A stretch of DNA of 58,420 bases from Chloroflexota bacterium (GTDB lineage: Bacteria > Chloroflexota > Dehalococcoidia > UBA2247 > JAUWOP01): NCBI GenBank assembly GCA_030612045.1, contig JAUWOP010000003.1, positions 1-58,420 of the forward strand. The letters run 5' to 3'. Positions within the stretch are counted from its first letter, which is position 1. Every line of letters starts with the position of its first letter. A program made the translations under genes and the position numbers. Positions 1 to 58,420 of the stretch are shown here, piece after piece. The notes under the pieces were generated by a model that saw only the letters and a program-made list of their open reading frames with translations, searched no databases and was not told the DNA's origin.

Positions 1-65
1 CCAAATTGTCATTTTTTTGGACGGGGGCGCCCCTAGGGCCCCCCCCCTTCTTAATCCCCCCACTA

Positions 66-1076
66 TTAACCTTTCACCGAAGCAGTGAAGGTGACCACAA
101 TGTGGTAAACATGACCACCCTCGAGAACATCATCGGTATAGTTAATGTCCTGGTTAAAGGTGGTGGTTATGCCAGTACCAACACTATAGTCGCCATTAAC
201 CTGGTTAGAGGCATAGAGGTTTAAGTCTGCGGCGGTGAGAGTTACATACCCCTCCGCGCCAACTTTTATCTTCAGGGCATTGGCCATCTCATTGCCAGAG
301 GCGACATAGCCTGAGCCATCCCACTCACCCATCTTGCCGGCGGCGTAGCCAGCAGTTAATTTCGCCGAATCGGCATCTTTCACTGCTACATTCCAGGCGG
401 TGTTGCACTGGATTTCCAGCCCATTAGCGCCCTCTTTCGCTTGGGTGTTACCATTAGCGGCGAAACTGGTGAGCGACCAACTGGTGACAGCCACCGGAGC
501 ATCAATGGTGATGGTCGGCACCGGATTGGCATCAAGAGTGGTAGTGCCAGAGACCGGGTCAGCAATGTTCACCGTGTCTGAACCAGAGTCCGAACCACTG
601 GTAACTGAGGTAGTATACACCTCAGCAGTGCTTGGGTTGGCGATCAGGTTTACACCAGAATCAGCATTAGTACCAATTTGTATCTCTACAGCGGCGGTGG
701 TGGCATTTAATAACTCTTCACTATACGGTGTGAAGGTTACCGTCCCGCTACCCGTATTGATTGTACAGAGAATACTACCTGCCGTTGTAGTGTCTACCAA
801 AGTCTTCTCTGACTCACCAATTTTGAGGTCAACATCGGTATAAACGACATCAGTTAGATTGAAACCCGTATCAAAGGTAACCACTATTGTTTGATCAGCC
901 GACCACTCAGTTGTCTGTGTCCAAGTAATGGTGTGATTGGCATCCGCGCTCGTTTGCGGAGTGCTCACTGTATCGGTGACGGTTACCGCTTCGGCAAACA
1001 CTGTGCTCACCGGGAAAAGCACCAGCAGCAGGCTGAGAACAATACCAATTCCAGTAATCTTCCAAAGTTTTTTCAT
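66..1076 (-). CDS. secreted beta-rich envelope/surface protein, function unknown
   Basis: 336-aa ORF. Signal-peptide-like N-terminus MKKLWKITGIGIVLSLLLVLFPVSTVFA, then Thr/Ser/Val/Asn-rich sequence with no catalytic motif I recognise. Overlapping plus-strand ORFs (400..843, 891..1106) read as antisense shadows. Confidence 0.6.
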   Translation of the reverse strand: MKKLWKITGIGIVLSLLLVLFPVSTVFAEAVTVTDTVSTPQTSADANHTITWTQTTEWSADQTIVVTFDTGFNLTDVVYTDVDLKIGESEKTLVDTTTAGSILCTINTGSGTVTFTPYSEELLNATTAAVEIQIGTNADSGVNLIANPSTAEVYTTSVTSGSDSGSDTVNIADPVSGTTTLDANPVPTITIDAPVAVTSWSLTSFAANGNTQAKEGANGLEIQCNTAWNVAVKDADSAKLTAGYAAGKMGEWDGSGYVASGNEMANALKIKVGAEGYVTLTAADLNLYASNQVNGDYSVGTGITTTFNQDINYTDDVLEGGHVYHIVVTFTASVKG

Positions 1077-1102
1077 TGTCTACTTTCCAGGGAACCCCAG
1101 GC

Positions 1103-1140
1103 ATAGTCCCCAAAAAGCTGGCTAGCTTTTTGGGGACTAT
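1103..1140. other. perfect 17-bp stem / 4-nt loop hairpin between tRNA-Asn and the surface-protein gene
   Basis: ATAGTCCCCAAAAAGCT-ggct-AGCTTTTTGGGGACTAT, about 26 nt upstream of the ATG at 1076. No adjacent U-tract on the minus strand, so not a clear terminator. Confidence 0.35.
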
Positions 1141-1361
1141 AAATATAAATTTGTTTTTCATTTTTCTCCCCTCTCTGGTTTTAATGCTATGTAACGTAGT
1201 AACATATTGTTGGTGAGCTGTCAAGGTCCTGTGCTCTTTGCGGACGAAATAGAAATCGCCCTCTACGGGAGACCTCCCGAAGAAGGGCGATTCACTGAAC
1301 TATTAGAAGCAGATAGCCCACGCTTTCCGCCGTTAGCCTGGTGGTTCAGATACGAAAAAAG

Positions 1362-1433
1362 CTCCCCGAGCAGGACTCGAACCTGCAACCTGGCGGTTAA
1401 CAGCCGCCCGCTCTACCATTGAGCTATCGGGGA
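1362..1433 (-). tRNA. tRNA-Asn (anticodon GTT)
   Basis: 72-nt cloverleaf folded by hand on the minus strand: acceptor TCCCCGA/TCGGGGA, D arm GCTC-AATGGTA-GAGC, anticodon arm GGCGG-CTGTTAA-CCGCC, variable AGGTT, T arm GCAGG-TTCGAGT-CCTGC, discriminator G. CCA is not encoded. Confidence 0.9.
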
Positions 1434-1532
1434 ACGCTCGACCCCTCCGTTGGCAGGAGGGCAATCTCTAGCTAGTCTTACCTATATCATCCCTCTCCTA
1501 TCCACTTAGGATAAACTCCGCGAAGGGTCTCT

Positions 1533-1583
1533 GAGATTCTTCGTCGCTTCGCTCCTCAGAATGACATTGGGTGAACGGTTACC
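1533..1583. repeat. family-A palindromic repeat (half copy) plus GTGAACGGTTACC module
   Basis: GAGATTCTTCG...CTCAGAATGAC resembles the right arm GAGATTGCTTCG...GCTCGCAATGAC of copies at 10712, 16002, 16762, 22022 and 56503. It is followed by GTGAACGGTTACC, as at 10834, 17004 and 56655. Confidence 0.55.
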
Positions 1584-1650
1584 GTAAATTATACCAGCAT
1601 CGTAGCCACGACACAATCACTTGGAAATAGACCTATATCTATTGTAACTA

Positions 1651-1872
1651 CACAGCCACAGAGCACACTGAGTAGCAGAAATTCCAATGGCCAAATCTCA
1701 ATTTCCAAATAATAACCAAATTCCAATAATCAAACCCTGGTGGTTCCCTGTTTGAGATTTTGGAAAGAGGAGTAATCCCCCTAAATCCCCCTTTTCTAAA
1801 GGGGGACTAAAGGGGATTTGTGATTTCAAGTTCTCGTTCATTTTCTCGGAGTCCTCTGTGAGCTCTGTGGCT
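1651..1872. repeat. family-C MITE-like element (AGCCACAGAG-type inverted termini) with a nested family-B palindrome at 1773..1819
   Basis: Near-identical left arm (CAGCCACAGAG.ACAC.GAGTAGCAGAAATTCCAAT...CCAAATCTCAATTTCCAAATAATA) and right arm (CTCTGTG..CTCTGTGGCT) to the copy at 9199..9404. The core carries TAATCCCCCTAAATCCCCCTTTTCTAAAGGGGGACTAAAGGGGATT. Confidence 0.65.
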
Positions 1873-2141
1873 TACCATAGTCGTTGAACGGCTGCGCTGC
1901 TGGTTTCGGTTGTCGTTGAACGGTTACCGTCTATGAGCCTCGCAACCGTGGACCGTCCATCGTTCCCCCGTGGCGATCTGCGCAACCCTTCACACTTTCC
2001 TCTGTGGCTATCAATTGCCAGTTGAGTAGTTACTATCTATTTACCCTCATAGCCTGTCCATGTTAGAATAGACTTGTGAGTGTGGGCTATGATTATTCAC
2101 CATGGTGAGCATTTGCGGTAGATTTAAAAAGGGGGCTAATT

Positions 2142-2531
2142 ATGCCCGTATATGAATATCGATGTGACAACTGTAGGCGAGTAACCTCTTTATATGTCAG
2201 GGGATTTTCTAGTGAGCCCACACCCGTATGTAGCTATTGTGGTGCTACTGAGCTTAGCCGAATGGTCTCCAGGTTTACTGTCAATAAGACTGAGAAGGAT
2301 AGGTATGAAGATATCCTGAATGACTCCCAACTGGTAAAAGGTATGATGTATAATGACCCCCGTGCTATGGCGGAGTGGTCGAAGAGGTTAGAGGGTACCG
2401 AAGATATAGGTCCTGAATATCAGGAGATGATGGAGAAATTGGAAAGAGGCGAAGACTACGGGAAGGTAATAACCGAGATGCAGGATAAGGAGTTGGGTTC
2501 TCCCGAACCACCAGCATCTTCTGAGGAGTAA
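2142..2531 (+). CDS. FmdB-family zinc-ribbon protein
   Basis: 129 aa starting MPVYEYRCDNCRR...CSYCG (CxxC...CxxC), the typical FmdB/CxxC_CxxC_SSSS N-terminus, with an acidic tail. Confidence 0.7.
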   Translation: MPVYEYRCDNCRRVTSLYVRGFSSEPTPVCSYCGATELSRMVSRFTVNKTEKDRYEDILNDSQLVKGMMYNDPRAMAEWSKRLEGTEDIGPEYQEMMEKLERGEDYGKVITEMQDKELGSPEPPASSEE

Positions 2532-2592
2532 ACTATTACAAGGAACTCAAATAGTGAATTAAATCTCTCTGCGTATTCTGTGGTAAAGTTAT

Positions 2593-2940
2593 ATGCCAGT
2601 ATATGAGTTTGAGTGTAAGTCATGCCATTATAGGGCAAATATGCTTGTCAGGTGTATCGGAGCATCATTCTCACCTGTATGCCCCTACTGCGGCAGCAAG
2701 GAATTGACCCGTCTTGTCTCCAGTTTTGCTTATCACAGGTCATTTGAATCGGGGGACTCTGATAATCAGGGTCCCGACTATTATAAAGACCCTCGTAATA
2801 TCGGTAGATGGACAGAAAAGAGGTTTCGGGAGATGGGCACTGAAATGCCACCGGAGATTCGGGAGACAATTCAAGCATCCAGAGAAGGGGAGATGCCCTC
2901 AGCAGTGAAGGACCTCCAGCCCAATGTAACAGAGATATGA
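2593..2940 (+). CDS. FmdB-family zinc-ribbon protein (tandem paralog)
   Basis: 115 aa starting MPVYEFECKSCHY...CPYCG. Its stop overlaps the thiE start (ATGA). Confidence 0.7.
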   Translation: MPVYEFECKSCHYRANMLVRCIGASFSPVCPYCGSKELTRLVSSFAYHRSFESGDSDNQGPDYYKDPRNIGRWTEKRFREMGTEMPPEIRETIQASREGEMPSAVKDLQPNVTEI

Positions 2941-4016
2941 TGGAGGTAATACGCCTTATAGACGCTAACCTCGACCGCATTGGGGAAGGTCTAAGGGTGC
3001 TCGAAGATATATCGCGCTTCATCCTTGATGACTCTGAACTTTGTGGACAGATAAAGACTCTGCGTCATGAGCTGGTAAAGGGTACTCCCGGTTTGCAAAC
3101 ATCTCTTGTTCTCGCCAGGAGAGTGGGGGATGATGTAGGTCCCCATCTGGAAATTCCTCTAGATAATCAACGGGAAGACCTCCAGGCAGTAGTAATAGCT
3201 AATGCCAGGAGGGTTCAGGAATCTCTCAGGGTAATAGAAGAGTTTGCCAAGCTTCCCTTTACTCCTCTCGGAGTATCTCCAACAAAATTAGAGCAGTCCC
3301 GATTCACTATCTATGAGCTGGAGCAGAGATTAGTGACTCGGCTGCTGCGACAGGAGAAGGTGAAGGGATTAGCAGGGCTTTATGCTATCTTAGATATTTC
3401 CAGCCTCCAGGAGCAAGACCCCATTACTGCCGCTTATGAAATCATTCAGGGTGGAGTAACCACGCTCCAGTTGCGAGATAAGCAATCTACCAGGGCTGAA
3501 TTGCTGAGGCTGGCGCAGCACCTTAGAGAGTTATGCCACCAAAATGGGGTAGTGTTCCTCATAAACGACTATGTGGATGTAGCACTTGCAGCTCAGGCAG
3601 ATGGAGTTCACCTGGGACAAAGAGACTTACCTGTCTCGGAGGTACGCCGTCTGCTGCCGCTTGATAAAGTCATTGGTTGTTCTGTAACTACGGTGTCACA
3701 GGCGCAGCAAGCACAGGTAGAAGGTGCCGATTATATCGCAGTAGGTGCTATCTACCCTACTAAATCCAAAAAGGACTTCAAGCTTGTAGGTATAGAAGGG
3801 CTTATCGATGTCAGTAAGAGTACCTCTTTACCTGTTATAGCCATTGGTGGTGCCAATCTGAGTAATGTAGAGGAGATTATGAAGGCAGGTGCCACAGGCA
3901 TAGCTGCCATCAGTGCTATTCTCAGTGCAGCAGATAGAAAGAGTGCTACCCAACAGCTTATTGCCAGAATAGAGCAGATTCGGAAATCGATAGAATCACT
4001 AAGTCCAGAGTCCTGA
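2937..4016 (+). CDS. thiE: thiamine-phosphate synthase with about 140-aa N-terminal extension
   Basis: The C-terminal about 210 aa carry ThiE hallmarks (LYAILD..., TTLQLRDK, ADGVHLGQRDLP, IGCSV, ADYIAVGAIYPTKSK, PVIAIGG). The N-terminal region MEVIRLIDANLDRIGEGLRVLEDISRF resembles the accessory domain fused to ThiE in some anaerobes (from memory). Confidence 0.8.
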   Translation: MMEVIRLIDANLDRIGEGLRVLEDISRFILDDSELCGQIKTLRHELVKGTPGLQTSLVLARRVGDDVGPHLEIPLDNQREDLQAVVIANARRVQESLRVIEEFAKLPFTPLGVSPTKLEQSRFTIYELEQRLVTRLLRQEKVKGLAGLYAILDISSLQEQDPITAAYEIIQGGVTTLQLRDKQSTRAELLRLAQHLRELCHQNGVVFLINDYVDVALAAQADGVHLGQRDLPVSEVRRLLPLDKVIGCSVTTVSQAQQAQVEGADYIAVGAIYPTKSKKDFKLVGIEGLIDVSKSTSLPVIAIGGANLSNVEEIMKAGATGIAAISAILSAADRKSATQQLIARIEQIRKSIESLSPES

Positions 4017-4031
4017 CTCTAGAATAAAGAC

Positions 4032-5414
4032 TCAGGGTTGCAGTGCTATTTTGATGCCTGCTTTCAGTGAGTCTAGACTGACAAGCTCAATAGGTGTCTC
4101 GGTGTTAATGTTGTTCCTGGATACTGAGGGGATGAGACATCGAGTGAATCCTTGCCGTGATGCCTCAGAGACTCTTCTTTCCAATTGGGACACACCCCTA
4201 ATTTCACCAGTCAGTCCTACCTCACCGATTGCCACCAGATTGGGGTGTATCCTCTGGTCATAGAAGCTAGAGGCAATAGCAAGAGCAGTAGCGAGGTCAG
4301 CGGCTGGTTCATTAATCTTCAATCCGCCTGTAACATTCACGGTGACATCTTGATTGTATAGACGTAGCCCGGCTCGTTTGGTAAGAACAGCAATAATGAG
4401 ATGAAGACGGTTAATGTCTATACCATTAGTTGTTCGCCGTGGTAGCCCAAAGTTGGTGGTAGTAGTTAGTGCCTGAATTTCTACCAGCAGAGGACGAGTA
4501 CCTTCGATAACAGGAGCTATGGCTGAGCCACTGGTATTATCAGGGCACTGTGGCAGGAAAAAGCGGGAAGCATCTTGTACCTCAAAAAGTCCCTTCTCTT
4601 GCATTTCAAAAATGCCAACCTCATTAGTAGAACCGAAACGGTTTTTCACCCCTCGGAGGATTCTGTAGGTGCTGGAGTTTTCTCCCTCCATATACAGCAC
4701 TACATCTACGATATGTTCCAGGACCTTGGGACCGGCAATAGCACCTTCTTTAGTCACATGACCAGTAATAAGAAGAGGAATACCGGATGCCTTAGCCCAA
4801 TGCATTAGCTTCAGGGTAGATTCCCTTATTTGAGTGATGCTTCCTGGTGCACCCGTAACACCTTCCAAGCAGACTGTCTGAATAGAGTCAATTACACCCA
4901 GACGAGGGGATATTGCCTCCATCTTCTGCAGGATAAGGTCAAGGTCAGTTTCACAGATAAGGTGTAAACCATCACCCTTGATACCAAGACGGTCGGCTCT
5001 TAGCCTTATTTGGTAAAGAGATTCCTCACCTGATATATAAGCAACTCTATTTTCACAGGAGGCGATAGTTGCTGAGATTTGGAGCAGTAGAGTTGACTTA
5101 CCAATCCCGGGGTCGCCGCTGAGAAGCGACAAAGAGCCAGGTACTATTCCACCCCCCAGCACACGATTGAATTCATTACAGGTAGTAGCAAGGCGAGGCA
5201 TATCCTTCGTGGTTACCTGGGAGAGTTCAAGTGATGTCTTACTTAGCTCTGTGAGCAGGTCTTTGTCTCTTGTGATAGGTTTAGGTGTAACTGCCTGAAA
5301 AGAGTTCCATTCCTGGCAATCAGGACAACGCCCCAGCCACTTAGGGCTTTCTTTACCACACTGCTGGCAAATATAAATTACCTTTGACTGGGACCTGCTC
5401 ACCTTCTCTGCCAT
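4032..5414 (-). CDS. radA: DNA repair protein RadA/Sms
   Basis: N-terminal Zn ribbon CQQCG...CPDCQEWNSF, Walker A GDPGIGKSTLLLQ, KNRFG motif and a Lon-like C-terminal domain. 460 aa. Confidence 0.95.
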   Translation of the reverse strand: MAEKVSRSQSKVIYICQQCGKESPKWLGRCPDCQEWNSFQAVTPKPITRDKDLLTELSKTSLELSQVTTKDMPRLATTCNEFNRVLGGGIVPGSLSLLSGDPGIGKSTLLLQISATIASCENRVAYISGEESLYQIRLRADRLGIKGDGLHLICETDLDLILQKMEAISPRLGVIDSIQTVCLEGVTGAPGSITQIRESTLKLMHWAKASGIPLLITGHVTKEGAIAGPKVLEHIVDVVLYMEGENSSTYRILRGVKNRFGSTNEVGIFEMQEKGLFEVQDASRFFLPQCPDNTSGSAIAPVIEGTRPLLVEIQALTTTTNFGLPRRTTNGIDINRLHLIIAVLTKRAGLRLYNQDVTVNVTGGLKINEPAADLATALAIASSFYDQRIHPNLVAIGEVGLTGEIRGVSQLERRVSEASRQGFTRCLIPSVSRNNINTETPIELVSLDSLKAGIKIALQP

Positions 5415-5489
5415 TAGTCGAGAGAAGCAACAAATACTAACTCTCGGCTACCTAAGGGGTTTTATAACTGGCTATAATTTATTCAGGGG

Positions 5490-7961
5490 TCAGGGGCCAG
5501 TGGCAGCTTCTACCAGGGTTGATGAAGTTATCTCAATCTCATCACCCTTACGATCCAGACGAACAGTACCTCCAGGTTGGAATTCACCTCGGAGCAGCTT
5601 TTCGGCAAGCTGGTCTTCTACCATGGCCTGGATTGTGCGGCGTAATGGTCGGGCACCAAAAGTCTTGTCATATCCCTTTTCACAGAGTAGCTCCTTAGCT
5701 TCCTCTGTTACTTCCAGGTTCATTCCCCTTTCCAGCAATTGCGACCTTATAGGCCGTAGCATCAGGTTAACAATCTGATATATCTGCTCCCTGGTAAGGT
5801 AATGAAATACGACTACACCATCAATACGGTTAAGAAACTCAGGTCGGAAGACCTTTTTCACTTGCTCAAGGACTTTTCCCTTCATCCGTTCATAAGATTG
5901 CTCCTGCGTCTTTACTTCATCAGCCCGGCTAGCAAAGCCCACAGCAGCATCCTTCTTAATAAGCTCAGCCCCTATATTACTGGTCATAATGATGATGCAA
6001 TTACGGAAATCAACCTTCCGTCCCTTGGCATCAGTTAAGTGACCATCATCAAATATCTGAAGCAGTATATTGAACACATCAGGATGTGCTTTCTCAATCT
6101 CGTCCAGGAGGATACAGCTATAAGATTTGCGTCTTACTGCCTCAGTAAGTTGCCCTCCTTCGTCATAGCCGATATATCCCGGTGGTGCACCTACCAAGCG
6201 AGCCACAGTATGCTTTTCCATGAATTCTGACATATCCAGCCGAATAAGGTCTCCCTCATCACCAAACATAAACTCTGCCAGTGCTTTGGCGACCTCTGTT
6301 TTCCCTACACCTGTTGGTCCGAGGAAGATGAAACATCCAGTAGGGCGACGAGGATCCTTAACCCCAGCTCGGGCACGTCTCATAGCCTTTGATATAATAG
6401 TAATCGCTTCATCCTGACCGACAATACGCTGGTGCATCACCTCCTCCATGTGAAGGAGTCGCTCCACCTCGTCTGCAGCAAGCTGGGAAACTGGTATCCC
6501 TGTCCACATACTTACCACTTCAGCGACATCATTCTCAGTTACCACAAGCTCACTCGCATTCGTCTCAGACTGATGAGTGATTTCCATCTCTTGCAATTTA
6601 TCCACAAGGTGAAGCTCACGGTCTCTCAACTCTGCGGCATATTCATATGCTTGCTCATTAATGGCAGATTCCTTCTCTTTACGGACATGCTCTAAGACAT
6701 TCCTGGCTTCATTGAGACCGATGGATCTACCTGATCGCGTGAGACGCACTCGCGAGGCAGCTTCATCTACCACATCTATTGCCTTATCTGGCAGGTAGCG
6801 GTCAGAAATGTATCGTGCTGCCAGATGTGTAGCAGATTGTACCGCCTCATCACTTATTATCAGGTGATGATGGTCTTCATAGCGGGATTTAATACCTTGC
6901 ACGATTTCGATTGTCTCCTCAATGGTAGGTTCATTTACCATAATAGGCTGGAAACGGCGTTCCAAAGCAGCATCCCGTTCTACATACTTCTGGTAATCGC
7001 GGAGAGTGGTCGCTCCAATACATTGGAATTCCCCCCGAGCCAGAGGGGGTTTAAGGATATTCGCTGCATCAACAGCCCCTTCGGCTGCCCCTGCACCTAT
7101 TAGGGTATGCATCTCATCAATGAAGAGAATGCAGTTGCCTGCTCCCCTGACCTCTTCGATTACTCGTTTTAGTCGCTCCTCGAATTCCCCACGGTACTTA
7201 GTGCCTGCCACGAGTGACCCTACATCAAGGTTTATTATTCGTTTCCCCTGGAGGGATTCAGGAGCTTCTCCTCCTACGATATAGTGTGCCAGACCTTCCA
7301 CGACTGCTGTTTTGCCTACACCAGCGTGTCCTATCAATACTGGATTATTCTTAGTACGGCGACTGAGTATTTGGGTTAGCCGTTCAATTTCTTTCCTGCG
7401 GCCGATAACTGGGTCAAGCTTACCTGCCTTAGCCATATCGGTTAGATTACGCCCCAATTGGTCTAATATGGGGGTGCGAGAGGAGGTTCGACCCCCCGAA
7501 GGTGAACGCGTACTGCTTTGGCTGAGGAGGCGCATAATCTCTGTACGAGTCTGCTCTAGAGTAATTCCTAGACTTTCCAACACACCGGCAGCTATCCCTT
7601 CGCCTTCACGCAGCAGCCCCAAGAGCAGATGTTCAGTACCAATGTAAGTGTGATTAAGCTGACGGGCTTCATCCACTGCCAGTTCGATTGCCTTCTTTGA
7701 GCGTGGTGCAAGCCCAATCTCACCCTCTGTGGCTACCTTTTCCCCTTTTCCTATGATAAATTCTACTGCATTACGGACTTTAGTTGAGTCAGCTCCAAGG
7801 TTAGTGAGTGCTCTAGCCGCAATCCCTTCATTTTCACGAATCAGCCCCAGCAGGATATGCTCTGTTCCGATGTAGTTATGGTGAAGGTGATTCGCTTCCT
7901 CCTGCGCATATGTAAGAGCACGCCGTGCTCTGTCTGAAAACTTCTCAAATCTACTAACCAT
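5490..7961 (-). CDS. clpC: ATP-dependent Clp protease ATP-binding subunit ClpC
   Basis: 823 aa. Duplicated Clp_N repeats ([10 protein letters not shown] / [10 protein letters not shown]), two AAA+ modules ([16 protein letters not shown]) and a UVR-like linker. Many antisense shadow ORFs. Confidence 0.9.
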
Positions 7962-8169
7962 GATTAAGATTATTCTATCACATTTCAGTAAAAAGATAAA
8001 GCTCTAGTCTCTTCAGTCTCCACACTCTTTAGCATAAAAAGGGGCGATTGAAAGCACCCACTGCCCTCTATAACTTTTGGGGTAGAGAAACTCATGTGAG
8101 ATACTGCGCAATCCAACACCAAAATATTATATAATGAGGGTTGAGCGACCAGTATGGAGGTATATTGAA

Positions 8170-8979
8170 GTGAGCGAGAAGCCTGAATTTTCCATGAATG
8201 AGTTTGCGGTTCTTGACTGCCCTGAAATTTTGCAAATTATCTTCTATCCAAGGAGGGACTCTTCTCCACAACCCAGTGTTGCCAATGCCACAGCCCGCCT
8301 CATCCCTGTAGGTGAAGGGATTTCTATTTCCTGCCGTTTTTATTCTGCTGATGAAACATCGCCCAACCTTTTGTTCTTTCATGGTAATGGAGAGATAGCC
8401 AGTGATTATGATGATGTCGCTCCACTTTTTACTCAAATGGGCATCAACTTCTTCGTAGCCGACTATAGAGGTTATGGTCTAAGCGGGGGGGAGCCGACAC
8501 TTATTGATATGATAAAGGATGCTCATTCCATATTTGATGGCTTCAAGCAAATGTTGAAGCAGGAAGGGTACTCCGGAAATATTTTCGTCATGGGGCGTTC
8601 CATGGGAAGCTCTTCAGCTATTGAGCTTGCCTTTAACTACCAGGACCAGATTAAGGGAGTGATTATAGAGAGTGGTTTTGCCAGTCTCATCAGGATACTT
8701 GCTTATGCAGGAATTCCTATGGAAATGTTTGGGCATGGTGAAGTTAAAGTATCTTTCAACATTGAACGGATACAATCTGTCTCTATTCCCACTCTAATCA
8801 TCCATGGAGAGCGGGATGAACTCATTCCTCTCCAGGAGGGTAAAGACCTTTACCAGAACTCCATTGCCGAGGATAAACGATTATTAGTTATTCCGAAAGC
8901 TACTCACAATGATATCTTTGTGATTGGTATAAATGAGTATCTTGACACGGTAAAGGAATTTATTACGGCTCACAGCTAA
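8170..8979 (+). CDS. alpha/beta-fold hydrolase
   Basis: HGNGE oxyanion region, nucleophile elbow GRSMGSS, IHGERDELIP and late His (ATHND). The GTG at 8170 sits 9 nt after GGAGG; the track ORF begins at 8134. Confidence 0.75.
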   Translation: MSEKPEFSMNEFAVLDCPEILQIIFYPRRDSSPQPSVANATARLIPVGEGISISCRFYSADETSPNLLFFHGNGEIASDYDDVAPLFTQMGINFFVADYRGYGLSGGEPTLIDMIKDAHSIFDGFKQMLKQEGYSGNIFVMGRSMGSSSAIELAFNYQDQIKGVIIESGFASLIRILAYAGIPMEMFGHGEVKVSFNIERIQSVSIPTLIIHGERDELIPLQEGKDLYQNSIAEDKRLLVIPKATHNDIFVIGINEYLDTVKEFITAHS

Positions 8980-9015
8980 ATTGTGGGTAGCTGCTGATTT
9001 CACCGCTCCTAATTT

Positions 9016-9157
9016 TCAATTAGTCCAATCTTTGCATAGCAACTCGGCTTGCTCCAGGACTGTTAATGTAGCCTTCTCCTGCTTATCTGGGGGATATCCG
9101 TACTTACGTAGTATCCGCCTAAACTATTGTCCGCAGCTTGGCACGAGCGCTTTCCCT
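9016..9157 (-). pseudogene. 3' remnant of a type I restriction enzyme R-subunit (hsdR) gene, frameshifted
   Basis: The minus strand reads [12 protein letters not shown](stop/frameshift)[34 protein letters not shown]. The [10 protein letters not shown]...VLEQAE tail is the characteristic HsdR C-terminus. There is no upstream gene body, and it abuts the family-C repeat. Confidence 0.5.
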
Positions 9158-9198
9158 TCACAGTAAACCTACCTCGAGAGGCAGGGTCATTCATAACT

Positions 9199-9430
9199 AC
9201 TCAGCCACAGAGGACACCGAGTAGCAGAAATTCCAATAACCAAATCTCAATTTCCAAATAATACCCAAGTTCCAATAACCAAACCCTGGTGGTTCTCTGT
9301 TTGGGATTTTGGTAATTGGTGCTTGGGATTTGTGATTTGGAACAAGGGGTTGCAACCCCTTGTTCATTTCCATTTCCTCTGTGTTCTCTGTGAACTCTGT
9401 GGCTATCAATTGCCGGCTATGTAGTTTACC
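9199..9430. repeat. family-C MITE-like element, second copy
   Basis: Same arms as 1651..1872. The core here holds the small palindrome AACAAGGGGTTGCAACCCCTTGTT instead of family B. The trailing ATCAATTGCCGGCTATGTAGTTTACC matches 2010..2035. ORF 9197..9436 is its translation artefact. Confidence 0.65.
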
Positions 9431-9509
9431 GGTCATTCATGAATTGCTTTACAGTGACCGCTTTACCAGAACCCTCTAAGGAAGGACTATCACCGAGACA
9501 CATCTGGAC

Positions 9510-9605
9510 CTATCTTACATAGTGGGGTTGTTGGTTGGGCATTATGGCAGACTGTTCTCTCAGGTACCGCTCAAATTCGCTGAGAACCATACTGTTTCGA
9601 GTCAT
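9510..9605 (-). pseudogene. possible N-terminal remnant of a tyrosine recombinase/integrase gene
   Basis: AAGGAG RBS, then ATG and 31 codons MTRNSMVLSEFERYLREQSAIMPNQQPHYVR*. The EF.RYLR...Q.PhYV pattern resembles the SAM-like N-terminal domain of integron-type integrases. It stops prematurely and nothing follows. Confidence 0.3.
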
Positions 9606-9796
9606 TATTAACAGAACTCCTTACTATACTACATACAATACAATACAATATTATATCATTAGGGTATCTTACAACAAATGTTTGCAACAAAGCCGCTATT
9701 GGGGAAACATACAGGGGAAGACACACATCAATATAATAATAAGTTGGGCTGCCGTACAGTGCCGGTGTGCAATCCTATAATTGAGGGGAGGAAGCT

Positions 9797-10090
9797 ATGA
9801 AGTTTGTGGGGTTCCAAGAGTATGTAAAGGCAATCCTTAAAACGGCAGAATATAAAGGAGATTCTGAAGTTGGCTGTGTCGTAGCAATCGCTCCTGTTTT
9901 GCCAGGCTGTATGACTCAGGGGGACAATTTTGAAGAAGCACGAGACAACCTTATAGATGCTATCGAGCTTTGGCTTACAGTAGGGCTAAGAGAAGGACAA
10001 GAAATGCCTCTAATCAATGGGGTCAAGTTAGCGACTGCTGCCGAGCACCTGGAACAAATTGCTACTTCGAGGAACGTTACTTATGACTAA
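9797..10090 (+). CDS. hicB: HicB-family antitoxin (UPF0150 fold)
   Basis: 97 aa with VVAIAPVLPGCMTQGDNFEEARDNLIDAIELWL, the typical HicB core. The stop overlaps the downstream hicA start by 8 nt (ATGACTAA). Confidence 0.75.
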   Translation: MKFVGFQEYVKAILKTAEYKGDSEVGCVVAIAPVLPGCMTQGDNFEEARDNLIDAIELWLTVGLREGQEMPLINGVKLATAAEHLEQIATSRNVTYD

Positions 10091-10299
10091 AATACCTCCC
10101 TGTTCGAGAGGCGAATTAGTAGGGAAGCTTCGGAAGTTAGGTTTTGAAGGTCCGTTCAGTGGGGGGGCACAGCTATATGAAACGAGGTGAGTACAGACAG
10201 ATTATTCCAAGTCCTCATGGGAAAGAGATATCTTCCGAGTTAGTGAAGGAAATCTTGAAGCAGGCTAACATTTCTGTAGACGAATGGCTAGCCTTCTAA
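10083..10299 (+). pseudogene. hicA: HicA-family toxin gene, frameshifted at a G7 run
   Basis: MTKIPPCSRGELVGKLRKLGFEGPFSGG, then the frame is lost at GGGGGGG (10161..10167). The -1 frame continues HSYMKRGEYRQIIPSPHGKEISSELVKEILKQANISVDEWLAF*, which is HicA-like. Span is 217 nt, i.e. 3n+1. Confidence 0.7.
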
Positions 10300-10500
10300 T
10301 AAGGTGCTGCACCTGACTACCAGAGCGTCGGCGATTTGCCAGTCTTATTCTGCTAACCGGGGGCTCTCGCTCATTAGGGGCGGGTCGGCATATCGCTCTG
10401 GTAGCAGCTTAATTCTGTCGTTAAGCGGTCAGGAACTTGGCAAGTGGTGTAAAGACCTAGTGTAGTGTCTCCTAAATGACTCGACAATGAAGCGCCCCAT

Positions 10501-10588
10501 GTCATTCCCGCCCCGTATCAAGTACGGGGTAAACTCCAGCAGGAATCTACACCCACCCCACCTGGATTCCTGCTTCCGCAGGAATGAC
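10501..10588. repeat. family-D palindromic repeat (GTCATTCC...GGAATC / GGATTCC...GGAATGAC)
   Basis: GTCATTCCCGCCCCGTATCAAGTACGGGGTAAACTCCAGCAGGAATC ... TGGATTCCTGCTTCCGCAGGAATGAC. Related modules flank the GIY-YIG gene and sit in frame in ppdK. ORFs 10429..10677 and 10487..10822 are artefacts of it. Confidence 0.6.
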
Positions 10589-10711
10589 AGTGGGTGCAAT
10601 GGCCTGAGATACGGCTTCAAAATACCTTGTCTGCTATGTGTCCCAACAAACTCAAACTGCAATGGTTTCTGCCGCATACTTTACTCTGAAAATAGACTAA
10701 CCCCCACATCT

Positions 10712-10786
10712 GTCATTGCGAGACACGTAGTGCCGAAGCAATCTCATCCCCCACCACCGAGATTGCTTCGTTTCGCTCGCAATGAC
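10712..10786. repeat. family-A palindromic repeat, full copy
   Basis: GTCATTGCGAG...GAAGCAATCTC...GAGATTGCTTCG...GCTCGCAATGAC, followed at 10834 by GTGAACGGTTACC. Confidence 0.7.
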
Positions 10787-10841
10787 ATAGGAATAAAACC
10801 CTTTCACTTGAGGAAACATTAGTAATCAAGTGAGTGAACGG

Positions 10842-10952
10842 TTACCACCTTTCAACTAAGCCTTCTCCATTCACTTCACCAAATAGTGCACCGCAACGAC
10901 TACAGAAATTGCCTTCGTCTTCAAAGCCGCAATTGGTGCATTTTACTTTCAA
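10842..10952 (-). CDS. 36-aa zinc-ribbon peptide, translationally coupled to the upstream ORF
   Basis: The TTG start overlaps the TGA of ORF 10949..11761 and sits 6 nt after GGAGG. Sequence (M)KVKCTNCGFEDEGNFCSRCGALFGEVNGEGLVERW has CxxC-x9-CxxC. Too short for the ORF track. Confidence 0.35.
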   Translation of the reverse strand: MKVKCTNCGFEDEGNFCSRCGALFGEVNGEGLVERW

Positions 10953-11761
10953 GGCTTACCTCCTTCCTGCTGGGTGTTGAATCTTATGCTTCCGGGAGCC
11001 TCCAAAATCTCTATATAAAACTTAACCACAGAAGTCAATGTATCTGTAAACTTAAACATAGCGGGTTTAATAAACCCTACCAAGTCTTCAACAGAGTACT
11101 CAGGTGCATCGCCTCCCCCACGGAGTATACGGCCTTTACCATCAGGCAAAGTTTCACATCTTCTCCTTCGCTTGTAAACGGTGCCCATATCTGCTACAGT
11201 AGGCGGTTGCTCATGAACCCACCTATTTCTGTACCTCATTGTGGCTTGCCACTCATTCGAGTCTGCAAGCTTGGTTACTTCTTTTGTAATTGGATGGTTT
11301 GTTTTTTCCTTTCGTAGATAATTACCTACAACTGATTGTTGGCTTGTTCTTTTCTCTCTATAAGGTTTCAACTGTTGGTCACAAATTTGCAGCATCATAA
11401 TAATTGCGTTTGCCAAATGCTCACCCGCAGAATAGAGTCTTAATGCTGCGTTATCTGAATAGAAACGACCGAAAAACGTAGCCGACATTTTATTTGGGGG
11501 CTTTTCTCTCTCCAGATACCATAACTGATGGGCAAGGACTTCAGAAAGCGCGTATTCAGCTTCCTCAAGAGTATATAGTGCATCCAGAAAACAGACCGTG
11601 GCTACTGGGATATCGCTTTCTGGTGGGAAATGTCGGAAGCGGAGAGAGTCAGGAGCGACCCCGAGCACTACCTCTCCAAGTTTACCTATTTCAGGTAACT
11701 CCTGAGATATTCGCTCCATATCAGAGTCGTCAAGCCGTCCTCTGCTCATAGCCATAACCAT
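10949..11761 (-). CDS. hypothetical protein with HEPN-like Rx4-6H motif
   Basis: 270-aa ORF immediately downstream of the restriction-methylase gene on the same strand. Largely helical-looking. Contains MRYRNRWVHEQ (R-x4-H / R-x6-H) at 11213..11236. No other motif recognised. Confidence 0.5.
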   Translation of the reverse strand: MVMAMSRGRLDDSDMERISQELPEIGKLGEVVLGVAPDSLRFRHFPPESDIPVATVCFLDALYTLEEAEYALSEVLAHQLWYLEREKPPNKMSATFFGRFYSDNAALRLYSAGEHLANAIIMMLQICDQQLKPYREKRTSQQSVVGNYLRKEKTNHPITKEVTKLADSNEWQATMRYRNRWVHEQPPTVADMGTVYKRRRRCETLPDGKGRILRGGGDAPEYSVEDLVGFIKPAMFKFTDTLTSVVKFYIEILEAPGSIRFNTQQEGGKP

Positions 11762-11814
11762 AGTGTCACCTCTCTATGTGTCCTGCTGCACCACTGCTTC
11801 ACCTTTGCACCTCT

Positions 11815-13107
11815 TCACTCCATCGGCCACCCGGGAATCAAAGCGTCTATCTCCCCCATCAGGCGGATGGTTTCTTTAAGGGCGACGACAATCTTCTGGT
11901 AGTGGAGCAGGTCATCAAAGGTTAAGGTTCTTCCTTTTCTATCCTTGAGCCACTTCTGGCAGACCTGATAGCCGCCGATGTGGAAATTCCATACCTCTGG
12001 GGAGACACCTTCAAAATACTGGCTCTTGTTGATGTAGACTCGCTGGTTAGCTTCATCATATCTGACTGTCTCCACCTGATTCGTGCCCACGACAGGATAC
12101 CTGGTGATAAGGTTATTCAGCTTGGGGGATTCCATAAGATGGAGAGATACAAGCTCAGCGCCTTCGGCTGCCAGCGCCTTAAAAAGCTCTCTATCCGAGG
12201 TGAGCGGCAATCTGGGGAAGTCTATCTTCAGGAACTCAGCATAGCGAGTGCGGTGGGTGGGCGAGTGAAAGACGGCGTAGGCATAATTAAAGATATCCTC
12301 AGGACCGAAGGTTTCTTCAAGGTCACCTTTGCCATCTTCGACAAACTTTAGCCCTAGCTTTTCTGAAAAAGTGTTGATGAACTCAGGGTTTAAGTTGGGG
12401 TGGCGACCTTCCTCAAACTGCATCTCGCCTTTATTGGGGTAGAGATAGAGGGGAAGTAAATACTGAATGCCTTTGTTGCTGTAGAACGCTCGGTTATCCA
12501 CTATAAACTGTGTGACACCAAAATGTGAATAAGGCTCGTTGAGAGCTACCTGGCGCATAGCGATTAGTGCCATATTCTTCCCTGCCAACATATGCCGCAT
12601 GACCTCGGGGCGGGTGCGTTCAATAATAGCGTTGTGATAGAGGATAGGGCGAGTATCAAAAGGGCGGTAAAGACATCTTATGAAGCCCTTTTGCCAATCT
12701 TTGTCCTGACGAATAGCTTTGCGTGCCTCTGAAACTGTCCATCCTCCTTTATCCCTTAGCCCAAACTGCTCTCGAACCTCATCATCTGAAAAAGCAACCT
12801 GCCTAAAAACGGCGATGCGCTCATGCAAAGTGGCTTCATCAAAATCCAGCACGAAGTGGTCTCTGGAGGTAACAATGCCCACGCTATTCACAGGGAAAAC
12901 ATCGGTAATTTTCCAGCCTTGCTCGTATTCTGGCAAGAGTTCTTCATGCCTCGGCACGAAGAAGTAGAATGGGCTGTGAGGTTTTAGCTTCACCCAATCC
13001 GTTGAAGTAATATCCGTCTCGACAAGTGCGTAGTATTTGGTTCCCTGCTGCGGATTAGGCCAGTTACCCCGAAGACCCCACAGGTCAGCGTGATATATCT
13101 CTGCCAT
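11815..13107 (-). pseudogene. C-terminal fragment of a split single-chain (type IIG/IIL/ISP-like) restriction-methylase
   Basis: 430 aa with YRPFDTRPILY, LPLYLYPN, FHSPTHRTRYAEFLKIDFPRLPL, IGGYQVCQKWLKDRKGRTL. This is the C-terminal specificity-type region seen in type ISP / YeeA-like enzymes. It has no methylase motifs of its own. Confidence 0.75.
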
Positions 13108-13200
13108 TCTTAATGCCTCTCTTTACTTTGCGAAGCGGCCACAGGTAATTTGGGCAAAGCTACAAAACCTGTATCAGGTACTGTAGCCAGCACGAATCTT

Positions 13201-13407
13201 CTATTTCTGTAGTTCGTAGTGAACCGGCAATAAAGCCTCAAGATTCATATGTCTGGAAGCATCTAGAATTTCAATTCCAACTATCTTACCTTCGCCCCCA
13301 ATATCAAGAACGATTTCATCTGTAACCCTTCTGTTTACAACTTGCTGCTTTCGCTTGTCAAACCTGATGTAAAGTAGATCGGTTTTATCATCATAGTGAA
13401 TCTCCAT
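13201..13407 (-). CDS. DUF2283-family protein (putative antitoxin)
   Basis: MEIHYDDKTDLLYIRFDKRK...IVGIEILDASRHM, the typical DUF2283 pattern. The ATG lies 2 nt after the stop of the upstream DUF4258-like ORF. Confidence 0.65.
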   Translation of the reverse strand: MEIHYDDKTDLLYIRFDKRKQQVVNRRVTDEIVLDIGGEGKIVGIEILDASRHMNLEALLPVHYELQK

Positions 13408-13409
13408 CC

Positions 13410-13673
13410 TCACTCCTCCCATTTGCCATAGAATGCGTAGACTGTAACTGTTATGACAGGGTCCTCTCCGGTAGTATAAATGACCTCCACTCGCTTTTGC
13501 TCATAAAACCTTCCACCGCGCGTTTGATTGAAGGGATATACCTTTGCTTTGCCTAACCGACCATGCTTTGCCTCTATAAGGCTACCGGTTTCTATAACAT
13601 CTCTGATCTCTGCCTCGTTTGCGCCCCGCTCTTCGGCACGCTCTAATGTGTGTGGGTCAATTTGAATCTTCAA
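13410..13673 (-). CDS. DUF4258-like protein (putative toxin)
   Basis: 87 aa with HTLERAEERGANEAEIRDVIETGSLIE. Paired with DUF2283 as in known DUF4258/DUF2283 two-gene modules. TTG start. Confidence 0.55.
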   Translation of the reverse strand: MKIQIDPHTLERAEERGANEAEIRDVIETGSLIEAKHGRLGKAKVYPFNQTRGGRFYEQKRVEVIYTTGEDPVITVTVYAFYGKWEE

Positions 13674-13690
13674 CTATCTTTCCTTCCCCT

Positions 13691-13725
13691 GTGGAAGTTT
13701 TACCATGATGCTGATAGCTACCCCT
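13691..13725. repeat. 35-nt direct repeat of the methylase gene segment (copy 1)
   Basis: GTGGAAGTTTTACCATGATGCTGATAGCTACCCCT, 33/35 identical to 14160..14194. On the minus strand it encodes KGVAISIMVKLPQGKER*. Confidence 0.8.
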
Positions 13726-13789
13726 TTACTCTGTAGTTGAAGAATAAACCTTCACCCACACAACCATTCCGACGGAAGTCGGAATCCAG

Positions 13790-14080
13790 TCACGATAAAA
13801 TCTCCTCGTATAGGTCTTGCCATTCCGGATTGGCTTTTTCAATCAACTCTAATTTCCAGCGCCTTTTCCATTCCTTAATCTGTTTCTCACGTCGAATGGC
13901 GCCTTCACGTTCACCACATTCCTCAAAGTACACGAGCATGTGAACACCATATTTCTTGGTGAACCCTTCTGCGAAATCGTTTTTATGCGCATAAACACGT
14001 TGCGGAAGGTTACTGGTAACACCCACATAGAGAGTCCCGTTGCGCCTGCTTGCAAGAATATAAACATAATAGCTACTCAT
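13790..14080 (-). CDS. GIY-YIG nuclease family protein (small URI-domain type)
   Basis: MSSYYVYILASRRNGTLYVGVTSNLPQRVYAHK...REKQIKEWKRRWK. Probable ATG at 14080, overlapping the stop of the upstream fragment (ATGA). Bracketed by inverted family-D modules at 13765..13790 and 14088..14138. Confidence 0.8.
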   Translation of the reverse strand: MSSYYVYILASRRNGTLYVGVTSNLPQRVYAHKNDFAEGFTKKYGVHMLVYFEECGEREGAIRREKQIKEWKRRWKLELIEKANPEWQDLYEEILS

Positions 14081-15981
14081 ATAGCAACTGGATTCCGTTT
14101 CCCGTATCGAGGTACGGGACAAGCTTCAACGGAATGGAGTGTCTTATCACTTGCCTCCGGTGGAAGTTTTACCATGATGCTAATGGCTACCCCTTGCTGG
14201 ATGTCAAATACATTCTCGTCCTTGCTGCCATCGGGGGTAACCTCTCGCTTCTTGGTGTTGCCGTGAAGGTCCAGGATATAAATCTCATCAAAGGTATCCA
14301 TCAGGGATTGCCTCATCCCTCGGAAGGTGGGATTATCCAGATAGGCGGGAGTGGTGATGAAGGCGAGTATCCCCTGCCCTGTCTGCTCAATCCGCCATTG
14401 CCCGAATCGGATAAACTTCACATAGTCATCCTGCAGCCACTTTGGGTTCTTTTCACCTAAGGGCTTGCCATCGACAATCTTGTATCGCTCAACCAGTTGC
14501 CTTGCCCAAGCACCTTTATTGGCTGAATGACCAGAATACGGTGGATTGCCCAGCACCACCATGATGGGTTTGTCTTTCTTAATCTCAGCGGCGGCATTGG
14601 CTTCCTCAGTTATCCAATTAGCAAATAGAGCCTCCGAATGTTTAATGGCCTCCTCCATGGTGTTAGTGAGATAGATCCCCAGGCGCTGGTCGCTCCTGAA
14701 CTGATAGCCGGTCTCTTTTAGAAGTAACCCCAGTTTCAAGTGTGCCATAGCATAAGGAGCCATGAGAATCTCAAAGCCAAATATGCGTGACAGGAGCTTC
14801 TCAGCGACATAGTCATTCCAGAGCCCCGTCTGCCCCTGACCGATAATAGCATCGTGAACCTCATTTATTACCATATAGAGAAAGGTAGCTGTGCCTACTG
14901 CGGGGTCCAGTATAAGAACGCTGGGGTCGGCTAATCCCTGGGGCTTGTCGAAGCGCGTCTTGAGCAGGTAATCAACGGAGCGCACGATATAAGAAACCAC
15001 CGGTTCCGGGGTATAGTAGACACCGCGCATCTCTCGCACCCTGGGGTCGTAGGCGGCAAGAAAAGTCTCGTAGAAGTGCACCACCGGGTCTTCCTTAGCA
15101 GTGCGCTTGCCAAAGTCCTTAAGGATTGCCTCCATATCAGCCTGGGCAAGCAACTGTGCCAGGTCGTCCACCAGCCAGGCAATGCGGTCGTCCAAATCGG
15201 GGCCGGCAATGTGGTTAAAGAGCCTTCTTAGAAAGGGATTGGTCTTGGGCAAGAGGTAGGCAGCGTTCTGGCGAGTGAAGCCTATTCCTGTAGGGTGATT
15301 ACAGCGGGCGGCAAAGAGTCCATAGGCAATGGTCTGGGCATACATATCAGCAAATTGCCCCACGGAGAGGTCGGGTATGAGATTATCCCTGAAGGCGACA
15401 AATTGAGCGTGGAGCGAACCACTTCCTGGCTCTGTTTCAAAGGCAGCAATTATGAGGTCACGAATCAGGTGAGCCAGGCGAGCCATGCGCTGGGCTAATT
15501 CCCTGGGTGTGCCTACAGGTTCGGCACGATGTGAGAAGAAATTATCAAAGAGCCAGGTAACTGCTTCTATGCCTGCTTTATCACGCCTTACCTTGCCATC
15601 CCGGGTCGGCGTGCCCAGGCGGGCGGAGAGACGCCGTTCACCATCCGTATACCAGCGAAACTCAAGGTAATCGGTCAGGATAAGGTTGGTGAGGGAATCT
15701 CGATAACGCTGGAGTTGCTCGGAGCGCTCAGCCTCATCCAGGCTCTTACCTATATCTTTAGCTTCAACATAGCCAATGGTAGTCGAACCATTGGTAATAA
15801 CGAAATCTGGGGCGCCGCACTCTATACGCCGCGGCTCATTTGTAGCCACTATGCCGTCGCCTAAAGATTCAAGCAGCACCTTGAGTGCAGGACGATAGGT
15901 ATGCTCGGTAGCGTTGCCTAACGCTAACTCTTTCTCGATAGTACGAATATAGGTAGGGAATGCTTTCATAGTTAGTTGCAT
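14077..15981 (-). pseudogene. N-terminal fragment of the split restriction-methylase (nuclease + N6-adenine methylase domains)
   Basis: PD-(D/E)xK-like GAPDFVI...GYVEAKDIG near the N-terminus. SAM motif I ILDPAVGTATF and motif IV VLGNPPYSG. The last about 20 codons (TLHSVEACPVPRYGKRNPVAI) are read from the inserted repeat. Confidence 0.8.
14160..14194. repeat. 35-nt direct repeat of the methylase gene segment (copy 2, in the gene)
   Basis: GTGGAAGTTTTACCATGATGCTAATGGCTACCCCT. Encodes QGVAISIMVKLPP on the minus strand. Confidence 0.8.
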
Positions 15982-16001
15982 AAATCCTCATACCATTTCC
16001 C

Positions 16002-16092
16002 GTCATTGCGAGGAGCGTGGCGACGAAGCAATCTCAGAAATAGCGGCGAAGTGGATGACTACGAGATTGCTTCGCCTTCGGCTCGCAATGAC
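16002..16092. repeat. family-A palindromic repeat
   Basis: GTCATTGCGAGGAGCG...GAAGCAATCTC...GAGATTGCTTCGCC...GCTCGCAATGAC, directly upstream of the methylase start. Confidence 0.7.
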
Positions 16093-16116
16093 AGGTAGAA
16101 TTTCATCGTCCGTAAC

Positions 16117-16344
16117 CTAATTTAACATTGTCATGATAAATAGAACGATAACCTGAATAATGGCAGCGATAAACATGAGAATGGTTAGCCCGATTAGTAT
16201 ATTCGTTTGCTTACGCTGTTCCCTCCTCATAATTTCATCTCGGTAATGATTCAATGAGGACACAACATTTCCTGCTTTCTGGTCATACAACTCCCAAAGT
16301 TTACTTTTCGGTAACTTTCTTAACTCACCAAGTTTCATAACCAT
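16117..16344 (-). CDS. small membrane-anchored hypothetical protein
   Basis: 75 aa. GGAGGAG RBS. One C-terminal hydrophobic helix NILIGLTILMFIAAIIQVIVLFIMTML. No homolog recognised. Confidence 0.4.
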   Translation of the reverse strand: MVMKLGELRKLPKSKLWELYDQKAGNVVSSLNHYRDEIMRREQRKQTNILIGLTILMFIAAIIQVIVLFIMTMLN

Positions 16345-16355
16345 TGGTCTCCTCC

Positions 16356-16418
16356 TTATCTAAGCCATTTGAGGAGCACCGAGGCATCTATAACCGCCAG
16401 CTTTGATTCTTGTGGCAT
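16356..16418 (-). pseudogene. truncated PIN-domain (VapC-like) toxin start
   Basis: 5 nt after the RHH stop: MPQESKLAVIDASVLLKWLR*. The (A)VIDASVLL pattern is the PIN N-terminal Asp strand. It ends after 20 codons at the RBS of the next ORF. Confidence 0.4.
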
Positions 16419-16423
16419 ATTTT

Positions 16424-16693
16424 CTATCTCCGCCGGCCTTCCTCAACAAGTTCAGCGGTAGAAACGCCGATGGTGCCTATCTCCTCCCTGAGCCTATCCA
16501 TGCGAGATAATAAAGCCATCTTATTCTCATCCACATCCTTAGCGCTTATCTCGCCATCTCTCATCAAGCGTTCTTCAATGGCCTGGGCACAGTAAGCGGT
16601 CGTGGTCAATCCACGTTTGGCCGCCGCCACTTTGATCAGCCTCTTAATCTCCTCATCTTTAAGGTAAAGACCCAGTCTTGCTTTGTTTGCCAT
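16424..16693 (-). CDS. ribbon-helix-helix protein (VapB/CopG-like antitoxin or regulator)
   Basis: MANKARLGLYLKDEEIKRLIKVAAAKRGLTTTAYCAQAIEERL fits beta-strand then two helices. The tail STAELVEEGRRR resembles VapB tails. Confidence 0.6.
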   Translation of the reverse strand: MANKARLGLYLKDEEIKRLIKVAAAKRGLTTTAYCAQAIEERLMRDGEISAKDVDENKMALLSRMDRLREEIGTIGVSTAELVEEGRRR

Positions 16694-16744
16694 TCTTATC
16701 ACCTCTAAGTTGAGTTTAGCGATTAGACGCTATGTTGTCAAACT

Positions 16745-17016
16745 GTAACCGTTCACACGGTGTCATTGCGAGCATCCGACCCGCCGCTGCGCTGGGCGGG
16801 TTATATCAGAAAGGAACTCTGAGTTCCTTAGGAGGAGCGTAGCGATGAGTAATCCCCCTAAATCCCCCTTTAGAAAAGGGGGAGGCTTACATTCTTTTCC
16901 CCCTTTAGAAAAGGGGGACTAAGGGGGATTTGATGGAGGATGAGATTGCTTCGCTTCGCTCGTAATGACAGAAGGCGAAGGGCTCGCAATGACATGAGAG
17001 TGGGTGAACGGTTACC
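16745..17016. repeat. composite nested repeat (GTAACCGTTCAC, family A arms, a GC-rich hairpin module, two family-B units)
   Basis: GTAACCGTTCAC...GTCATTGCGAGC + CATCCGACCCGCCGCTGCGCTGGGCGGGTTATATCAGAAAGGAACTCTGAGTTCCTTAGGAGGAGCGTAGCG (inverted copy at 56570..56640) + duplicated TAATCCCCCTAAATCCCCCTTTAGAAAAGGGGG... + GAGATTGCTTCG...GCTCGCAATGAC...GTGAACGGTTACC. Confidence 0.7.
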
Positions 17017-17100
17017 ACCTATCTATGTGAATGTGAAGAGGGGCATTACTAGCTATCAATCTGTTTGATTAGCATCCCAGGGTATGCTATTATGTAACAA

Positions 17101-17613
17101 ATGGTAGCTCTTGAGTTAAACTCTGTTATCAACAACTGTAAGCATTACGAGGAAATAAACCTGCATATCCCAAATGAAGAGTGGCTACGCCGTGTGGTGA
17201 ATGTCAGCTTAGATATCGCTAGTTCTAATCAGTGTAAGCACTACGAGAAGGTGGAGCTAAGCCTGGTAATTAGTGACGACCAGACCATGCGAGTCCTTAA
17301 CAGGCAATATCGAGGCATAGATACATCTACTGATGTACTTGCCTTCGCTTTCCATGAGGAAGAGCAGCAGGAGGTGGCTCACCCTTTTGTATCGCCACCT
17401 GACGGTGTTCTCCACCTTGGTGAGATAGTCATCTCCTATCCTGATGCAGTAAGTCAGGCGTCAAAACTGAGTCACTCTGTGGAAAGAGAGATAGCAACTC
17501 TTGTTACTCATGGTACACTACATCTTCTGGGCTATACGCACAATGAGTCCTCCGATACACAGGAGATGCAAGCCCTGGAAGGGGAGATATTGGGCAGGAT
17601 TGGGTTAGGATGA
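17101..17613 (+). CDS. ybeY: rRNA maturation endoribonuclease YbeY
   Basis: STDVLAFAF and HGTLHLLGYTH (HxxxHxxxxxH metal site). The N-terminus contains a short internal duplication (CKHYEEINLHI / CKHYEKVELSLVI). Confidence 0.85.
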   Translation: MVALELNSVINNCKHYEEINLHIPNEEWLRRVVNVSLDIASSNQCKHYEKVELSLVISDDQTMRVLNRQYRGIDTSTDVLAFAFHEEEQQEVAHPFVSPPDGVLHLGEIVISYPDAVSQASKLSHSVEREIATLVTHGTLHLLGYTHNESSDTQEMQALEGEILGRIGLG

Positions 17614-19271
17614 ACCAGCATAAGCGTTGCGAAAGACAGGTTTTCTATCGCAAGTGGCGTCCCCAAACACTGGGGGAGGTGGTAGGGCAGGAGCATGTAA
17701 CACAGACCTTACGTAATGCTCTGAAACAAAACCATCTGGCTCATGCCTATCTTTTCTGTGGTCCGCGGGGCACTGGAAAGACCACTACAGGGCGGATTCT
17801 TGCTAAGACAGTGAACTGCCTCGATAATGAGGGCAGGGGGGGGGAACCCTGCAATAAGTGTGAAATGTGCGCCGCCATCACTCAGGGAAGAGCCATGGAT
17901 GTTATTGAGATAGATGCTGCCAGTAACAGAAAAATCGATGAGATGCGTGACCTGAGGGAGAGAGTTAAGTTTGCCCCTAACTCCGCCCGATACAAGGTGT
18001 ATATTATTGATGAGGTGCATATGCTCACCGAACAGGCAGCCAATGCTCTCCTGAAGACCCTTGAAGAACCGCCTCCCTATGTTATCTTTGTTCTTGCTAC
18101 TACTGAACCTCACAAACTATTGCCAACAATACTTTCTCGATGCCAGCGATTTGACTTTCGCCGCCTTCCCATTACAGCAATAACAACAAAGCTTAATCAT
18201 ATTTGCGAAGAGGAAAATGTCTCTATTGACTCTACAGCATTAAATCTCATTGCTAAAGCAGCCTGTGGTAGTCTGCGCGATGCTGAGAATTTGCTGGAGC
18301 AGGCAGTCATTCACTATGACTACCAGGTCAATGAGCATCAGGTACAGGAGTTCTTAGGAATTACCACCGACTTTCGGGTAAGAGAACTGGCACTACATGT
18401 CATCAATAAGGACATTACTGCAGGATTAACCACTATAAATAGTATTGTCAGTGATGGGCTTGGATTGAGCCAATTCCACCAAATGTTGGTGGAATATCTC
18501 CGTAACATGCTCCTGATCAAGTCAGGAGCAGAAGATACTACAAACCTTACACAGGAAGAGCGAGAAGAGCTAAGAGAGGTCTCTGGTAGGATACCACTGG
18601 GGGAAATTCTGAGGGCAGTTAAGACCTTTGCTCAGATTGATCTCCGCTCCGATGAATATTCCCCATTGCCACTGGAGCTAGCAATGGTAGAGTATTCACT
18701 GCCTGCTAGCATAAGTATTACGAAAAGTAGAGATGCCTCCACACCTGTGCAAGGTATTGAGAAAACGGATATACCCCCAGCAGAAGTACTACAAAAAAGG
18801 GAAGAGAGAGTAGCACCTGTTGAAAGAGAAGAGGAACAAGGTGTGGAGGAATCCCTTACCCCACACCCACAGAAAACTGAGGGGGAGAGCTTCCTTAGTC
18901 CTCAAACTCCTCTTGAGCATGTTCGAGCACAATGGGGTGACTTCGTAAATACACTGAGAGGTATGGGTTCCAACAGGAACTTAGATGCATTCTTGAGGAG
19001 TGCTTGTGAGCCGGTGGATGTCCAAGGTGATACATTAGTACTGAGATTCCGCCACTCCTTTCATAGAGACAAGATAGCTAACCCGAAATATCGCCATCTA
19101 GTAGAGAAGAAGCTGGCAGAGAAATTTACTACCCCAAACAAGATAGAGTGTGTACTGGAGTCACAGGTGTTACAAAAGACAGAAGTCTTACCAAGAAAAG
19201 TAACTGAAGGACATCTAGTAAAAGCTGCTCTGGAGATGGGAGCTCAAATTATTAGTGTGGAGGAAAAATGA
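17610..19271 (+). CDS. dnaX: DNA polymerase III subunit gamma/tau
   Basis: [16 protein letters not shown], Zn module [22 protein letters not shown] and a long acidic linker. 553 aa. Start overlaps the ybeY stop. Confidence 0.9.
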
Positions 19272-19573
19272 ATAAACACTTGATACAACAGGCAAAAGAA
19301 CTACAATCCAAATTAGTCAAAGCCCAAGGTGAACTTGCTGATATGACTACAGAGGCGAGTGCTGGTGGTGGGATGGTCACAGTAGTTATCAACGGGCACC
19401 AGAATATTCAATCACTGAAAATATCACCTGAAGCGGTGGACCCTGATGATATGACCCTTCTGGAAGACCTTATACTAGCAGCAATGAATGAGGCAGTCAA
19501 AAAGTCCCAGGAGCTGGCACAGGCTCATCTTGGAGCCCTGACAGGTAACCTCAATATCCCGGGACTGCTATAG
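19268..19573 (+). CDS. ybaB: nucleoid-associated protein YbaB/EbfC
   Basis: 101 aa with [36 protein letters not shown]...[12 protein letters not shown]. Canonical dnaX-ybaB-recR synteny. Confidence 0.9.
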
Positions 19574-19579
19574 GACTTC

Positions 19580-20212
19580 TTGATAGATGAGGTGAAATAT
19601 TTGAACACTATCCACTATCCCACTGCAGCTCCGGTTGCCCATCTGATTGAAGAGCTCAACCGGTTACCAGGCATTGGTCCCAAAAGCGCACAGCGTATAG
19701 CCTATTTTCTGTTGCGCACCCCTCATGAGCAGGCTCAAACACTTGTAGAGGCTATTATAGCAGTCAAGGATAAGGTGATTCTCTGTTCCCTATGCCAGAA
19801 TATTTCCGAGACTGATCCCTGTCCCATTTGCCACAGCAGTTCCCGTGATACTACCAAGATATGTGTAGTAGAGGAACCATCGGATGTCCTGACTCTGGAG
19901 CGGATTCGCAAGTATGACGGACTTTATCATGTACTCCATGGTGTGCTCTCACCCTCAGATGGAGTCAACCCGGAGAATTTGAAGGTAAAAGAGCTCATGG
20001 TACGACTACAAGGAACAGAGGTTAAGGAGGTAATCTTGGCAACTAACCCTAACCTGGAGGGTGAAGCTACCGCGCTATATCTGCATCGAGAGATAGCTCC
20101 ACTGGGTATAAAGGTTACGCGTCTTGCCAGGGGACTCCCCTTTGGTAGTGACCTGGAATATGCTGATGAGGTCACTCTCACTCGCTCTCTTGAAGGACGT
20201 CAGGAGATGTAA
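19580..20212 (+). CDS. recR: recombination protein RecR
   Basis: HhH LPGIGPKSAQRIAYFLL, Zn finger CSLCQN...CPIC and a Toprim region. The start is uncertain (TTG at 19580 or 19601). Confidence 0.9.
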   Translation: MIDEVKYLNTIHYPTAAPVAHLIEELNRLPGIGPKSAQRIAYFLLRTPHEQAQTLVEAIIAVKDKVILCSLCQNISETDPCPICHSSSRDTTKICVVEEPSDVLTLERIRKYDGLYHVLHGVLSPSDGVNPENLKVKELMVRLQGTEVKEVILATNPNLEGEATALYLHREIAPLGIKVTRLARGLPFGSDLEYADEVTLTRSLEGRQEM

Positions 20213-20300
20213 ACCCACTGTTCGCCACATGACCTGTGGAGAATACAGAGGAATCTATTATGGGCTATCTTCCTAAATGTAGAAAGGCTTAATAAGTATC

Positions 20301-21581
20301 ATGTATGATTGCGATGGTTATAGTAGAGAAGTTCTAAGTAATGGCTTGCGTATACTTACCAGCACCATGCCACATACCCACTCTGTATGCATCAGTGTCT
20401 TTGTGGGTACCGGGTCCCGGTATGAGGAGGCAGATAAGGCAGGGATTTCCCATTTCCTGGAGCATGTTTGCTTCAAGGGTACATCACGGCGACCTACAGC
20501 AAGAGAGATATTCGAAGCTATTGATGGTGTGGGGGGGATGCTTAATGCTGGAACGGATAGAGAACTAACCGTCTACTGGTCTAAAGTAGCTAGTGGCTAT
20601 ACCTCACTGGCAATAGATATTCTGACAGACTTGATACGATACCCAGAGATGGACACCCAGGAGATGGAGAAGGAGAAGCAGGTAGTCATAAATGAGATTA
20701 ACCTGAACTATGACTCTCCACAAAACCGTGCCGATTCACTTATAGACGAGACTCTCTGGCCTGCCCAGGCGTTGGGAAGAGACGTAGCCGGAAGTGTTGA
20801 GACAGTATCATCCTTCAGCAGGCTTGATGTACTTGACTATTTCAATCACCAGTACCTCCCCAATAATACTGTAGTCAGTGTTGCAGGTGATATTGACCAC
20901 GACAAAGTGGTAGCAATGCTATCAGCATCCCTTGAAGACTGGAAGGGGAGTACCCCCTTGCCTTGGTATCCTGCTGATGATACACAAGAATCACCACGCC
21001 TCTGCATTGAGTCCAGGAACACTGACCAATCTTATATATGTTTAGGAGTCAAGGGTTTGCCCATCAGTCATCCTGACCGCTTTTCTTTAGACCTTTTGAG
21101 TGCTATTTTAGGTGGATGTCTAAGTAGCCGCCTGTCTATGGAGGTACGCGAAAAACGAGGCCTCGCCTACTCTATCCACAGCTATACCAGCCACCTTCTT
21201 GATTCCGGATCCCTCATAGCATGTGCCGGGATTGACCCCAAACACCTGACTGAGACCATCACAGTCATTCTTCAGGAACTTCGCCGTCTCAAGGAGGATA
21301 TTTCTGATGCTGAGCTAACAAAAGTGAAGGAGATGTCCAAGGGTCAGCTTATACTCCGCATGGAGAACTCCCAAAATGTTGCTAATTGGCTAGGGGGACA
21401 AGAGCTTCTGCTGGGTAAAGTCCTGACCGTAGAGGAGGTGCTTAAACTGATTGATTCCGTCCAAAGGGAAGACCTGGAGCGTATAGCTAAGCAACTGTTG
21501 GTTACAGAGAAACTTAATCTGGTAGTGGTAGGTCCCTCACCCCCTGAAAAGGAACTAGAAAGTATGCTCCGGCTAGTGTAA
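20301..21581 (+). CDS. M16-family (pitrilysin-like) zinc peptidase
   Basis: Inverted zincin motif HFLEH...E. 426 aa with typical two-domain length. Confidence 0.85.
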   Translation: MYDCDGYSREVLSNGLRILTSTMPHTHSVCISVFVGTGSRYEEADKAGISHFLEHVCFKGTSRRPTAREIFEAIDGVGGMLNAGTDRELTVYWSKVASGYTSLAIDILTDLIRYPEMDTQEMEKEKQVVINEINLNYDSPQNRADSLIDETLWPAQALGRDVAGSVETVSSFSRLDVLDYFNHQYLPNNTVVSVAGDIDHDKVVAMLSASLEDWKGSTPLPWYPADDTQESPRLCIESRNTDQSYICLGVKGLPISHPDRFSLDLLSAILGGCLSSRLSMEVREKRGLAYSIHSYTSHLLDSGSLIACAGIDPKHLTETITVILQELRRLKEDISDAELTKVKEMSKGQLILRMENSQNVANWLGGQELLLGKVLTVEEVLKLIDSVQREDLERIAKQLLVTEKLNLVVVGPSPPEKELESMLRLV

Positions 21582-21651
21582 GCATTACGAAAAGACAGAA
21601 GTAATATGGGGAAAGGTGGATAGCTCATGTTTGACAATTGGAGGTTGTGAC

Positions 21652-21945
21652 ATGATATTGAGTCAAGAAGAGGTAAATCATATTGCTCTCCTTGCTCGTC
21701 TGGGATTATCCAATGAAGAGGTTGAGAGGTTCAGAGAGCAATTATCGAATATTCTGGAGAATTTTGCCATACTTCAAGAAGTAGATACTACCGATGTGCC
21801 ACCTACAGCTCAACCTATTCCTCTTCAGAATATACTACGCCAGGATGATGTGGATTCATCGCTTCCCTGTGAGGAGGTAATGGCTAATGCTCCACGGCGG
21901 GAAGGTAATTATTTCAGGGTAAAATCTGTTCTAGGAAAGAGTTAG
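21652..21945 (+). CDS. gatC: Asp/Glu-tRNA amidotransferase subunit C
   Basis: MILSQEEVNHIALLARLGLSNEEVERFREQLSNILENF...VDT. The track ORF starts earlier (21616), but the GatC consensus begins at this Met. Confidence 0.85.
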   Translation: MILSQEEVNHIALLARLGLSNEEVERFREQLSNILENFAILQEVDTTDVPPTAQPIPLQNILRQDDVDSSLPCEEVMANAPRREGNYFRVKSVLGKS

Positions 21946-22021
21946 TTAATTAGGTACTGACTGCCAACTATTAACAAACACTCATGGGCGGCTGCCCACT
22001 AGCGAATCATGAAAATAGGTT

Positions 22022-22101
22022 GTCATTGCGAGCGAAGCGAAGCAATCTCATCATCGCTCCCCCCACCGAGATTGCTTCGTCACTACGCTCCTCGCAATGA
22101 C
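22022..22101. repeat. family-A palindromic repeat
   Basis: GTCATTGCGAGCGAAGCGAAGCAATCTC...GAGATTGCTTCG...CCTCGCAATGAC. It is translated in frame as the false N-terminus of track ORF 22009..23649 (CHCERSEAIS...). Confidence 0.7.
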
Positions 22102-22143
22102 AGGTGTGGGGGTGAGTCTATTTTCGAAGCAAAGGAAGAGAAG

Positions 22144-23649
22144 GTGAGCGAGCTTTTGCGCCAGCAACTTGATTATCTGTTCAATCCCCGTTCTATAGCC
22201 GTGATTGGGGCATCCCCTATTTTTGGAAATTGGGGCTTTGGTGTTTTGAGTAGTCTCATGGATTCTAGCGAAGCGTCAGCATTACGAAAAAGGGAGATTT
22301 ACCCTGTGAACCGCCATGCCAGTGAGATTCTAGGGCTGAAGACATACCAGAGCCTTACTGATATACCTGGTACGGTAGATTTTGCTGTGATAGCTATTTC
22401 CGCCAGGCATATTCCTCAGGTTCTGAGGGAATGTAGTTTGAAGGGTGTCAAAACAGCTCTCATTGTTTCTAGTGGCTTTTCAGAGGTAGGGACGAGTGGA
22501 ATAGAGATAGAGAGGGAGATTGTTAATATTGCCAGGCAACTAGGTATACGCCTTGTTGGACCAAATAGCATGGGACACGCCAATACCTCTTTACCACTTT
22601 CCACAATTGGAATGAAGAGAGGCTTGCTCCCAGGACCAGTTTCCATTATCTCTCAGAGTGGAGGTTATGGTCTGCGCCTGCTTCAGATTGGTGAGACACG
22701 AGGGGTCGGGTTTAGTAAGTTTGTCAGTAGTGGGAATGAAGCAGACTTGCACCTTGAGGATTATCTAGAGTACCTTGCTGACGATGAAAGCACCAGAGTA
22801 ATCGGCATCTTTATTGAAGGGCTAAGGGAGGGAAGGCGATTCTTCAGACTGGCTAAGCGTATTACCAAAGAGAAGCCTATTGTGGTAATTAAGACGGGGA
22901 CTACTCCTCAATCATCCAGGGCAGCGAGGTCACATTCCTCTGCTCTAGCTGGCTCAGATGCGGTGTACAATGTTGCCTTCAAACAGGCAGGAGTTATAAG
23001 AGTCTATGCGGACGAAGAATTCTTCGATGTAGTGGAGGCTTTGCTCTCAGTGCCTTTGCCCCGTGGTCGCAGAGTTGGAGTTTTAACTGGCGGCGGAGGG
23101 ATTGGAGTAGTGGCAACCGATGCCTGTGAACGAGAAGGGCTTGAGGTCCCACCTTTTTCAGCACCTACGATGAAGCGATTGAATGAATTGCTGCCACCTT
23201 ACTGGTCTCACCATAACCCTGCTGATATGACTGACAATCCCAGTGCCGGCAGGGGGCAGGATGCCACCTTCGACTGTATGGAGGCAATAATAGAGGATGA
23301 GAATGAGGATGCAGTAATTCTAATTGGAGGGCTGGGTGTCACATCCCTGTTGTCACAGATGCTGAAGGTCTCTTATGAGATAAATAGCTTGCCTCAAGAT
23401 GGCAGGGAGGTGGAGAGGGTGAAATTAATAAGAAAACACATTGATAAGTGGCATAAACCTCTGGTTATGGCTAAAACAATATCAAAATTGCCACAGGATC
23501 CCAGAATATTCGATACCCTCCGGGAGAATGGAATTCCAGTCTATCCTACCCCTCAGAGGGCAGTAAAGGTCCTGCGTCACCTAGTCCAGTACAAGGAGTA
23601 CCTTGATGACTCAATCAGACGCTTCACTAACGAAGCAGTCACTTACTGA
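22144..23649 (+). CDS. acetate/acyl-CoA ligase (ADP-forming) alpha-type subunit (CoA-binding + CoA-ligase domains)
   Basis: FNPRSIAVIGAS, GPNSMG, phosphohistidine region ARSHSSALAGSD. Start placed at GTG 22144 by alignment with the downstream paralog. No ATP-grasp beta domain. Confidence 0.75.
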   Translation: MSELLRQQLDYLFNPRSIAVIGASPIFGNWGFGVLSSLMDSSEASALRKREIYPVNRHASEILGLKTYQSLTDIPGTVDFAVIAISARHIPQVLRECSLKGVKTALIVSSGFSEVGTSGIEIEREIVNIARQLGIRLVGPNSMGHANTSLPLSTIGMKRGLLPGPVSIISQSGGYGLRLLQIGETRGVGFSKFVSSGNEADLHLEDYLEYLADDESTRVIGIFIEGLREGRRFFRLAKRITKEKPIVVIKTGTTPQSSRAARSHSSALAGSDAVYNVAFKQAGVIRVYADEEFFDVVEALLSVPLPRGRRVGVLTGGGGIGVVATDACEREGLEVPPFSAPTMKRLNELLPPYWSHHNPADMTDNPSAGRGQDATFDCMEAIIEDENEDAVILIGGLGVTSLLSQMLKVSYEINSLPQDGREVERVKLIRKHIDKWHKPLVMAKTISKLPQDPRIFDTLRENGIPVYPTPQRAVKVLRHLVQYKEYLDDSIRRFTNEAVTY

Positions 23650-25132
23650 ACAGCTTGATTCTCTGTTCAATCCTCATTCAATTGCGGTAGTAGGAGCCTC
23701 TGAGCACTATGGTAAATGGGGGTTCTCAGTCTTCCATCGTGTCTTGATGTTCTCATCAGGAAGGAAAGTCTATCCTATAAATGGAAATGGTTCGGAAGTA
23801 TTTGGGGTAAAGAGTTATAAGAGTGTAAAAGAACTACCGGAGATGGAAGCCCCTATAGACCTGGTGGTAATGGTAATTCCCAGAGATAAAATATTATCAG
23901 CAATGAGAGATTGTGTGGAGAGGAGGGTGAGGAACGTTCTCATCATTACTGCTGGATTCAGTGAAATGGATAAGCAGGGGGCTGAGATTGAGGCTGAGAT
24001 GGTGCAAATTGCCAGGAGTGGAAATATTAGACTTATGGGACCAAATTGTATGGGTCATATCAATACCGCTTCGGGTCTTGTTACCATGGCACTTGGACCC
24101 ATTGTAGAGAGAGGACACATAGGTCTTATCACTCAGAGTGGAAACATAGGTGCTAATATTACTCAATATGGGATGGATGCAGGCCTTGGTTTCAGCAAGG
24201 TTATTAGCAGTGGAAATGAGGCTGACCTTTGTCTGGAGGATTTCCTGGAGTATCTGGCTGAGGATGAGGAGACCAGGGTAATTGCTGTGTATATTGAGGG
24301 TCTGAGACAAGCGGATCGTTTCCTTAAACTGGCTCATGAAATTACAAGTGGGGGAGCTACAAAAAAGAGGAAACCCATAGTGGTTATAAAAGCTGGTAGG
24401 TCAATGGGAGGTGCAAGAGCAGTAAAATCACACACCTTCGCTTTAGCTGGGACCGATACGGTAAATGATGCTGCTTTTAAGCAGGCAGGGGTAATAAGAG
24501 TAGAGAGTGTGACTGAGCTTGTGGATGTAGCTGGTGCCTTGCTTCGTCTGCCCTTACCCAGGGGGAAAAGAGTAGGGCTAGTTACTGGTGGTGGGGGCTT
24601 TGGGGTTATCGCCGCTGATACTTGTGAAAAGCTAGGGCTTGAGATAGCATCTCTCTCCTCATCTACTATCAGCAAGCTAAATACTATCCTGCCGTCTTAT
24701 TGGTCACATTCCAATCCGATTGATATGGGTGGGACGGGTCTACCCATCTATCCCTGTCTTGAGACAATGATAGAGAGCGAGGACATAGATGCGATAATCT
24801 CTCTCAGTGCCATAGGGGTGAGAATCCCAATAGTTCCCATAAATGAATCTGCTCCCCCTCACCTGTGGGAGAAAGTGGAGCAAATACTGAAGTCCCAGGA
24901 AGAGGAGGACCTGACTAATCTGGATTTAGCTCTGGAGTGCATGGACAAATATCAGAAACCAATCATCATTTCCCTCGCAGTTTCTGAAATCCGTCAGAGG
25001 TCACTAACCTTCAAGAGGTTGCATGAGAGGGGAATGATGGTCTATCCCTCACCAGAACGGGCGGTAAAGGTGCTGGCTCATCTGTCTTGGTATAGTGAAT
25101 ATCTGAACTGTAGAGGATGCAGAGTGGCTTAA
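23603..25132 (+). CDS. acetate/acyl-CoA ligase (ADP-forming) alpha-type subunit, tandem paralog
   Basis: [31 protein letters not shown]. 509 aa. Overlaps the upstream paralog by up to 47 nt (start uncertain). Confidence 0.75.
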
Positions 25133-25139
25133 TACATGG

Positions 25140-25167
25140 GGGATTGATGAATCAAATCCCTACTTTT
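25140..25167 (+). terminator. weak intrinsic terminator candidate after the second ligase paralog
   Basis: GGGATT-gatgaatca-AATCCC followed by TACTTTTGTT. Confidence 0.3.
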
Positions 25168-25226
25168 GTTCAACTCTATTCAGCGATTTCTGTATTCTCT
25201 GCTGTGAATATTTTGGAGGTCTTAAA

Positions 25227-26717
25227 TTGGAACTCTGCCAATTAACTATTCATCAGGCGCATGAATTGCTCAAGAGCAGGGAAATCTCTTCTGTAGAGCT
25301 CACCAAAGCCTCTTTGGAGCGTATCTCTCAGGTTGAGGAGAAGGTTCATGCATTTGTTTCCATTAGTTCCCCATCGATATCTCAGGCTGAGGCATCTGAT
25401 GAGATGATAAGGAAAGGTGAGATTACACTATTAACAGGGATTCCTGTTGCCATCAAGGATAATATGTGCACACAGGGAGTGCGTACTACCTGCTCCTCGC
25501 GGATGCTAGAAAGTTTTGTTCCCCCTTATAATGCTACAGTAGTGGAGAGGTTAATATCTGCAGGGATGGTTATGGTGGGTAAAACGAATATGGATGAATT
25601 TGCTATGGGGTCATCCACGGAGAATTCTGCCTTCTCCCCCACTTATAATCCGTGGGATGTGGGACGAGTTCCTGGTGGCAGCAGTGGTGGGTCAGCATCA
25701 GCAGTGGCAGTAGATGAAGTTATCTATGCCCTTGGTTCTGACACAGGGGGAAGTATTCGTCAGCCAGCAGGATTCTGCAGCGTGGTGGGATTGAAACCTA
25801 CTTACGGCAGGGTATCACGATATGGTCTAATTGCCTTTGCCAGTTCCCTTGACCAGATAGGACCATTGACAAAAGATGTGACTGACTGTGCTATCGTACT
25901 GAATGTCATCGCCGGACATGACCCCAGGGATGCAACTTCAGTACCGTATCCCGTACCGGATTATACGCAGTCGCTTCTCCATAATGCTGATACTATTCCT
26001 GATTTGAAAGGTCTGCGGATTGGAGTTCCGCGCGAGTATTTCGTTGCCGGAATCCAGTCAGGTGTAGATGAGGTGATACGAACTGCTATTGGGAAATTAG
26101 CAGAGTTAGGAGCAGAGGTAGATTGGGATGTTTCCCTACCTCATACCTCTTATGCCCTCTCTGTCTATTATATCATTGCTCCTTCGGAGGCTTCTGCTAA
26201 TCTGGCGCGCTATGATGGAGTTAAGTATGGCTTTTCATATCAGGAAGCAGGTAGTATGTGGGATGCTCTGGAGAAGACCAGACAGTTTGGGTTTGGGCCT
26301 GAGGTGAAACGGCGCATCATGCTGGGTACCTATGCGCTCTCGGCTGGGTACTACGATGCCTATTATCTCAAGGCGCAGAAGGTGCGAACCCTAATAAGAC
26401 GAGAATTTGATGAGGCTTTTAGCGGAAGTACTACAAAGAAGAGATTCGATGCACTAGTAACACCTACATCACCTACTGTGCCCTTTGAGCTAGGTGAGAA
26501 GATGGATGACCCACTGCAGATGTATCTCAGCGATGTATGCACCCTACCGATAAGCATTGCTGGTGTTCCAGCTATCTCCATTCCAGCTGGCTTTGTTAAT
26601 GGTCTACCTGTGGGGATGCAGATTATCGGTAAGCCTTTCAGTGAAGAGACCTTATTGCGTATCGCTTATGCATATGAACAGGCAACAGAGTGGCATAAGA
26701 TGAGGCCACTAATTTAA
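25227..26717 (+). CDS. gatA: Asp/Glu-tRNA amidotransferase subunit A
   Basis: Amidase signature [12 protein letters not shown]...[15 protein letters not shown] start, 496 aa. Confidence 0.9.
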
Positions 26718-28231
26718 CTGGTAGCTGTCAGTAATTTCTCTAATGCCAGGGCAATCCTTTTGAGGCATTGTTCTTTCCCCAACACTGCCATTGTCTGAAA
26801 TAATGGGGGGGCAGCAGTCTGCCCCGTGGTCGCTACCCTGAGAAGCCCGAAGAGTTCGCCTGTTTTGAGGTTCAGTTCTACCGCCAGGGGGCGAAGCAGC
26901 TCCTCTAAGGAACTTGCATCGAAGGAACTCAGTATCGAGAGCCTTTCGTGAGCGGTCTGTAATGCCGAAGTGGCTCTCTCCTTATCCATCCCCTTCTGTA
27001 ATAGTAGGGTAGTATCATACTCCAGTATCTCAGTAAAGAAAAACCTGCTTAGTTCAGGAACCTCGGCTAAGTAACGGACTCGCTCTTGAATAAGAGGTGC
27101 TATCTGGGAAACATAATCCATACCAGTGGAGGCATTATGATAAAGAGGATGTTCCATCTCATGGGGTAGACCATTCTCTAAAAAGGGCAATGCCCGTTGG
27201 GTAAACTCTTCACTACTTAGTTGCCGTATGTAGACACCGTTCATCCAGTTGAGTTTCTTTATATCAAAGACAGCAGCAGTCTTGCTGAGGCGCTCCAGAG
27301 AAAAATGCTTGATAAGGTCTTCCCTGCTGATGATGGTAGTCTTATCATCCAGTGACCATCCCAAAAGAGCAAGGAAATTGATAATAGCTTCAGGCAGATA
27401 TCCCTGCTGGCGATATTCTATGAGAGAGGTAGCTCCATACCGTTTACTGAGCTTGGTATGGTCTGGTCCCATAATCATAGTGAGGTGGGCGAATAATGGT
27501 GGCTCATATCCCAGAGATTGATACATGAGGATATGGCGGGGTGTGCTGGACAGCCATTCATCTGCCCGCAGTACATGGGAGATTTGCATCAGGTGGTCAT
27601 CTACTACATTAGCAAGGTGATAGGTAGGGAAACCATCTGACTTCAGGATAATGAAATCATCCAGGGTATTGTTGCTGAATGTTACATTACCCCGAATGAG
27701 GTCACGGAATGTGGTCTTACCTGGAGGAATCTTGAAGCGGACTACAGGAATGATTCCTTGCTCCTCAAAATGGCTTCGTTCAGATAGAGTCAGGTCACGG
27801 CAGTGACGGTCATATCCCGTAGGCTGTTTACGCTGCATCTGCCGTGTGCGTAGCTCATCCAAACGCTCTGGTGAGCAGTAACATGGATAGGCATATCCTT
27901 GTTCAATCATTTGCTTAGCAGCAGACTGATACAAATTCAGCCGCTGTGACTGAAAATAGGGGCCAAAGTCTCCACCTACCTCAGGACCTTCATCCCAGTC
28001 TAGTCCAAGCCAGCGCAGGCTTTCTAAGATTGTATCTACTGCCCCCTCTACCTTCCGAGTCATGTCGGTATCCTCAATGCGCAGAATGAAGCTCCCCTTC
28101 GTCATAATACTTTCACTACTATGGCGAGCAAAAAGCCAGTTGAATAGAGCTGTTCTGATATTACCTATATGAGGATAACCAGTAGGGCTGGGGGCATATC
28201 GGACTCTAACTTGTGTCATTGGCATATTCAT
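26714..28231 (-). CDS. gltX: glutamyl-tRNA synthetase
   Basis: [16 protein letters not shown] (HIGH) and KLSKR (KMSKS). 505 aa. 4-nt convergent overlap with gatA. Confidence 0.9.
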
Positions 28232-28601
28232 CCCGAATTTCTATTAAATCTAATTCTACCATTCTCTCCATCTGGCGTCTAGCTAGCATTAACCATCCAA
28301 AAAGCGGCAATTGAAAACGCTGGCTCCATTTCGAGGATTAAAAGGTGTACCGCTCAGCATTTTTCAGTTTTTATCCTACTCTATAACAGAGAAGTGGTCA
28401 CTAAATTTGCTTCATGGAATCTTGCTTTACCTCTTTTTATGACCACTGAGAAGCTTTTGTCATAATTCCCTAAGTCCCCCTTTCCTAAAAAAGGACTTTT
28501 ATCTTCCTCCCTTCAAGAAAGAGAACTGCAAACCATCTCCCTTTAGTAAAGGAGAAAAGATAGGAGATTTTATCTGTCGATGGTGATGATGAAGGGGAAA
28601 T

Positions 28602-28630
28602 TTGACAAAGGTTTGCATTTATGCTAGGAT
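28602..28630 (+). promoter_or_regulatory. sigma-70-type promoter candidate for the riboswitch-led cluster
   Basis: TTGACA (28602..28607), 17-nt spacer, TAGGAT (28625..28630). Predicted TSS near 28637. Confidence 0.4.
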
Positions 28631-28650
28631 GTAGCGAAATTGAGTATAAT

Positions 28651-28738
28651 GTGAAAAAGGTAAACCTGTCCGAAAGGCAGGGGCACAAAGCTACAAATCT
28701 AAAGTTCCACAGAGGGATATGATGGTTGGGCTACCACC
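28651..28738 (+). promoter_or_regulatory. candidate c-di-GMP-I (GEMM-I)-like riboswitch aptamer
   Basis: GUGAAAAAGGUAAACC-UG(U)CC-GAAA-GGCAGG-GGCACAAAGCUAC...GGUUGGGCUACC parallels, as I recall it, the Vc2 aptamer GGCAAACC-AUUC-GAAA-GAGUGG-GACGCAAAGCCUCC...GGGGUUACC. It has a GNRA-capped hairpin with one bulged U and a second long imperfect stem AGCUACAAAUC/GAUAUGAUGGUU. It deviates at two usually conserved positions (GGC to GGU, ACGCA to GCACA). Confidence 0.45.
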
Positions 28739-28750
28739 TTAGATAAGGGA

Positions 28751-28797
28751 CTGTTCTGCGGCAGGGTAGTGAAGCCCAGCCAAAGAGCAGTTTTTTT
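28751..28797 (+). terminator. intrinsic terminator (expression platform candidate) upstream of the 649-aa gene
   Basis: CTGTTCT(GC)GGCAGGG-tagtgaag-CCCAGCC(AA)AGAGCAG followed by T7 (28791..28797). Lies 160 nt upstream of the ATG at 28957. Confidence 0.55.
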
Positions 28798-28956
28798 GTC
28801 TAAGAAGGGAGATTACTTTGGTGCTGTATGCCTCGGCAAAACTAAACAGCTTCTGTACGCCCATTCTACTTCATCTCGTGTAATATCACCATTATGCAAC
28901 CTTTTGGTGTCTTGGGATGGGACATACCAATTCAGAATGAAAATAAGGAGGGAAAA

Positions 28957-30906
28957 ATGGATAATAAAACTAAGAAAGCCTATCTGAGACCAGAGGATGT
29001 AGAACCGGCAAGAGCAAAAAGGGTATTGTCTTTCTTGAATACCGTTGCAGCAGATGAAATAGCGGATGCCATCGAGTTCCCAGGTGAGAGAGATGTGGGG
29101 ATTAAGGTTGCCCAGAATATTTTGGCTCGGCGGGTGCAATTAGGCGGATTCAAGAATCTAAGACAGGTTGCCGCTGTACCACAAGTCGGTTTAGAAAGGT
29201 TCACTGAGATTGTAAATGCCTTGGCGATAAGAAAGAAAATGGAGACCAGCTATACCATTGAGGGACAGATAAAAGTCATAGGTAAGATTGATTTTAGAAA
29301 GGAGAAGCTGGCAGTTCATGCCTTTGTGGGTGGTGTAGAGATGGCTTGTGCCGATGTGAATACAAAAGGGAGCTACAAATTGGCTTTTTACTATAAGGAC
29401 ACTCCATCGACTACCGAGCTTCGTGTGTTGCCAGCTAAGTTTTCCCACCGCTGTTCACAGACACTAACCCTAAGCAAAACCATCAGCCCTAGCCGCTATG
29501 TCTTAAAAGAGCGAACATATCGCGCCATCTATGACTTGCTCATCCCCCCTGACTACCTCACCCTCTGGGGAACAGTCACCACGAAATATCGCATGCATGG
29601 CACTGTCTGGGCTACCACCTTCAGTGGTGGTATACCCATATCCATAGAGCCACTACCCGCAGCCAAGATCGAGTTCCACGAGGTTGACGCCCTTATTTTT
29701 TGGCTGCTGGGTACTGAACCTGAACTAACCGAGGGCTATCTAGGATATGCCTATACTGCTCTCGATGGTAGCTATGATTTTGAGTTTGATTTCAGTTACA
29801 AGACAAGACCACCATGGATTTGGCTATGGCTGTTTACTGATAGGGTACCTGACATTCGAGCTCGAATCTCCCAGTTTATAGATGGCTTATGGCAGCAGGT
29901 TTACGAGGGTCCGGTGGATTGGAACATCGTGGAGGATTTTCACCGTGATTACTTCATCCCTGTGGAGGATACCATACCCATACCTGATGAGGGAGTTAAA
30001 CCTGATGAGGGATTTCGTTTTGTCAGTGTTGGACTCCTCCCTGTTGACGAAACCCGTATCCAACAAGGCTACGCCACGGCACAACCTGGCGATCCAGGAC
30101 GGATAGTGGGCATATCCCACCAACCCTTCTGCGGAACACTACGTATCTTTGGCCTCTTTGCTGAGGCTCCACCTGTGGCCAGCTATAAGGCCCAGATTGT
30201 AGATGCTGATGAGGATGGACCCACCAGTAGTAATTGGCAGGATATCACTGACCCCCTCCACAATCGCAAATGGAATAATGTGGAAAACTGCTGGGAGCAT
30301 ATGGTTCTTGGCCCTGACCCAGCAACAGGACGCTATCAGAACATTGATACCCAGGCCGAGGCTGACTGGCATGAGCACGCTCTCAAGATTACATGGAACA
30401 GCACTAATGAAGCTAATGGCTATTATGCTTTGCGTATTATAGGCTACGATGCGGATAATGCAGAGGTAGGCACATTTGAGATGCCCGTAGTGCGGGTGGA
30501 TAATGATGTGCCTGAAGCGAGCATCGAGGTTATGGGTTCAGTGACAGAGTGTGGCGCTCTGCAGTTGGGAGCAGATCGGAAAATTCAGTTTAAGGTTACA
30601 GCCCATGACCCGGAGGGACATGTTTTGAGGTACTGGCTAAGTGGCACACGAGGCAAAGGAGCTGGCTCAGCTGGCAATACTGTTCAGGAGTGGCGTCCTG
30701 ACCCACCTGGAGATGTATGGACCGGCGTGAAGAATCATATTGAGGATTTCACAGTGGCTGCTCTTACCGGGGACATAATAGGTTGTCCCTCAGTGGCCTA
30801 CAATTTCGAGCTTCATGTCTGGGGGTTGGCAACGGACTGCTATAATGTAACCCCCGGTTTGCAACGAATCAAAAGAGAGACCAATCTCATCGTATCAGAG
30901 CCGTAG
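28957..30906 (+). CDS. HhH-domain protein with large beta-rich body (649 aa), function unknown
   Basis: AAGGAGGG RBS 5 nt before the ATG at 28957 (the track ORF starts at 28894). ComEA-like helix-hairpin-helix LNTVAADEIADAIEFPG...VGIKVAQNILARR...LRQVAAVPQVGLERFTEIV (about 29026..29223). Then transthyretin/Ig-like-looking beta segments. No signal peptide. Confidence 0.7.
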   Translation: MDNKTKKAYLRPEDVEPARAKRVLSFLNTVAADEIADAIEFPGERDVGIKVAQNILARRVQLGGFKNLRQVAAVPQVGLERFTEIVNALAIRKKMETSYTIEGQIKVIGKIDFRKEKLAVHAFVGGVEMACADVNTKGSYKLAFYYKDTPSTTELRVLPAKFSHRCSQTLTLSKTISPSRYVLKERTYRAIYDLLIPPDYLTLWGTVTTKYRMHGTVWATTFSGGIPISIEPLPAAKIEFHEVDALIFWLLGTEPELTEGYLGYAYTALDGSYDFEFDFSYKTRPPWIWLWLFTDRVPDIRARISQFIDGLWQQVYEGPVDWNIVEDFHRDYFIPVEDTIPIPDEGVKPDEGFRFVSVGLLPVDETRIQQGYATAQPGDPGRIVGISHQPFCGTLRIFGLFAEAPPVASYKAQIVDADEDGPTSSNWQDITDPLHNRKWNNVENCWEHMVLGPDPATGRYQNIDTQAEADWHEHALKITWNSTNEANGYYALRIIGYDADNAEVGTFEMPVVRVDNDVPEASIEVMGSVTECGALQLGADRKIQFKVTAHDPEGHVLRYWLSGTRGKGAGSAGNTVQEWRPDPPGDVWTGVKNHIEDFTVAALTGDIIGCPSVAYNFELHVWGLATDCYNVTPGLQRIKRETNLIVSEP

Positions 30907-31056
30907 AGGAAGCTATTTAGTCTTATCACTGTAGTAATGGAGTTGCCAGATGAGGACATAGGATGGGTGAGAATATATTTAATGACTAAATTACAGAGAG
31001 TAGGAAAAGGAGGTGTTACCTAATCACATCAAATCTTCTCTAAGGAAGTGCAGGTT

Positions 31057-31416
31057 ATGTCTATTGATTGGGAAAATATTCGCTGCCTTGTGCTGAATGC
31101 AGTGCCCCCCGAGGAACTGCGAAGTTCCATTGTCTATTACGATGAACAGGTGCTGCCTGCAAATATGGAAATCGAGATTGATAAGCAGAAATTCATTATG
31201 CCCTGGGCAGGGGTCGTCGCTTTTGTTGACCTCGAGCCAAAGGTGAATTGGGGGCATGCTTGTCGCTATTTGTTTGTTAACATTGAAACTGGTGAAATCC
31301 GTGCCATGAAGGCTCGTTTCCCCCCATTTCTTCGTGGATATTCGGATACTCTGCGAGTAATCAAGCGCTATGGTGCATCTCCCCTTCACGACAGGGACTT
31401 CGATATCTACCGATGA
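31057..31416 (+). CDS. small protein with NWGHxCRY domain (paralog of the protease N-terminus)
   Basis: ATG 8 nt after AAGGAAG (the track ORF starts at GTG 31048). AGVVAFVDLEPKVNWGHACRYLFVNIETGEIRAMKARFPPFL aligns with residues 55-96 of ORF 31499..33763. Confidence 0.6.
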   Translation: MSIDWENIRCLVLNAVPPEELRSSIVYYDEQVLPANMEIEIDKQKFIMPWAGVVAFVDLEPKVNWGHACRYLFVNIETGEIRAMKARFPPFLRGYSDTLRVIKRYGASPLHDRDFDIYR

Positions 31417-31498
31417 CTAGTTCCCAAACTTTAGGATAATATTTGCTATTTAAGGTCTAGCAAAAGGATGCTGAAAATAACATTAAAGGAGGCTATTC

Positions 31499-33763
31499 AT
31501 GAAAATCAAAACTGACGTACTCGCTAAGATCAAAGAGCAATCGCTGAAGCAATTGAACGTCAATGAAGCTAAGAGAAGGAACATATACATCGATACTGAA
31601 CAACTGTCATCTGATGAAGTACTGGTCGCTGGTCACCAAAGAATTGAGTTGTCGAGGGATACAGCTTTGGTCTTTGAAGACCTTGCTCCACAATTCAATT
31701 GGGGTCACCCTTGCCGCTATATACTTCATGATTCTAATACTGGGGACCTCTATGACTCAGTGGATGCCGAATTTCCGCCAGATTTGAAGGAGCCGCGTGA
31801 ATCTCTGCAGGTATTTCACAAACCCGTGAAGCAAATCAACTGGATGAAAGAAAAAATCAAGAAGCCTGCTGTTACTGGCAGGCTTGCCAACGCATTGACC
31901 AACGCATTGGGCACAAGATATGCTGTGTTGTTCTCAGGAGCATCGAATAATCGCCATGTCAATGACATAGAATTTCTTTATCGGACGCTTGTGGATATCT
32001 ACGGATTCAACCCTGCCAATATATATATCCTCAATCACGATGGAACCGTAAATTATTGGGGAGTCCCGCACCCGGTTGTAAGCTGGCCAGGTGATAATAC
32101 AGCCTACCGTATGACAGTAAATGGACAGGGGACCAAGGCTGCTTTTGAGAACATTCTAGATGACCTCAGAACACGCCTGACACTCGACGATTTCCTCTTC
32201 ATTCATATGAATAATCATGGTGGACATGATGGCACACAGTCATATCTGTGCACTTACTCCGGCTCTGATTATCTGGCTTCGGATTTTGCTGCCAAGTTGG
32301 CTACTTTACCCAAATTCGCTACCTTGATGGTGATGCTGGAGCAGTGCCATTCTGGAGGCTTTATTAGTCCAATTATCAATAATACTCCTGCGCTTACCAC
32401 GCATGTGGCTGCAGCATGCCGAGAGGACCGTGGTTCCAAGGGGGGTGCTGACTTTGATCCATTCGCCCTTGACTGGATCGCTGCGGTGAATGGGGCATAT
32501 GCTGATGGGGCAGGTCTTCATCTCGTTGTTGATAGTAATAGCGATGGGCGAATCTCGGCAAGGGAAGCCTTTGACTATGCTAATGCTGACAAACATCCCT
32601 ACGACACGCCTGTCAGCGATGACAAGCCTGATGACTATGGAAATTACATTTTCCTGGGGCTACCTGCGCATGACCTTTATATTCGAGATAATCTGGATGA
32701 TACAGGTCAAGAGCCTCTACCAGCAGGTGGTATGTCAGCTAGTCCTGATGTCATTGTCTACAATCAGCAATTACTGGATCCCCAGGGTACGCTCGGAACA
32801 GCGGATGCTATGGCGCAAGCAGGACTGGGTGAACTTGTAGAGAAGGGGCAAGATAACTTCATCTATCTGCGCGTTCAGAATCGGGGCACGAGTGCTTGTG
32901 CTGGAACAGCAACCCTCTACTGGTGCCCAGTTTCCACCTTCCCCACGCCGGGTAGCTGGAATTTGATCAACTCTATACCAATGTCGATACCGTCTGTATC
33001 ACCCGGAGAGATTAAGATAGTTGGTCCCGTGGTCTGGCCACAGGAGCAAATTCCTGAAACTGGCCATTATTGCTTTGTTGCCCTGCTCAACAGTGGTGAT
33101 GACCCTGCTCCAGACCCATCAACTATCTCCTCCATTGATGATTTCTACAACTTCATTCGATTTAACAACAACGCCACCTGGAAAAATTTTAATGTTGTGG
33201 ACATGTTTGCGGGTACGGTAAACCAATTTGAGTTCCATATCCAAGGCTGGCCCCGAGTTGCCTACACATCAGACCTAGTAATTGATATCCGGGAGTTGCC
33301 GGCTCCGGTTGAAGTACACCTGCGCATTCTGAAGCGTTTGACCGAAGGTTCCACGCTTGCTGGATTAGAACTTGAGGAGGAATCGAGCTTATACCGACGT
33401 TATCTTGTTACTACCTCAGATAAAGCAACTGCTCAGAATATGCCGCTCAAACCGAGTGATGATTCTCAGGCAACCCTTGAATTCACCCTACCTGATGAGG
33501 CACCAGATGGTGCGTACTATGTCTCTGTTTCACAGCGCATTAGTGGTAAGGAGGTAGGGCGCGTTACACAAATGATTGTGGTTGGTAATCACCCGTTTAT
33601 TGCCAATCATAACTCTAGTAGTCGCGAATTGCATCGAAATGGCTGCATTTGGGCTGACAGGATAGCTCGGCATAATAAGGTTGCATATACCCAACTCGAA
33701 AGAGCAATAAAGCATGGCTATGATGGTTGCGCTTATTGCATGCCGGAGTTACATACGCGCTGA
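31499..33763 (+). CDS. legumain-like (peptidase C13, caspase fold) multidomain protein
   Basis: AAAGGAGG RBS. N-terminal NWGHPCRY domain. C13-like core RYAVLFSGASNNRHVNDIEFLYRTL...NIYIL, His in FIHMNNHGGHDG (32216), Cys in MVMLEQCHSGGF (32345). EF-hand loop DSNSDGRISARE (32531..32566). DLYIRDNLDDTGQEP...SPDVIV beta-sandwich region. C-terminal Ada-type LHRNGC...GYDGCAYCMPE. Confidence 0.7.
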   Translation: MKIKTDVLAKIKEQSLKQLNVNEAKRRNIYIDTEQLSSDEVLVAGHQRIELSRDTALVFEDLAPQFNWGHPCRYILHDSNTGDLYDSVDAEFPPDLKEPRESLQVFHKPVKQINWMKEKIKKPAVTGRLANALTNALGTRYAVLFSGASNNRHVNDIEFLYRTLVDIYGFNPANIYILNHDGTVNYWGVPHPVVSWPGDNTAYRMTVNGQGTKAAFENILDDLRTRLTLDDFLFIHMNNHGGHDGTQSYLCTYSGSDYLASDFAAKLATLPKFATLMVMLEQCHSGGFISPIINNTPALTTHVAAACREDRGSKGGADFDPFALDWIAAVNGAYADGAGLHLVVDSNSDGRISAREAFDYANADKHPYDTPVSDDKPDDYGNYIFLGLPAHDLYIRDNLDDTGQEPLPAGGMSASPDVIVYNQQLLDPQGTLGTADAMAQAGLGELVEKGQDNFIYLRVQNRGTSACAGTATLYWCPVSTFPTPGSWNLINSIPMSIPSVSPGEIKIVGPVVWPQEQIPETGHYCFVALLNSGDDPAPDPSTISSIDDFYNFIRFNNNATWKNFNVVDMFAGTVNQFEFHIQGWPRVAYTSDLVIDIRELPAPVEVHLRILKRLTEGSTLAGLELEEESSLYRRYLVTTSDKATAQNMPLKPSDDSQATLEFTLPDEAPDGAYYVSVSQRISGKEVGRVTQMIVVGNHPFIANHNSSSRELHRNGCIWADRIARHNKVAYTQLERAIKHGYDGCAYCMPELHTR

Positions 33764-34127
33764 CTTGGTCTGTTCGAAGCAAGACGGGAGGCAGTCCTAT
33801 ACCTAGAGCAGATTCTCAAGTACTAACAGTCAAGCATTCACTGAAAAGTGGTAACTATGGGTGAAACCTCAAATGGAGATGGGAATTATTGTTCATGTGT
33901 CGACCATTATTCACCCACTTTATTTACTGCTTGGCTCACTGGTGAAGCATGATAAGTATATAGGGTTACCTGCCGGCTCAATATTGCTCTGGAGGGATTT
34001 CTACAGATAGCGGCAACCTTGCTCTATTGTTTGTAGGCTTTTGTCATTCATGATTAATCGCATGTCCCAATCATAAACGAGCTGACTTAGTCCTTGAGGT
34101 TCATATTATGTTGGAAGAGACTTCAAG

Positions 34128-34156
34128 TTGATATATTTCATACCTTATGTTATAAT
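34128..34156 (+). promoter_or_regulatory. sigma-70-type promoter candidate for the AAA+/VWA pair
   Basis: TTGATA (34128..34133), 17-nt spacer, TATAAT (34151..34156), within a 455-bp AT-rich spacer. ATG at 34219. Confidence 0.45.
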
Positions 34157-34218
34157 ATCTTTGTAAATAGGTATTGGTTTCTCTTATTTATATATTTATA
34201 GTTGGGGGTAATAATTAG

Positions 34219-35064
34219 ATGTTGAAGCATAGTGAGCAACTAGAACTTCCTATAGCAGACCCTTATTTCTTTTTGCCGCGGATGGTTATCGATCACCTGG
34301 AAAGGATAGAAAAATTATCATCCAGACACCCTGTTAATGTATTGGTTACAGGAAAGCAGGGGTGTGGAAAGTCAACTCTGGTGCGACAGTTTGCAGCACA
34401 CTACAATCGCCCTATGAGTACCTTCCAGGTGGGACTCCTCTCTGAGCCGGGGCAGCTCTTCGGTGATGAGAGGCTCAGGAATGGCGAGACCTTTTATCAG
34501 GAGTTCTTGTTTCCTAAAGCTATTACTACACCCAAGTGTGTGATTCACCTTGAGGAAATAAACCGCCCTGAACATCCCAAAGCCCTCAACGAGCTTTATT
34601 CTGTCCTCTCTGAGGATAGGTCTATCTGGATAGATGAACTGGGATTAGTTAAGGTTGCCGAGGGAGTGGTTTTCTTTGCTAGCCTTAATGAGGGGGCAGA
34701 GTTTACCGGCTTAGACCCCCTAGATGCAGCACTCCAAGATAGATTCTATACAATTCAGATGGAGTACCTACCGTGGGAAGCCGAGAAGCAGGTTTTGATG
34801 CTGAAGGCTGGCGTTAGTGAGGAACAGGCAGATAATATTCTTCGAGTCGTCACAGCACTAAGGGAGAATCCTCAGCAGTCTGTAGCTGTATCCACCAGGC
34901 ATAGCTTAATGATTGCAGAATTGATGGCAGTAGGGGCAGGACTTAAAGAGTCTACTATCTTCAGCTTGCAGGTCAGCAAGGATGCACTGGAATCTGTTCT
35001 GGTATCTTTGCATTTTGAGTTAGGAGATTTTTCGGGAAGCAGTGATACATATGAGCTATTCTGA
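34219..35064 (+). CDS. MoxR/CobS-class AAA+ ATPase
   Basis: Walker A VTGKQGCGKST, Walker B-like VIHLEEINR (EE instead of DE), sensor-1 FFASLNEG, Arg finger AALQDRF. 281 aa, single AAA_5-type module. Confidence 0.85.
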   Translation: MLKHSEQLELPIADPYFFLPRMVIDHLERIEKLSSRHPVNVLVTGKQGCGKSTLVRQFAAHYNRPMSTFQVGLLSEPGQLFGDERLRNGETFYQEFLFPKAITTPKCVIHLEEINRPEHPKALNELYSVLSEDRSIWIDELGLVKVAEGVVFFASLNEGAEFTGLDPLDAALQDRFYTIQMEYLPWEAEKQVLMLKAGVSEEQADNILRVVTALRENPQQSVAVSTRHSLMIAELMAVGAGLKESTIFSLQVSKDALESVLVSLHFELGDFSGSSDTYELF

Positions 35065-36895
35065 TTATTGGAGAGTAAACAAGTCTTCTCTGGATTATAT
35101 AGAACTGGCTAATGTTATTCGGTCAGTGCGTAAGGTAATAGGGTGTATGAGAATAAATGCAGATGTAGTGTGGAGGGGAATGCCTACTGATACAGGCGTT
35201 ATGGTTGAGCTTCCATCCTATTTGGCGCAGGGGACATACCCCATCCCTGGTAAGACAATGGATGTAATCACAGGTTTTGCTATTCATAATGCGATGCACA
35301 TTAAGGAACATAGTCGGCAGGTGCGCAGGAATGTATCTTTACTGTTTCCTAAAATGGAGGATAAGAGGCTGTTCCATCTACTGGTAGATACGGGAGAAGA
35401 TATACATGTGGATGGAATTACTGCTATGGCAGGAATTACGGGGAAATATGTACAGCAGGCACGGGAGTGGTGGAATGAGAGAGCAGGGCTGGACTTTATA
35501 GGTCCCCCTCACCCTGAGAGATTACTTGGCTTGTGGGCACATATGATATTAGACATTATTTTTTCTACCATGACAGGAGACACTTTGACTTGTTTGGAAA
35601 AAGTGGTTAGCGTAAGTGCCTCGAAAAAGGAAAGCTCTGAGGGGATTGATATTGAGACGCTGATAGAAGCTCTCAGTAATAGTGGTGCCACAAAACTGTC
35701 TCTATATGGTGAGGTTTTAAGCATGTCAGAAGCTTACCTTGAGCCCCTTGGGCTTCTCCTATCTAAAACAGAGGAGATTGTAAATGGCGACTTTGCAAGT
35801 AGGATTCTCTGCTACACAGAGTTATGGAATAGGCTAGGAGCTACTTTTAGTGATTGGTTGGTTGATCTTGATGAAGCCAAATCATCTGAGGAATTGTTAA
35901 GTACACACCCTTATATCTTTGGAGGTGGGGGTCCTGGTGGTGAGTTACCAACTGATCTGGCAAATGCAGTGGAGGAAGCTCTTGCTAAAGAAGCAGAGGA
36001 CATCACTATCCAGATTGAAGCAGCTTTGAGCTCTCTGAAAGGAGGAAATGAGGCAAAATACTTGCTTTATCCAGCAGTGTGGGAGGTCTCCTGTGAGCCT
36101 AGTGAGGTACACCCAGACCAAGCACTTGTCCATAAACTTAGAAACATCCTGCGTGCTCAGAAAGAGGCTGCTACCAGAATGAATCGGGGATTGGTGAGCG
36201 GTAAGTTGGATGCCCAGAAGCTATACAGGGCATATACTACAGGGAGAACTTTCAAGAGGAAAGAATACTTCCCTATGTTAAATCAATGGACTATTGTAAT
36301 GCTTCTTGATGCTTCCGGCTCAATGGAGGGAAAGTGGGGTATGGTAGGAAGATGTTGCTCTGCTTTGGCAGAAGCCCTAGGAGAGTATAATACTGTGAGG
36401 GTATATGCCTACAGCCAGACATATAGAGAGACGATAAATATTTGCATACTTACGGATCTACTTCATGATGGTGGTCACCTGTGTACCATTACCCCTGGGG
36501 GTTGCACACCTACAGGGGAGGCTCTTATTGCTACTGCACTGAAGATGCCTCAGGGAAATAATAGAAGATTGATTCTGCATCTTACCGATGGATTATGGAA
36601 TTCAGGGGTAGATGTATGGTACGGTCTGGAATTTTGTGCTAAAAAGCAGATAGAGGTGATAACACTCGGATATGGTAGTTCCAGCAGGAGAGCATTTGAG
36701 CTACAATACGGAAATAATTTTGAGATGATAGACTCTTTGGAGGAGTTGCCACATGTAGTGGAGTCGCTGCTTCGTCGAAAGTTGTTAGGTTTCCCGAACT
36801 TGATGGATTTCCAACGTGTTATGGAACAAATTGGTGTGGCAGAGAGAGCGATTGAACTACCAGGTTTTACTATTGTTGGTGGTGCACAAGTATAA
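35042..36895 (+). CDS. VWA-domain partner of the AAA+ ATPase (CobT/NorD/CbbO-like architecture)
   Basis: 617 aa. C-terminal VWA with complete MIDAS (LLDASGSM, TPTGEAL, HLTDG). About 400-aa helical N-region with no motif recognised. Start (GTG 35042 or ATG 35051) overlaps the ATPase stop. Confidence 0.8.
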   Translation: MIHMSYSDYWRVNKSSLDYIELANVIRSVRKVIGCMRINADVVWRGMPTDTGVMVELPSYLAQGTYPIPGKTMDVITGFAIHNAMHIKEHSRQVRRNVSLLFPKMEDKRLFHLLVDTGEDIHVDGITAMAGITGKYVQQAREWWNERAGLDFIGPPHPERLLGLWAHMILDIIFSTMTGDTLTCLEKVVSVSASKKESSEGIDIETLIEALSNSGATKLSLYGEVLSMSEAYLEPLGLLLSKTEEIVNGDFASRILCYTELWNRLGATFSDWLVDLDEAKSSEELLSTHPYIFGGGGPGGELPTDLANAVEEALAKEAEDITIQIEAALSSLKGGNEAKYLLYPAVWEVSCEPSEVHPDQALVHKLRNILRAQKEAATRMNRGLVSGKLDAQKLYRAYTTGRTFKRKEYFPMLNQWTIVMLLDASGSMEGKWGMVGRCCSALAEALGEYNTVRVYAYSQTYRETINICILTDLLHDGGHLCTITPGGCTPTGEALIATALKMPQGNNRRLILHLTDGLWNSGVDVWYGLEFCAKKQIEVITLGYGSSSRRAFELQYGNNFEMIDSLEELPHVVESLLRRKLLGFPNLMDFQRVMEQIGVAERAIELPGFTIVGGAQV

Positions 36896-37015
36896 TGGTG
36901 AGCATGTATCCAGGTGGTATATCATTGAACTACCAGATTTTGTTATTATTGGTAGTATGGGAGCTGTGATACAGAACACGGAGAAAACCCATACCTCTCT
37001 CTGGAAACTTGAAAC

Positions 37016-38344
37016 TCAGGATTGAGGGATTAATTTAGAGCCCATGTAGGGGCGTAAGGCATCGGGAATTACTATACTTCCATCTGATTGCTGATAGTTC
37101 TCCAGAAGAGCAATAATAAGCCGCGGTAATGCTACTCCTGAGCCATTGATAGTATGAGCAAATTGTGATTTAGCTCCAGCTTTGGGGCGATAGCGAATAT
37201 TAGCCCTCTTTGCCTGAAAGTCGCCGCAGTTGCTGCAGGAGCTTACCTCTAACCATTCTCTACAACCTGGTGCCCATATCTCAATATCAAAGGTCTTTTG
37301 TGAGGCAAAACCAAGTTCTGCAGTGCACAGTTGCACTACTCTATAGGGAATCTCCAGTTTCTGGCATACTTCCTCGGCATCCTTCACTAGCCTCTCTAGC
37401 TCTTCATCTGAGGTATCAGGCTCAACAACTTTATACAACTCCACCTTATCAAACTGATGCCCTCTCTTGATTCCCCGTGTGTCTCTGCCAGCAGCCATCT
37501 TCTCACGGCGGAAGCAGGCAGTATAGGCTACATAGTGGAGTGGTAGAAGTCCTGGCTCAAATATCTCTTCCCGATGAAGGTTGGTCAGTGGCACCTCAGC
37601 AGTAGGTATAAGCCAGAAGTCTTCCTCAGCATCATGGTAGAGATTGTCGGCAAATTTAGGGAGATTACCTGAGCCTACCATACACTCACCCTTGACCATG
37701 TAAGGCGGATATATCTCGGTATAGCCATGCTCTCTGGTATGAAGGTCAAGCATAAAGGAAATCAGGGCTCGCTGTAATAATGCTCCCATTCCCTTGAGTA
37801 CATAGAATCGGGTGCCAGAGAGTTTCACTCCTCTCTGAAAGTCGATTATACCCAGCGTTTCCCCTAATTCCCAGTGAGGACGAGGCGGGAAACTAAACTG
37901 TCGTGGCTCGCCCCAAGAGCGTACTAACTTATTGTCATCGTTGCTCCTGCCATAGGGGACATCAGGAGAGGGGATATTGGGCAACTCTAAAAGGAGATTC
38001 TGCAACCTCTCCCACAGTGTATCAGCCTCAGCTCTCAGAAAGTTAATCTGCTTTTTCACATTACTTCTGCTGTCTTGGCGAAGATACTCAATCTCTAGGT
38101 GCCTTGCAATGCCCTCATCCTCCGCAGAGCTTATACTAGAAAAGTCATCTCCCGATGCGAGGTGAGCACCAATCTTCTTGCTTGTCCTTTTGTGCTCCGC
38201 TTGCAATGCTTCTACCTGCTGGAGTAACCGACGATGCTGCTCATCCAGAGAAAGAATCTCTTCTAAAGGAGCACTTTCATGGCGTTTCTCCAACGCTTCC
38301 AGGACTAATTCTGGATTCTGACGAATAAATTGCAGACTAAGCAT
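37016..38344 (-). CDS. serS: seryl-tRNA synthetase
   Basis: N-terminal coiled coil and class II core (TAEVPLTN, FRRE, GSGVALPRLIIALLENYQ). 442 aa. Confidence 0.9.
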   Translation of the reverse strand: MLSLQFIRQNPELVLEALEKRHESAPLEEILSLDEQHRRLLQQVEALQAEHKRTSKKIGAHLASGDDFSSISSAEDEGIARHLEIEYLRQDSRSNVKKQINFLRAEADTLWERLQNLLLELPNIPSPDVPYGRSNDDNKLVRSWGEPRQFSFPPRPHWELGETLGIIDFQRGVKLSGTRFYVLKGMGALLQRALISFMLDLHTREHGYTEIYPPYMVKGECMVGSGNLPKFADNLYHDAEEDFWLIPTAEVPLTNLHREEIFEPGLLPLHYVAYTACFRREKMAAGRDTRGIKRGHQFDKVELYKVVEPDTSDEELERLVKDAEEVCQKLEIPYRVVQLCTAELGFASQKTFDIEIWAPGCREWLEVSSCSNCGDFQAKRANIRYRPKAGAKSQFAHTINGSGVALPRLIIALLENYQQSDGSIVIPDALRPYMGSKLIPQS

Positions 38345-38478
38345 AAACCCCTCTTCACTTTAAGTTTTCGCCGCAGAGCCCATTGAGAATACAGAGAGTT
38401 TTGCTCTTATTTGCTTTCACCTTAATAATCTCTGTATTCCCTACAGGTAGCAGAATCTTGAATCCCTTCTCACAGTAC

Positions 38479-40023
38479 TTACGCTATTTTTGACCTCAGT
38501 AATGGGAAGAGAATAACCTCCCGAATAGATTGGTGATTGGTGAGGAGCATCACCAGTCGGTCAATCCCTATTCCCAATCCTGCAGTAGGGGGCATACCAT
38601 GCTCCAGTGCTTGAAGGAAATCCTCATCGGGGAGTTCCGCTTCCTCATCACCAGCTAGCCGCTCTTCTTGTTGCTGGTGGAGGCGTTCTCGTTGCTCTAC
38701 GGGGTCATTAAGTTCTGTAAAGGCATTAGCAATCTCCATCCCGCCAGCAAAAGCCTCAAAACGCTCTACCAACTGAGGGTTGTCAATTTTCCTCTTTGCT
38801 AGAGGGGAAAGCTCCACTGGATAATCAACCAAGAAAGTAGGCTGAACTAGTGTTGGCTCCACGAAGGTAGAAATCAGCTCATCGATGAGCTTTCCTCTCC
38901 CCAAGCTTACTCCTGACCTAGAACCAGAGGTTGAGAACGGTTTCCCTCTCCCCTGTAGCAGAGCGTGAGAGCCAACTTCCACTCCCAGTTCTTGCATTTT
39001 GGTTCGCAGCGAAATTGTATCAGGATAGTCCTCAAAGTCAATCCCGCACCGCTCTTTAATTGCCTGACGAAGGGAGATACGTTGCCAAGGGGGAGAGAGT
39101 TCAATGGTATCCTCTCCAAACTTTACCTGGGTAGTTCCCAGAACTTCCTGTGCCACGCAACTGACCATTTCCTCTACCATCTTCATTACATCATAGTAGT
39201 CTGCGTAAGCCTCGTAGCTTTCTAGTGTAGTGAATTCGGGATTGTGCTTAGTAGAGATACCTTCATTACGAAAGATTCGCCCAATCTCGTATACCTTATC
39301 AAAGTTACCTACTATCAGCCGCTTAAGGTGTAGCTCTGTGGCAATACGCAGATAGAGGTCCTGATTCAAGGCATTGTGATGTGTAACAAAAGGACGAGCC
39401 ATTGCTCCACCTGCTGAAGAGTGTAAAATTGGGGTCTCTACCTCTAGAAACCCCCGCTCATCAAGGAAATGCCGTATCGTGGTAATTATACGGCTACGCA
39501 TCTGAAAAGTCTCACGCACCCCCTGGGTGGATATTAGATCGAGATAACGTTGACGATAACGCTTCTCAACATCAACCAACCCATGCCACTTCTCGGGTAG
39601 TGGCTGAAGAGCCTTAGCAAGCATCATAAAGTCAGATACTCTCAGACTAATTTCCCCGCGGTGAGTTCTGAAAAGATACCCGCTTACCCCTATGAAGTCG
39701 CCAAGGTCATAGTCCTGTAACAGAGATTTGTAGTTATCTCCCCCCACTTCATCACTCCTGAAATATACCTGAATTTTGCCTGACCCATCCCGCAGGTCTA
39801 TGAAAACTGCCTTACCCATATGCCGAGAAGCAACAATACGACCGGCGAGATGCAATAAATTATCTTCTGTCCCCGATTCCCCCATTTGAGTAAAAAGTCT
39901 CAACACCTCCTCTATGGTATGGCTACGATGATAGTGAGCTGGGTAAACATCTATTCCCTGCTCCCTGAGGTGTTGCGCCCTTTCTCTACGCTGCTGAATC
40001 ATGTCTTCCAGATTTGTTGTCAT
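38479..40023 (-). CDS. lysS: lysyl-tRNA synthetase, class II
   Basis: OB-fold N-domain, FLEVETPIL, FRNEG, GLGIGIDRLVMLL. 514 aa. Contains a 17-aa in-frame insertion (see 38891..38953). Confidence 0.9.
   Translation of the reverse strand: MTTNLEDMIQQRRERAQHLREQGIDVYPAHYHRSHTIEEVLRLFTQMGESGTEDNLLHLAGRIVASRHMGKAVFIDLRDGSGKIQVYFRSDEVGGDNYKSLLQDYDLGDFIGVSGYLFRTHRGEISLRVSDFMMLAKALQPLPEKWHGLVDVEKRYRQRYLDLISTQGVRETFQMRSRIITTIRHFLDERGFLEVETPILHSSAGGAMARPFVTHHNALNQDLYLRIATELHLKRLIVGNFDKVYEIGRIFRNEGISTKHNPEFTTLESYEAYADYYDVMKMVEEMVSCVAQEVLGTTQVKFGEDTIELSPPWQRISLRQAIKERCGIDFEDYPDTISLRTKMQELGVEVGSHALLQGRGKPFSTSGSRSGVSLGRGKLIDELISTFVEPTLVQPTFLVDYPVELSPLAKRKIDNPQLVERFEAFAGGMEIANAFTELNDPVEQRERLHQQQEERLAGDEEAELPDEDFLQALEHGMPPTAGLGIGIDRLVMLLTNHQSIREVILFPLLRSKIA
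38891..38953. repeat. 12/13-nt direct repeat bracketing a 51-nt in-frame insertion in lysS
   Basis: TTTCCTCTCCCC (38891..38902) and TTTCCCTCTCCCC (38941..38953). The minus strand reads GRGK-PFSTSGSRSGVSL-GRGK where LysS normally has a single G.GK(I/L).E segment. Confidence 0.55.
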
Positions 40024-40034
40024 CAGTCACTCGC

Positions 40035-40691
40035 TCAGATTGAAAGCTGTGATACAACCTCACCAAGGTGGAAGATTGTATTATCACCCCTTATTTTACC
40101 CTCTCTATCAAGATAAAAGGCTCTAATGCCCGCCTTCTGTGGAATAGTGAAATCAAAGTCCCAGCTATCCCCGATATGAATCATTTCCTGAGGTGCAGTT
40201 CCCATGTTGTGACATATCTCAAGAAATAGCTCGGCTCTCTTGAGACTATTAAAATCAGAGATAGTGGAGATTATCCTCATAAAGTATTGTTTGATATTCT
40301 CCATTAGAAGGTCAAGAAATTCTCTGGCAGAGTTGGAGACTACAATTAACTGATACTGCTGGCTCAAGGTATGAAGTACCTGATGAACCTCAGGGTAGTA
40401 CTCTATCTCGTGCTCATATTGAAGTAGTAGCTTATGAGGATCCCCAAGCCTGAATCGGCAAAACCAGTAATTAATATCATACCACTCTTTTCTCTGGTTG
40501 CCTACCTCATTGTAGGCATCAAATACCTCTTGCTTTGCCTGTGCCATGCTTATATCTCTGCTGCGAGCATATAGTGCAGGGATTGCCTCATGCCATATTG
40601 AATTACTAAACTGAGGGGTTACCAGAGTTCCCTCAGCATCAAAGGATATTATCTTAGGCTGTGTGACTTCTAAGGGAATTATCCTATCCAT
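40035..40691 (-). CDS. HAD-superfamily hydrolase
   Basis: Motif I-like ISFDAEGTLV (Glu at the D+2 position), VVSNS, IGDSWDFD. Probable start MDRIIPLE (the track ORF extends to 40751). Confidence 0.7.
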   Translation of the reverse strand: MDRIIPLEVTQPKIISFDAEGTLVTPQFSNSIWHEAIPALYARSRDISMAQAKQEVFDAYNEVGNQRKEWYDINYWFCRFRLGDPHKLLLQYEHEIEYYPEVHQVLHTLSQQYQLIVVSNSAREFLDLLMENIKQYFMRIISTISDFNSLKRAELFLEICHNMGTAPQEMIHIGDSWDFDFTIPQKAGIRAFYLDREGKIRGDNTIFHLGEVVSQLSI

Positions 40692-40906
40692 AAAACCCCT
40701 CTTGCCATTCATCATGGGGGCTGTTGCGTTCTCTAAGATTAGAAAGACCAAATATACTGCGTTATGATTAGGAGAAGGAAGTATACCACTCTATCCCTCT
40801 GGAGACAATGCCATGTACTCGTTCAATACATCAGTGACACATCACCTCCCTTCTCCGATTTTGTTGATAGCATTCCAGGAACTCCTTTGGTGTGAGATAT
40901 CCCAAT

Positions 40907-41190
40907 TTTTGGGCACTCACAACAGTTCATCCTCTTTCTCAGCAAGGGGAGTCCACGAAGGACTCCCCTGCAATGACTATCATTAGAGCCGTTCCCCTCA
41001 CCTCCCCATAACAGGCAGTTGGTCTACACAGGCACAATAAAGGAGCTGATGCCCGCCCAATTGAGGAAAGATATTGAGGCAGCATCGCCTAGCTGGCTGC
41101 CTATCGCGCTGAACTTCAGGTTAGGGTTAGCCTTATGTGCCTCGGTAATGGCATCAGTAATAAGCACACCCACCCCCTCTACATCAAGGA
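40907..41190. repeat. direct repeat copy A of the ppdK 3' end plus downstream sequence
   Basis: About 284 nt, collinear with 43220..43502. I counted 22 mismatches and no indels (about 92% identity). Confidence 0.85.
41024..41190 (-). pseudogene. orphan 3' fragment of ppdK (last about 55 codons)
   Basis: Part of repeat copy A. The TAG at 41024 corresponds to the real ppdK stop at 43337. No upstream gene body. Confidence 0.8.
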
Positions 41191-41239
41191 TATCACCCTC
41201 CTCGATATTCAGGGTCTGGCAAACAGACTGGGGTAAGGA

Positions 41240-41481
41240 TTACCTTTTCAGAGGATTTTCTATCTCCTCATTGCTAAAGTCGAACTCTCTAAATATTCTG
41301 AGGACATATACTGGAGAAAGTTCTTTGTCCCCATATCAATCGGCACAACCTTTTTCTTGCCGGCTACATAACGGATGTAAAGACGATGGTCGCCTTTTCC
41401 CTCACGATAGAATCGACAGCCACATTTCTCCAGAATTTCAATAAGTTGCCGAGGCTTAAGTGCCGGAATATTTTTAGGCAT
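41240..41481 (-). pseudogene. hicA: HicA-family toxin, probable frameshift at a G4/C4 run near the C-terminus
   Basis: MPKNIPALKPRQLIEILEKCGCRFYREGKGDHRLY...VVPIDMG. After the run at 41339..41342 the track frame gives a non-HicA tail. The +1 frame gives DKELSPVYVLRIFREFDFSNEEIENPLKR* (stop at 41240), which fits the HicA C-terminal pattern. Confidence 0.55.
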
Positions 41482-41740
41482 ATAAAGTTCTCAGCTCCAA
41501 AGGTTCGGAGATAACTTTTGCCTCTTCAATGGTCAGGAAATCATGCAGATCCTTGATAGAGACTGGTGCAGTATAAATATCAGGTTCCTCTCGCCGCACC
41601 AGTTCAAAGGAAGAGACAGCCTCCTTTAATTTTTCAATCGCAACTTCTTTTGTCTCTCCCTGACCAACCAGCCCATTTTCAAGGCAGAGAGCAACCCAGT
41701 AGCCACCACTTTCCCTTAAGATAACAGTATAAAAATCAAT
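41474..41740 (-). CDS. hicB: HicB-family antitoxin, no canonical start codon (ATT candidate)
   Basis: (I)DFYTVILRESGGYWVALCLENGLVGQGETKEVAIEKLKEAVSSFEL... 88 codons. The stop overlaps the hicA ATG by 8 nt (ATGCCTAA). GGAGG lies 8 nt upstream of ATT 41740. The nearby ATG 41747 is out of frame and 1 nt from the SD. Absent from the ORF track. Confidence 0.6.
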   Translation of the reverse strand: MDFYTVILRESGGYWVALCLENGLVGQGETKEVAIEKLKEAVSSFELVRREEPDIYTAPVSIKDLHDFLTIEEAKVISEPLELRTLYA

Positions 41741-41776
41741 TTCTCATACCTCCGGCTATTAATTATTTAGTAACTG

Positions 41777-42052
41777 CTCAGCCACAGAGGACACCGAGGG
41801 ATTCTTATAACACTTTCCGTATTGAGGGCAGAGGAAAAGGATTCCTTCACACCTCAAAATCAATTACTGGACTGAGTAGTTACATTACTTGTAACCGTTC
41901 ACCAGCAGTGTTATCCGTTCACCCTGAGCCACATCGAAGCCTGCCGTGAGCTTGCCGAACGGGGTCGTTCATGCTTCGATGCTTCGACAAGCTCAGCATC
42001 AGCACGAACGGTTTAAGTAGCCTCACTGAAGGATTCATGGTGAACAGTTACC
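41777..42052. repeat. composite repeat block (family-C terminus, GTAACCGTTCAC modules, family-E GTTCACCCTGAGC...GCTCAGC...GAACGG element)
   Basis: CTCAGCCACAGAGGACACCGAG, GTAACCGTTCACC, CCGTTCACCCTGAGCCACATCGAAGC...CTTCGACAAGCTCAGCATCAGCACGAACGG, GTGAACAGTTACC. Confidence 0.55.
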
Positions 42053-42123
42053 TCCGTTGCCTCCTCGGTTGATTCTATATCCTTCATCCACTTTTCTCTC
42101 TGTCCTCCGAGACCCTTTTCAGG

Positions 42124-42345
42124 CTAGGCGGGCGCCTCTTCTAAAGGGAAATTCTCTATGCTGACATTCAGAAGCTCGGCTAATCCAAGTCGCTCTGTAG
42201 CATCCAGAATCTCGATCCCCACGATGTGCCCATCCTCTCCCATATCAACGGTAACACCTTCCTCAATGTCCCTAGAATCGACTATAGGGGCTTCCCGCAG
42301 CTTTATATATAGAGCGTTACTACTTTTGGTGTACTCAATTCGCAT
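42124..42345 (-). CDS. DUF2283-family protein (orphan putative antitoxin)
   Basis: MRIEYTKSSNALYIKLREAP...HIVGIEILDATERL. Paralog of 13201..13407. GGAGGG RBS. No intact DUF4258 partner upstream. Confidence 0.6.
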   Translation of the reverse strand: MRIEYTKSSNALYIKLREAPIVDSRDIEEGVTVDMGEDGHIVGIEILDATERLGLAELLNVSIENFPLEEAPA

Positions 42346-42480
42346 CTTCCCTCCTTCTCCTTTCGAAGGAGTTGTTCGGGGTAAGGATTCGCAGTAAATA
42401 ATCACACTGACTCATTCCTGCCACATGGTAACATCTTTGCTGACGATGTAATAGTTTGTCCAAGCTGTTCCCTTGATGTC

Positions 42481-43218
42481 TTAACCGCAAGTTCTGCTCG
42501 TGACGCGAGCATCTTCAGAAATTTCTGGTCTAAGTGTAGAGCCCAATTCCAATTCTGGTAAATCCTTAAGTTCCCACCACTCTATTAGATCAATTCTATA
42601 TTTATCACTTTTAGCGAAATCTCGTGCTTGACTGGTAAAGCCTCGTTCAGCTATTAGAATTCCCTTGGTCGCTCTTCTAGAAGTGACCACACCTAAAAGT
42701 TCCCGGGCTACTCCTACTCCTACAGTTTGCCCCCACTTCTTACATTGTATTATATATAGACTCCTATATAACACATCCTCCGAGCACGCTGTCAAATCTA
42801 TACCCCCATCCGGTCCCCTCCCAGTCTCAGTAACCTTATAGCCTAAATTTCCTAGTAATTTTCCCAATTTGTCTTTCACTCGGTCCTCAAAATCATGCCA
42901 ATCATCGCAACCTAAAAATTCCCGACCTTTTCGTGTTATCTCCCACTTATCACTTTCAAGGAGTCCTTGAGCACTATGAGCAATTAACTCGTTTTCACAA
43001 AGCGTTTCACGTCTTTTCTGAATTCGCTGTTCCCATTCCCCTACTTTTTCCTTCTTGCTCAGTTTTGGTCTTGAAAGAGGTTCAGCCACCAACTCATATA
43101 GCTTCTCTATTGTCACCCCATGATGCCCCTCCGATGCAATCCCATGAAGTAAATGGGTTTTTTCAAACCTCTTAATCTTTGGGGGTGACTTTCTCACTTT
43201 TTCTAATTTACCATTCAT
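42481..43218 (-). CDS. Mrr-like restriction endonuclease domain protein
   Basis: DFEDRVKDKL...GRGPDGGIDLTA...YIIQCKKW...GVGVARELLGV...GILIAERGFTSQA is the Mrr_cat pattern (D...D/E-x-K as (Q)CK). The N-terminal half is winged-helix-like. Probable ATG at 43218. Confidence 0.75.
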   Translation of the reverse strand: MNGKLEKVRKSPPKIKRFEKTHLLHGIASEGHHGVTIEKLYELVAEPLSRPKLSKKEKVGEWEQRIQKRRETLCENELIAHSAQGLLESDKWEITRKGREFLGCDDWHDFEDRVKDKLGKLLGNLGYKVTETGRGPDGGIDLTACSEDVLYRSLYIIQCKKWGQTVGVGVARELLGVVTSRRATKGILIAERGFTSQARDFAKSDKYRIDLIEWWELKDLPELELGSTLRPEISEDARVTSRTCG

Positions 43219-43219
43219 C

Positions 43220-43502
43220 TTTTGGGCACTCACAACAGTTCATCCTATTTCTCAGCAAGGGGAGTCCATAAAGTACTCCCCTGCAATGACTATCATTAGA
43301 GCCGTTTCCCTCACATCCCCATAACAGGCAGTTGGTCTACAGAGGCACAATAAAGGAATCAATGCCTGCCCACTCGAGGAAAGATATTGAGGTAGCATCG
43401 CCTAGCTGGCTGCCTATTGCACTGAACTTCAGGTTAGGGTTAGCCTTATGTGCCTCGGTGATAGCATCAGCAATAAGCACACCTACCCCCTCTACATCGA
43501 GT
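43220..43502. repeat. direct repeat copy B (authentic ppdK 3' end and its downstream 117 nt)
   Basis: See copy A at 40907..41190. Confidence 0.85.
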
Positions 43503-46500
43503 ACCTCAAAGGGGTCATTAGCCAAGATTCCCTGCTCTATATACTGGCTGAGGAACCCTTCTTTCGTAACGCTTACGCTGGCATCAGCCCAGCTTATCCC
43601 CCAGGTGGTCTGAGTCAAATCAGTGGTGTTGAAAATGAGGGTATCTACTTCTGTAGCAATATCACTAGCTATCAAAGCTGCTTTGGGGATAGCTATTACT
43701 GCACCTGGAGTATATGCCGGAGCTTTGCCCCCGGATTTTTCGGCTATCTCACTTATCATCGACTTTAGACCAGTTATTTCTCCTATATCAGATACAAAGG
43801 GCAGGTTAATCTGGAGGGAGGGACTGCCCTTATCACTTAGAGAGTCAAATATCGCTTCAATCTGAGCCTGGTATATTTCCTTACCGCGGGTCATGGCTAG
43901 TCGCACTCCCCGCTCACCCAATAATGGGTTGTTCTCCCTGTACTTACCAATCGTGCCTTCTAGCTCCTCTACAGATATTCCATAATCCTGAGCTACTTGT
44001 TCCATTTCATTAGGGTTGAATCTCAAGAAAGCGTCAAGCGAAGTATCTAGCAAAGTGACACTTACAGCGTTAAAATTTCCTTGCCCTACTAGCTCAGTCA
44101 TAGCCCTGGTTAATGCCTCTCTGATTTCCCTTGTTATGGTGTTGATAACAGATTTATCGTCAGTGGCATAGCCTGTGATGATAAGTTTGCGAATAAGCCC
44201 TGAGATATTATCATTGGAGAGGATAATTGAGGTAATATCAAGGTTAACTTGCTCTATGCTAAGGCTTATAGCTCTTTCAGCATCTCCAGCAGTGTTTACC
44301 AGAGCGATTGCTTGCACCTGGATTCCCGCCTTCGTGCGAAGGCAGTTAGGCTGAAGGCTGAAGGAGTCTAATAGCCTTCGGTCTTCAGCCTCATCCCGAA
44401 TGACATGTCCTTTCCAGGCACGAACTGAGCTGATAACCCCTGTCAACCGCTCGGCTGCCTCTTCAGCATTAAGCAAGGGAAGCTCAAATTCCTGCCTAAG
44501 CGCCGCTTGAGCGGTGGCGAGAAGACCAATCGGCACCCGGTAGGGTGAGGCACTGGCATAATCCAGTCCTACCATATGCAGGAATGTTATTGTCTCAGGG
44601 TCTCCCCCATGCTCACCACATATGCCTATGTCTATCCTTCCTGAATCCCCCCTGTCCCCCCTTTTCAAAAGGGGGGAGGAGAGGGGATTTCCTGCAGTGT
44701 CGGCTAGTTTCTTAGCCAGGGCAATCAAGACTCCTACTGAGGGGAAATCTACCGTCACGAAGGGATTTCGAGATAAGATTCCCTTATCAATGTAACTGCC
44801 GATGACCATCTTCTCTGCATCATCTCGGCTATATCCGTAGCTGGTTTGGGTAAGGTCGTTGGTACCAAAGGAGAAGAATTCACACCCCTCAGTAACCAGC
44901 TTATCAGCAATCAATGGAGCTCTGCCCAGTTCAATCATTGCCCCAATATGATAATCTAGCTTGACCCCCTTCTCACTTATGACCTCCTTAGCCTTCTCTC
45001 TGATGATATCCCTCATTGCAGCGAACTCCTCAGCACAAGCTACCAGAGGCACCATAATCTTAGGCTTGACCACCACACCCTCCTGGGATACCTCAATAGC
45101 CGCCTCGATGATTGCCTGCACCTGCATCCTGGCTATAGCGGGAGTGGTGATGAGTAGACGAACTCCCCGATGTCCTAACATGGGATTTTCCTCATGTAAA
45201 TCGGCAATCATCTGTATTAATTTCTCTGTTGGGGTATTCAGGATTGAGGCAAGCTGGGATACCTTCTCTACCTCATCTACCTTGGGCAGGAACTCATGAA
45301 CTGGAGGGTCGAGAAGTCTAATCGTAACAGGGAGACCATCCATACTCTCAAAGATTCCCTTAAAGTCCCCCTTCTGCAAGGGGAGGATTCTCTTTATGGC
45401 TTCATCAGTTATTGTGGTGTTTCCCAGCATGGCACTAAGGAGCATCTGTTGCACCAGAAATACCCTTTTCTCCTCAAAGAACATATGTTCAGTTCTTACC
45501 AGACCTACCCCTTCAGCCCCGAGGGCTCGGGCGGCCTGGGTATCTTTAGGATAATCAGCGTTCGTCCACATTCCTAACTTTCTCTTCAGCAGAGCCATAA
45601 ACCTGATATAGTATTGATACAACTCCGAATTCTGAGCTTCTTTATCATGGTCTACCAGCCCACGCACAATATCAGAAGGTGCTTTTTTTACCTTACCGAG
45701 CATGACCTCACCGGTAGCTCCATCGATAGATATCCAGTTGCCTTCCCTGATAATCTGGTTGCCAACGGAGAAACATTTCTCCTGCTCGTTAATAACAATC
45801 TGCTCTGTACCAGTTACACACGGCTTACCCCAACCACGAGCAACCACTGCAGCATGGGATGTCTTCCCGCCTCGAGAGGTGAGAATACCCTGAGAAGCAG
45901 TTATTCCCACAATATCGTCTGGAGTAGTCTCAGGTCGAACCAGGATGAGTTCAGCCCTGGGATTCTCGTCAAGTAGCTCTTTAGCTCGAGCAGCGGAAAA
46001 GACTACCTCTCCGATAGCTGCACCTGGAGAGGCATCTATTCCTTGGGCAAGGATGAGAGCTTCTGCCTTCCCTTGGGGGTCAAATGTGGGGTGAAGGAGT
46101 TGGTCCAATTGCCCAGGTTCCAGACGCATAGCTGCTTCTTCAGCAGTAATTAAGCCTTCCTCAAACATATCAACAGCAATCCTGAGTGCTGCCGGTGCAG
46201 TTCGCTTGCCCCTTCTGGTCTGAAGCATCCACAGCTTGCCGTTCTCCACAGTAAATTCAAAGTCCTGCACATCGTGGTAGTATTTCTCAAGCGAAGTGGT
46301 AATTTCCCTGAGCTGCCGGTAAACATCAGGCAGCTCCTCGGCTAAGCGGGCAATTGGCTGGGGAGTTCGTATCCCCGCTACTACATCCTCACCCTGAGCA
46401 TTCATGAGGTATTCACCATATGAAATCCTCTCCCCTGTAGCCGGGTCACGGGTAAATCCTACACCTGTACCAGAGATAGTACCCAGATTGCCAAATACCA

Positions 46501-47260
46501 TTGCCTGGACATTTACTGCTGTGCCTAAAGTATCGGGAATCCCTTCTCGTTTTCTATAGGTAATAGCACGAGGGGTATTCCATGACCTGAACACTGCATC
46601 ACGAGCAAAGGTAAGCTGCCGTAGTGGTTCTTGAGGGAAGTCCTCCTGGGTAACTTCTTTATAAGCAGCCTTATATTTTTGCACAATCTCCTTCAGGGCA
46701 GCAGCATCAAGTTCGACATCTTGTATTATGCCAAGCTCATCTTTCTTGGATTCTAATATATGTTCAAAGATATCTTTGTTTATCCCCATAGCTACATTAC
46801 CGAACATCTGAATGAAACGCCTGTAGGCATCATAAACAAAACGCTCATCCTGAGTTAATTGGGACAGGCCCTCAACCACCTTATCATTTAGCCCTAGATT
46901 TAGGATTGTATCCATCATCCCTGGCATGGAGAATTTGGCTCCGGACCTGACTGATACCAGTAACGGATTATGAGAGTCACCGAACTTTTTACCGGTAGCC
47001 TTCTCTACTCCTTCCAGGGCAGACAGCATCTGTTTATTGAGTTCTGTAGGAACCCTGCCTTCTTTATTCAGGTACTCTATACACATCTCGGTAGAAATAG
47101 TGAATCCTGGCGGAACAGGAATGCCAGCCTTGACCATAGTGGATAAACCCTCACCCTTACCACCGACAATATCCTTATCTACACTTTCACCGAATAGATA
47201 CACATACTTTTTCTCTCCTTCGTTTTTCATAACGCTTACGCTATACTCACGCTGTGCCAC
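43337..47260 (-). CDS. ppdK: pyruvate, phosphate dikinase with a 384-aa C-terminal extension
   Basis: The first 923 aa are a complete PPDK: ATP-grasp GGKGEGL, phosphohistidine GGKTSHAAVVARG, PEP/pyruvate barrel GLVRTEHMF, NPMLGHRG, FFSFGTNDLTQ, GICGEHGGDP. Then a linker and a degenerate second barrel copy. GTG start with AAGGAGG RBS. Confidence 0.9.
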   Translation of the reverse strand: MAQREYSVSVMKNEGEKKYVYLFGESVDKDIVGGKGEGLSTMVKAGIPVPPGFTISTEMCIEYLNKEGRVPTELNKQMLSALEGVEKATGKKFGDSHNPLLVSVRSGAKFSMPGMMDTILNLGLNDKVVEGLSQLTQDERFVYDAYRRFIQMFGNVAMGINKDIFEHILESKKDELGIIQDVELDAAALKEIVQKYKAAYKEVTQEDFPQEPLRQLTFARDAVFRSWNTPRAITYRKREGIPDTLGTAVNVQAMVFGNLGTISGTGVGFTRDPATGERISYGEYLMNAQGEDVVAGIRTPQPIARLAEELPDVYRQLREITTSLEKYYHDVQDFEFTVENGKLWMLQTRRGKRTAPAALRIAVDMFEEGLITAEEAAMRLEPGQLDQLLHPTFDPQGKAEALILAQGIDASPGAAIGEVVFSAARAKELLDENPRAELILVRPETTPDDIVGITASQGILTSRGGKTSHAAVVARGWGKPCVTGTEQIVINEQEKCFSVGNQIIREGNWISIDGATGEVMLGKVKKAPSDIVRGLVDHDKEAQNSELYQYYIRFMALLKRKLGMWTNADYPKDTQAARALGAEGVGLVRTEHMFFEEKRVFLVQQMLLSAMLGNTTITDEAIKRILPLQKGDFKGIFESMDGLPVTIRLLDPPVHEFLPKVDEVEKVSQLASILNTPTEKLIQMIADLHEENPMLGHRGVRLLITTPAIARMQVQAIIEAAIEVSQEGVVVKPKIMVPLVACAEEFAAMRDIIREKAKEVISEKGVKLDYHIGAMIELGRAPLIADKLVTEGCEFFSFGTNDLTQTSYGYSRDDAEKMVIGSYIDKGILSRNPFVTVDFPSVGVLIALAKKLADTAGNPLSSPLLKRGDRGDSGRIDIGICGEHGGDPETITFLHMVGLDYASASPYRVPIGLLATAQAALRQEFELPLLNAEEAAERLTGVISSVRAWKGHVIRDEAEDRRLLDSFSLQPNCLRTKAGIQVQAIALVNTAGDAERAISLSIEQVNLDITSIILSNDNISGLIRKLIITGYATDDKSVINTITREIREALTRAMTELVGQGNFNAVSVTLLDTSLDAFLRFNPNEMEQVAQDYGISVEELEGTIGKYRENNPLLGERGVRLAMTRGKEIYQAQIEAIFDSLSDKGSPSLQINLPFVSDIGEITGLKSMISEIAEKSGGKAPAYTPGAVIAIPKAALIASDIATEVDTLIFNTTDLTQTTWGISWADASVSVTKEGFLSQYIEQGILANDPFEVLDVEGVGVLIADAITEAHKANPNLKFSAIGSQLGDATSISFLEWAGIDSFIVPL
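44318..44404. repeat. family-D palindromic element in frame inside the ppdK extension
   Basis: The minus strand reads GTCATTCGGGATGAGGCTGAAGAC...GCCTTCAGCCTAAC...GAAGGCGGGAATCCAG, 87 nt or 29 codons (VIRDEAEDRRLLDSFSLQPNCLRTKAGIQ). Same GTCATTC...GGGAATCCAG ends as the family-D intergenic copies. Confidence 0.55.
44644..44689. repeat. family-B palindromic element in frame inside the canonical ppdK domain
   Basis: AATCCCCCCTGTCCCCCCTTTTCAAAAGGGGGGAGGAGAGGGGATT has the same architecture as TAATCCCCCTAAATCCCCCTTTTCTAAAGGGGGACTAAAGGGGATT (1773, 16849). It encodes NPLSSPLLKRGDRGDS just before the catalytic GICGEHGG. Confidence 0.6.
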
Positions 47261-47292
47261 GATAGTGATACCTCCTTAGCTGATAGAAATTC

Positions 47293-47320
47293 ATGATAGA
47301 GAAACCTCTCCCCTGGTCAA
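47293..47320 (-). promoter_or_regulatory. sigma-70-type promoter candidate for ppdK
   Basis: On the minus strand: TTGACC, 16-nt spacer, TATCAT. About 30 nt upstream of the GTG start. Confidence 0.35.
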
Positions 47321-47478
47321 CATGGATTAACAGTCTGACGCTACATGTCTATTAACTTTGACGGGATATTGACGAAAGACAAAGGGAAATCTCTCAATTA
47401 TTGACAAACTATGGCTTCACACTGTAAAAGCGAAGAATTAATTGAACCTTCTCGCTCATAGGCTCAGCCTGAAAAACC

Positions 47479-47508
47479 TTGACAAATCTTACATGCCTAT
47501 GGTATATT
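47479..47508 (+). promoter_or_regulatory. strong-looking plus-strand promoter with no downstream plus-strand gene
   Basis: TTGACA (47479..47484), 18-nt spacer, TATATT (47503..47508). It points into the tandem hairpins and then antisense into the NYN gene. Confidence 0.3.
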
Positions 47509-47526
47509 ACATAGTGTAATGATAAC

Positions 47527-47592
47527 CCAGGATTGGTTGTAAGCAATCCTGGTAAAATGATAACCGGGGGATTGGATAATAACAATCCCCCG
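47527..47592. other. two tandem, related stem-loops (about 39-nt repeat unit), terminator or small RNA
   Basis: ATGATAACC-CAGGATTG-gttgtaag-CAATCCTG-G and ATGATAACC-GGGGGATTG-gataataa-CAATCCCCC-G, immediately 3' of the NYN gene stop (47599). Confidence 0.4.
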
Positions 47593-47598
47593 CTTCAT

Positions 47599-48135
47599 TT
47601 ACTTAAGCCAACATCCTTCAAGAAAATTCCTATCCAGTTCAATTACCTTATCACTCACTTCTGCTAAGTGTTGAGCCATTCGTTTCTCCATATTCTGAGC
47701 GGTACAGCCAGCACACTCAACATGTCTACCCATCTCTTTCACTGCTAATACAGCACTGCTGAAATCATCATCGTGTGAGACTAGTATAGCAGTATCATAA
47801 GCATGGGACCAACCAAGTTTGAGCATATCTACTGCCAGGAGCACATCTACTCCCTTCTCAACTTCTATGTCCCCATAAGTATTCAGACGGCCCCTCCTTA
47901 ATTCCAGGTAAGGGGTTTTCTGGAGATTGAAGAAGAACTGTTGCTGCTTTTTAGAACGCTCTGGGTCCTTAAATTGGTCAACTATAGCACCATAATAATA
48001 GAGGCGAAGCAATGTTCGCTTTCCGACCAACCTTTGAGCAAACTTGCTGTAATCCAGGTCTTGGCGCCCCATGTTATCTTTTAATGTGCGGTAAAGATTA
48101 CTTCCATCTATGAATATTGCTACTCGCTCTTCCAT
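47599..48135 (-). CDS. NYN/LabA-like (PIN-fold) domain protein
   Basis: VAIFIDGSNLY...EKGVDVLLAVDML...YDTAILVSHDDDF is the typical NYN acidic-residue pattern. 178 aa. Confidence 0.8.
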   Translation of the reverse strand: MEERVAIFIDGSNLYRTLKDNMGRQDLDYSKFAQRLVGKRTLLRLYYYGAIVDQFKDPERSKKQQQFFFNLQKTPYLELRRGRLNTYGDIEVEKGVDVLLAVDMLKLGWSHAYDTAILVSHDDDFSSAVLAVKEMGRHVECAGCTAQNMEKRMAQHLAEVSDKVIELDRNFLEGCWLK

Positions 48136-48252
48136 TCACCTCTCATCCTTCCCGCAGCAAACATGAAACACTCAAATTTTTCTAGAATACCCAGCCTTAG
48201 TTTACCAACTCTTTTACTTCCTAGCAAGTTCAAATTGAGAGAGGGAGCTTTC

Positions 48253-48281
48253 TTGACAGCTAATATGAGCTATGATATGTT
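48253..48281 (+). promoter_or_regulatory. sigma-70-type promoter candidate for ilvD
   Basis: TTGACA, 17-nt spacer, TATGTT. A leader of about 105 nt follows. Confidence 0.35.
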
Positions 48282-48391
48282 TGAAGGGAGGGGATTCCCC
48301 ATTGGTAGGATAAGTTCCCTTTGACCCTCTCCTCTGGTAGGAGGGGGGTTGTATTAGGTAGGATGCAATATTATTATAGCCAGAGATAGCA

Positions 48392-50053
48392 ATGAGGAGT
48401 GATGTAGTAAAGCAAGGTATTGAGCGGGCTCCACACCGCAGTTTACTGCGTGCTTTGGGTTGTACCCAGAGGGAACTGAGCCAGCCATTTATCGGTGTAG
48501 TAAATAGCTTCAGTGAAACTGTACCAGGGCATATCCACCTTCGTGATATTGCTGCAGCAGTCAAGGCAGGAATAAGGGAAGCCGGGGGCACGCCTTTTGA
48601 ATTTAATACCATCGCTGTATGCGATGGTATTGCCATGAACCATACAGGGATGAAGTATAGTCTTCCATCTCGAGAACTTATCGCCGATTCGGTAGAAATT
48701 ATGGTAGAGGCACATGCCTTTGATGCACTGGTATTCATTACTAACTGTGACAAGATAATCCCTGGGATGCTAATGGCTGCGGTGCGTCTAAACATCCCTG
48801 CTATCTTTGTGAGTGGTGGTCCTATGATGGCAGGACACTTAAATGGAGGCAAAAGGATTGACCTTAGCTCTGTATTTATGGGAGTAGGGAAGATATCAAA
48901 GGGAGAAATTAGTCTTGAAGAGCTACAGGAGTTGGAGGAAAATGCCTGTCCTGGTTGTGGTAGTTGTGCAGGGATGTTCACCGCCAACACTATGAACTGT
49001 CTCACAGAGGTTATGGGAATGGCACTACCGGGTAATGGTACTATTCCTGCGGTGGAGGCACAGCGAGTTCATCTGGCTAAAGAAACAGGGCAGAAGATTA
49101 TGGAGTTGCTGGAAGAAAATCTCTGTCCTCGTGATATTATTACCACTGATTCCGTATATAATGCCTTCGTGGCAGATACGGCACTGGGAGGAAGTACCAA
49201 CTCTATCCTACACCTCCTGGCAATAGCTCATGAGGCTGGAGTAGACTTCCCGCTTTCTCGGATTAATGAGATAAGTAACCAAACACCCCATTTATGCAAG
49301 CTCAGCCCTTCGGGAGATTATCATATTGAGGACCTCCATCTTGCTGGTGGTATCTCTGCTCTGCTAAAGGAGCTTAAAGGGTTACTAAATCTGAAGTCGA
49401 TAACGGTCTCGGGGAAGACACTGGGGGAGAATATCCGTGGTGCCAAAAACAGAGACCATAAAGTTATCCATACTATAAGGAAGCCCTATTCCTCTACTGG
49501 TGGACTTTCTATCCTCTTTGGTAATCTTTGTCCTGATGGGGCAGTGGTGAAGAGTGCTGCGGTATCGCCACAGATGCTTGTTCATCAGGGTTCAGCAAGG
49601 GTATTCGACTCTGAAGAGCAGGCTACTACAGCAATTATGGAGGATAGCATAAAGAGTGGTGAGGTAGTTGTCATCCGTTACGAAGGTCCCCGAGGAGGAC
49701 CAGGGATGCGGGAGATGCTCACCCCTACTTCTCTGTTAAGTGGTATGGGAAGAGATGATGAGGTGGCACTAATTACTGACGGGCGTTTCTCTGGGGCAAC
49801 TCGAGGGGCTGCTATTGGTCATGTTTCTCCTGAGGCTGCCGCTGGTGGGGTTATAGCTGCCATCAAAGATGGTGACATGATAAGTATTGATATTCCTAAT
49901 CATAAACTTGAGGTAGACCTGAGTGAGACAGAAATAGAACAACGGCTTGCTAAACTGCCGCCATTCGAATCTAGACTAGCTAGCGGCTATCTTAAACGCT
50001 ACGCCGAGAAGGTGAGTTCAGCAAGCACTGGGGCAGTATTTGATAGGGGGTGA
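48392..50053 (+). CDS. ilvD: dihydroxy-acid dehydratase
   Basis: 553 aa with [44 protein letters not shown] and [12 protein letters not shown]. The 263-aa antisense ORF 48214..49005 is a shadow. Confidence 0.95.
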
Positions 50054-50059
50054 GAGGAT

Positions 50060-50647
50060 ATGTGCAACAAAGAAAAGCTAATAGAGAGAATTCTGGAAAT
50101 TGAATGGGATATGTTTTCAGCAGTACAAAGTAGGGATGGGAGGGCACCCTGCCAGGATGACCCTGCAACCTTCAAAATTATAAGAAGGAGTCAATTCATG
50201 GTCTGGTCAGACGATACTCTGGAGAGCTATTTAAATGACCTTGAAGAGGCAAAAAAGGCAGGAAGGAATTTAATGACCCTAAAGTATGCCAGGATGGAGG
50301 ATTTAATCCCGCCTTTAGATTCGGAAGCTCTTCCCTTAATAGATAAAATTGTGGAAATCATGCTCAGATGGACTGTGGGGGTTTCAGAGAGGTTTCCTTA
50401 TATTCAACACGGGAGACCTGTTTACACTTGGCAGGAGCCTATATTTGGAGTGACATCTTCTGAGACTTATGCACGAGGGGAGCTTGAAACCTATTCAGAG
50501 AGGACCCTTGAGTTGTACTATGAGGATATTCTGGATAAAGTCTCCAAAGGCCTAAATGGAGTTGAAGTAAGCTATGATTACATGGTAAGGAGTTTTGGTT
50601 ATAAATCTTTGACCGAGGCGAATGAAAGATTGGGAAAGGTCGCGTAG
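50060..50647 (+). CDS. hypothetical protein, DUF4125-like (from memory)
   Basis: 195 aa with ILEIEWDMFSAVQSRDGRAPCQDDPATFKIIRRSQF...LESYLNDLEEAKKAGRNLMTLKYARM. Tightly packed between ilvD and ilvB (stop abuts the ilvB start). Confidence 0.45.
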   Translation: MCNKEKLIERILEIEWDMFSAVQSRDGRAPCQDDPATFKIIRRSQFMVWSDDTLESYLNDLEEAKKAGRNLMTLKYARMEDLIPPLDSEALPLIDKIVEIMLRWTVGVSERFPYIQHGRPVYTWQEPIFGVTSSETYARGELETYSERTLELYYEDILDKVSKGLNGVEVSYDYMVRSFGYKSLTEANERLGKVA

Positions 50648-52365
50648 TGAAGTTAAGTGGTGCTCAGATTGTATATGAAAGCCTGATAAGTGAAGGTGTG
50701 GATGTTATCTTCGGTTTCCCGGGAGGAGCAGTGCTTTCTCTCTATGATACCCTTCCTCAATACCCTCAACTGCGTCATGTGCTGGTGCGTCATGAGCAAG
50801 GGGCAGTCCATGCTGCAGATGGCTATGCCAGAGCTACAGGGAAGGTAGGAGTTTGTGTTGCTACATCAGGACCCGGTGCTACTAACTTGGTTACCGGTAT
50901 AGCCAACGCTCACCTTGACTCTATCCCGATAGTAGCTATAACAGGACAGGTAGCCAGAGCATTCATCGGTAAGGATGCTTTTCAAGAAGCAGACATAACT
51001 GGTATCACTCTTCCCATAACCAAGCATAATTATCTTGTCCAGAGTGCTGCTGAACTGGTAGCAGTAATGAAGGAGGCTTTCTATATTGCCAGGACAGGAA
51101 GACCGGGGCCAGTTCTCATTGATATACCGCGGGATATCTTCGATGAGAAAGCAGAATTTCGCCGTATCGAAAAGATAACCCTCCCCGGCTACAAGCCTGT
51201 CTTAGGTGGACATGCGGCCCAAATTAACAAGGCAGTTCAGCTCATCAATCATGCCAAGCAGCCGGTTATTATTGCAGGCAGAGGTGCTATTACCTCTGGA
51301 GCCTATGATGAACTCAAGGAGCTAGCTGAAGTAGCTCAGATTGCAGTAACGACCACACTTCTGGGTATCGGTTCCTTCCCTCAATCGCATATATTGAATC
51401 TTGGTATGCTGGGAATGCATGGGACTGCCTGTGCCAATCTGGCGGTAAGTAACGCTGACCTTATTATTGCTATTGGGATGAGGTTTGATGACCGTGCTAC
51501 AGCAAGGGTAGACACATTTGCTCCTCGAGCCCGTATTATCCACATTGATATTGACCCCGCTGAGATAGGGAAGAATGTTAGAGTAGATGTACCCATAGTA
51601 GGGGATGCTAGGAATGTGCTACAACTTTTAAGTAAGAAAATAACCCCTCAAAATCATAGGGAGTGGATTAGCCAACTAGAAGAGTGGCAACATCAGCATC
51701 GCTTAACTTATGACAAGGAAAGCAAGGAATTATTACCCCAATATGTAATTCATAGGATATCTGAGCTTGGTGGTAGGAATGCCTTTGTGGTCACTGGCGT
51801 AGGACAAAATCAGATGTGGACAGCTCAGTACTTCCACTGTGATATGCCGAACAGCCTCATTTCGTCAGGTGGTCTGGGTACTATGGGTTTCGAGCTGCCA
51901 GCGGCTATAGGAGCGAAAATCGGTCGTCCTGAAGCAACTGTATGGTGTATTGCCGGTGATGGTGGATTCCAGATGACCATCCAGGAACTGGCTACAGCAG
52001 TTCAGGAAAATGTTGCTGTTAAAATAGCTATCATCAATAATGGCTACCTGGGGATGGTGCGGCAGTGGCAGGAGCTATTCTACGGGCGGCATTATATAGC
52101 TACACCCATTACCGGTCCTGATTACGTTAAGATAGCTGAGGCTTATGGATTGCCAGGACAGAGAGTAACGAGTAAACAAGAGGTAGCCCCTGCCATCAAA
52201 AAAGCTATGGAACACTCTGGACCATACCTCATTGACTTTGTAGTCAGATCAGAGGAGAATGTGTATCCTATGGTTCTACCGGGAGAGTCACTATCTGAGA
52301 TTATCGAGCAGCCCGGCCCCAAAGAGGATATAAAAGCTCTAACACCAATGTTACCCTTGGGGTGA
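50647..52365 (+). CDS. ilvB: acetolactate synthase large subunit
   Basis: ThDP enzyme: GFPGGAVL, HEQGAVHAADGYAR, GGLGTMGF, IAGDGGFQM, NNGYLGMVRQWQ. 572 aa. Confidence 0.9.
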   Translation: MKLSGAQIVYESLISEGVDVIFGFPGGAVLSLYDTLPQYPQLRHVLVRHEQGAVHAADGYARATGKVGVCVATSGPGATNLVTGIANAHLDSIPIVAITGQVARAFIGKDAFQEADITGITLPITKHNYLVQSAAELVAVMKEAFYIARTGRPGPVLIDIPRDIFDEKAEFRRIEKITLPGYKPVLGGHAAQINKAVQLINHAKQPVIIAGRGAITSGAYDELKELAEVAQIAVTTTLLGIGSFPQSHILNLGMLGMHGTACANLAVSNADLIIAIGMRFDDRATARVDTFAPRARIIHIDIDPAEIGKNVRVDVPIVGDARNVLQLLSKKITPQNHREWISQLEEWQHQHRLTYDKESKELLPQYVIHRISELGGRNAFVVTGVGQNQMWTAQYFHCDMPNSLISSGGLGTMGFELPAAIGAKIGRPEATVWCIAGDGGFQMTIQELATAVQENVAVKIAIINNGYLGMVRQWQELFYGRHYIATPITGPDYVKIAEAYGLPGQRVTSKQEVAPAIKKAMEHSGPYLIDFVVRSEENVYPMVLPGESLSEIIEQPGPKEDIKALTPMLPLG

Positions 52366-52384
52366 GTAATGGGCAGGTTATCCT

Positions 52385-52936
52385 GTGAAAGTAGCACTAA
52401 GAGGGAGGGATAATAGTATTATTGATGGTGGAGGAGAGGTGAAGCCGACAACTGCTCCTAAGCATATCTTAACTGCGGTGGTAAATGATAAGCCGGGGGT
52501 GCTCAACAAGGTATCCAGTCTCTTCAGGCGCCGTGGCTTCAATATTGAGAGTATAACAGTGGGTGCCAGTGAAGCACCGGGGTTTTCCCGTATGATAGTA
52601 GTAGTGCGAGGGGATACTCCTGTTGTGGAGCAGGTAAGGAAACAACTCGATAAATTGATTGATGTAGTTAAGGTTACTGATATCTCGGAGAGTAGCATCG
52701 TAGCACGAGAGTTGGCTCTGATTAAGGTGAAGTCTACACCCGCCACCCGCAGTGAAATCATGCAAATTGTGGACATCTTCCGGGCGAATATTATAGATGT
52801 GGCATCTGATTCTGTAGTCGTGGAGGCTACCGGCGATGGAGACAAGATTGAGTCATTGCTTCACCTCCTCAAGGATTTTGGCATCAAGGAGATTACCCAT
52901 ACCGGGTGTGTAGCAATGACACGAGGTGTGGTTTGA
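52385..52936 (+). CDS. ilvN: acetolactate synthase small (regulatory) subunit
   Basis: ACT domain HILTAVVNDKPGVLNKVSSLFRRRGFNIESITVG and an ALS_ss_C region. The start may lie a few codons further in. Confidence 0.85.
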   Translation: MKVALRGRDNSIIDGGGEVKPTTAPKHILTAVVNDKPGVLNKVSSLFRRRGFNIESITVGASEAPGFSRMIVVVRGDTPVVEQVRKQLDKLIDVVKVTDISESSIVARELALIKVKSTPATRSEIMQIVDIFRANIIDVASDSVVVEATGDGDKIESLLHLLKDFGIKEITHTGCVAMTRGVV

Positions 52937-53142
52937 ACCTCTCTCCTGCTATTAACGGAGTAAAGTACAATAGAGAGAGATTTTGGGGTAGGGATAGGGA
53001 GTACGGGGGTCTCTGTCTCCAGCTATATCTTTATACTTTGTTGCAGGACCAGGTCGCATCTTTGGTGTTGCCTACCTTATAGTGATATTGGGTAGGTGGC
53101 TTTTAATCTTTAATTATAAGTCAATAGTAAAGGGAGTAAATT

Positions 53143-54537
53143 ATGAAAGTCTCAGTTGAAGAGAAGCCCGATAGAATGGTAGAGCTTTATGTGGAGGCTG
53201 ACCCGGAGGAAATCGAGGAGTCAATGAAAGCTACCTACCATCGTTTAGTAGGAAGGGTGAATATACCTGGTTTTCGTCGGGGCAAGGCTCCACGGCCCAT
53301 ACTAGAGCAATATGTTGGCAGGAATTCAATACTACTGGAGGCTATTGATTACTTGATGCCTAAACTGTGTGCAGAGGCATTGCAGGAACATGACCTTGAG
53401 ATTATTGACACGCCAGAGTTTAACATTGTTGAGCGTGAACCATTAAAATTCAAAGCCACGGTTACTCTAACTCCCTTAGTTAAATTGGGGGATTATCAAC
53501 AGATAAGAATGATGCCAGAAGAGGTTGAAGTTACCGAAGAGGATATTAATAGAGCAATGGAATCTCTCCGTGACCACTATGCCACGTGGGAATCCGTAGA
53601 GCGAAGGGCAGAGATAGGAGATAGCGTAATTATTGATATGGAGGGAGGTTGTGAAGGAGACCCTCCACAGCTTCTTCCTAATCAGCAAGCTATCTTACTT
53701 GAGGATGCCCATGTACCAATACCTGAGCTTACTGCACAGATAAAAGGGATGGAGAAAGAGGAAGAGCGTGAGGTAACACTTCATTATCCCTATGACTATG
53801 CTGATATACCAAGCCTTGCAGGGAAAACATGTTGCTTCAAGATAAAGGCTAAAGAAATCAAGGAGAAACGTCTTCCTGAATTAGACGATGAGTTTGCAAA
53901 AACCGTTGGTGAGGAATTCGATACCCTGCAGGCGCTTCGAGAGCAAGTTACTAATAAAATCCGAATTACCAAGCAGAGAGAAGCAATGGAGCGATTTGAC
54001 AGAGATTTGATATCAGAGTTGGTTTTCCAATGTGAGGTTCAAATCCCTCCCGCAATGGTAGAACGAGAAATAAACTACTCTCTACAAGAGGAAGGAAGGA
54101 AATTTGGTGAGGGTCGTGAAGGAATAGAGAAATACCTGACAGATGTTGGAGTAACAGAGAATCAGATGAGAGACACAGTGTTTCAGCCTATTGAGACCAA
54201 TATAACTCGGGGGGTGGTCCTGAATGAAGTGGGTAAGAAGGAAGGGATTGAGGTAAACTCGTCAGAGATAGATGAGATTATCGAGGGTATGGCTCGGGAG
54301 CGAGAAAAGGAAGGGGCTGAATATGAAGCAGTAAAGTCAGCACTTAACACAAAGGAGATGCGTTGGTATATGCACGAGAAACTTCTTGAGGATAGAATAA
54401 TGCAATTCCTGCGGAATATAGCAACTGCTCCAACAGCACCTGTAGTACAATCAGAGGAAGTCACAGGGAATGCTACTAGTACTTCGGAGTCATGTGAAGA
54501 AGAACCAGAATTAGAGACGACTCAACAAGCTGAATAA
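53143..54537 (+). CDS. tig: trigger factor
   Basis: [11 protein letters not shown] ribosome-binding signature, a PPIase-like middle and a helical C-domain, with an acidic tail. 464 aa. Confidence 0.9.
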
Positions 54538-54548
54538 GGGGGTTAGGG

Positions 54549-55160
54549 ATGGACAGGCAATTTTCAAACATAATTCCAATGGTAGTTGAAACCGATGTTC
54601 GAGGAGAACGAGCCTTTGATATATATTCCCTGCTGCTTAAGGAGCGTATTATCTTCATTGGCATGCCCATAAATGACCAGGTAGCTAACCTGGTAGTTGC
54701 CCAGCTACTCTATCTGGAGAGGGAGGATTCTGATAGAGACATAAATCTCTATATCAATTGTCCTGGTGGGGTAATCAATGCCGGATTTGCAATTTATGAT
54801 ACCATGCAGCTTATTAAACCAGATGTGATTACTACTTGTGTTGGCTTAGCTGCCAGCATGGGGACGGTACTTCTGACAGCTGGTACCAAGGGGAAACGAT
54901 ATGCACTGCCTAATGCTACCATTCATTTGCATCAAGCGATGGGTGGTGCCCAAGGGCAGGCTACCGATGTGGCTATTGCTGCCAAGGAGATTATGCGGCT
55001 GCAGAATAATATACAGGAGATTCTTGCTTTACATACAGGACAGCCCAAGGACAAGATTGCACGTGATACCGACCGTGACTTCTATCTCACTCCAGAACAG
55101 GCGGTGGAATATGGAATCATTGACGAAGTTCTGACAAAATCACCTCCGAGTCAAGAGTAA
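54549..55160 (+). CDS. clpP: ATP-dependent Clp protease proteolytic subunit
   Basis: ERIIFIG, GLAASMG (Ser), IHLHQAMGG (His), RDTDRDFYL (Asp). 203 aa. Confidence 0.95.
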
Positions 55161-55188
55161 CAGAGATAATATAGAGCCTTTATCTCTG
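55161..55188. terminator. bidirectional hairpin between convergent clpP and leuC
   Basis: CAGAGATAA-tatagagcct-TTATCTCTG fills the 30-nt gap between the two stop codons. Confidence 0.5.
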
Positions 55189-55190
55189 TC

Positions 55191-56465
55191 TCAATCCCCT
55201 AGCTCTTCGGGGCTGGCGATACGTCCTATGATAGCGCTGGCAGCTGCCACAGCAGGATTAGCCAAATAGACTTCCGACTGAGGGCTGCCCATCCTCCCTA
55301 CAAAATTACGGTTAGTAGTAGAGAGACATCGCTCACCTGCGGCAAGAACACCCATATGTCCACCTAAACAGGGACCACAGGTGGGAGTACTCACTATCGC
55401 TCCTGCTTCAATGAAGCGCTCAATTAAACCATCCCTTAATGCCTGGAGATAAACCTGTTGTGTGCCAGGTATGATAATGCAACGCACCCGAGGATGGACT
55501 CTCCTGTTCCGCAATACTTCAGCAGCAACACGCAGATCGCTAAGTCGTCCGTTAGTACAACTGCCTATTACCACCTGGTCAATCTCCACCCCTTTTTCGG
55601 CAGTATTTACATTTACCTGGCTCACTGGTTTAGTATTGGAGGGTAGAGGGGGGAATGCTACCTGAGGCTCAAGGTCAGAGACATCATACTCGATAACTTT
55701 AGCATAGCTGGCATCAACATCAGGTTCATAAGCTGTATAGCGACGATTTGTCCGGGACTGAAGATATGTGCGGCTTTTACCATCCAACCTGAATATTCCT
55801 GCCTTAGCTCCTGCCTCAATTGCCATATTCGCCATGGTGAAACGTCCATCCACAGAAAGTTGTTCTATCGCTTCACCATGGAATTCCATAGCGGAGTAGA
55901 GAGCGCCGTCAACGCCAATATCCCCTATGGTATAGAGAATCAGGTCTTTGCCACTAACCCACCTCTTCAGTTTTCCATGATAAATGAACTTGATAGTAGG
56001 TGGCACCTTCATCCAAATTTCTCCACATGCCATAGCAGAAGCAATATCAGTAGAGCCCATACCAGTAGCAAATGCTGACAGGGCACCATAGGTACAGGTG
56101 TGAGAATCAGCGCCAATAATTACTTCTCCGGGAAGAACTAAACCCTGCTCAGGAAGAAGCACATGTTCAATCCCCATTTGCCCCACCTCGAAGTAAATCA
56201 AACCTTGCTCCAAAGCAAACTCACGCATCATTTTCGCTTGCTCTGCAGAAGCAATATCTTTGTTGGGAACAAAATGGTCGGGGACCATTACAATCTTTCG
56301 GGGATCAAAGACCTTCTCCACACCAATACGCTGGAACTCTCTGATAGCAATTGGGGCAGTGATGTCATTTGCCAGTATAAGGTCAACCTTTACATTAATG
56401 AGTTCACCAGGGCTGACGCTATCCCTACCAGCGTGAGCAGCCAGAATCTTCTCAACTAAAGTCAT
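55191..56465 (-). CDS. leuC: 3-isopropylmalate (or homoaconitate) dehydratase large subunit
   Basis: [11 protein letters not shown]..., aconitase-family Cys ligands ([23 protein letters not shown]). 424 aa, short archaeal-type form. Confidence 0.85.
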
Positions 56466-56480
56466 CTCTATCCCTTTTTA

Positions 56481-56667
56481 GTAACCGTTCACTCACTCTC
56501 ATGTCATTGCGAGCTTTAGCGAAGCAATCTCATCGTTGCTTCCTTTCCCCACCAAGATTGCTTCGTCGCCTACGCTCCTCCTAAGGAACTCAGAGTTCCT
56601 TTCTGATATAACCCACCCAGCGCAGCGGCGGGTCGGATGCTCGCAATAATACAGGTGAACGATTACC
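56481..56667. repeat. composite nested repeat (GTAACCGTTCAC, family A, GC-rich hairpin module inverted relative to 16774..16848)
   Basis: GTAACCGTTCAC...GTCATTGCGAGC...GAAGCAATCTC...AAGATTGCTTCG...CCTAAGGAACTCAGAGTTCCTTTCTGATATAACCCACCCAGCGCAGCGGCGGGTCGGATGCTCGCAAT...GTGAACGATTACC. Confidence 0.7.
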
Positions 56668-57597
56668 CTTTTTAGATACTTAGGTACAGAATAACAAACC
56701 TACTCTGCTATTATACATATTGTAATAGTTTAGTTTTTCCAAAAGCTTAAGCCATAGTATATTCCCCCCTCCCCGCTGTCAAGCGTTTTTTGGGAGGTTG
56801 TTGATGTTCTACAATCTTGTCATCATCTAGCTGTTCTGGGAAAATTTGATGAGATTGACCTTGAGATAGAGCGCCTGGCTCAGCTTGTGAAAGAAGTTGA
56901 CACAGGTGTGTTTCTGTTGACAGTTCATAAGAAACACTTGGTAAAGGTGCAGCCGCTCTCTAAGGCAAACTTGCTGGATGTAGTCCGAGAACAGAATTTG
57001 ACCAGAAAGGCACTATGACTATAGAATGCATGGCTAAGAGGGATGGTTTTATGTCATGAGCCTTTACAAGGGAATCAAGAAGCTCATCTTGTGTTAGAAG
57101 GGACTATTGCTTGACGATTACGCATTCAGTAATTGGTATTCAATTATGTCGCATACAATCGAGAATGTGGTCGAGAAAGATGCCTAACAACTCCTTGCAA
57201 GTGACCGCTCTGGCGGTCACAAATTAAGCCCGATTCAGATATGACAGGCGTAAAATAGCCAAGGCCAACAAAGCAAAATCTGGCGGCGGGTGAGCTTGGT
57301 CGTTGTGGTGTAACAATACCATAAAATAATATGGTGGTTAGATAGTCCAATTAGACTTAGGTAGTTCATCACGTTGGCTATTGCTAGTGCACGGAGCGAA
57401 GGCGTCTTGACCCAGCGAAATGTCTTGCGGCTTAACTTAGTTGGTGTCCGACCAGCAGGTGATTCTGCGTATTAGAACTGGATTGATTGACATCTTGTAG
57501 TCCGTGGATTAACATAGGCCCATAGAGGATATTACAAGGTGCAATAGGGTGATTCTGCAAACTCTTATGATTTTGCAGAAAGGATTTGTAGCTGAAA

Positions 57598-58284
57598 ATG
57601 ACTGAAGCCTTAATCACACCACAATTAATTGAATGGGCGCGTGAACGCTGTGGTTTAGATAAAGATACTGTTGCGGGGAAGCTCAAGATAAAGCCAGATA
57701 AGCTGGAAGCTTGGGAAAGAGGCAAAGAACATCCAACATTCCGACAAGCCCAAAGTTTGGCACATAAACTACATGTCCCATTCGGGTACTTATTCCTCTC
57801 CAAACCACTGGTAGAGAAGCTTCCATTACCTGACTTGCGGACTGTAGTTGGCACACCACCACGTCTGCCTAGCCCAGATTTCTCCGACTTATTAAACGAT
57901 GTTCTCAGAAAGCAACAATGGTACAGAGAGTACCAGGAGAGAGAAGGAGCAAGACCTGTTCAGTTTATAGATCGCTTCGATCTCAGTAGTAGCCCAGGAA
58001 TAATTGCTACAGATATTAGAAGAATACTAGATATCAGTGACAAGGTGCGTGAAAAATCTAAAAACTGGGAGCAATTCTTGTGGGAGTTCATTCGGAGGGC
58101 AGAGAATGCTGGGGTATTGGTTTTGCGCAGCGGCATAGTCGGGAACAATACCCTTCGTAAGTTGAATGTAGAGGAATTTCGTGGATTTGCTATAAGTGAT
58201 GAATTGGCTCCGGTTGTATTCATAAATGCTCAGGACGCGAAAGCTGCACAGATTTTTACTTTAGCGCATGAACTTGCACACTGA
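57598..58284 (+). pseudogene. XRE-HTH / ImmA-IrrE metallopeptidase fusion gene truncated just after HExxH
   Basis: N-terminal HTH (IEWARERCGLDKDTVAGKL...LEAWERG...TFRQAQSLAHKL). DUF4411-free ImmA/IrrE core ending ...AAQIFTLAHELAH, then TGA. The family normally continues for more than 100 aa, and the stop is supplied by the IS end. Confidence 0.65.
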
Positions 58285-58420
58285 GGTGGTCCCCAAATTT
58301 CGGACAGGTTGTTAAGAGCGGGTTTTGCTCCTAGAATACTAGAATACAAAGAGAGATAGGAGGAGCAGGACATGAAACAGAACCGCAGCAAGCACAGCCC
58401 ATCATTTAAAGCCAAAGTAG
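58282..58420 (+). mobile_element. left end of an IS3-family insertion sequence (runs off the window)
   Basis: TGAGGTGGTCCCCAAATTTCGGACAGG resembles IS3-family terminal inverted repeats (5'-TG..., compare IS911 TGAAGTGG...). About 90 nt later come an RBS GGAGGAG and an orfA-like start. Confidence 0.5.
58372..58420 (+). CDS. IS3-family transposase OrfA, first 16 codons only
   Basis: MKQNRSKHSPSFKAKV matches the typical OrfA N-terminus (basic residues, then S/TPEFKAKV). Truncated by the window end. Confidence 0.5.
   Translation, partial: MKQNRSKHSPSFKAKV

Follow-up and report, generated by a model that had tools for sequence, protein, structure and literature searches.

Five plus-strand genes preceded by a riboswitch, all confirmed by ORF calling and an Rfam search, lie between gltX (26714-28231) and serS (37016-38344), both on the minus strand, in the window, the 58,420-nt stretch of Chloroflexota DNA analysed here. 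A first-pass annotation had read the five genes as one AAA+/VWA-coupled protease system of the conflict type, and the locus thus raises the question of whether its genes belong together. The explanation we favour, tentatively and with slightly less than even confidence in it as a whole, is that the 8.3-kb stretch is made up of two unrelated units, 28602-33763 and 34128-36895. The first would be a c-di-GMP-repressed operon for a legumain zymogen that lacks a signal peptide and has a prodomain-like partner acting in trans, and the second an AAA+/VWA pair. The G+C content of the cluster is not anomalous, and a repeat search found no repeats bounding it.

The c-di-GMP riboswitch

A promoter-like site (TTGACA-17-TAGGAT, TG-extended, 28602..28630, plus strand; a consensus match only, 10/12) ends 19 nt 5' of a class I c-di-GMP riboswitch aptamer (28649..28738, plus strand). 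The aptamer matches model positions 1-87 of 87 of RF01051 (c-di-GMP-I) with 64 bits (E=3e-10; gathering score 35), which supports the nucleotide regulation proposed in the first-pass annotation. The expression platform (28741..28800, plus strand) folds as an intrinsic terminator, a long hairpin rich in G+C with U7 after it (z = -3.8 and -4.3). The 3' inner arm of the terminator, AGCCCAGCC (28773-28781), is able to pair with the 3' strand of aptamer P2, GGUUGGGCU (28724-28732), and this pairing would serve as an antiterminator. In foldings of partial transcripts, the antiterminator was the minimum free energy (MFE) structure of the transcript ending at 28783, and the terminator formed in the full-length transcript or when the aptamer was forced. 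Without ligand the full-length MFE structure is still the terminator (-49.4 versus -41.5 kcal/mol), so the case for OFF logic is a kinetic one. The riboswitch is predicted to be an OFF switch: c-di-GMP would lock the aptamer, the terminator would form, and a three-gene operon (28602-33763), co-transcribed after the riboswitch, would be silenced. When c-di-GMP is low, the 3' strand released from the aptamer would make the antiterminator, allowing production of the protease, the mini-protein and HhH649.

PPEP-1/ZmpI of C. difficile resembles this arrangement, in that a c-di-GMP-I aptamer and an OFF platform of terminator type (the OFF logic being predicted here) precede a protease gene. PPEP-1 is made at low c-di-GMP under its c-di-GMP-I riboswitch (PMC11477304), and an OFF platform in an arrangement of this type would therefore have the protease made at low c-di-GMP. 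However, PPEP-1 belongs to the M34 metalloproteases, is secreted and has adhesins as its known substrates, whereas the window enzyme is a signal-less C13 peptidase, and the first gene after the window riboswitch is that for HhH649. No other locus, not even L001 with its 79% identity, has a riboswitch ahead of the protease module, and most HhH649 homologs lack one, so c-di-GMP control is lineage-specific. In a second lineage (L058) a c-di-GMP-I-GGC aptamer lies 128 nt 5' of a 45%-identical HhH649 homolog.

The protease, its small partner and HhH649

Judged by its sequence, the 754-aa product of the protease gene (31499..33763, plus strand) is a legumain (C13) homolog without a signal peptide and with an intact catalytic site (His-Gly/Glu-x-Cys). 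Peptidase_C13 matches at 34.3 bits (cut-off 22.8), and Foldseek aligns the AF2 model (pLDDT 89.5) with human legumain (4awb/4n6o, TM 0.68-0.71). The protein comprises an N-domain (1-~110), a flexible linker with a conserved N131, a catalytic domain (~138-385), two beta-sandwich domains (~390-695) and an H/C3 zinc-ribbon-like tail (700-754). The catalytic domain holds R152-H153, H240-G241 and E281-Q282-C283; among 80 homologs G241 and E281/Q282 are invariant and H240 and C283 nearly so, and the earlier call of a C13/legumain fold built on His240 and Cys283 is borne out. The Arg-His/Glu residues of an asparagine-specific S1 pocket are present, the Arg-His aligning with that of A. thaliana VPE-gamma, and the enzyme may accordingly cut at Asn. 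An EF-hand-like loop (345-356, D345-x-N-x-D-G-x-I-S-x-x-E356), also noted in the first pass, is conserved and suggests Ca2+ as a co-activator. The tail had been called Ada-type, but Ada_Zn_binding reaches only 13 of the 23 bits that its cut-off requires, leaving a conserved H712/C716/C744/C747 pattern.

The enzyme thus shares its catalytic fold, motifs and S1 pocket with legumain/VPE/PAL peptidases (MEROPS C13, clan CD). It differs from legumain, whose prodomain is the C-terminal LSAM, in that its accessory domain is N-terminal, in being a prokaryotic protein, in the added loop, beta-sandwich domains and H/C3 tail, and in being encoded beside a free paralog of its own N-domain. N131 is kept in 21/23 sequences and lies in a low-pLDDT linker; the protease may be made as a zymogen whose N-domain is a prodomain, freed by self-cleavage at this residue.

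The free paralog is the 119-aa product of the mini-protein gene (31057..31416, plus strand), for which public gene calls take the ATG; a GTG at 31048 would give 122 aa. It carries the motif FVDLxPxxNWGHxC...FPP. The paralogy to the protease N-terminus proposed earlier was recovered by tblastn (E about 1e-8 to 1e-11), and D61, P64, N67, W68 and H70 are invariant in minis and C13 N-domains, a domain type for which our Pfam and PDB searches gave no relative. The same C-terminal module is found in S8 subtilase relatives, which have a different N-domain without detectable homology to the C13 type. In 10/12 of their loci this N-domain is likewise duplicated as an adjacent free mini, and 7/17 members of the S8-type N-domain/mini match Pfam Pro-kuma_activ (best E=2.8e-5). 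By analogy with the S8 subfamily, and from its position, the C13-type mini/N-domain may have a prodomain role, and the mini-protein could restrain the enzyme in the cytoplasm by acting on it in trans, as an inhibitor or folding partner that resembles a prodomain. Propeptide-like inhibitors and chaperones (subtilase I9, the pro-kumamolisin activation domain) offer the parallel of a free homolog of a protease's own N-terminal (pro)domain, and the duplicated S8 domain matches Pro-kuma_activ itself, although the C13-type domain belongs to another fold family without detectable relatives and its inhibition or chaperoning is putative.

A neighbourhood comparison covered about 70 related loci. The mini gene adjoins the protease in 20/20 long-form C13 genome loci and in a metagenome locus (L045). 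Short-form proteases were found at three loci representing two distinct contexts (L071/L072 and L073); the mini is present in both, with overlapping stop and start codons. The mini and protease are a conserved, widespread module.

HhH649 (28957..30906, plus strand, 649 aa) begins with a helical (HhH)2 module of ~90 aa and continues as ~550 aa of consecutive beta-sandwich domains, the organisation described in the first pass. With HHH_3 the complete sequence scores 23 bits and the N-terminus by itself 27.9 bits, the cut-off being 27. Neither a catalytic domain nor, by sequence, a PDB match was detected; with the AF2 model (pLDDT 91.5) Foldseek returned only multi-beta-sandwich proteins (complement C3/C5, alpha2-macroglobulin) at TM about 0.13. 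HhH649 lies directly 5' of the protease module in four lineages, namely in the window, L045 (66/35/55% identity), L016 and L055, where the protease is of S8 type; the HhH module is also fused to S8 proteases. The family is mostly solitary, which counts against a protease partnership. HhH649 may be a putative DNA-binding head on a string of beta-sandwiches that partners such proteases facultatively; its most likely role is that of a scaffold, adaptor or substrate through which proteolysis would be placed on DNA. One homolog (L039) adjoins an NlpC/P60 cell-wall hydrolase gene controlled by a c-di-AMP riboswitch, with a hairpin and T-run between the two genes.

Location and role of the proposed operon

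The earlier statement that the five proteins lack export signals and TM helices agrees with our hydrophobicity check, in which 0/5 showed an N-terminal hydrophobic segment or TM-like stretch, and a cytoplasmic location is proposed for the protease. Against this reading count the usually secreted peptidase types that carry the C-terminal beta-sandwich module (M4 with FTP/PepSY) and the EF-hand-like loop, such Ca2+ loops being more typical of extracellular bacterial proteins. The operon could instead work extracellularly, HhH649 binding biofilm-matrix DNA through its ComEA-like head and a Ca2+-dependent protease remodelling matrix or surface as c-di-GMP falls (dispersal), with non-classical export possibly addressed by the 90-aa HhH module. 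This we consider unlikely. The regulatory parallel with PPEP-1, the Ca2+ loop, the Ig/MG-like beta-sandwich arrays that resemble surface proteins, and the C-terminal module on M4, M14 and M36 peptidases and a multicopper oxidase speak for it, as do an HhH module 50-70% identical across unrelated cargo-like enzymes (subtilases, a glyoxal-oxidase-like protein) and the HhH649 homolog beside the NlpC/P60 hydrolase. However, signal peptides and TM segments are lacking in 80/80 C13 and 88/89 HhH649 homologs, an N-terminal hydrophobic stretch occurs in only 6/55 of the wider module-bearing proteins, secretion-system genes were not found nearby, and the hairpin and T-run in L039 split the hydrolase from the HhH649 homolog.

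Slightly less probable still is that mini and protease form a self-contained, horizontally mobile conflict module (abortive-infection or toxin/antitoxin-like, protease plus inhibitor) to which riboswitch and HhH649 are local add-ons. The module is patchily distributed at 46-60% identity over Chloroflexota, Bacteroidota, Acidobacteriota, Desulfobacterota, Methanothrix and Heimdallarchaeota, its flanks are completely variable (113 neighbouring proteins in 112 Pfam families, none recurring more than three times), and its enzyme-plus-small-partner layout, translationally coupled in the short forms, has a paired-domain pattern recalling effector-associated domains of conflict systems (PMC7159879). 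Yet PADLOC defence models gave no match to the cluster, in line with the first-pass view that it corresponds to no named system; defence genes are not enriched among the 113 neighbours, a sensor NTPase is absent, the pair sits in a housekeeping backbone in the window, and a housekeeping second messenger as the regulator suggests a physiological rather than an immune role.

Very improbable is a mini-protein that is substrate or precursor, cut or ligated at Asn67 as with plant peptide asparaginyl ligases: that residue is invariant, C13 enzymes include transpeptidases and the Foldseek/PDB matches include VyPAL2 and butelase-type ligases, but the mini, a paralog of the enzyme's N-domain, is a conserved and folded domain, lacks a hypervariable core, and has its counterpart in S8 proteases of the same layout, whose duplicated domain is a prodomain of the pro-kumamolisin type.

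The AAA+/VWA pair and the five-gene question

Between the protease gene and the pair lies an AT-rich spacer of 455 bp (33764..34218) with no convincing ORF and no Rfam family. Of the promoter-like sites in the region, the best (TTGATA-17-TATAAT, 34128-34156) lies in this spacer, and a separate transcription unit probably begins here. The ATPase gene (34219..35064, plus strand, 281 aa) encodes an AAA_5 protein (66 bits) with Walker A GKQGCGKST and a CbbQ_C-like lid (CbbQ_C 20.1 bits, below the cut-off of 20.6). Of its earlier assignment as MoxR/CobS-class the MoxR part stands; CobS was rejected (TIGR01650 12 bits, cut-off 558) in favour of a CbbQ/NorQ/GvpN-like ATPase. VWA617 (35042..36895, plus strand, 617 aa) has an unannotated N-terminal region of ~400 aa and a C-terminal VWA domain just under its cut-off (21.6 versus 23.8 bits). 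Its MIDAS is complete, as had been noted (D-A-S-G-S, T-P-T-G, T-D-G), and DxSxS...T...D is kept in 14/14 full-length homologs. The two genes overlap by 23 nt, and VWA617 is translationally coupled to the ATPase as a BssF/CbbO/NorD-like partner.

Unit 2 would be a MoxR-type chaperone pair in its own right, AAA+ with VWA-MIDAS, of the BssE/BssF (CbbQ/CbbO, NorQ/NorD) kind, found beside unit 1 in this genome only. Relatives of the pair adjoin glycyl-radical-enzyme genes in benzylsuccinate-synthase-like clusters (BssE/BssF-like). The window ATPase is 63-65% identical to AAA+ genes beside VWA617 homologs in L066 and L068, and has 63% identity with the ATPase of a BssC/BssA-like/BssB cluster; bssE and bssF encode AAA+ and vWA proteins of uncertain function (PMC7285207). 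In contrast to these systems, genes for a glycyl-radical enzyme, Rubisco or NOR are missing from the 58-kb window, and with 15 clusters the VWA617 family is very small.

The shared orientation of the genes, closely packed between gltX and serS, and an arrangement intact in three independent assemblies of the same organism, would suit a single NTP-dependent conflict or stress system in which MoxR-type ATPase and VWA license a caspase-fold protease effector. The coupling of MoxR-vWA pairs to peptidase effectors has precedent (PMC7159879), and the window matches the ternary conflict systems (Kaur, Burroughs, Iyer and Aravind, 2020) in having a MoxR-class ATPase beside a vWA protein with a clan-CD peptidase nearby. 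Their third components, VMAP, iSTAND, FtsH or beta-propeller (PMC7159879), are however all absent, the weak bpMoxR likeness of the ATPase (23.7 bits) stays below the cut-off of 27, and C13/legumain is not mentioned among the effectors described for them (PMC7159879). The co-occurrence check proposed with the first-pass annotation splits the cluster. The pair was found at 0/36 genome loci of the protease family, at none of about 26 HhH649-family loci and at none of the three short-form loci, and 0/5 loci of VWA617 relatives hold the protease or HhH649. Since the riboswitch-fronted three genes and the AAA+/VWA pair form separate units, the locus is not one five-gene system: that reading is largely refuted by the neighbourhood data and, with the gap and its promoter-like site, the missing PADLOC match and the glycyl-radical context of the relatives, is now barely credible. 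The pair, whose best VWA homolog is 45% identical and which has no close relative, may still co-function with unit 1 in this one genome.

Gene order and the c-di-GMP-I riboswitch

Five plus-strand ORFs lie between the minus-strand genes gltX (26714-28231) and serS (37016-38344), at the positions given in the first-pass annotation. The first three encode a 649-aa protein (HhH649; 28957-30906), a mini-protein (31057-31416; 119 aa from the ATG of the public gene calls, or 122 aa in the longest ORF, from a GTG at 31048) and a 754-aa legumain-like protease, here called C13 (31499-33763). An AT-rich spacer of 455 bp separates them from the genes for an AAA+ ATPase (34219-35064; 281 aa) and a 617-aa von Willebrand-type partner, VWA617 (35042-36895), which overlap by 23 nt. 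Elsewhere in the window the genes form a housekeeping backbone, with ClpC, RadA, PPDK, IlvD, IlvB and trigger factor among them. The G+C content of the cluster is not unusual, and a search for repeats that would bound it as an inserted island found none.

Upstream of the HhH649 gene and on the same strand, a class I c-di-GMP aptamer (Rfam RF01051) occupies 28649-28738, matching the model over its full length (positions 1-87 of 87) at 64 bits, where the gathering score is 35 (E=3e-10); the earlier proposal that the cluster is nucleotide-regulated is thereby supported. A promoter-like consensus match, TTGACA-17-TAGGAT, is located 19 nt upstream of the aptamer, and a terminator hairpin with U7 (28741-28800) follows directly 3' of it; relative to shuffled sequences its stability gives z = -3.8 and -4.3. 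In aptamer helix P2 the 3' strand, GGUUGGGCU (28724-28732), complements the inner 3' arm of the terminator, AGCCCAGCC (28773-28781). In predicted folds the antiterminator formed through this P2 strand and the terminator are mutually exclusive pairings, and the aptamer is thus coupled to an expression platform of the kind expected for c-di-GMP-I. The antiterminator is the minimum-energy fold of the transcript ending at 28783, while the terminator forms when the aptamer pairs are enforced and also in the full-length transcript. From these folds we expect c-di-GMP to cause termination, which would make the element a transcriptional OFF switch; the argument is a kinetic one, since the terminator is the thermodynamic optimum of the full-length transcript regardless. 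The base preceding (C/U)AAACC is a G, as in c-di-GMP-specific members, a hint that the aptamer may prefer c-di-GMP to 3'3'-cGAMP. In C. difficile, class I c-di-GMP riboswitches work as OFF switches, and PPEP-1, a protease, is under the control of one (PMC11477304). In about 650 kb from related loci Rfam detected no riboswitch near other C13 or S8 modules, and a loose regex scan of 924 kb returned no further aptamer cores.

The legumain-like protease and its small paralog

The C13/legumain-like His-Cys core proposed for the 754-aa protein holds at the level of profile, fold and residues. Peptidase_C13 (Pfam) scores 34.3 bits, above the cut-off of 22.8, and the closest PDB structures to an AlphaFold model made from 80 homologs (mean pLDDT 89.5) are human and plant legumains (4n6o/4awb; Foldseek, TM 0.68-0.71 normalised to target). 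When aligned by profile with Arabidopsis VPE-gamma, R152-H153 correspond to the S1-pocket Arg-His, H240-G241 to the catalytic His-Gly (NHGG) and E281-x-C283 to Glu-Ala-Cys, all invariant or nearly so among the 80 homologs. On these grounds the protein belongs to the legumain family (peptidase C13). Conservation extends to a canonical EF-hand-like loop (D345...E356), a pair of beta-sandwich domains (~390-695) and an H712/C716/C744/C747 pattern in the tail. This pattern is all that is conserved of the tail formerly termed Ada-type; Ada_Zn_binding reaches 13.1 bits against a cut-off of 23 (E=0.1). The family comprises 415 clusters and extends, at 46-60% identity, through Chloroflexota, Bacteroidota, Actinomycetes, Acidobacteriota, Nitrospirae, Desulfobacterota, Geobacter, Methanothrix and Heimdallarchaeota. 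We know of no function for prokaryotic legumain homologs.

None of the 20 long-form genome loci lacks a mini gene beside the protease gene: 19 have it directly upstream, and L016 has it on the opposite side; the same adjacency is found in a metagenome locus, L045. Short-form proteases of about 457 aa are without the C-terminal module; here the mini gene comes immediately downstream of the protease gene, and the stop and start codons overlap. D61, P64, N67, W68 and H70 are invariant in minis and protease N-domains alike, in agreement with the suggestion that the mini core is paralogous to the C13 N-terminus. Profile searches detected no relatives of the C13-type mini/N-domain in Pfam or among PDB sequences, and the Pro-kumamolisin activation domain does not match that of the window. 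The linker between N-domain and catalytic domain is modelled with low confidence (pLDDT 59-74) and contains Asn131, which 21 of 23 sequences share and which is a plausible candidate for a self-cleavage site if the enzyme is Asn-specific. At L045, where an HhH649-mini-C13 trio is present, a Peptidase_C25 gene (5215-6972, minus strand; gingipain-like, also clan CD) is convergent with the C13 gene.

Besides mini and protease, no neighbour is conserved at protease loci: 113 neighbouring proteins carried 112 Pfam families, none of them occurring more than three times. That mini and protease on their own constitute a mobile conflict module is a less likely reading; a PADLOC search of the 113 neighbours found no enrichment of defence genes.

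Subtilase relatives, the HhH649 family and a proposed mechanism

At twelve more loci the encoded proteins, about 900 aa long, keep the C-terminal beta-sandwich/zinc-tail module and have Peptidase_S8 in place of C13. The beta-sandwich module (C13 residues 385-694; 32651-33580) carries the motif R-D-x3-D-x-G-x-x-P...S-P-D-I-I-V, and no Pfam model scores above threshold on it. Clusters at 50% identity that contain the C-terminal module alone number at least 1598; its fusion partner is mostly S8, and it also occurs on peptidases of the M4, M14 and M36 families and on a multicopper oxidase. An N-terminal hydrophobic segment was seen in only 6 of 55 sampled module-bearing proteins and in none of the 80 C13 homologs. 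A less likely alternative is a role in the extracellular matrix or in dispersal, which would call for non-classical export.

The S8-type N-domain is duplicated as a small adjoining gene at 10 of the 12 loci and has no detectable homology to the C13-type N-domain/mini (hhalign probability 0.2%). Pro-kuma_activ, the Pfam model of a true protease prodomain, matches 7 of 17 S8-type N-domains/minis (best E=2.8e-5); PDB sequences, searched with a profile of this N-domain, contained no meaningful match. It is mainly because of this S8 parallel that we read the N-domain of the window's protease as a putative prodomain and the mini as one that would act in trans, as a prodomain-like inhibitor or folding partner. 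A much less likely alternative is that the mini is a substrate of the protease. That protease and free N-domain are so strictly paired points to a general means by which signal-less proteases could be kept latent, and the pairing recurs independently in subtilase relatives.

In the structural model of HhH649 (pLDDT 91.5) some 90 residues form a helical (HhH)2 head, with a series of beta-sandwich domains after it, and HHH_3 scores 27.9 bits on residues 1-95 (cut-off 27). The helix-hairpin-helix N-terminus and beta-rich remainder described in the first-pass annotation are supported, and a DNA-binding, ComEA-type assignment is tentative (TIGR00426, 18.4 bits against 53.1). Because Foldseek returned only generic multi-sandwich proteins (complement C3/C5, alpha2-macroglobulin; TM ~0.13), we do not claim HhH649 as an enzyme or a member of the alpha2-macroglobulins; searches by Foldseek and by sequence profile revealed neither an enzyme fold nor a relative among PDB sequences. 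The family consists of about 100 clusters with a 550-aa core, the HhH head being limited to Chloroflexota-type members.

HhH649 homologs are mostly solitary. Directly upstream of a module protease, that is a peptidase bearing the C-terminal module, the gene occurs in four lineages (the window, L045, L016 and L055); the L045 trio is 66/35/55% identical to the three genes of the window, and the protease at L055 is of the S8 type. In the Rfam run on about 650 kb, two loci had riboswitches near HhH649 homologs. At L058 an HhH-less homolog, 45% identical to HhH649, is preceded at a distance of 128 nt by a c-di-GMP-I-GGC variant aptamer (5759-5867; 60.3 bits, gathering score 59). At L039 (7007-9668; Pseudobacteroides cellulosolvens) a c-di-AMP (ydaO) riboswitch, an NlpC/P60 cell-wall hydrolase, a hairpin with T-run and an HhH649 homolog follow one another in this order, and the intervening hairpin and T-run weaken the link between riboswitch and homolog. 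HhH649 is thus a facultative partner of module proteases, and an aptamer of c-di-GMP class precedes its gene in two lineages; its role would be that of a scaffold, adaptor or substrate. Genes for a TMEM260-like glycosyltransferase and a DUF5916/CBM9 protein lie upstream at L058.

The HhH head is also fused, at 50-70% identity, to S8 proteases and other enzymes. To judge from its sequence distribution it seems to behave like a portable address or tether module. The 90-aa head (28957-29241 in the window) was seen on otherwise unrelated signal-peptide-less proteins (P0221-P0234; L034 8300-11368), including S8 subtilases and a glyoxal-oxidase-like protein; it is internal in P0228 and C-terminal on an S8 protein of a Bathyarchaeota MAG.

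From the observed architecture, its conservation and the regulatory RNA we infer the functions in a possible mechanism. At low c-di-GMP the three-gene operon would be transcribed. The legumain-like enzyme would fold as a zymogen with the N-domain covering or stabilising the catalytic domain, and the mini-protein, as a second, free copy of the N-domain, would buffer its activity. Self-cleavage at N131, possibly with the help of Ca2+ at the EF-hand-like loop, would activate the enzyme, and HhH649 might localise or present targets on DNA. A legumain homolog behind a well-understood second-messenger switch offers a direct experimental handle, as low c-di-GMP should turn it on. A broader reading, which taken as a whole we consider improbable, is that proteases which, in anaerobic bacteria and archaea, stay in the cytoplasm or leave it by non-classical export follow a design rule so far unrecognised, the outcome being a proteolytic switch gated by a second messenger and tethered to DNA. 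One C-terminal beta-sandwich/zinc-ribbon module would be common to enzymes whose catalytic classes are unrelated (C13 legumain, S8 subtilase), each enzyme would have its N-terminal prodomain encoded beside it a second time as a free copy, and a DNA-binding (HhH)2 module would be recruited either on a beta-sandwich partner or by direct fusion. If true, such a switch might serve dispersal, programmed lysis or conflict, and it would have no characterised counterpart.

The AAA+/VWA pair and the surrounding window

The first-pass annotation had joined all five genes into a single AAA+/VWA-driven protease system. Despite their common strand this is the reading least compatible with the data: none of the protease and HhH649 loci examined contains the pair. 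In the 455-bp spacer no ORF or Rfam family was found, and its promoter-like site (TTGATA-17-TATAAT, 11/12 match) is the best in the region. The AAA+/VWA pair is separate from the protease unit and is a bystander of BssE/BssF type; recognising it as such prevents a wrong annotation as a five-gene defence system.

The ATPase, earlier called MoxR/CobS-class, is of the MoxR class (CbbQ/NorQ/BssE type), with AAA_5 at 66 bits including Walker A, a marginal CbbQ-type lid (CbbQ_C, 20.1 bits, cut-off 20.6) and a VWA-MIDAS partner. A CobS/CobT cobaltochelatase was rejected, as the CobS equivalog TIGR01650 reaches 12.1 bits against 558.55 and no CobN is nearby. The complete MIDAS attributed to VWA617 (DxSxS...T...D) is conserved in 14/14 full-length homologs, and the VWA profile itself falls just below its cut-off (21.6 bits, 23.8). 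The VWA617 family is tiny (15 clusters), and its relatives at L066 and L068/L069 adjoin an AAA_5 gene 63-65% identical to that of the window. The pair lies beside a small glycyl-radical protein at L066 and inside a BssC/PFL-like glycyl-radical/BssB cluster at L068/L069. In bss operons, bssE is an AAA+ gene and bssF a von Willebrand gene, with uncertain function (PMC7285207). A serpin gene (1760-3034, minus strand) is close to the VWA617 homolog at L066, and another serpin is among the protease-locus neighbours.

MoxR-vWA ternary conflict systems (Kaur et al., PMC7159879) have a bpMoxR-type ATPase and, as third component, a VMAP, iSTAND, FtsH or beta-propeller protein. Membership was rejected: the ATPase of the window scores 23.7 against a bpMoxR cut-off of 27, its cluster has none of these third components, and the pair is unlinked to the protease elsewhere. 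PADLOC 2.0 gave only generic P-loop matches to named anti-phage systems for the five proteins (E>=6e-4), and the statement that no named system is recognisable remains in place.

The c-di-GMP-I riboswitch, the C13 peptidase and the MoxR/VWA pair are known kinds. Three features appear to be undescribed: that a prokaryotic legumain is obligately paired with a free paralog of its N-domain, that S8 relatives show a parallel design, and that there is a link to the HhH649 family and to c-di-GMP-class riboswitches. Literature searches on legumains of bacteria, proteases under c-di-GMP riboswitches and MoxR-vWA conflict systems turned up no account of any of the three.

Several minor features of the window were noted. 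An imperfect 33-nt direct repeat (36851-36883 and 36924-36956; 85% identity, 73 nt apart) covers the final VWA codons and the spacer ahead of serS, and could be the remnant of a duplication at the gene boundary. The pyruvate phosphate dikinase ORF (43337-47260, minus strand) encodes 1307 aa, about 400 aa above the usual length, with PEP-utilizers_C matches in two separate stretches, and may carry an intein or other insertion. Amid the housekeeping genes are three others, all on the minus strand, which encode a Type ISP C-terminal specificity domain (11815-13107), an N6-methylase/MmeI-like protein (14077-15981) and an Mrr-type restriction endonuclease (42481-43233).
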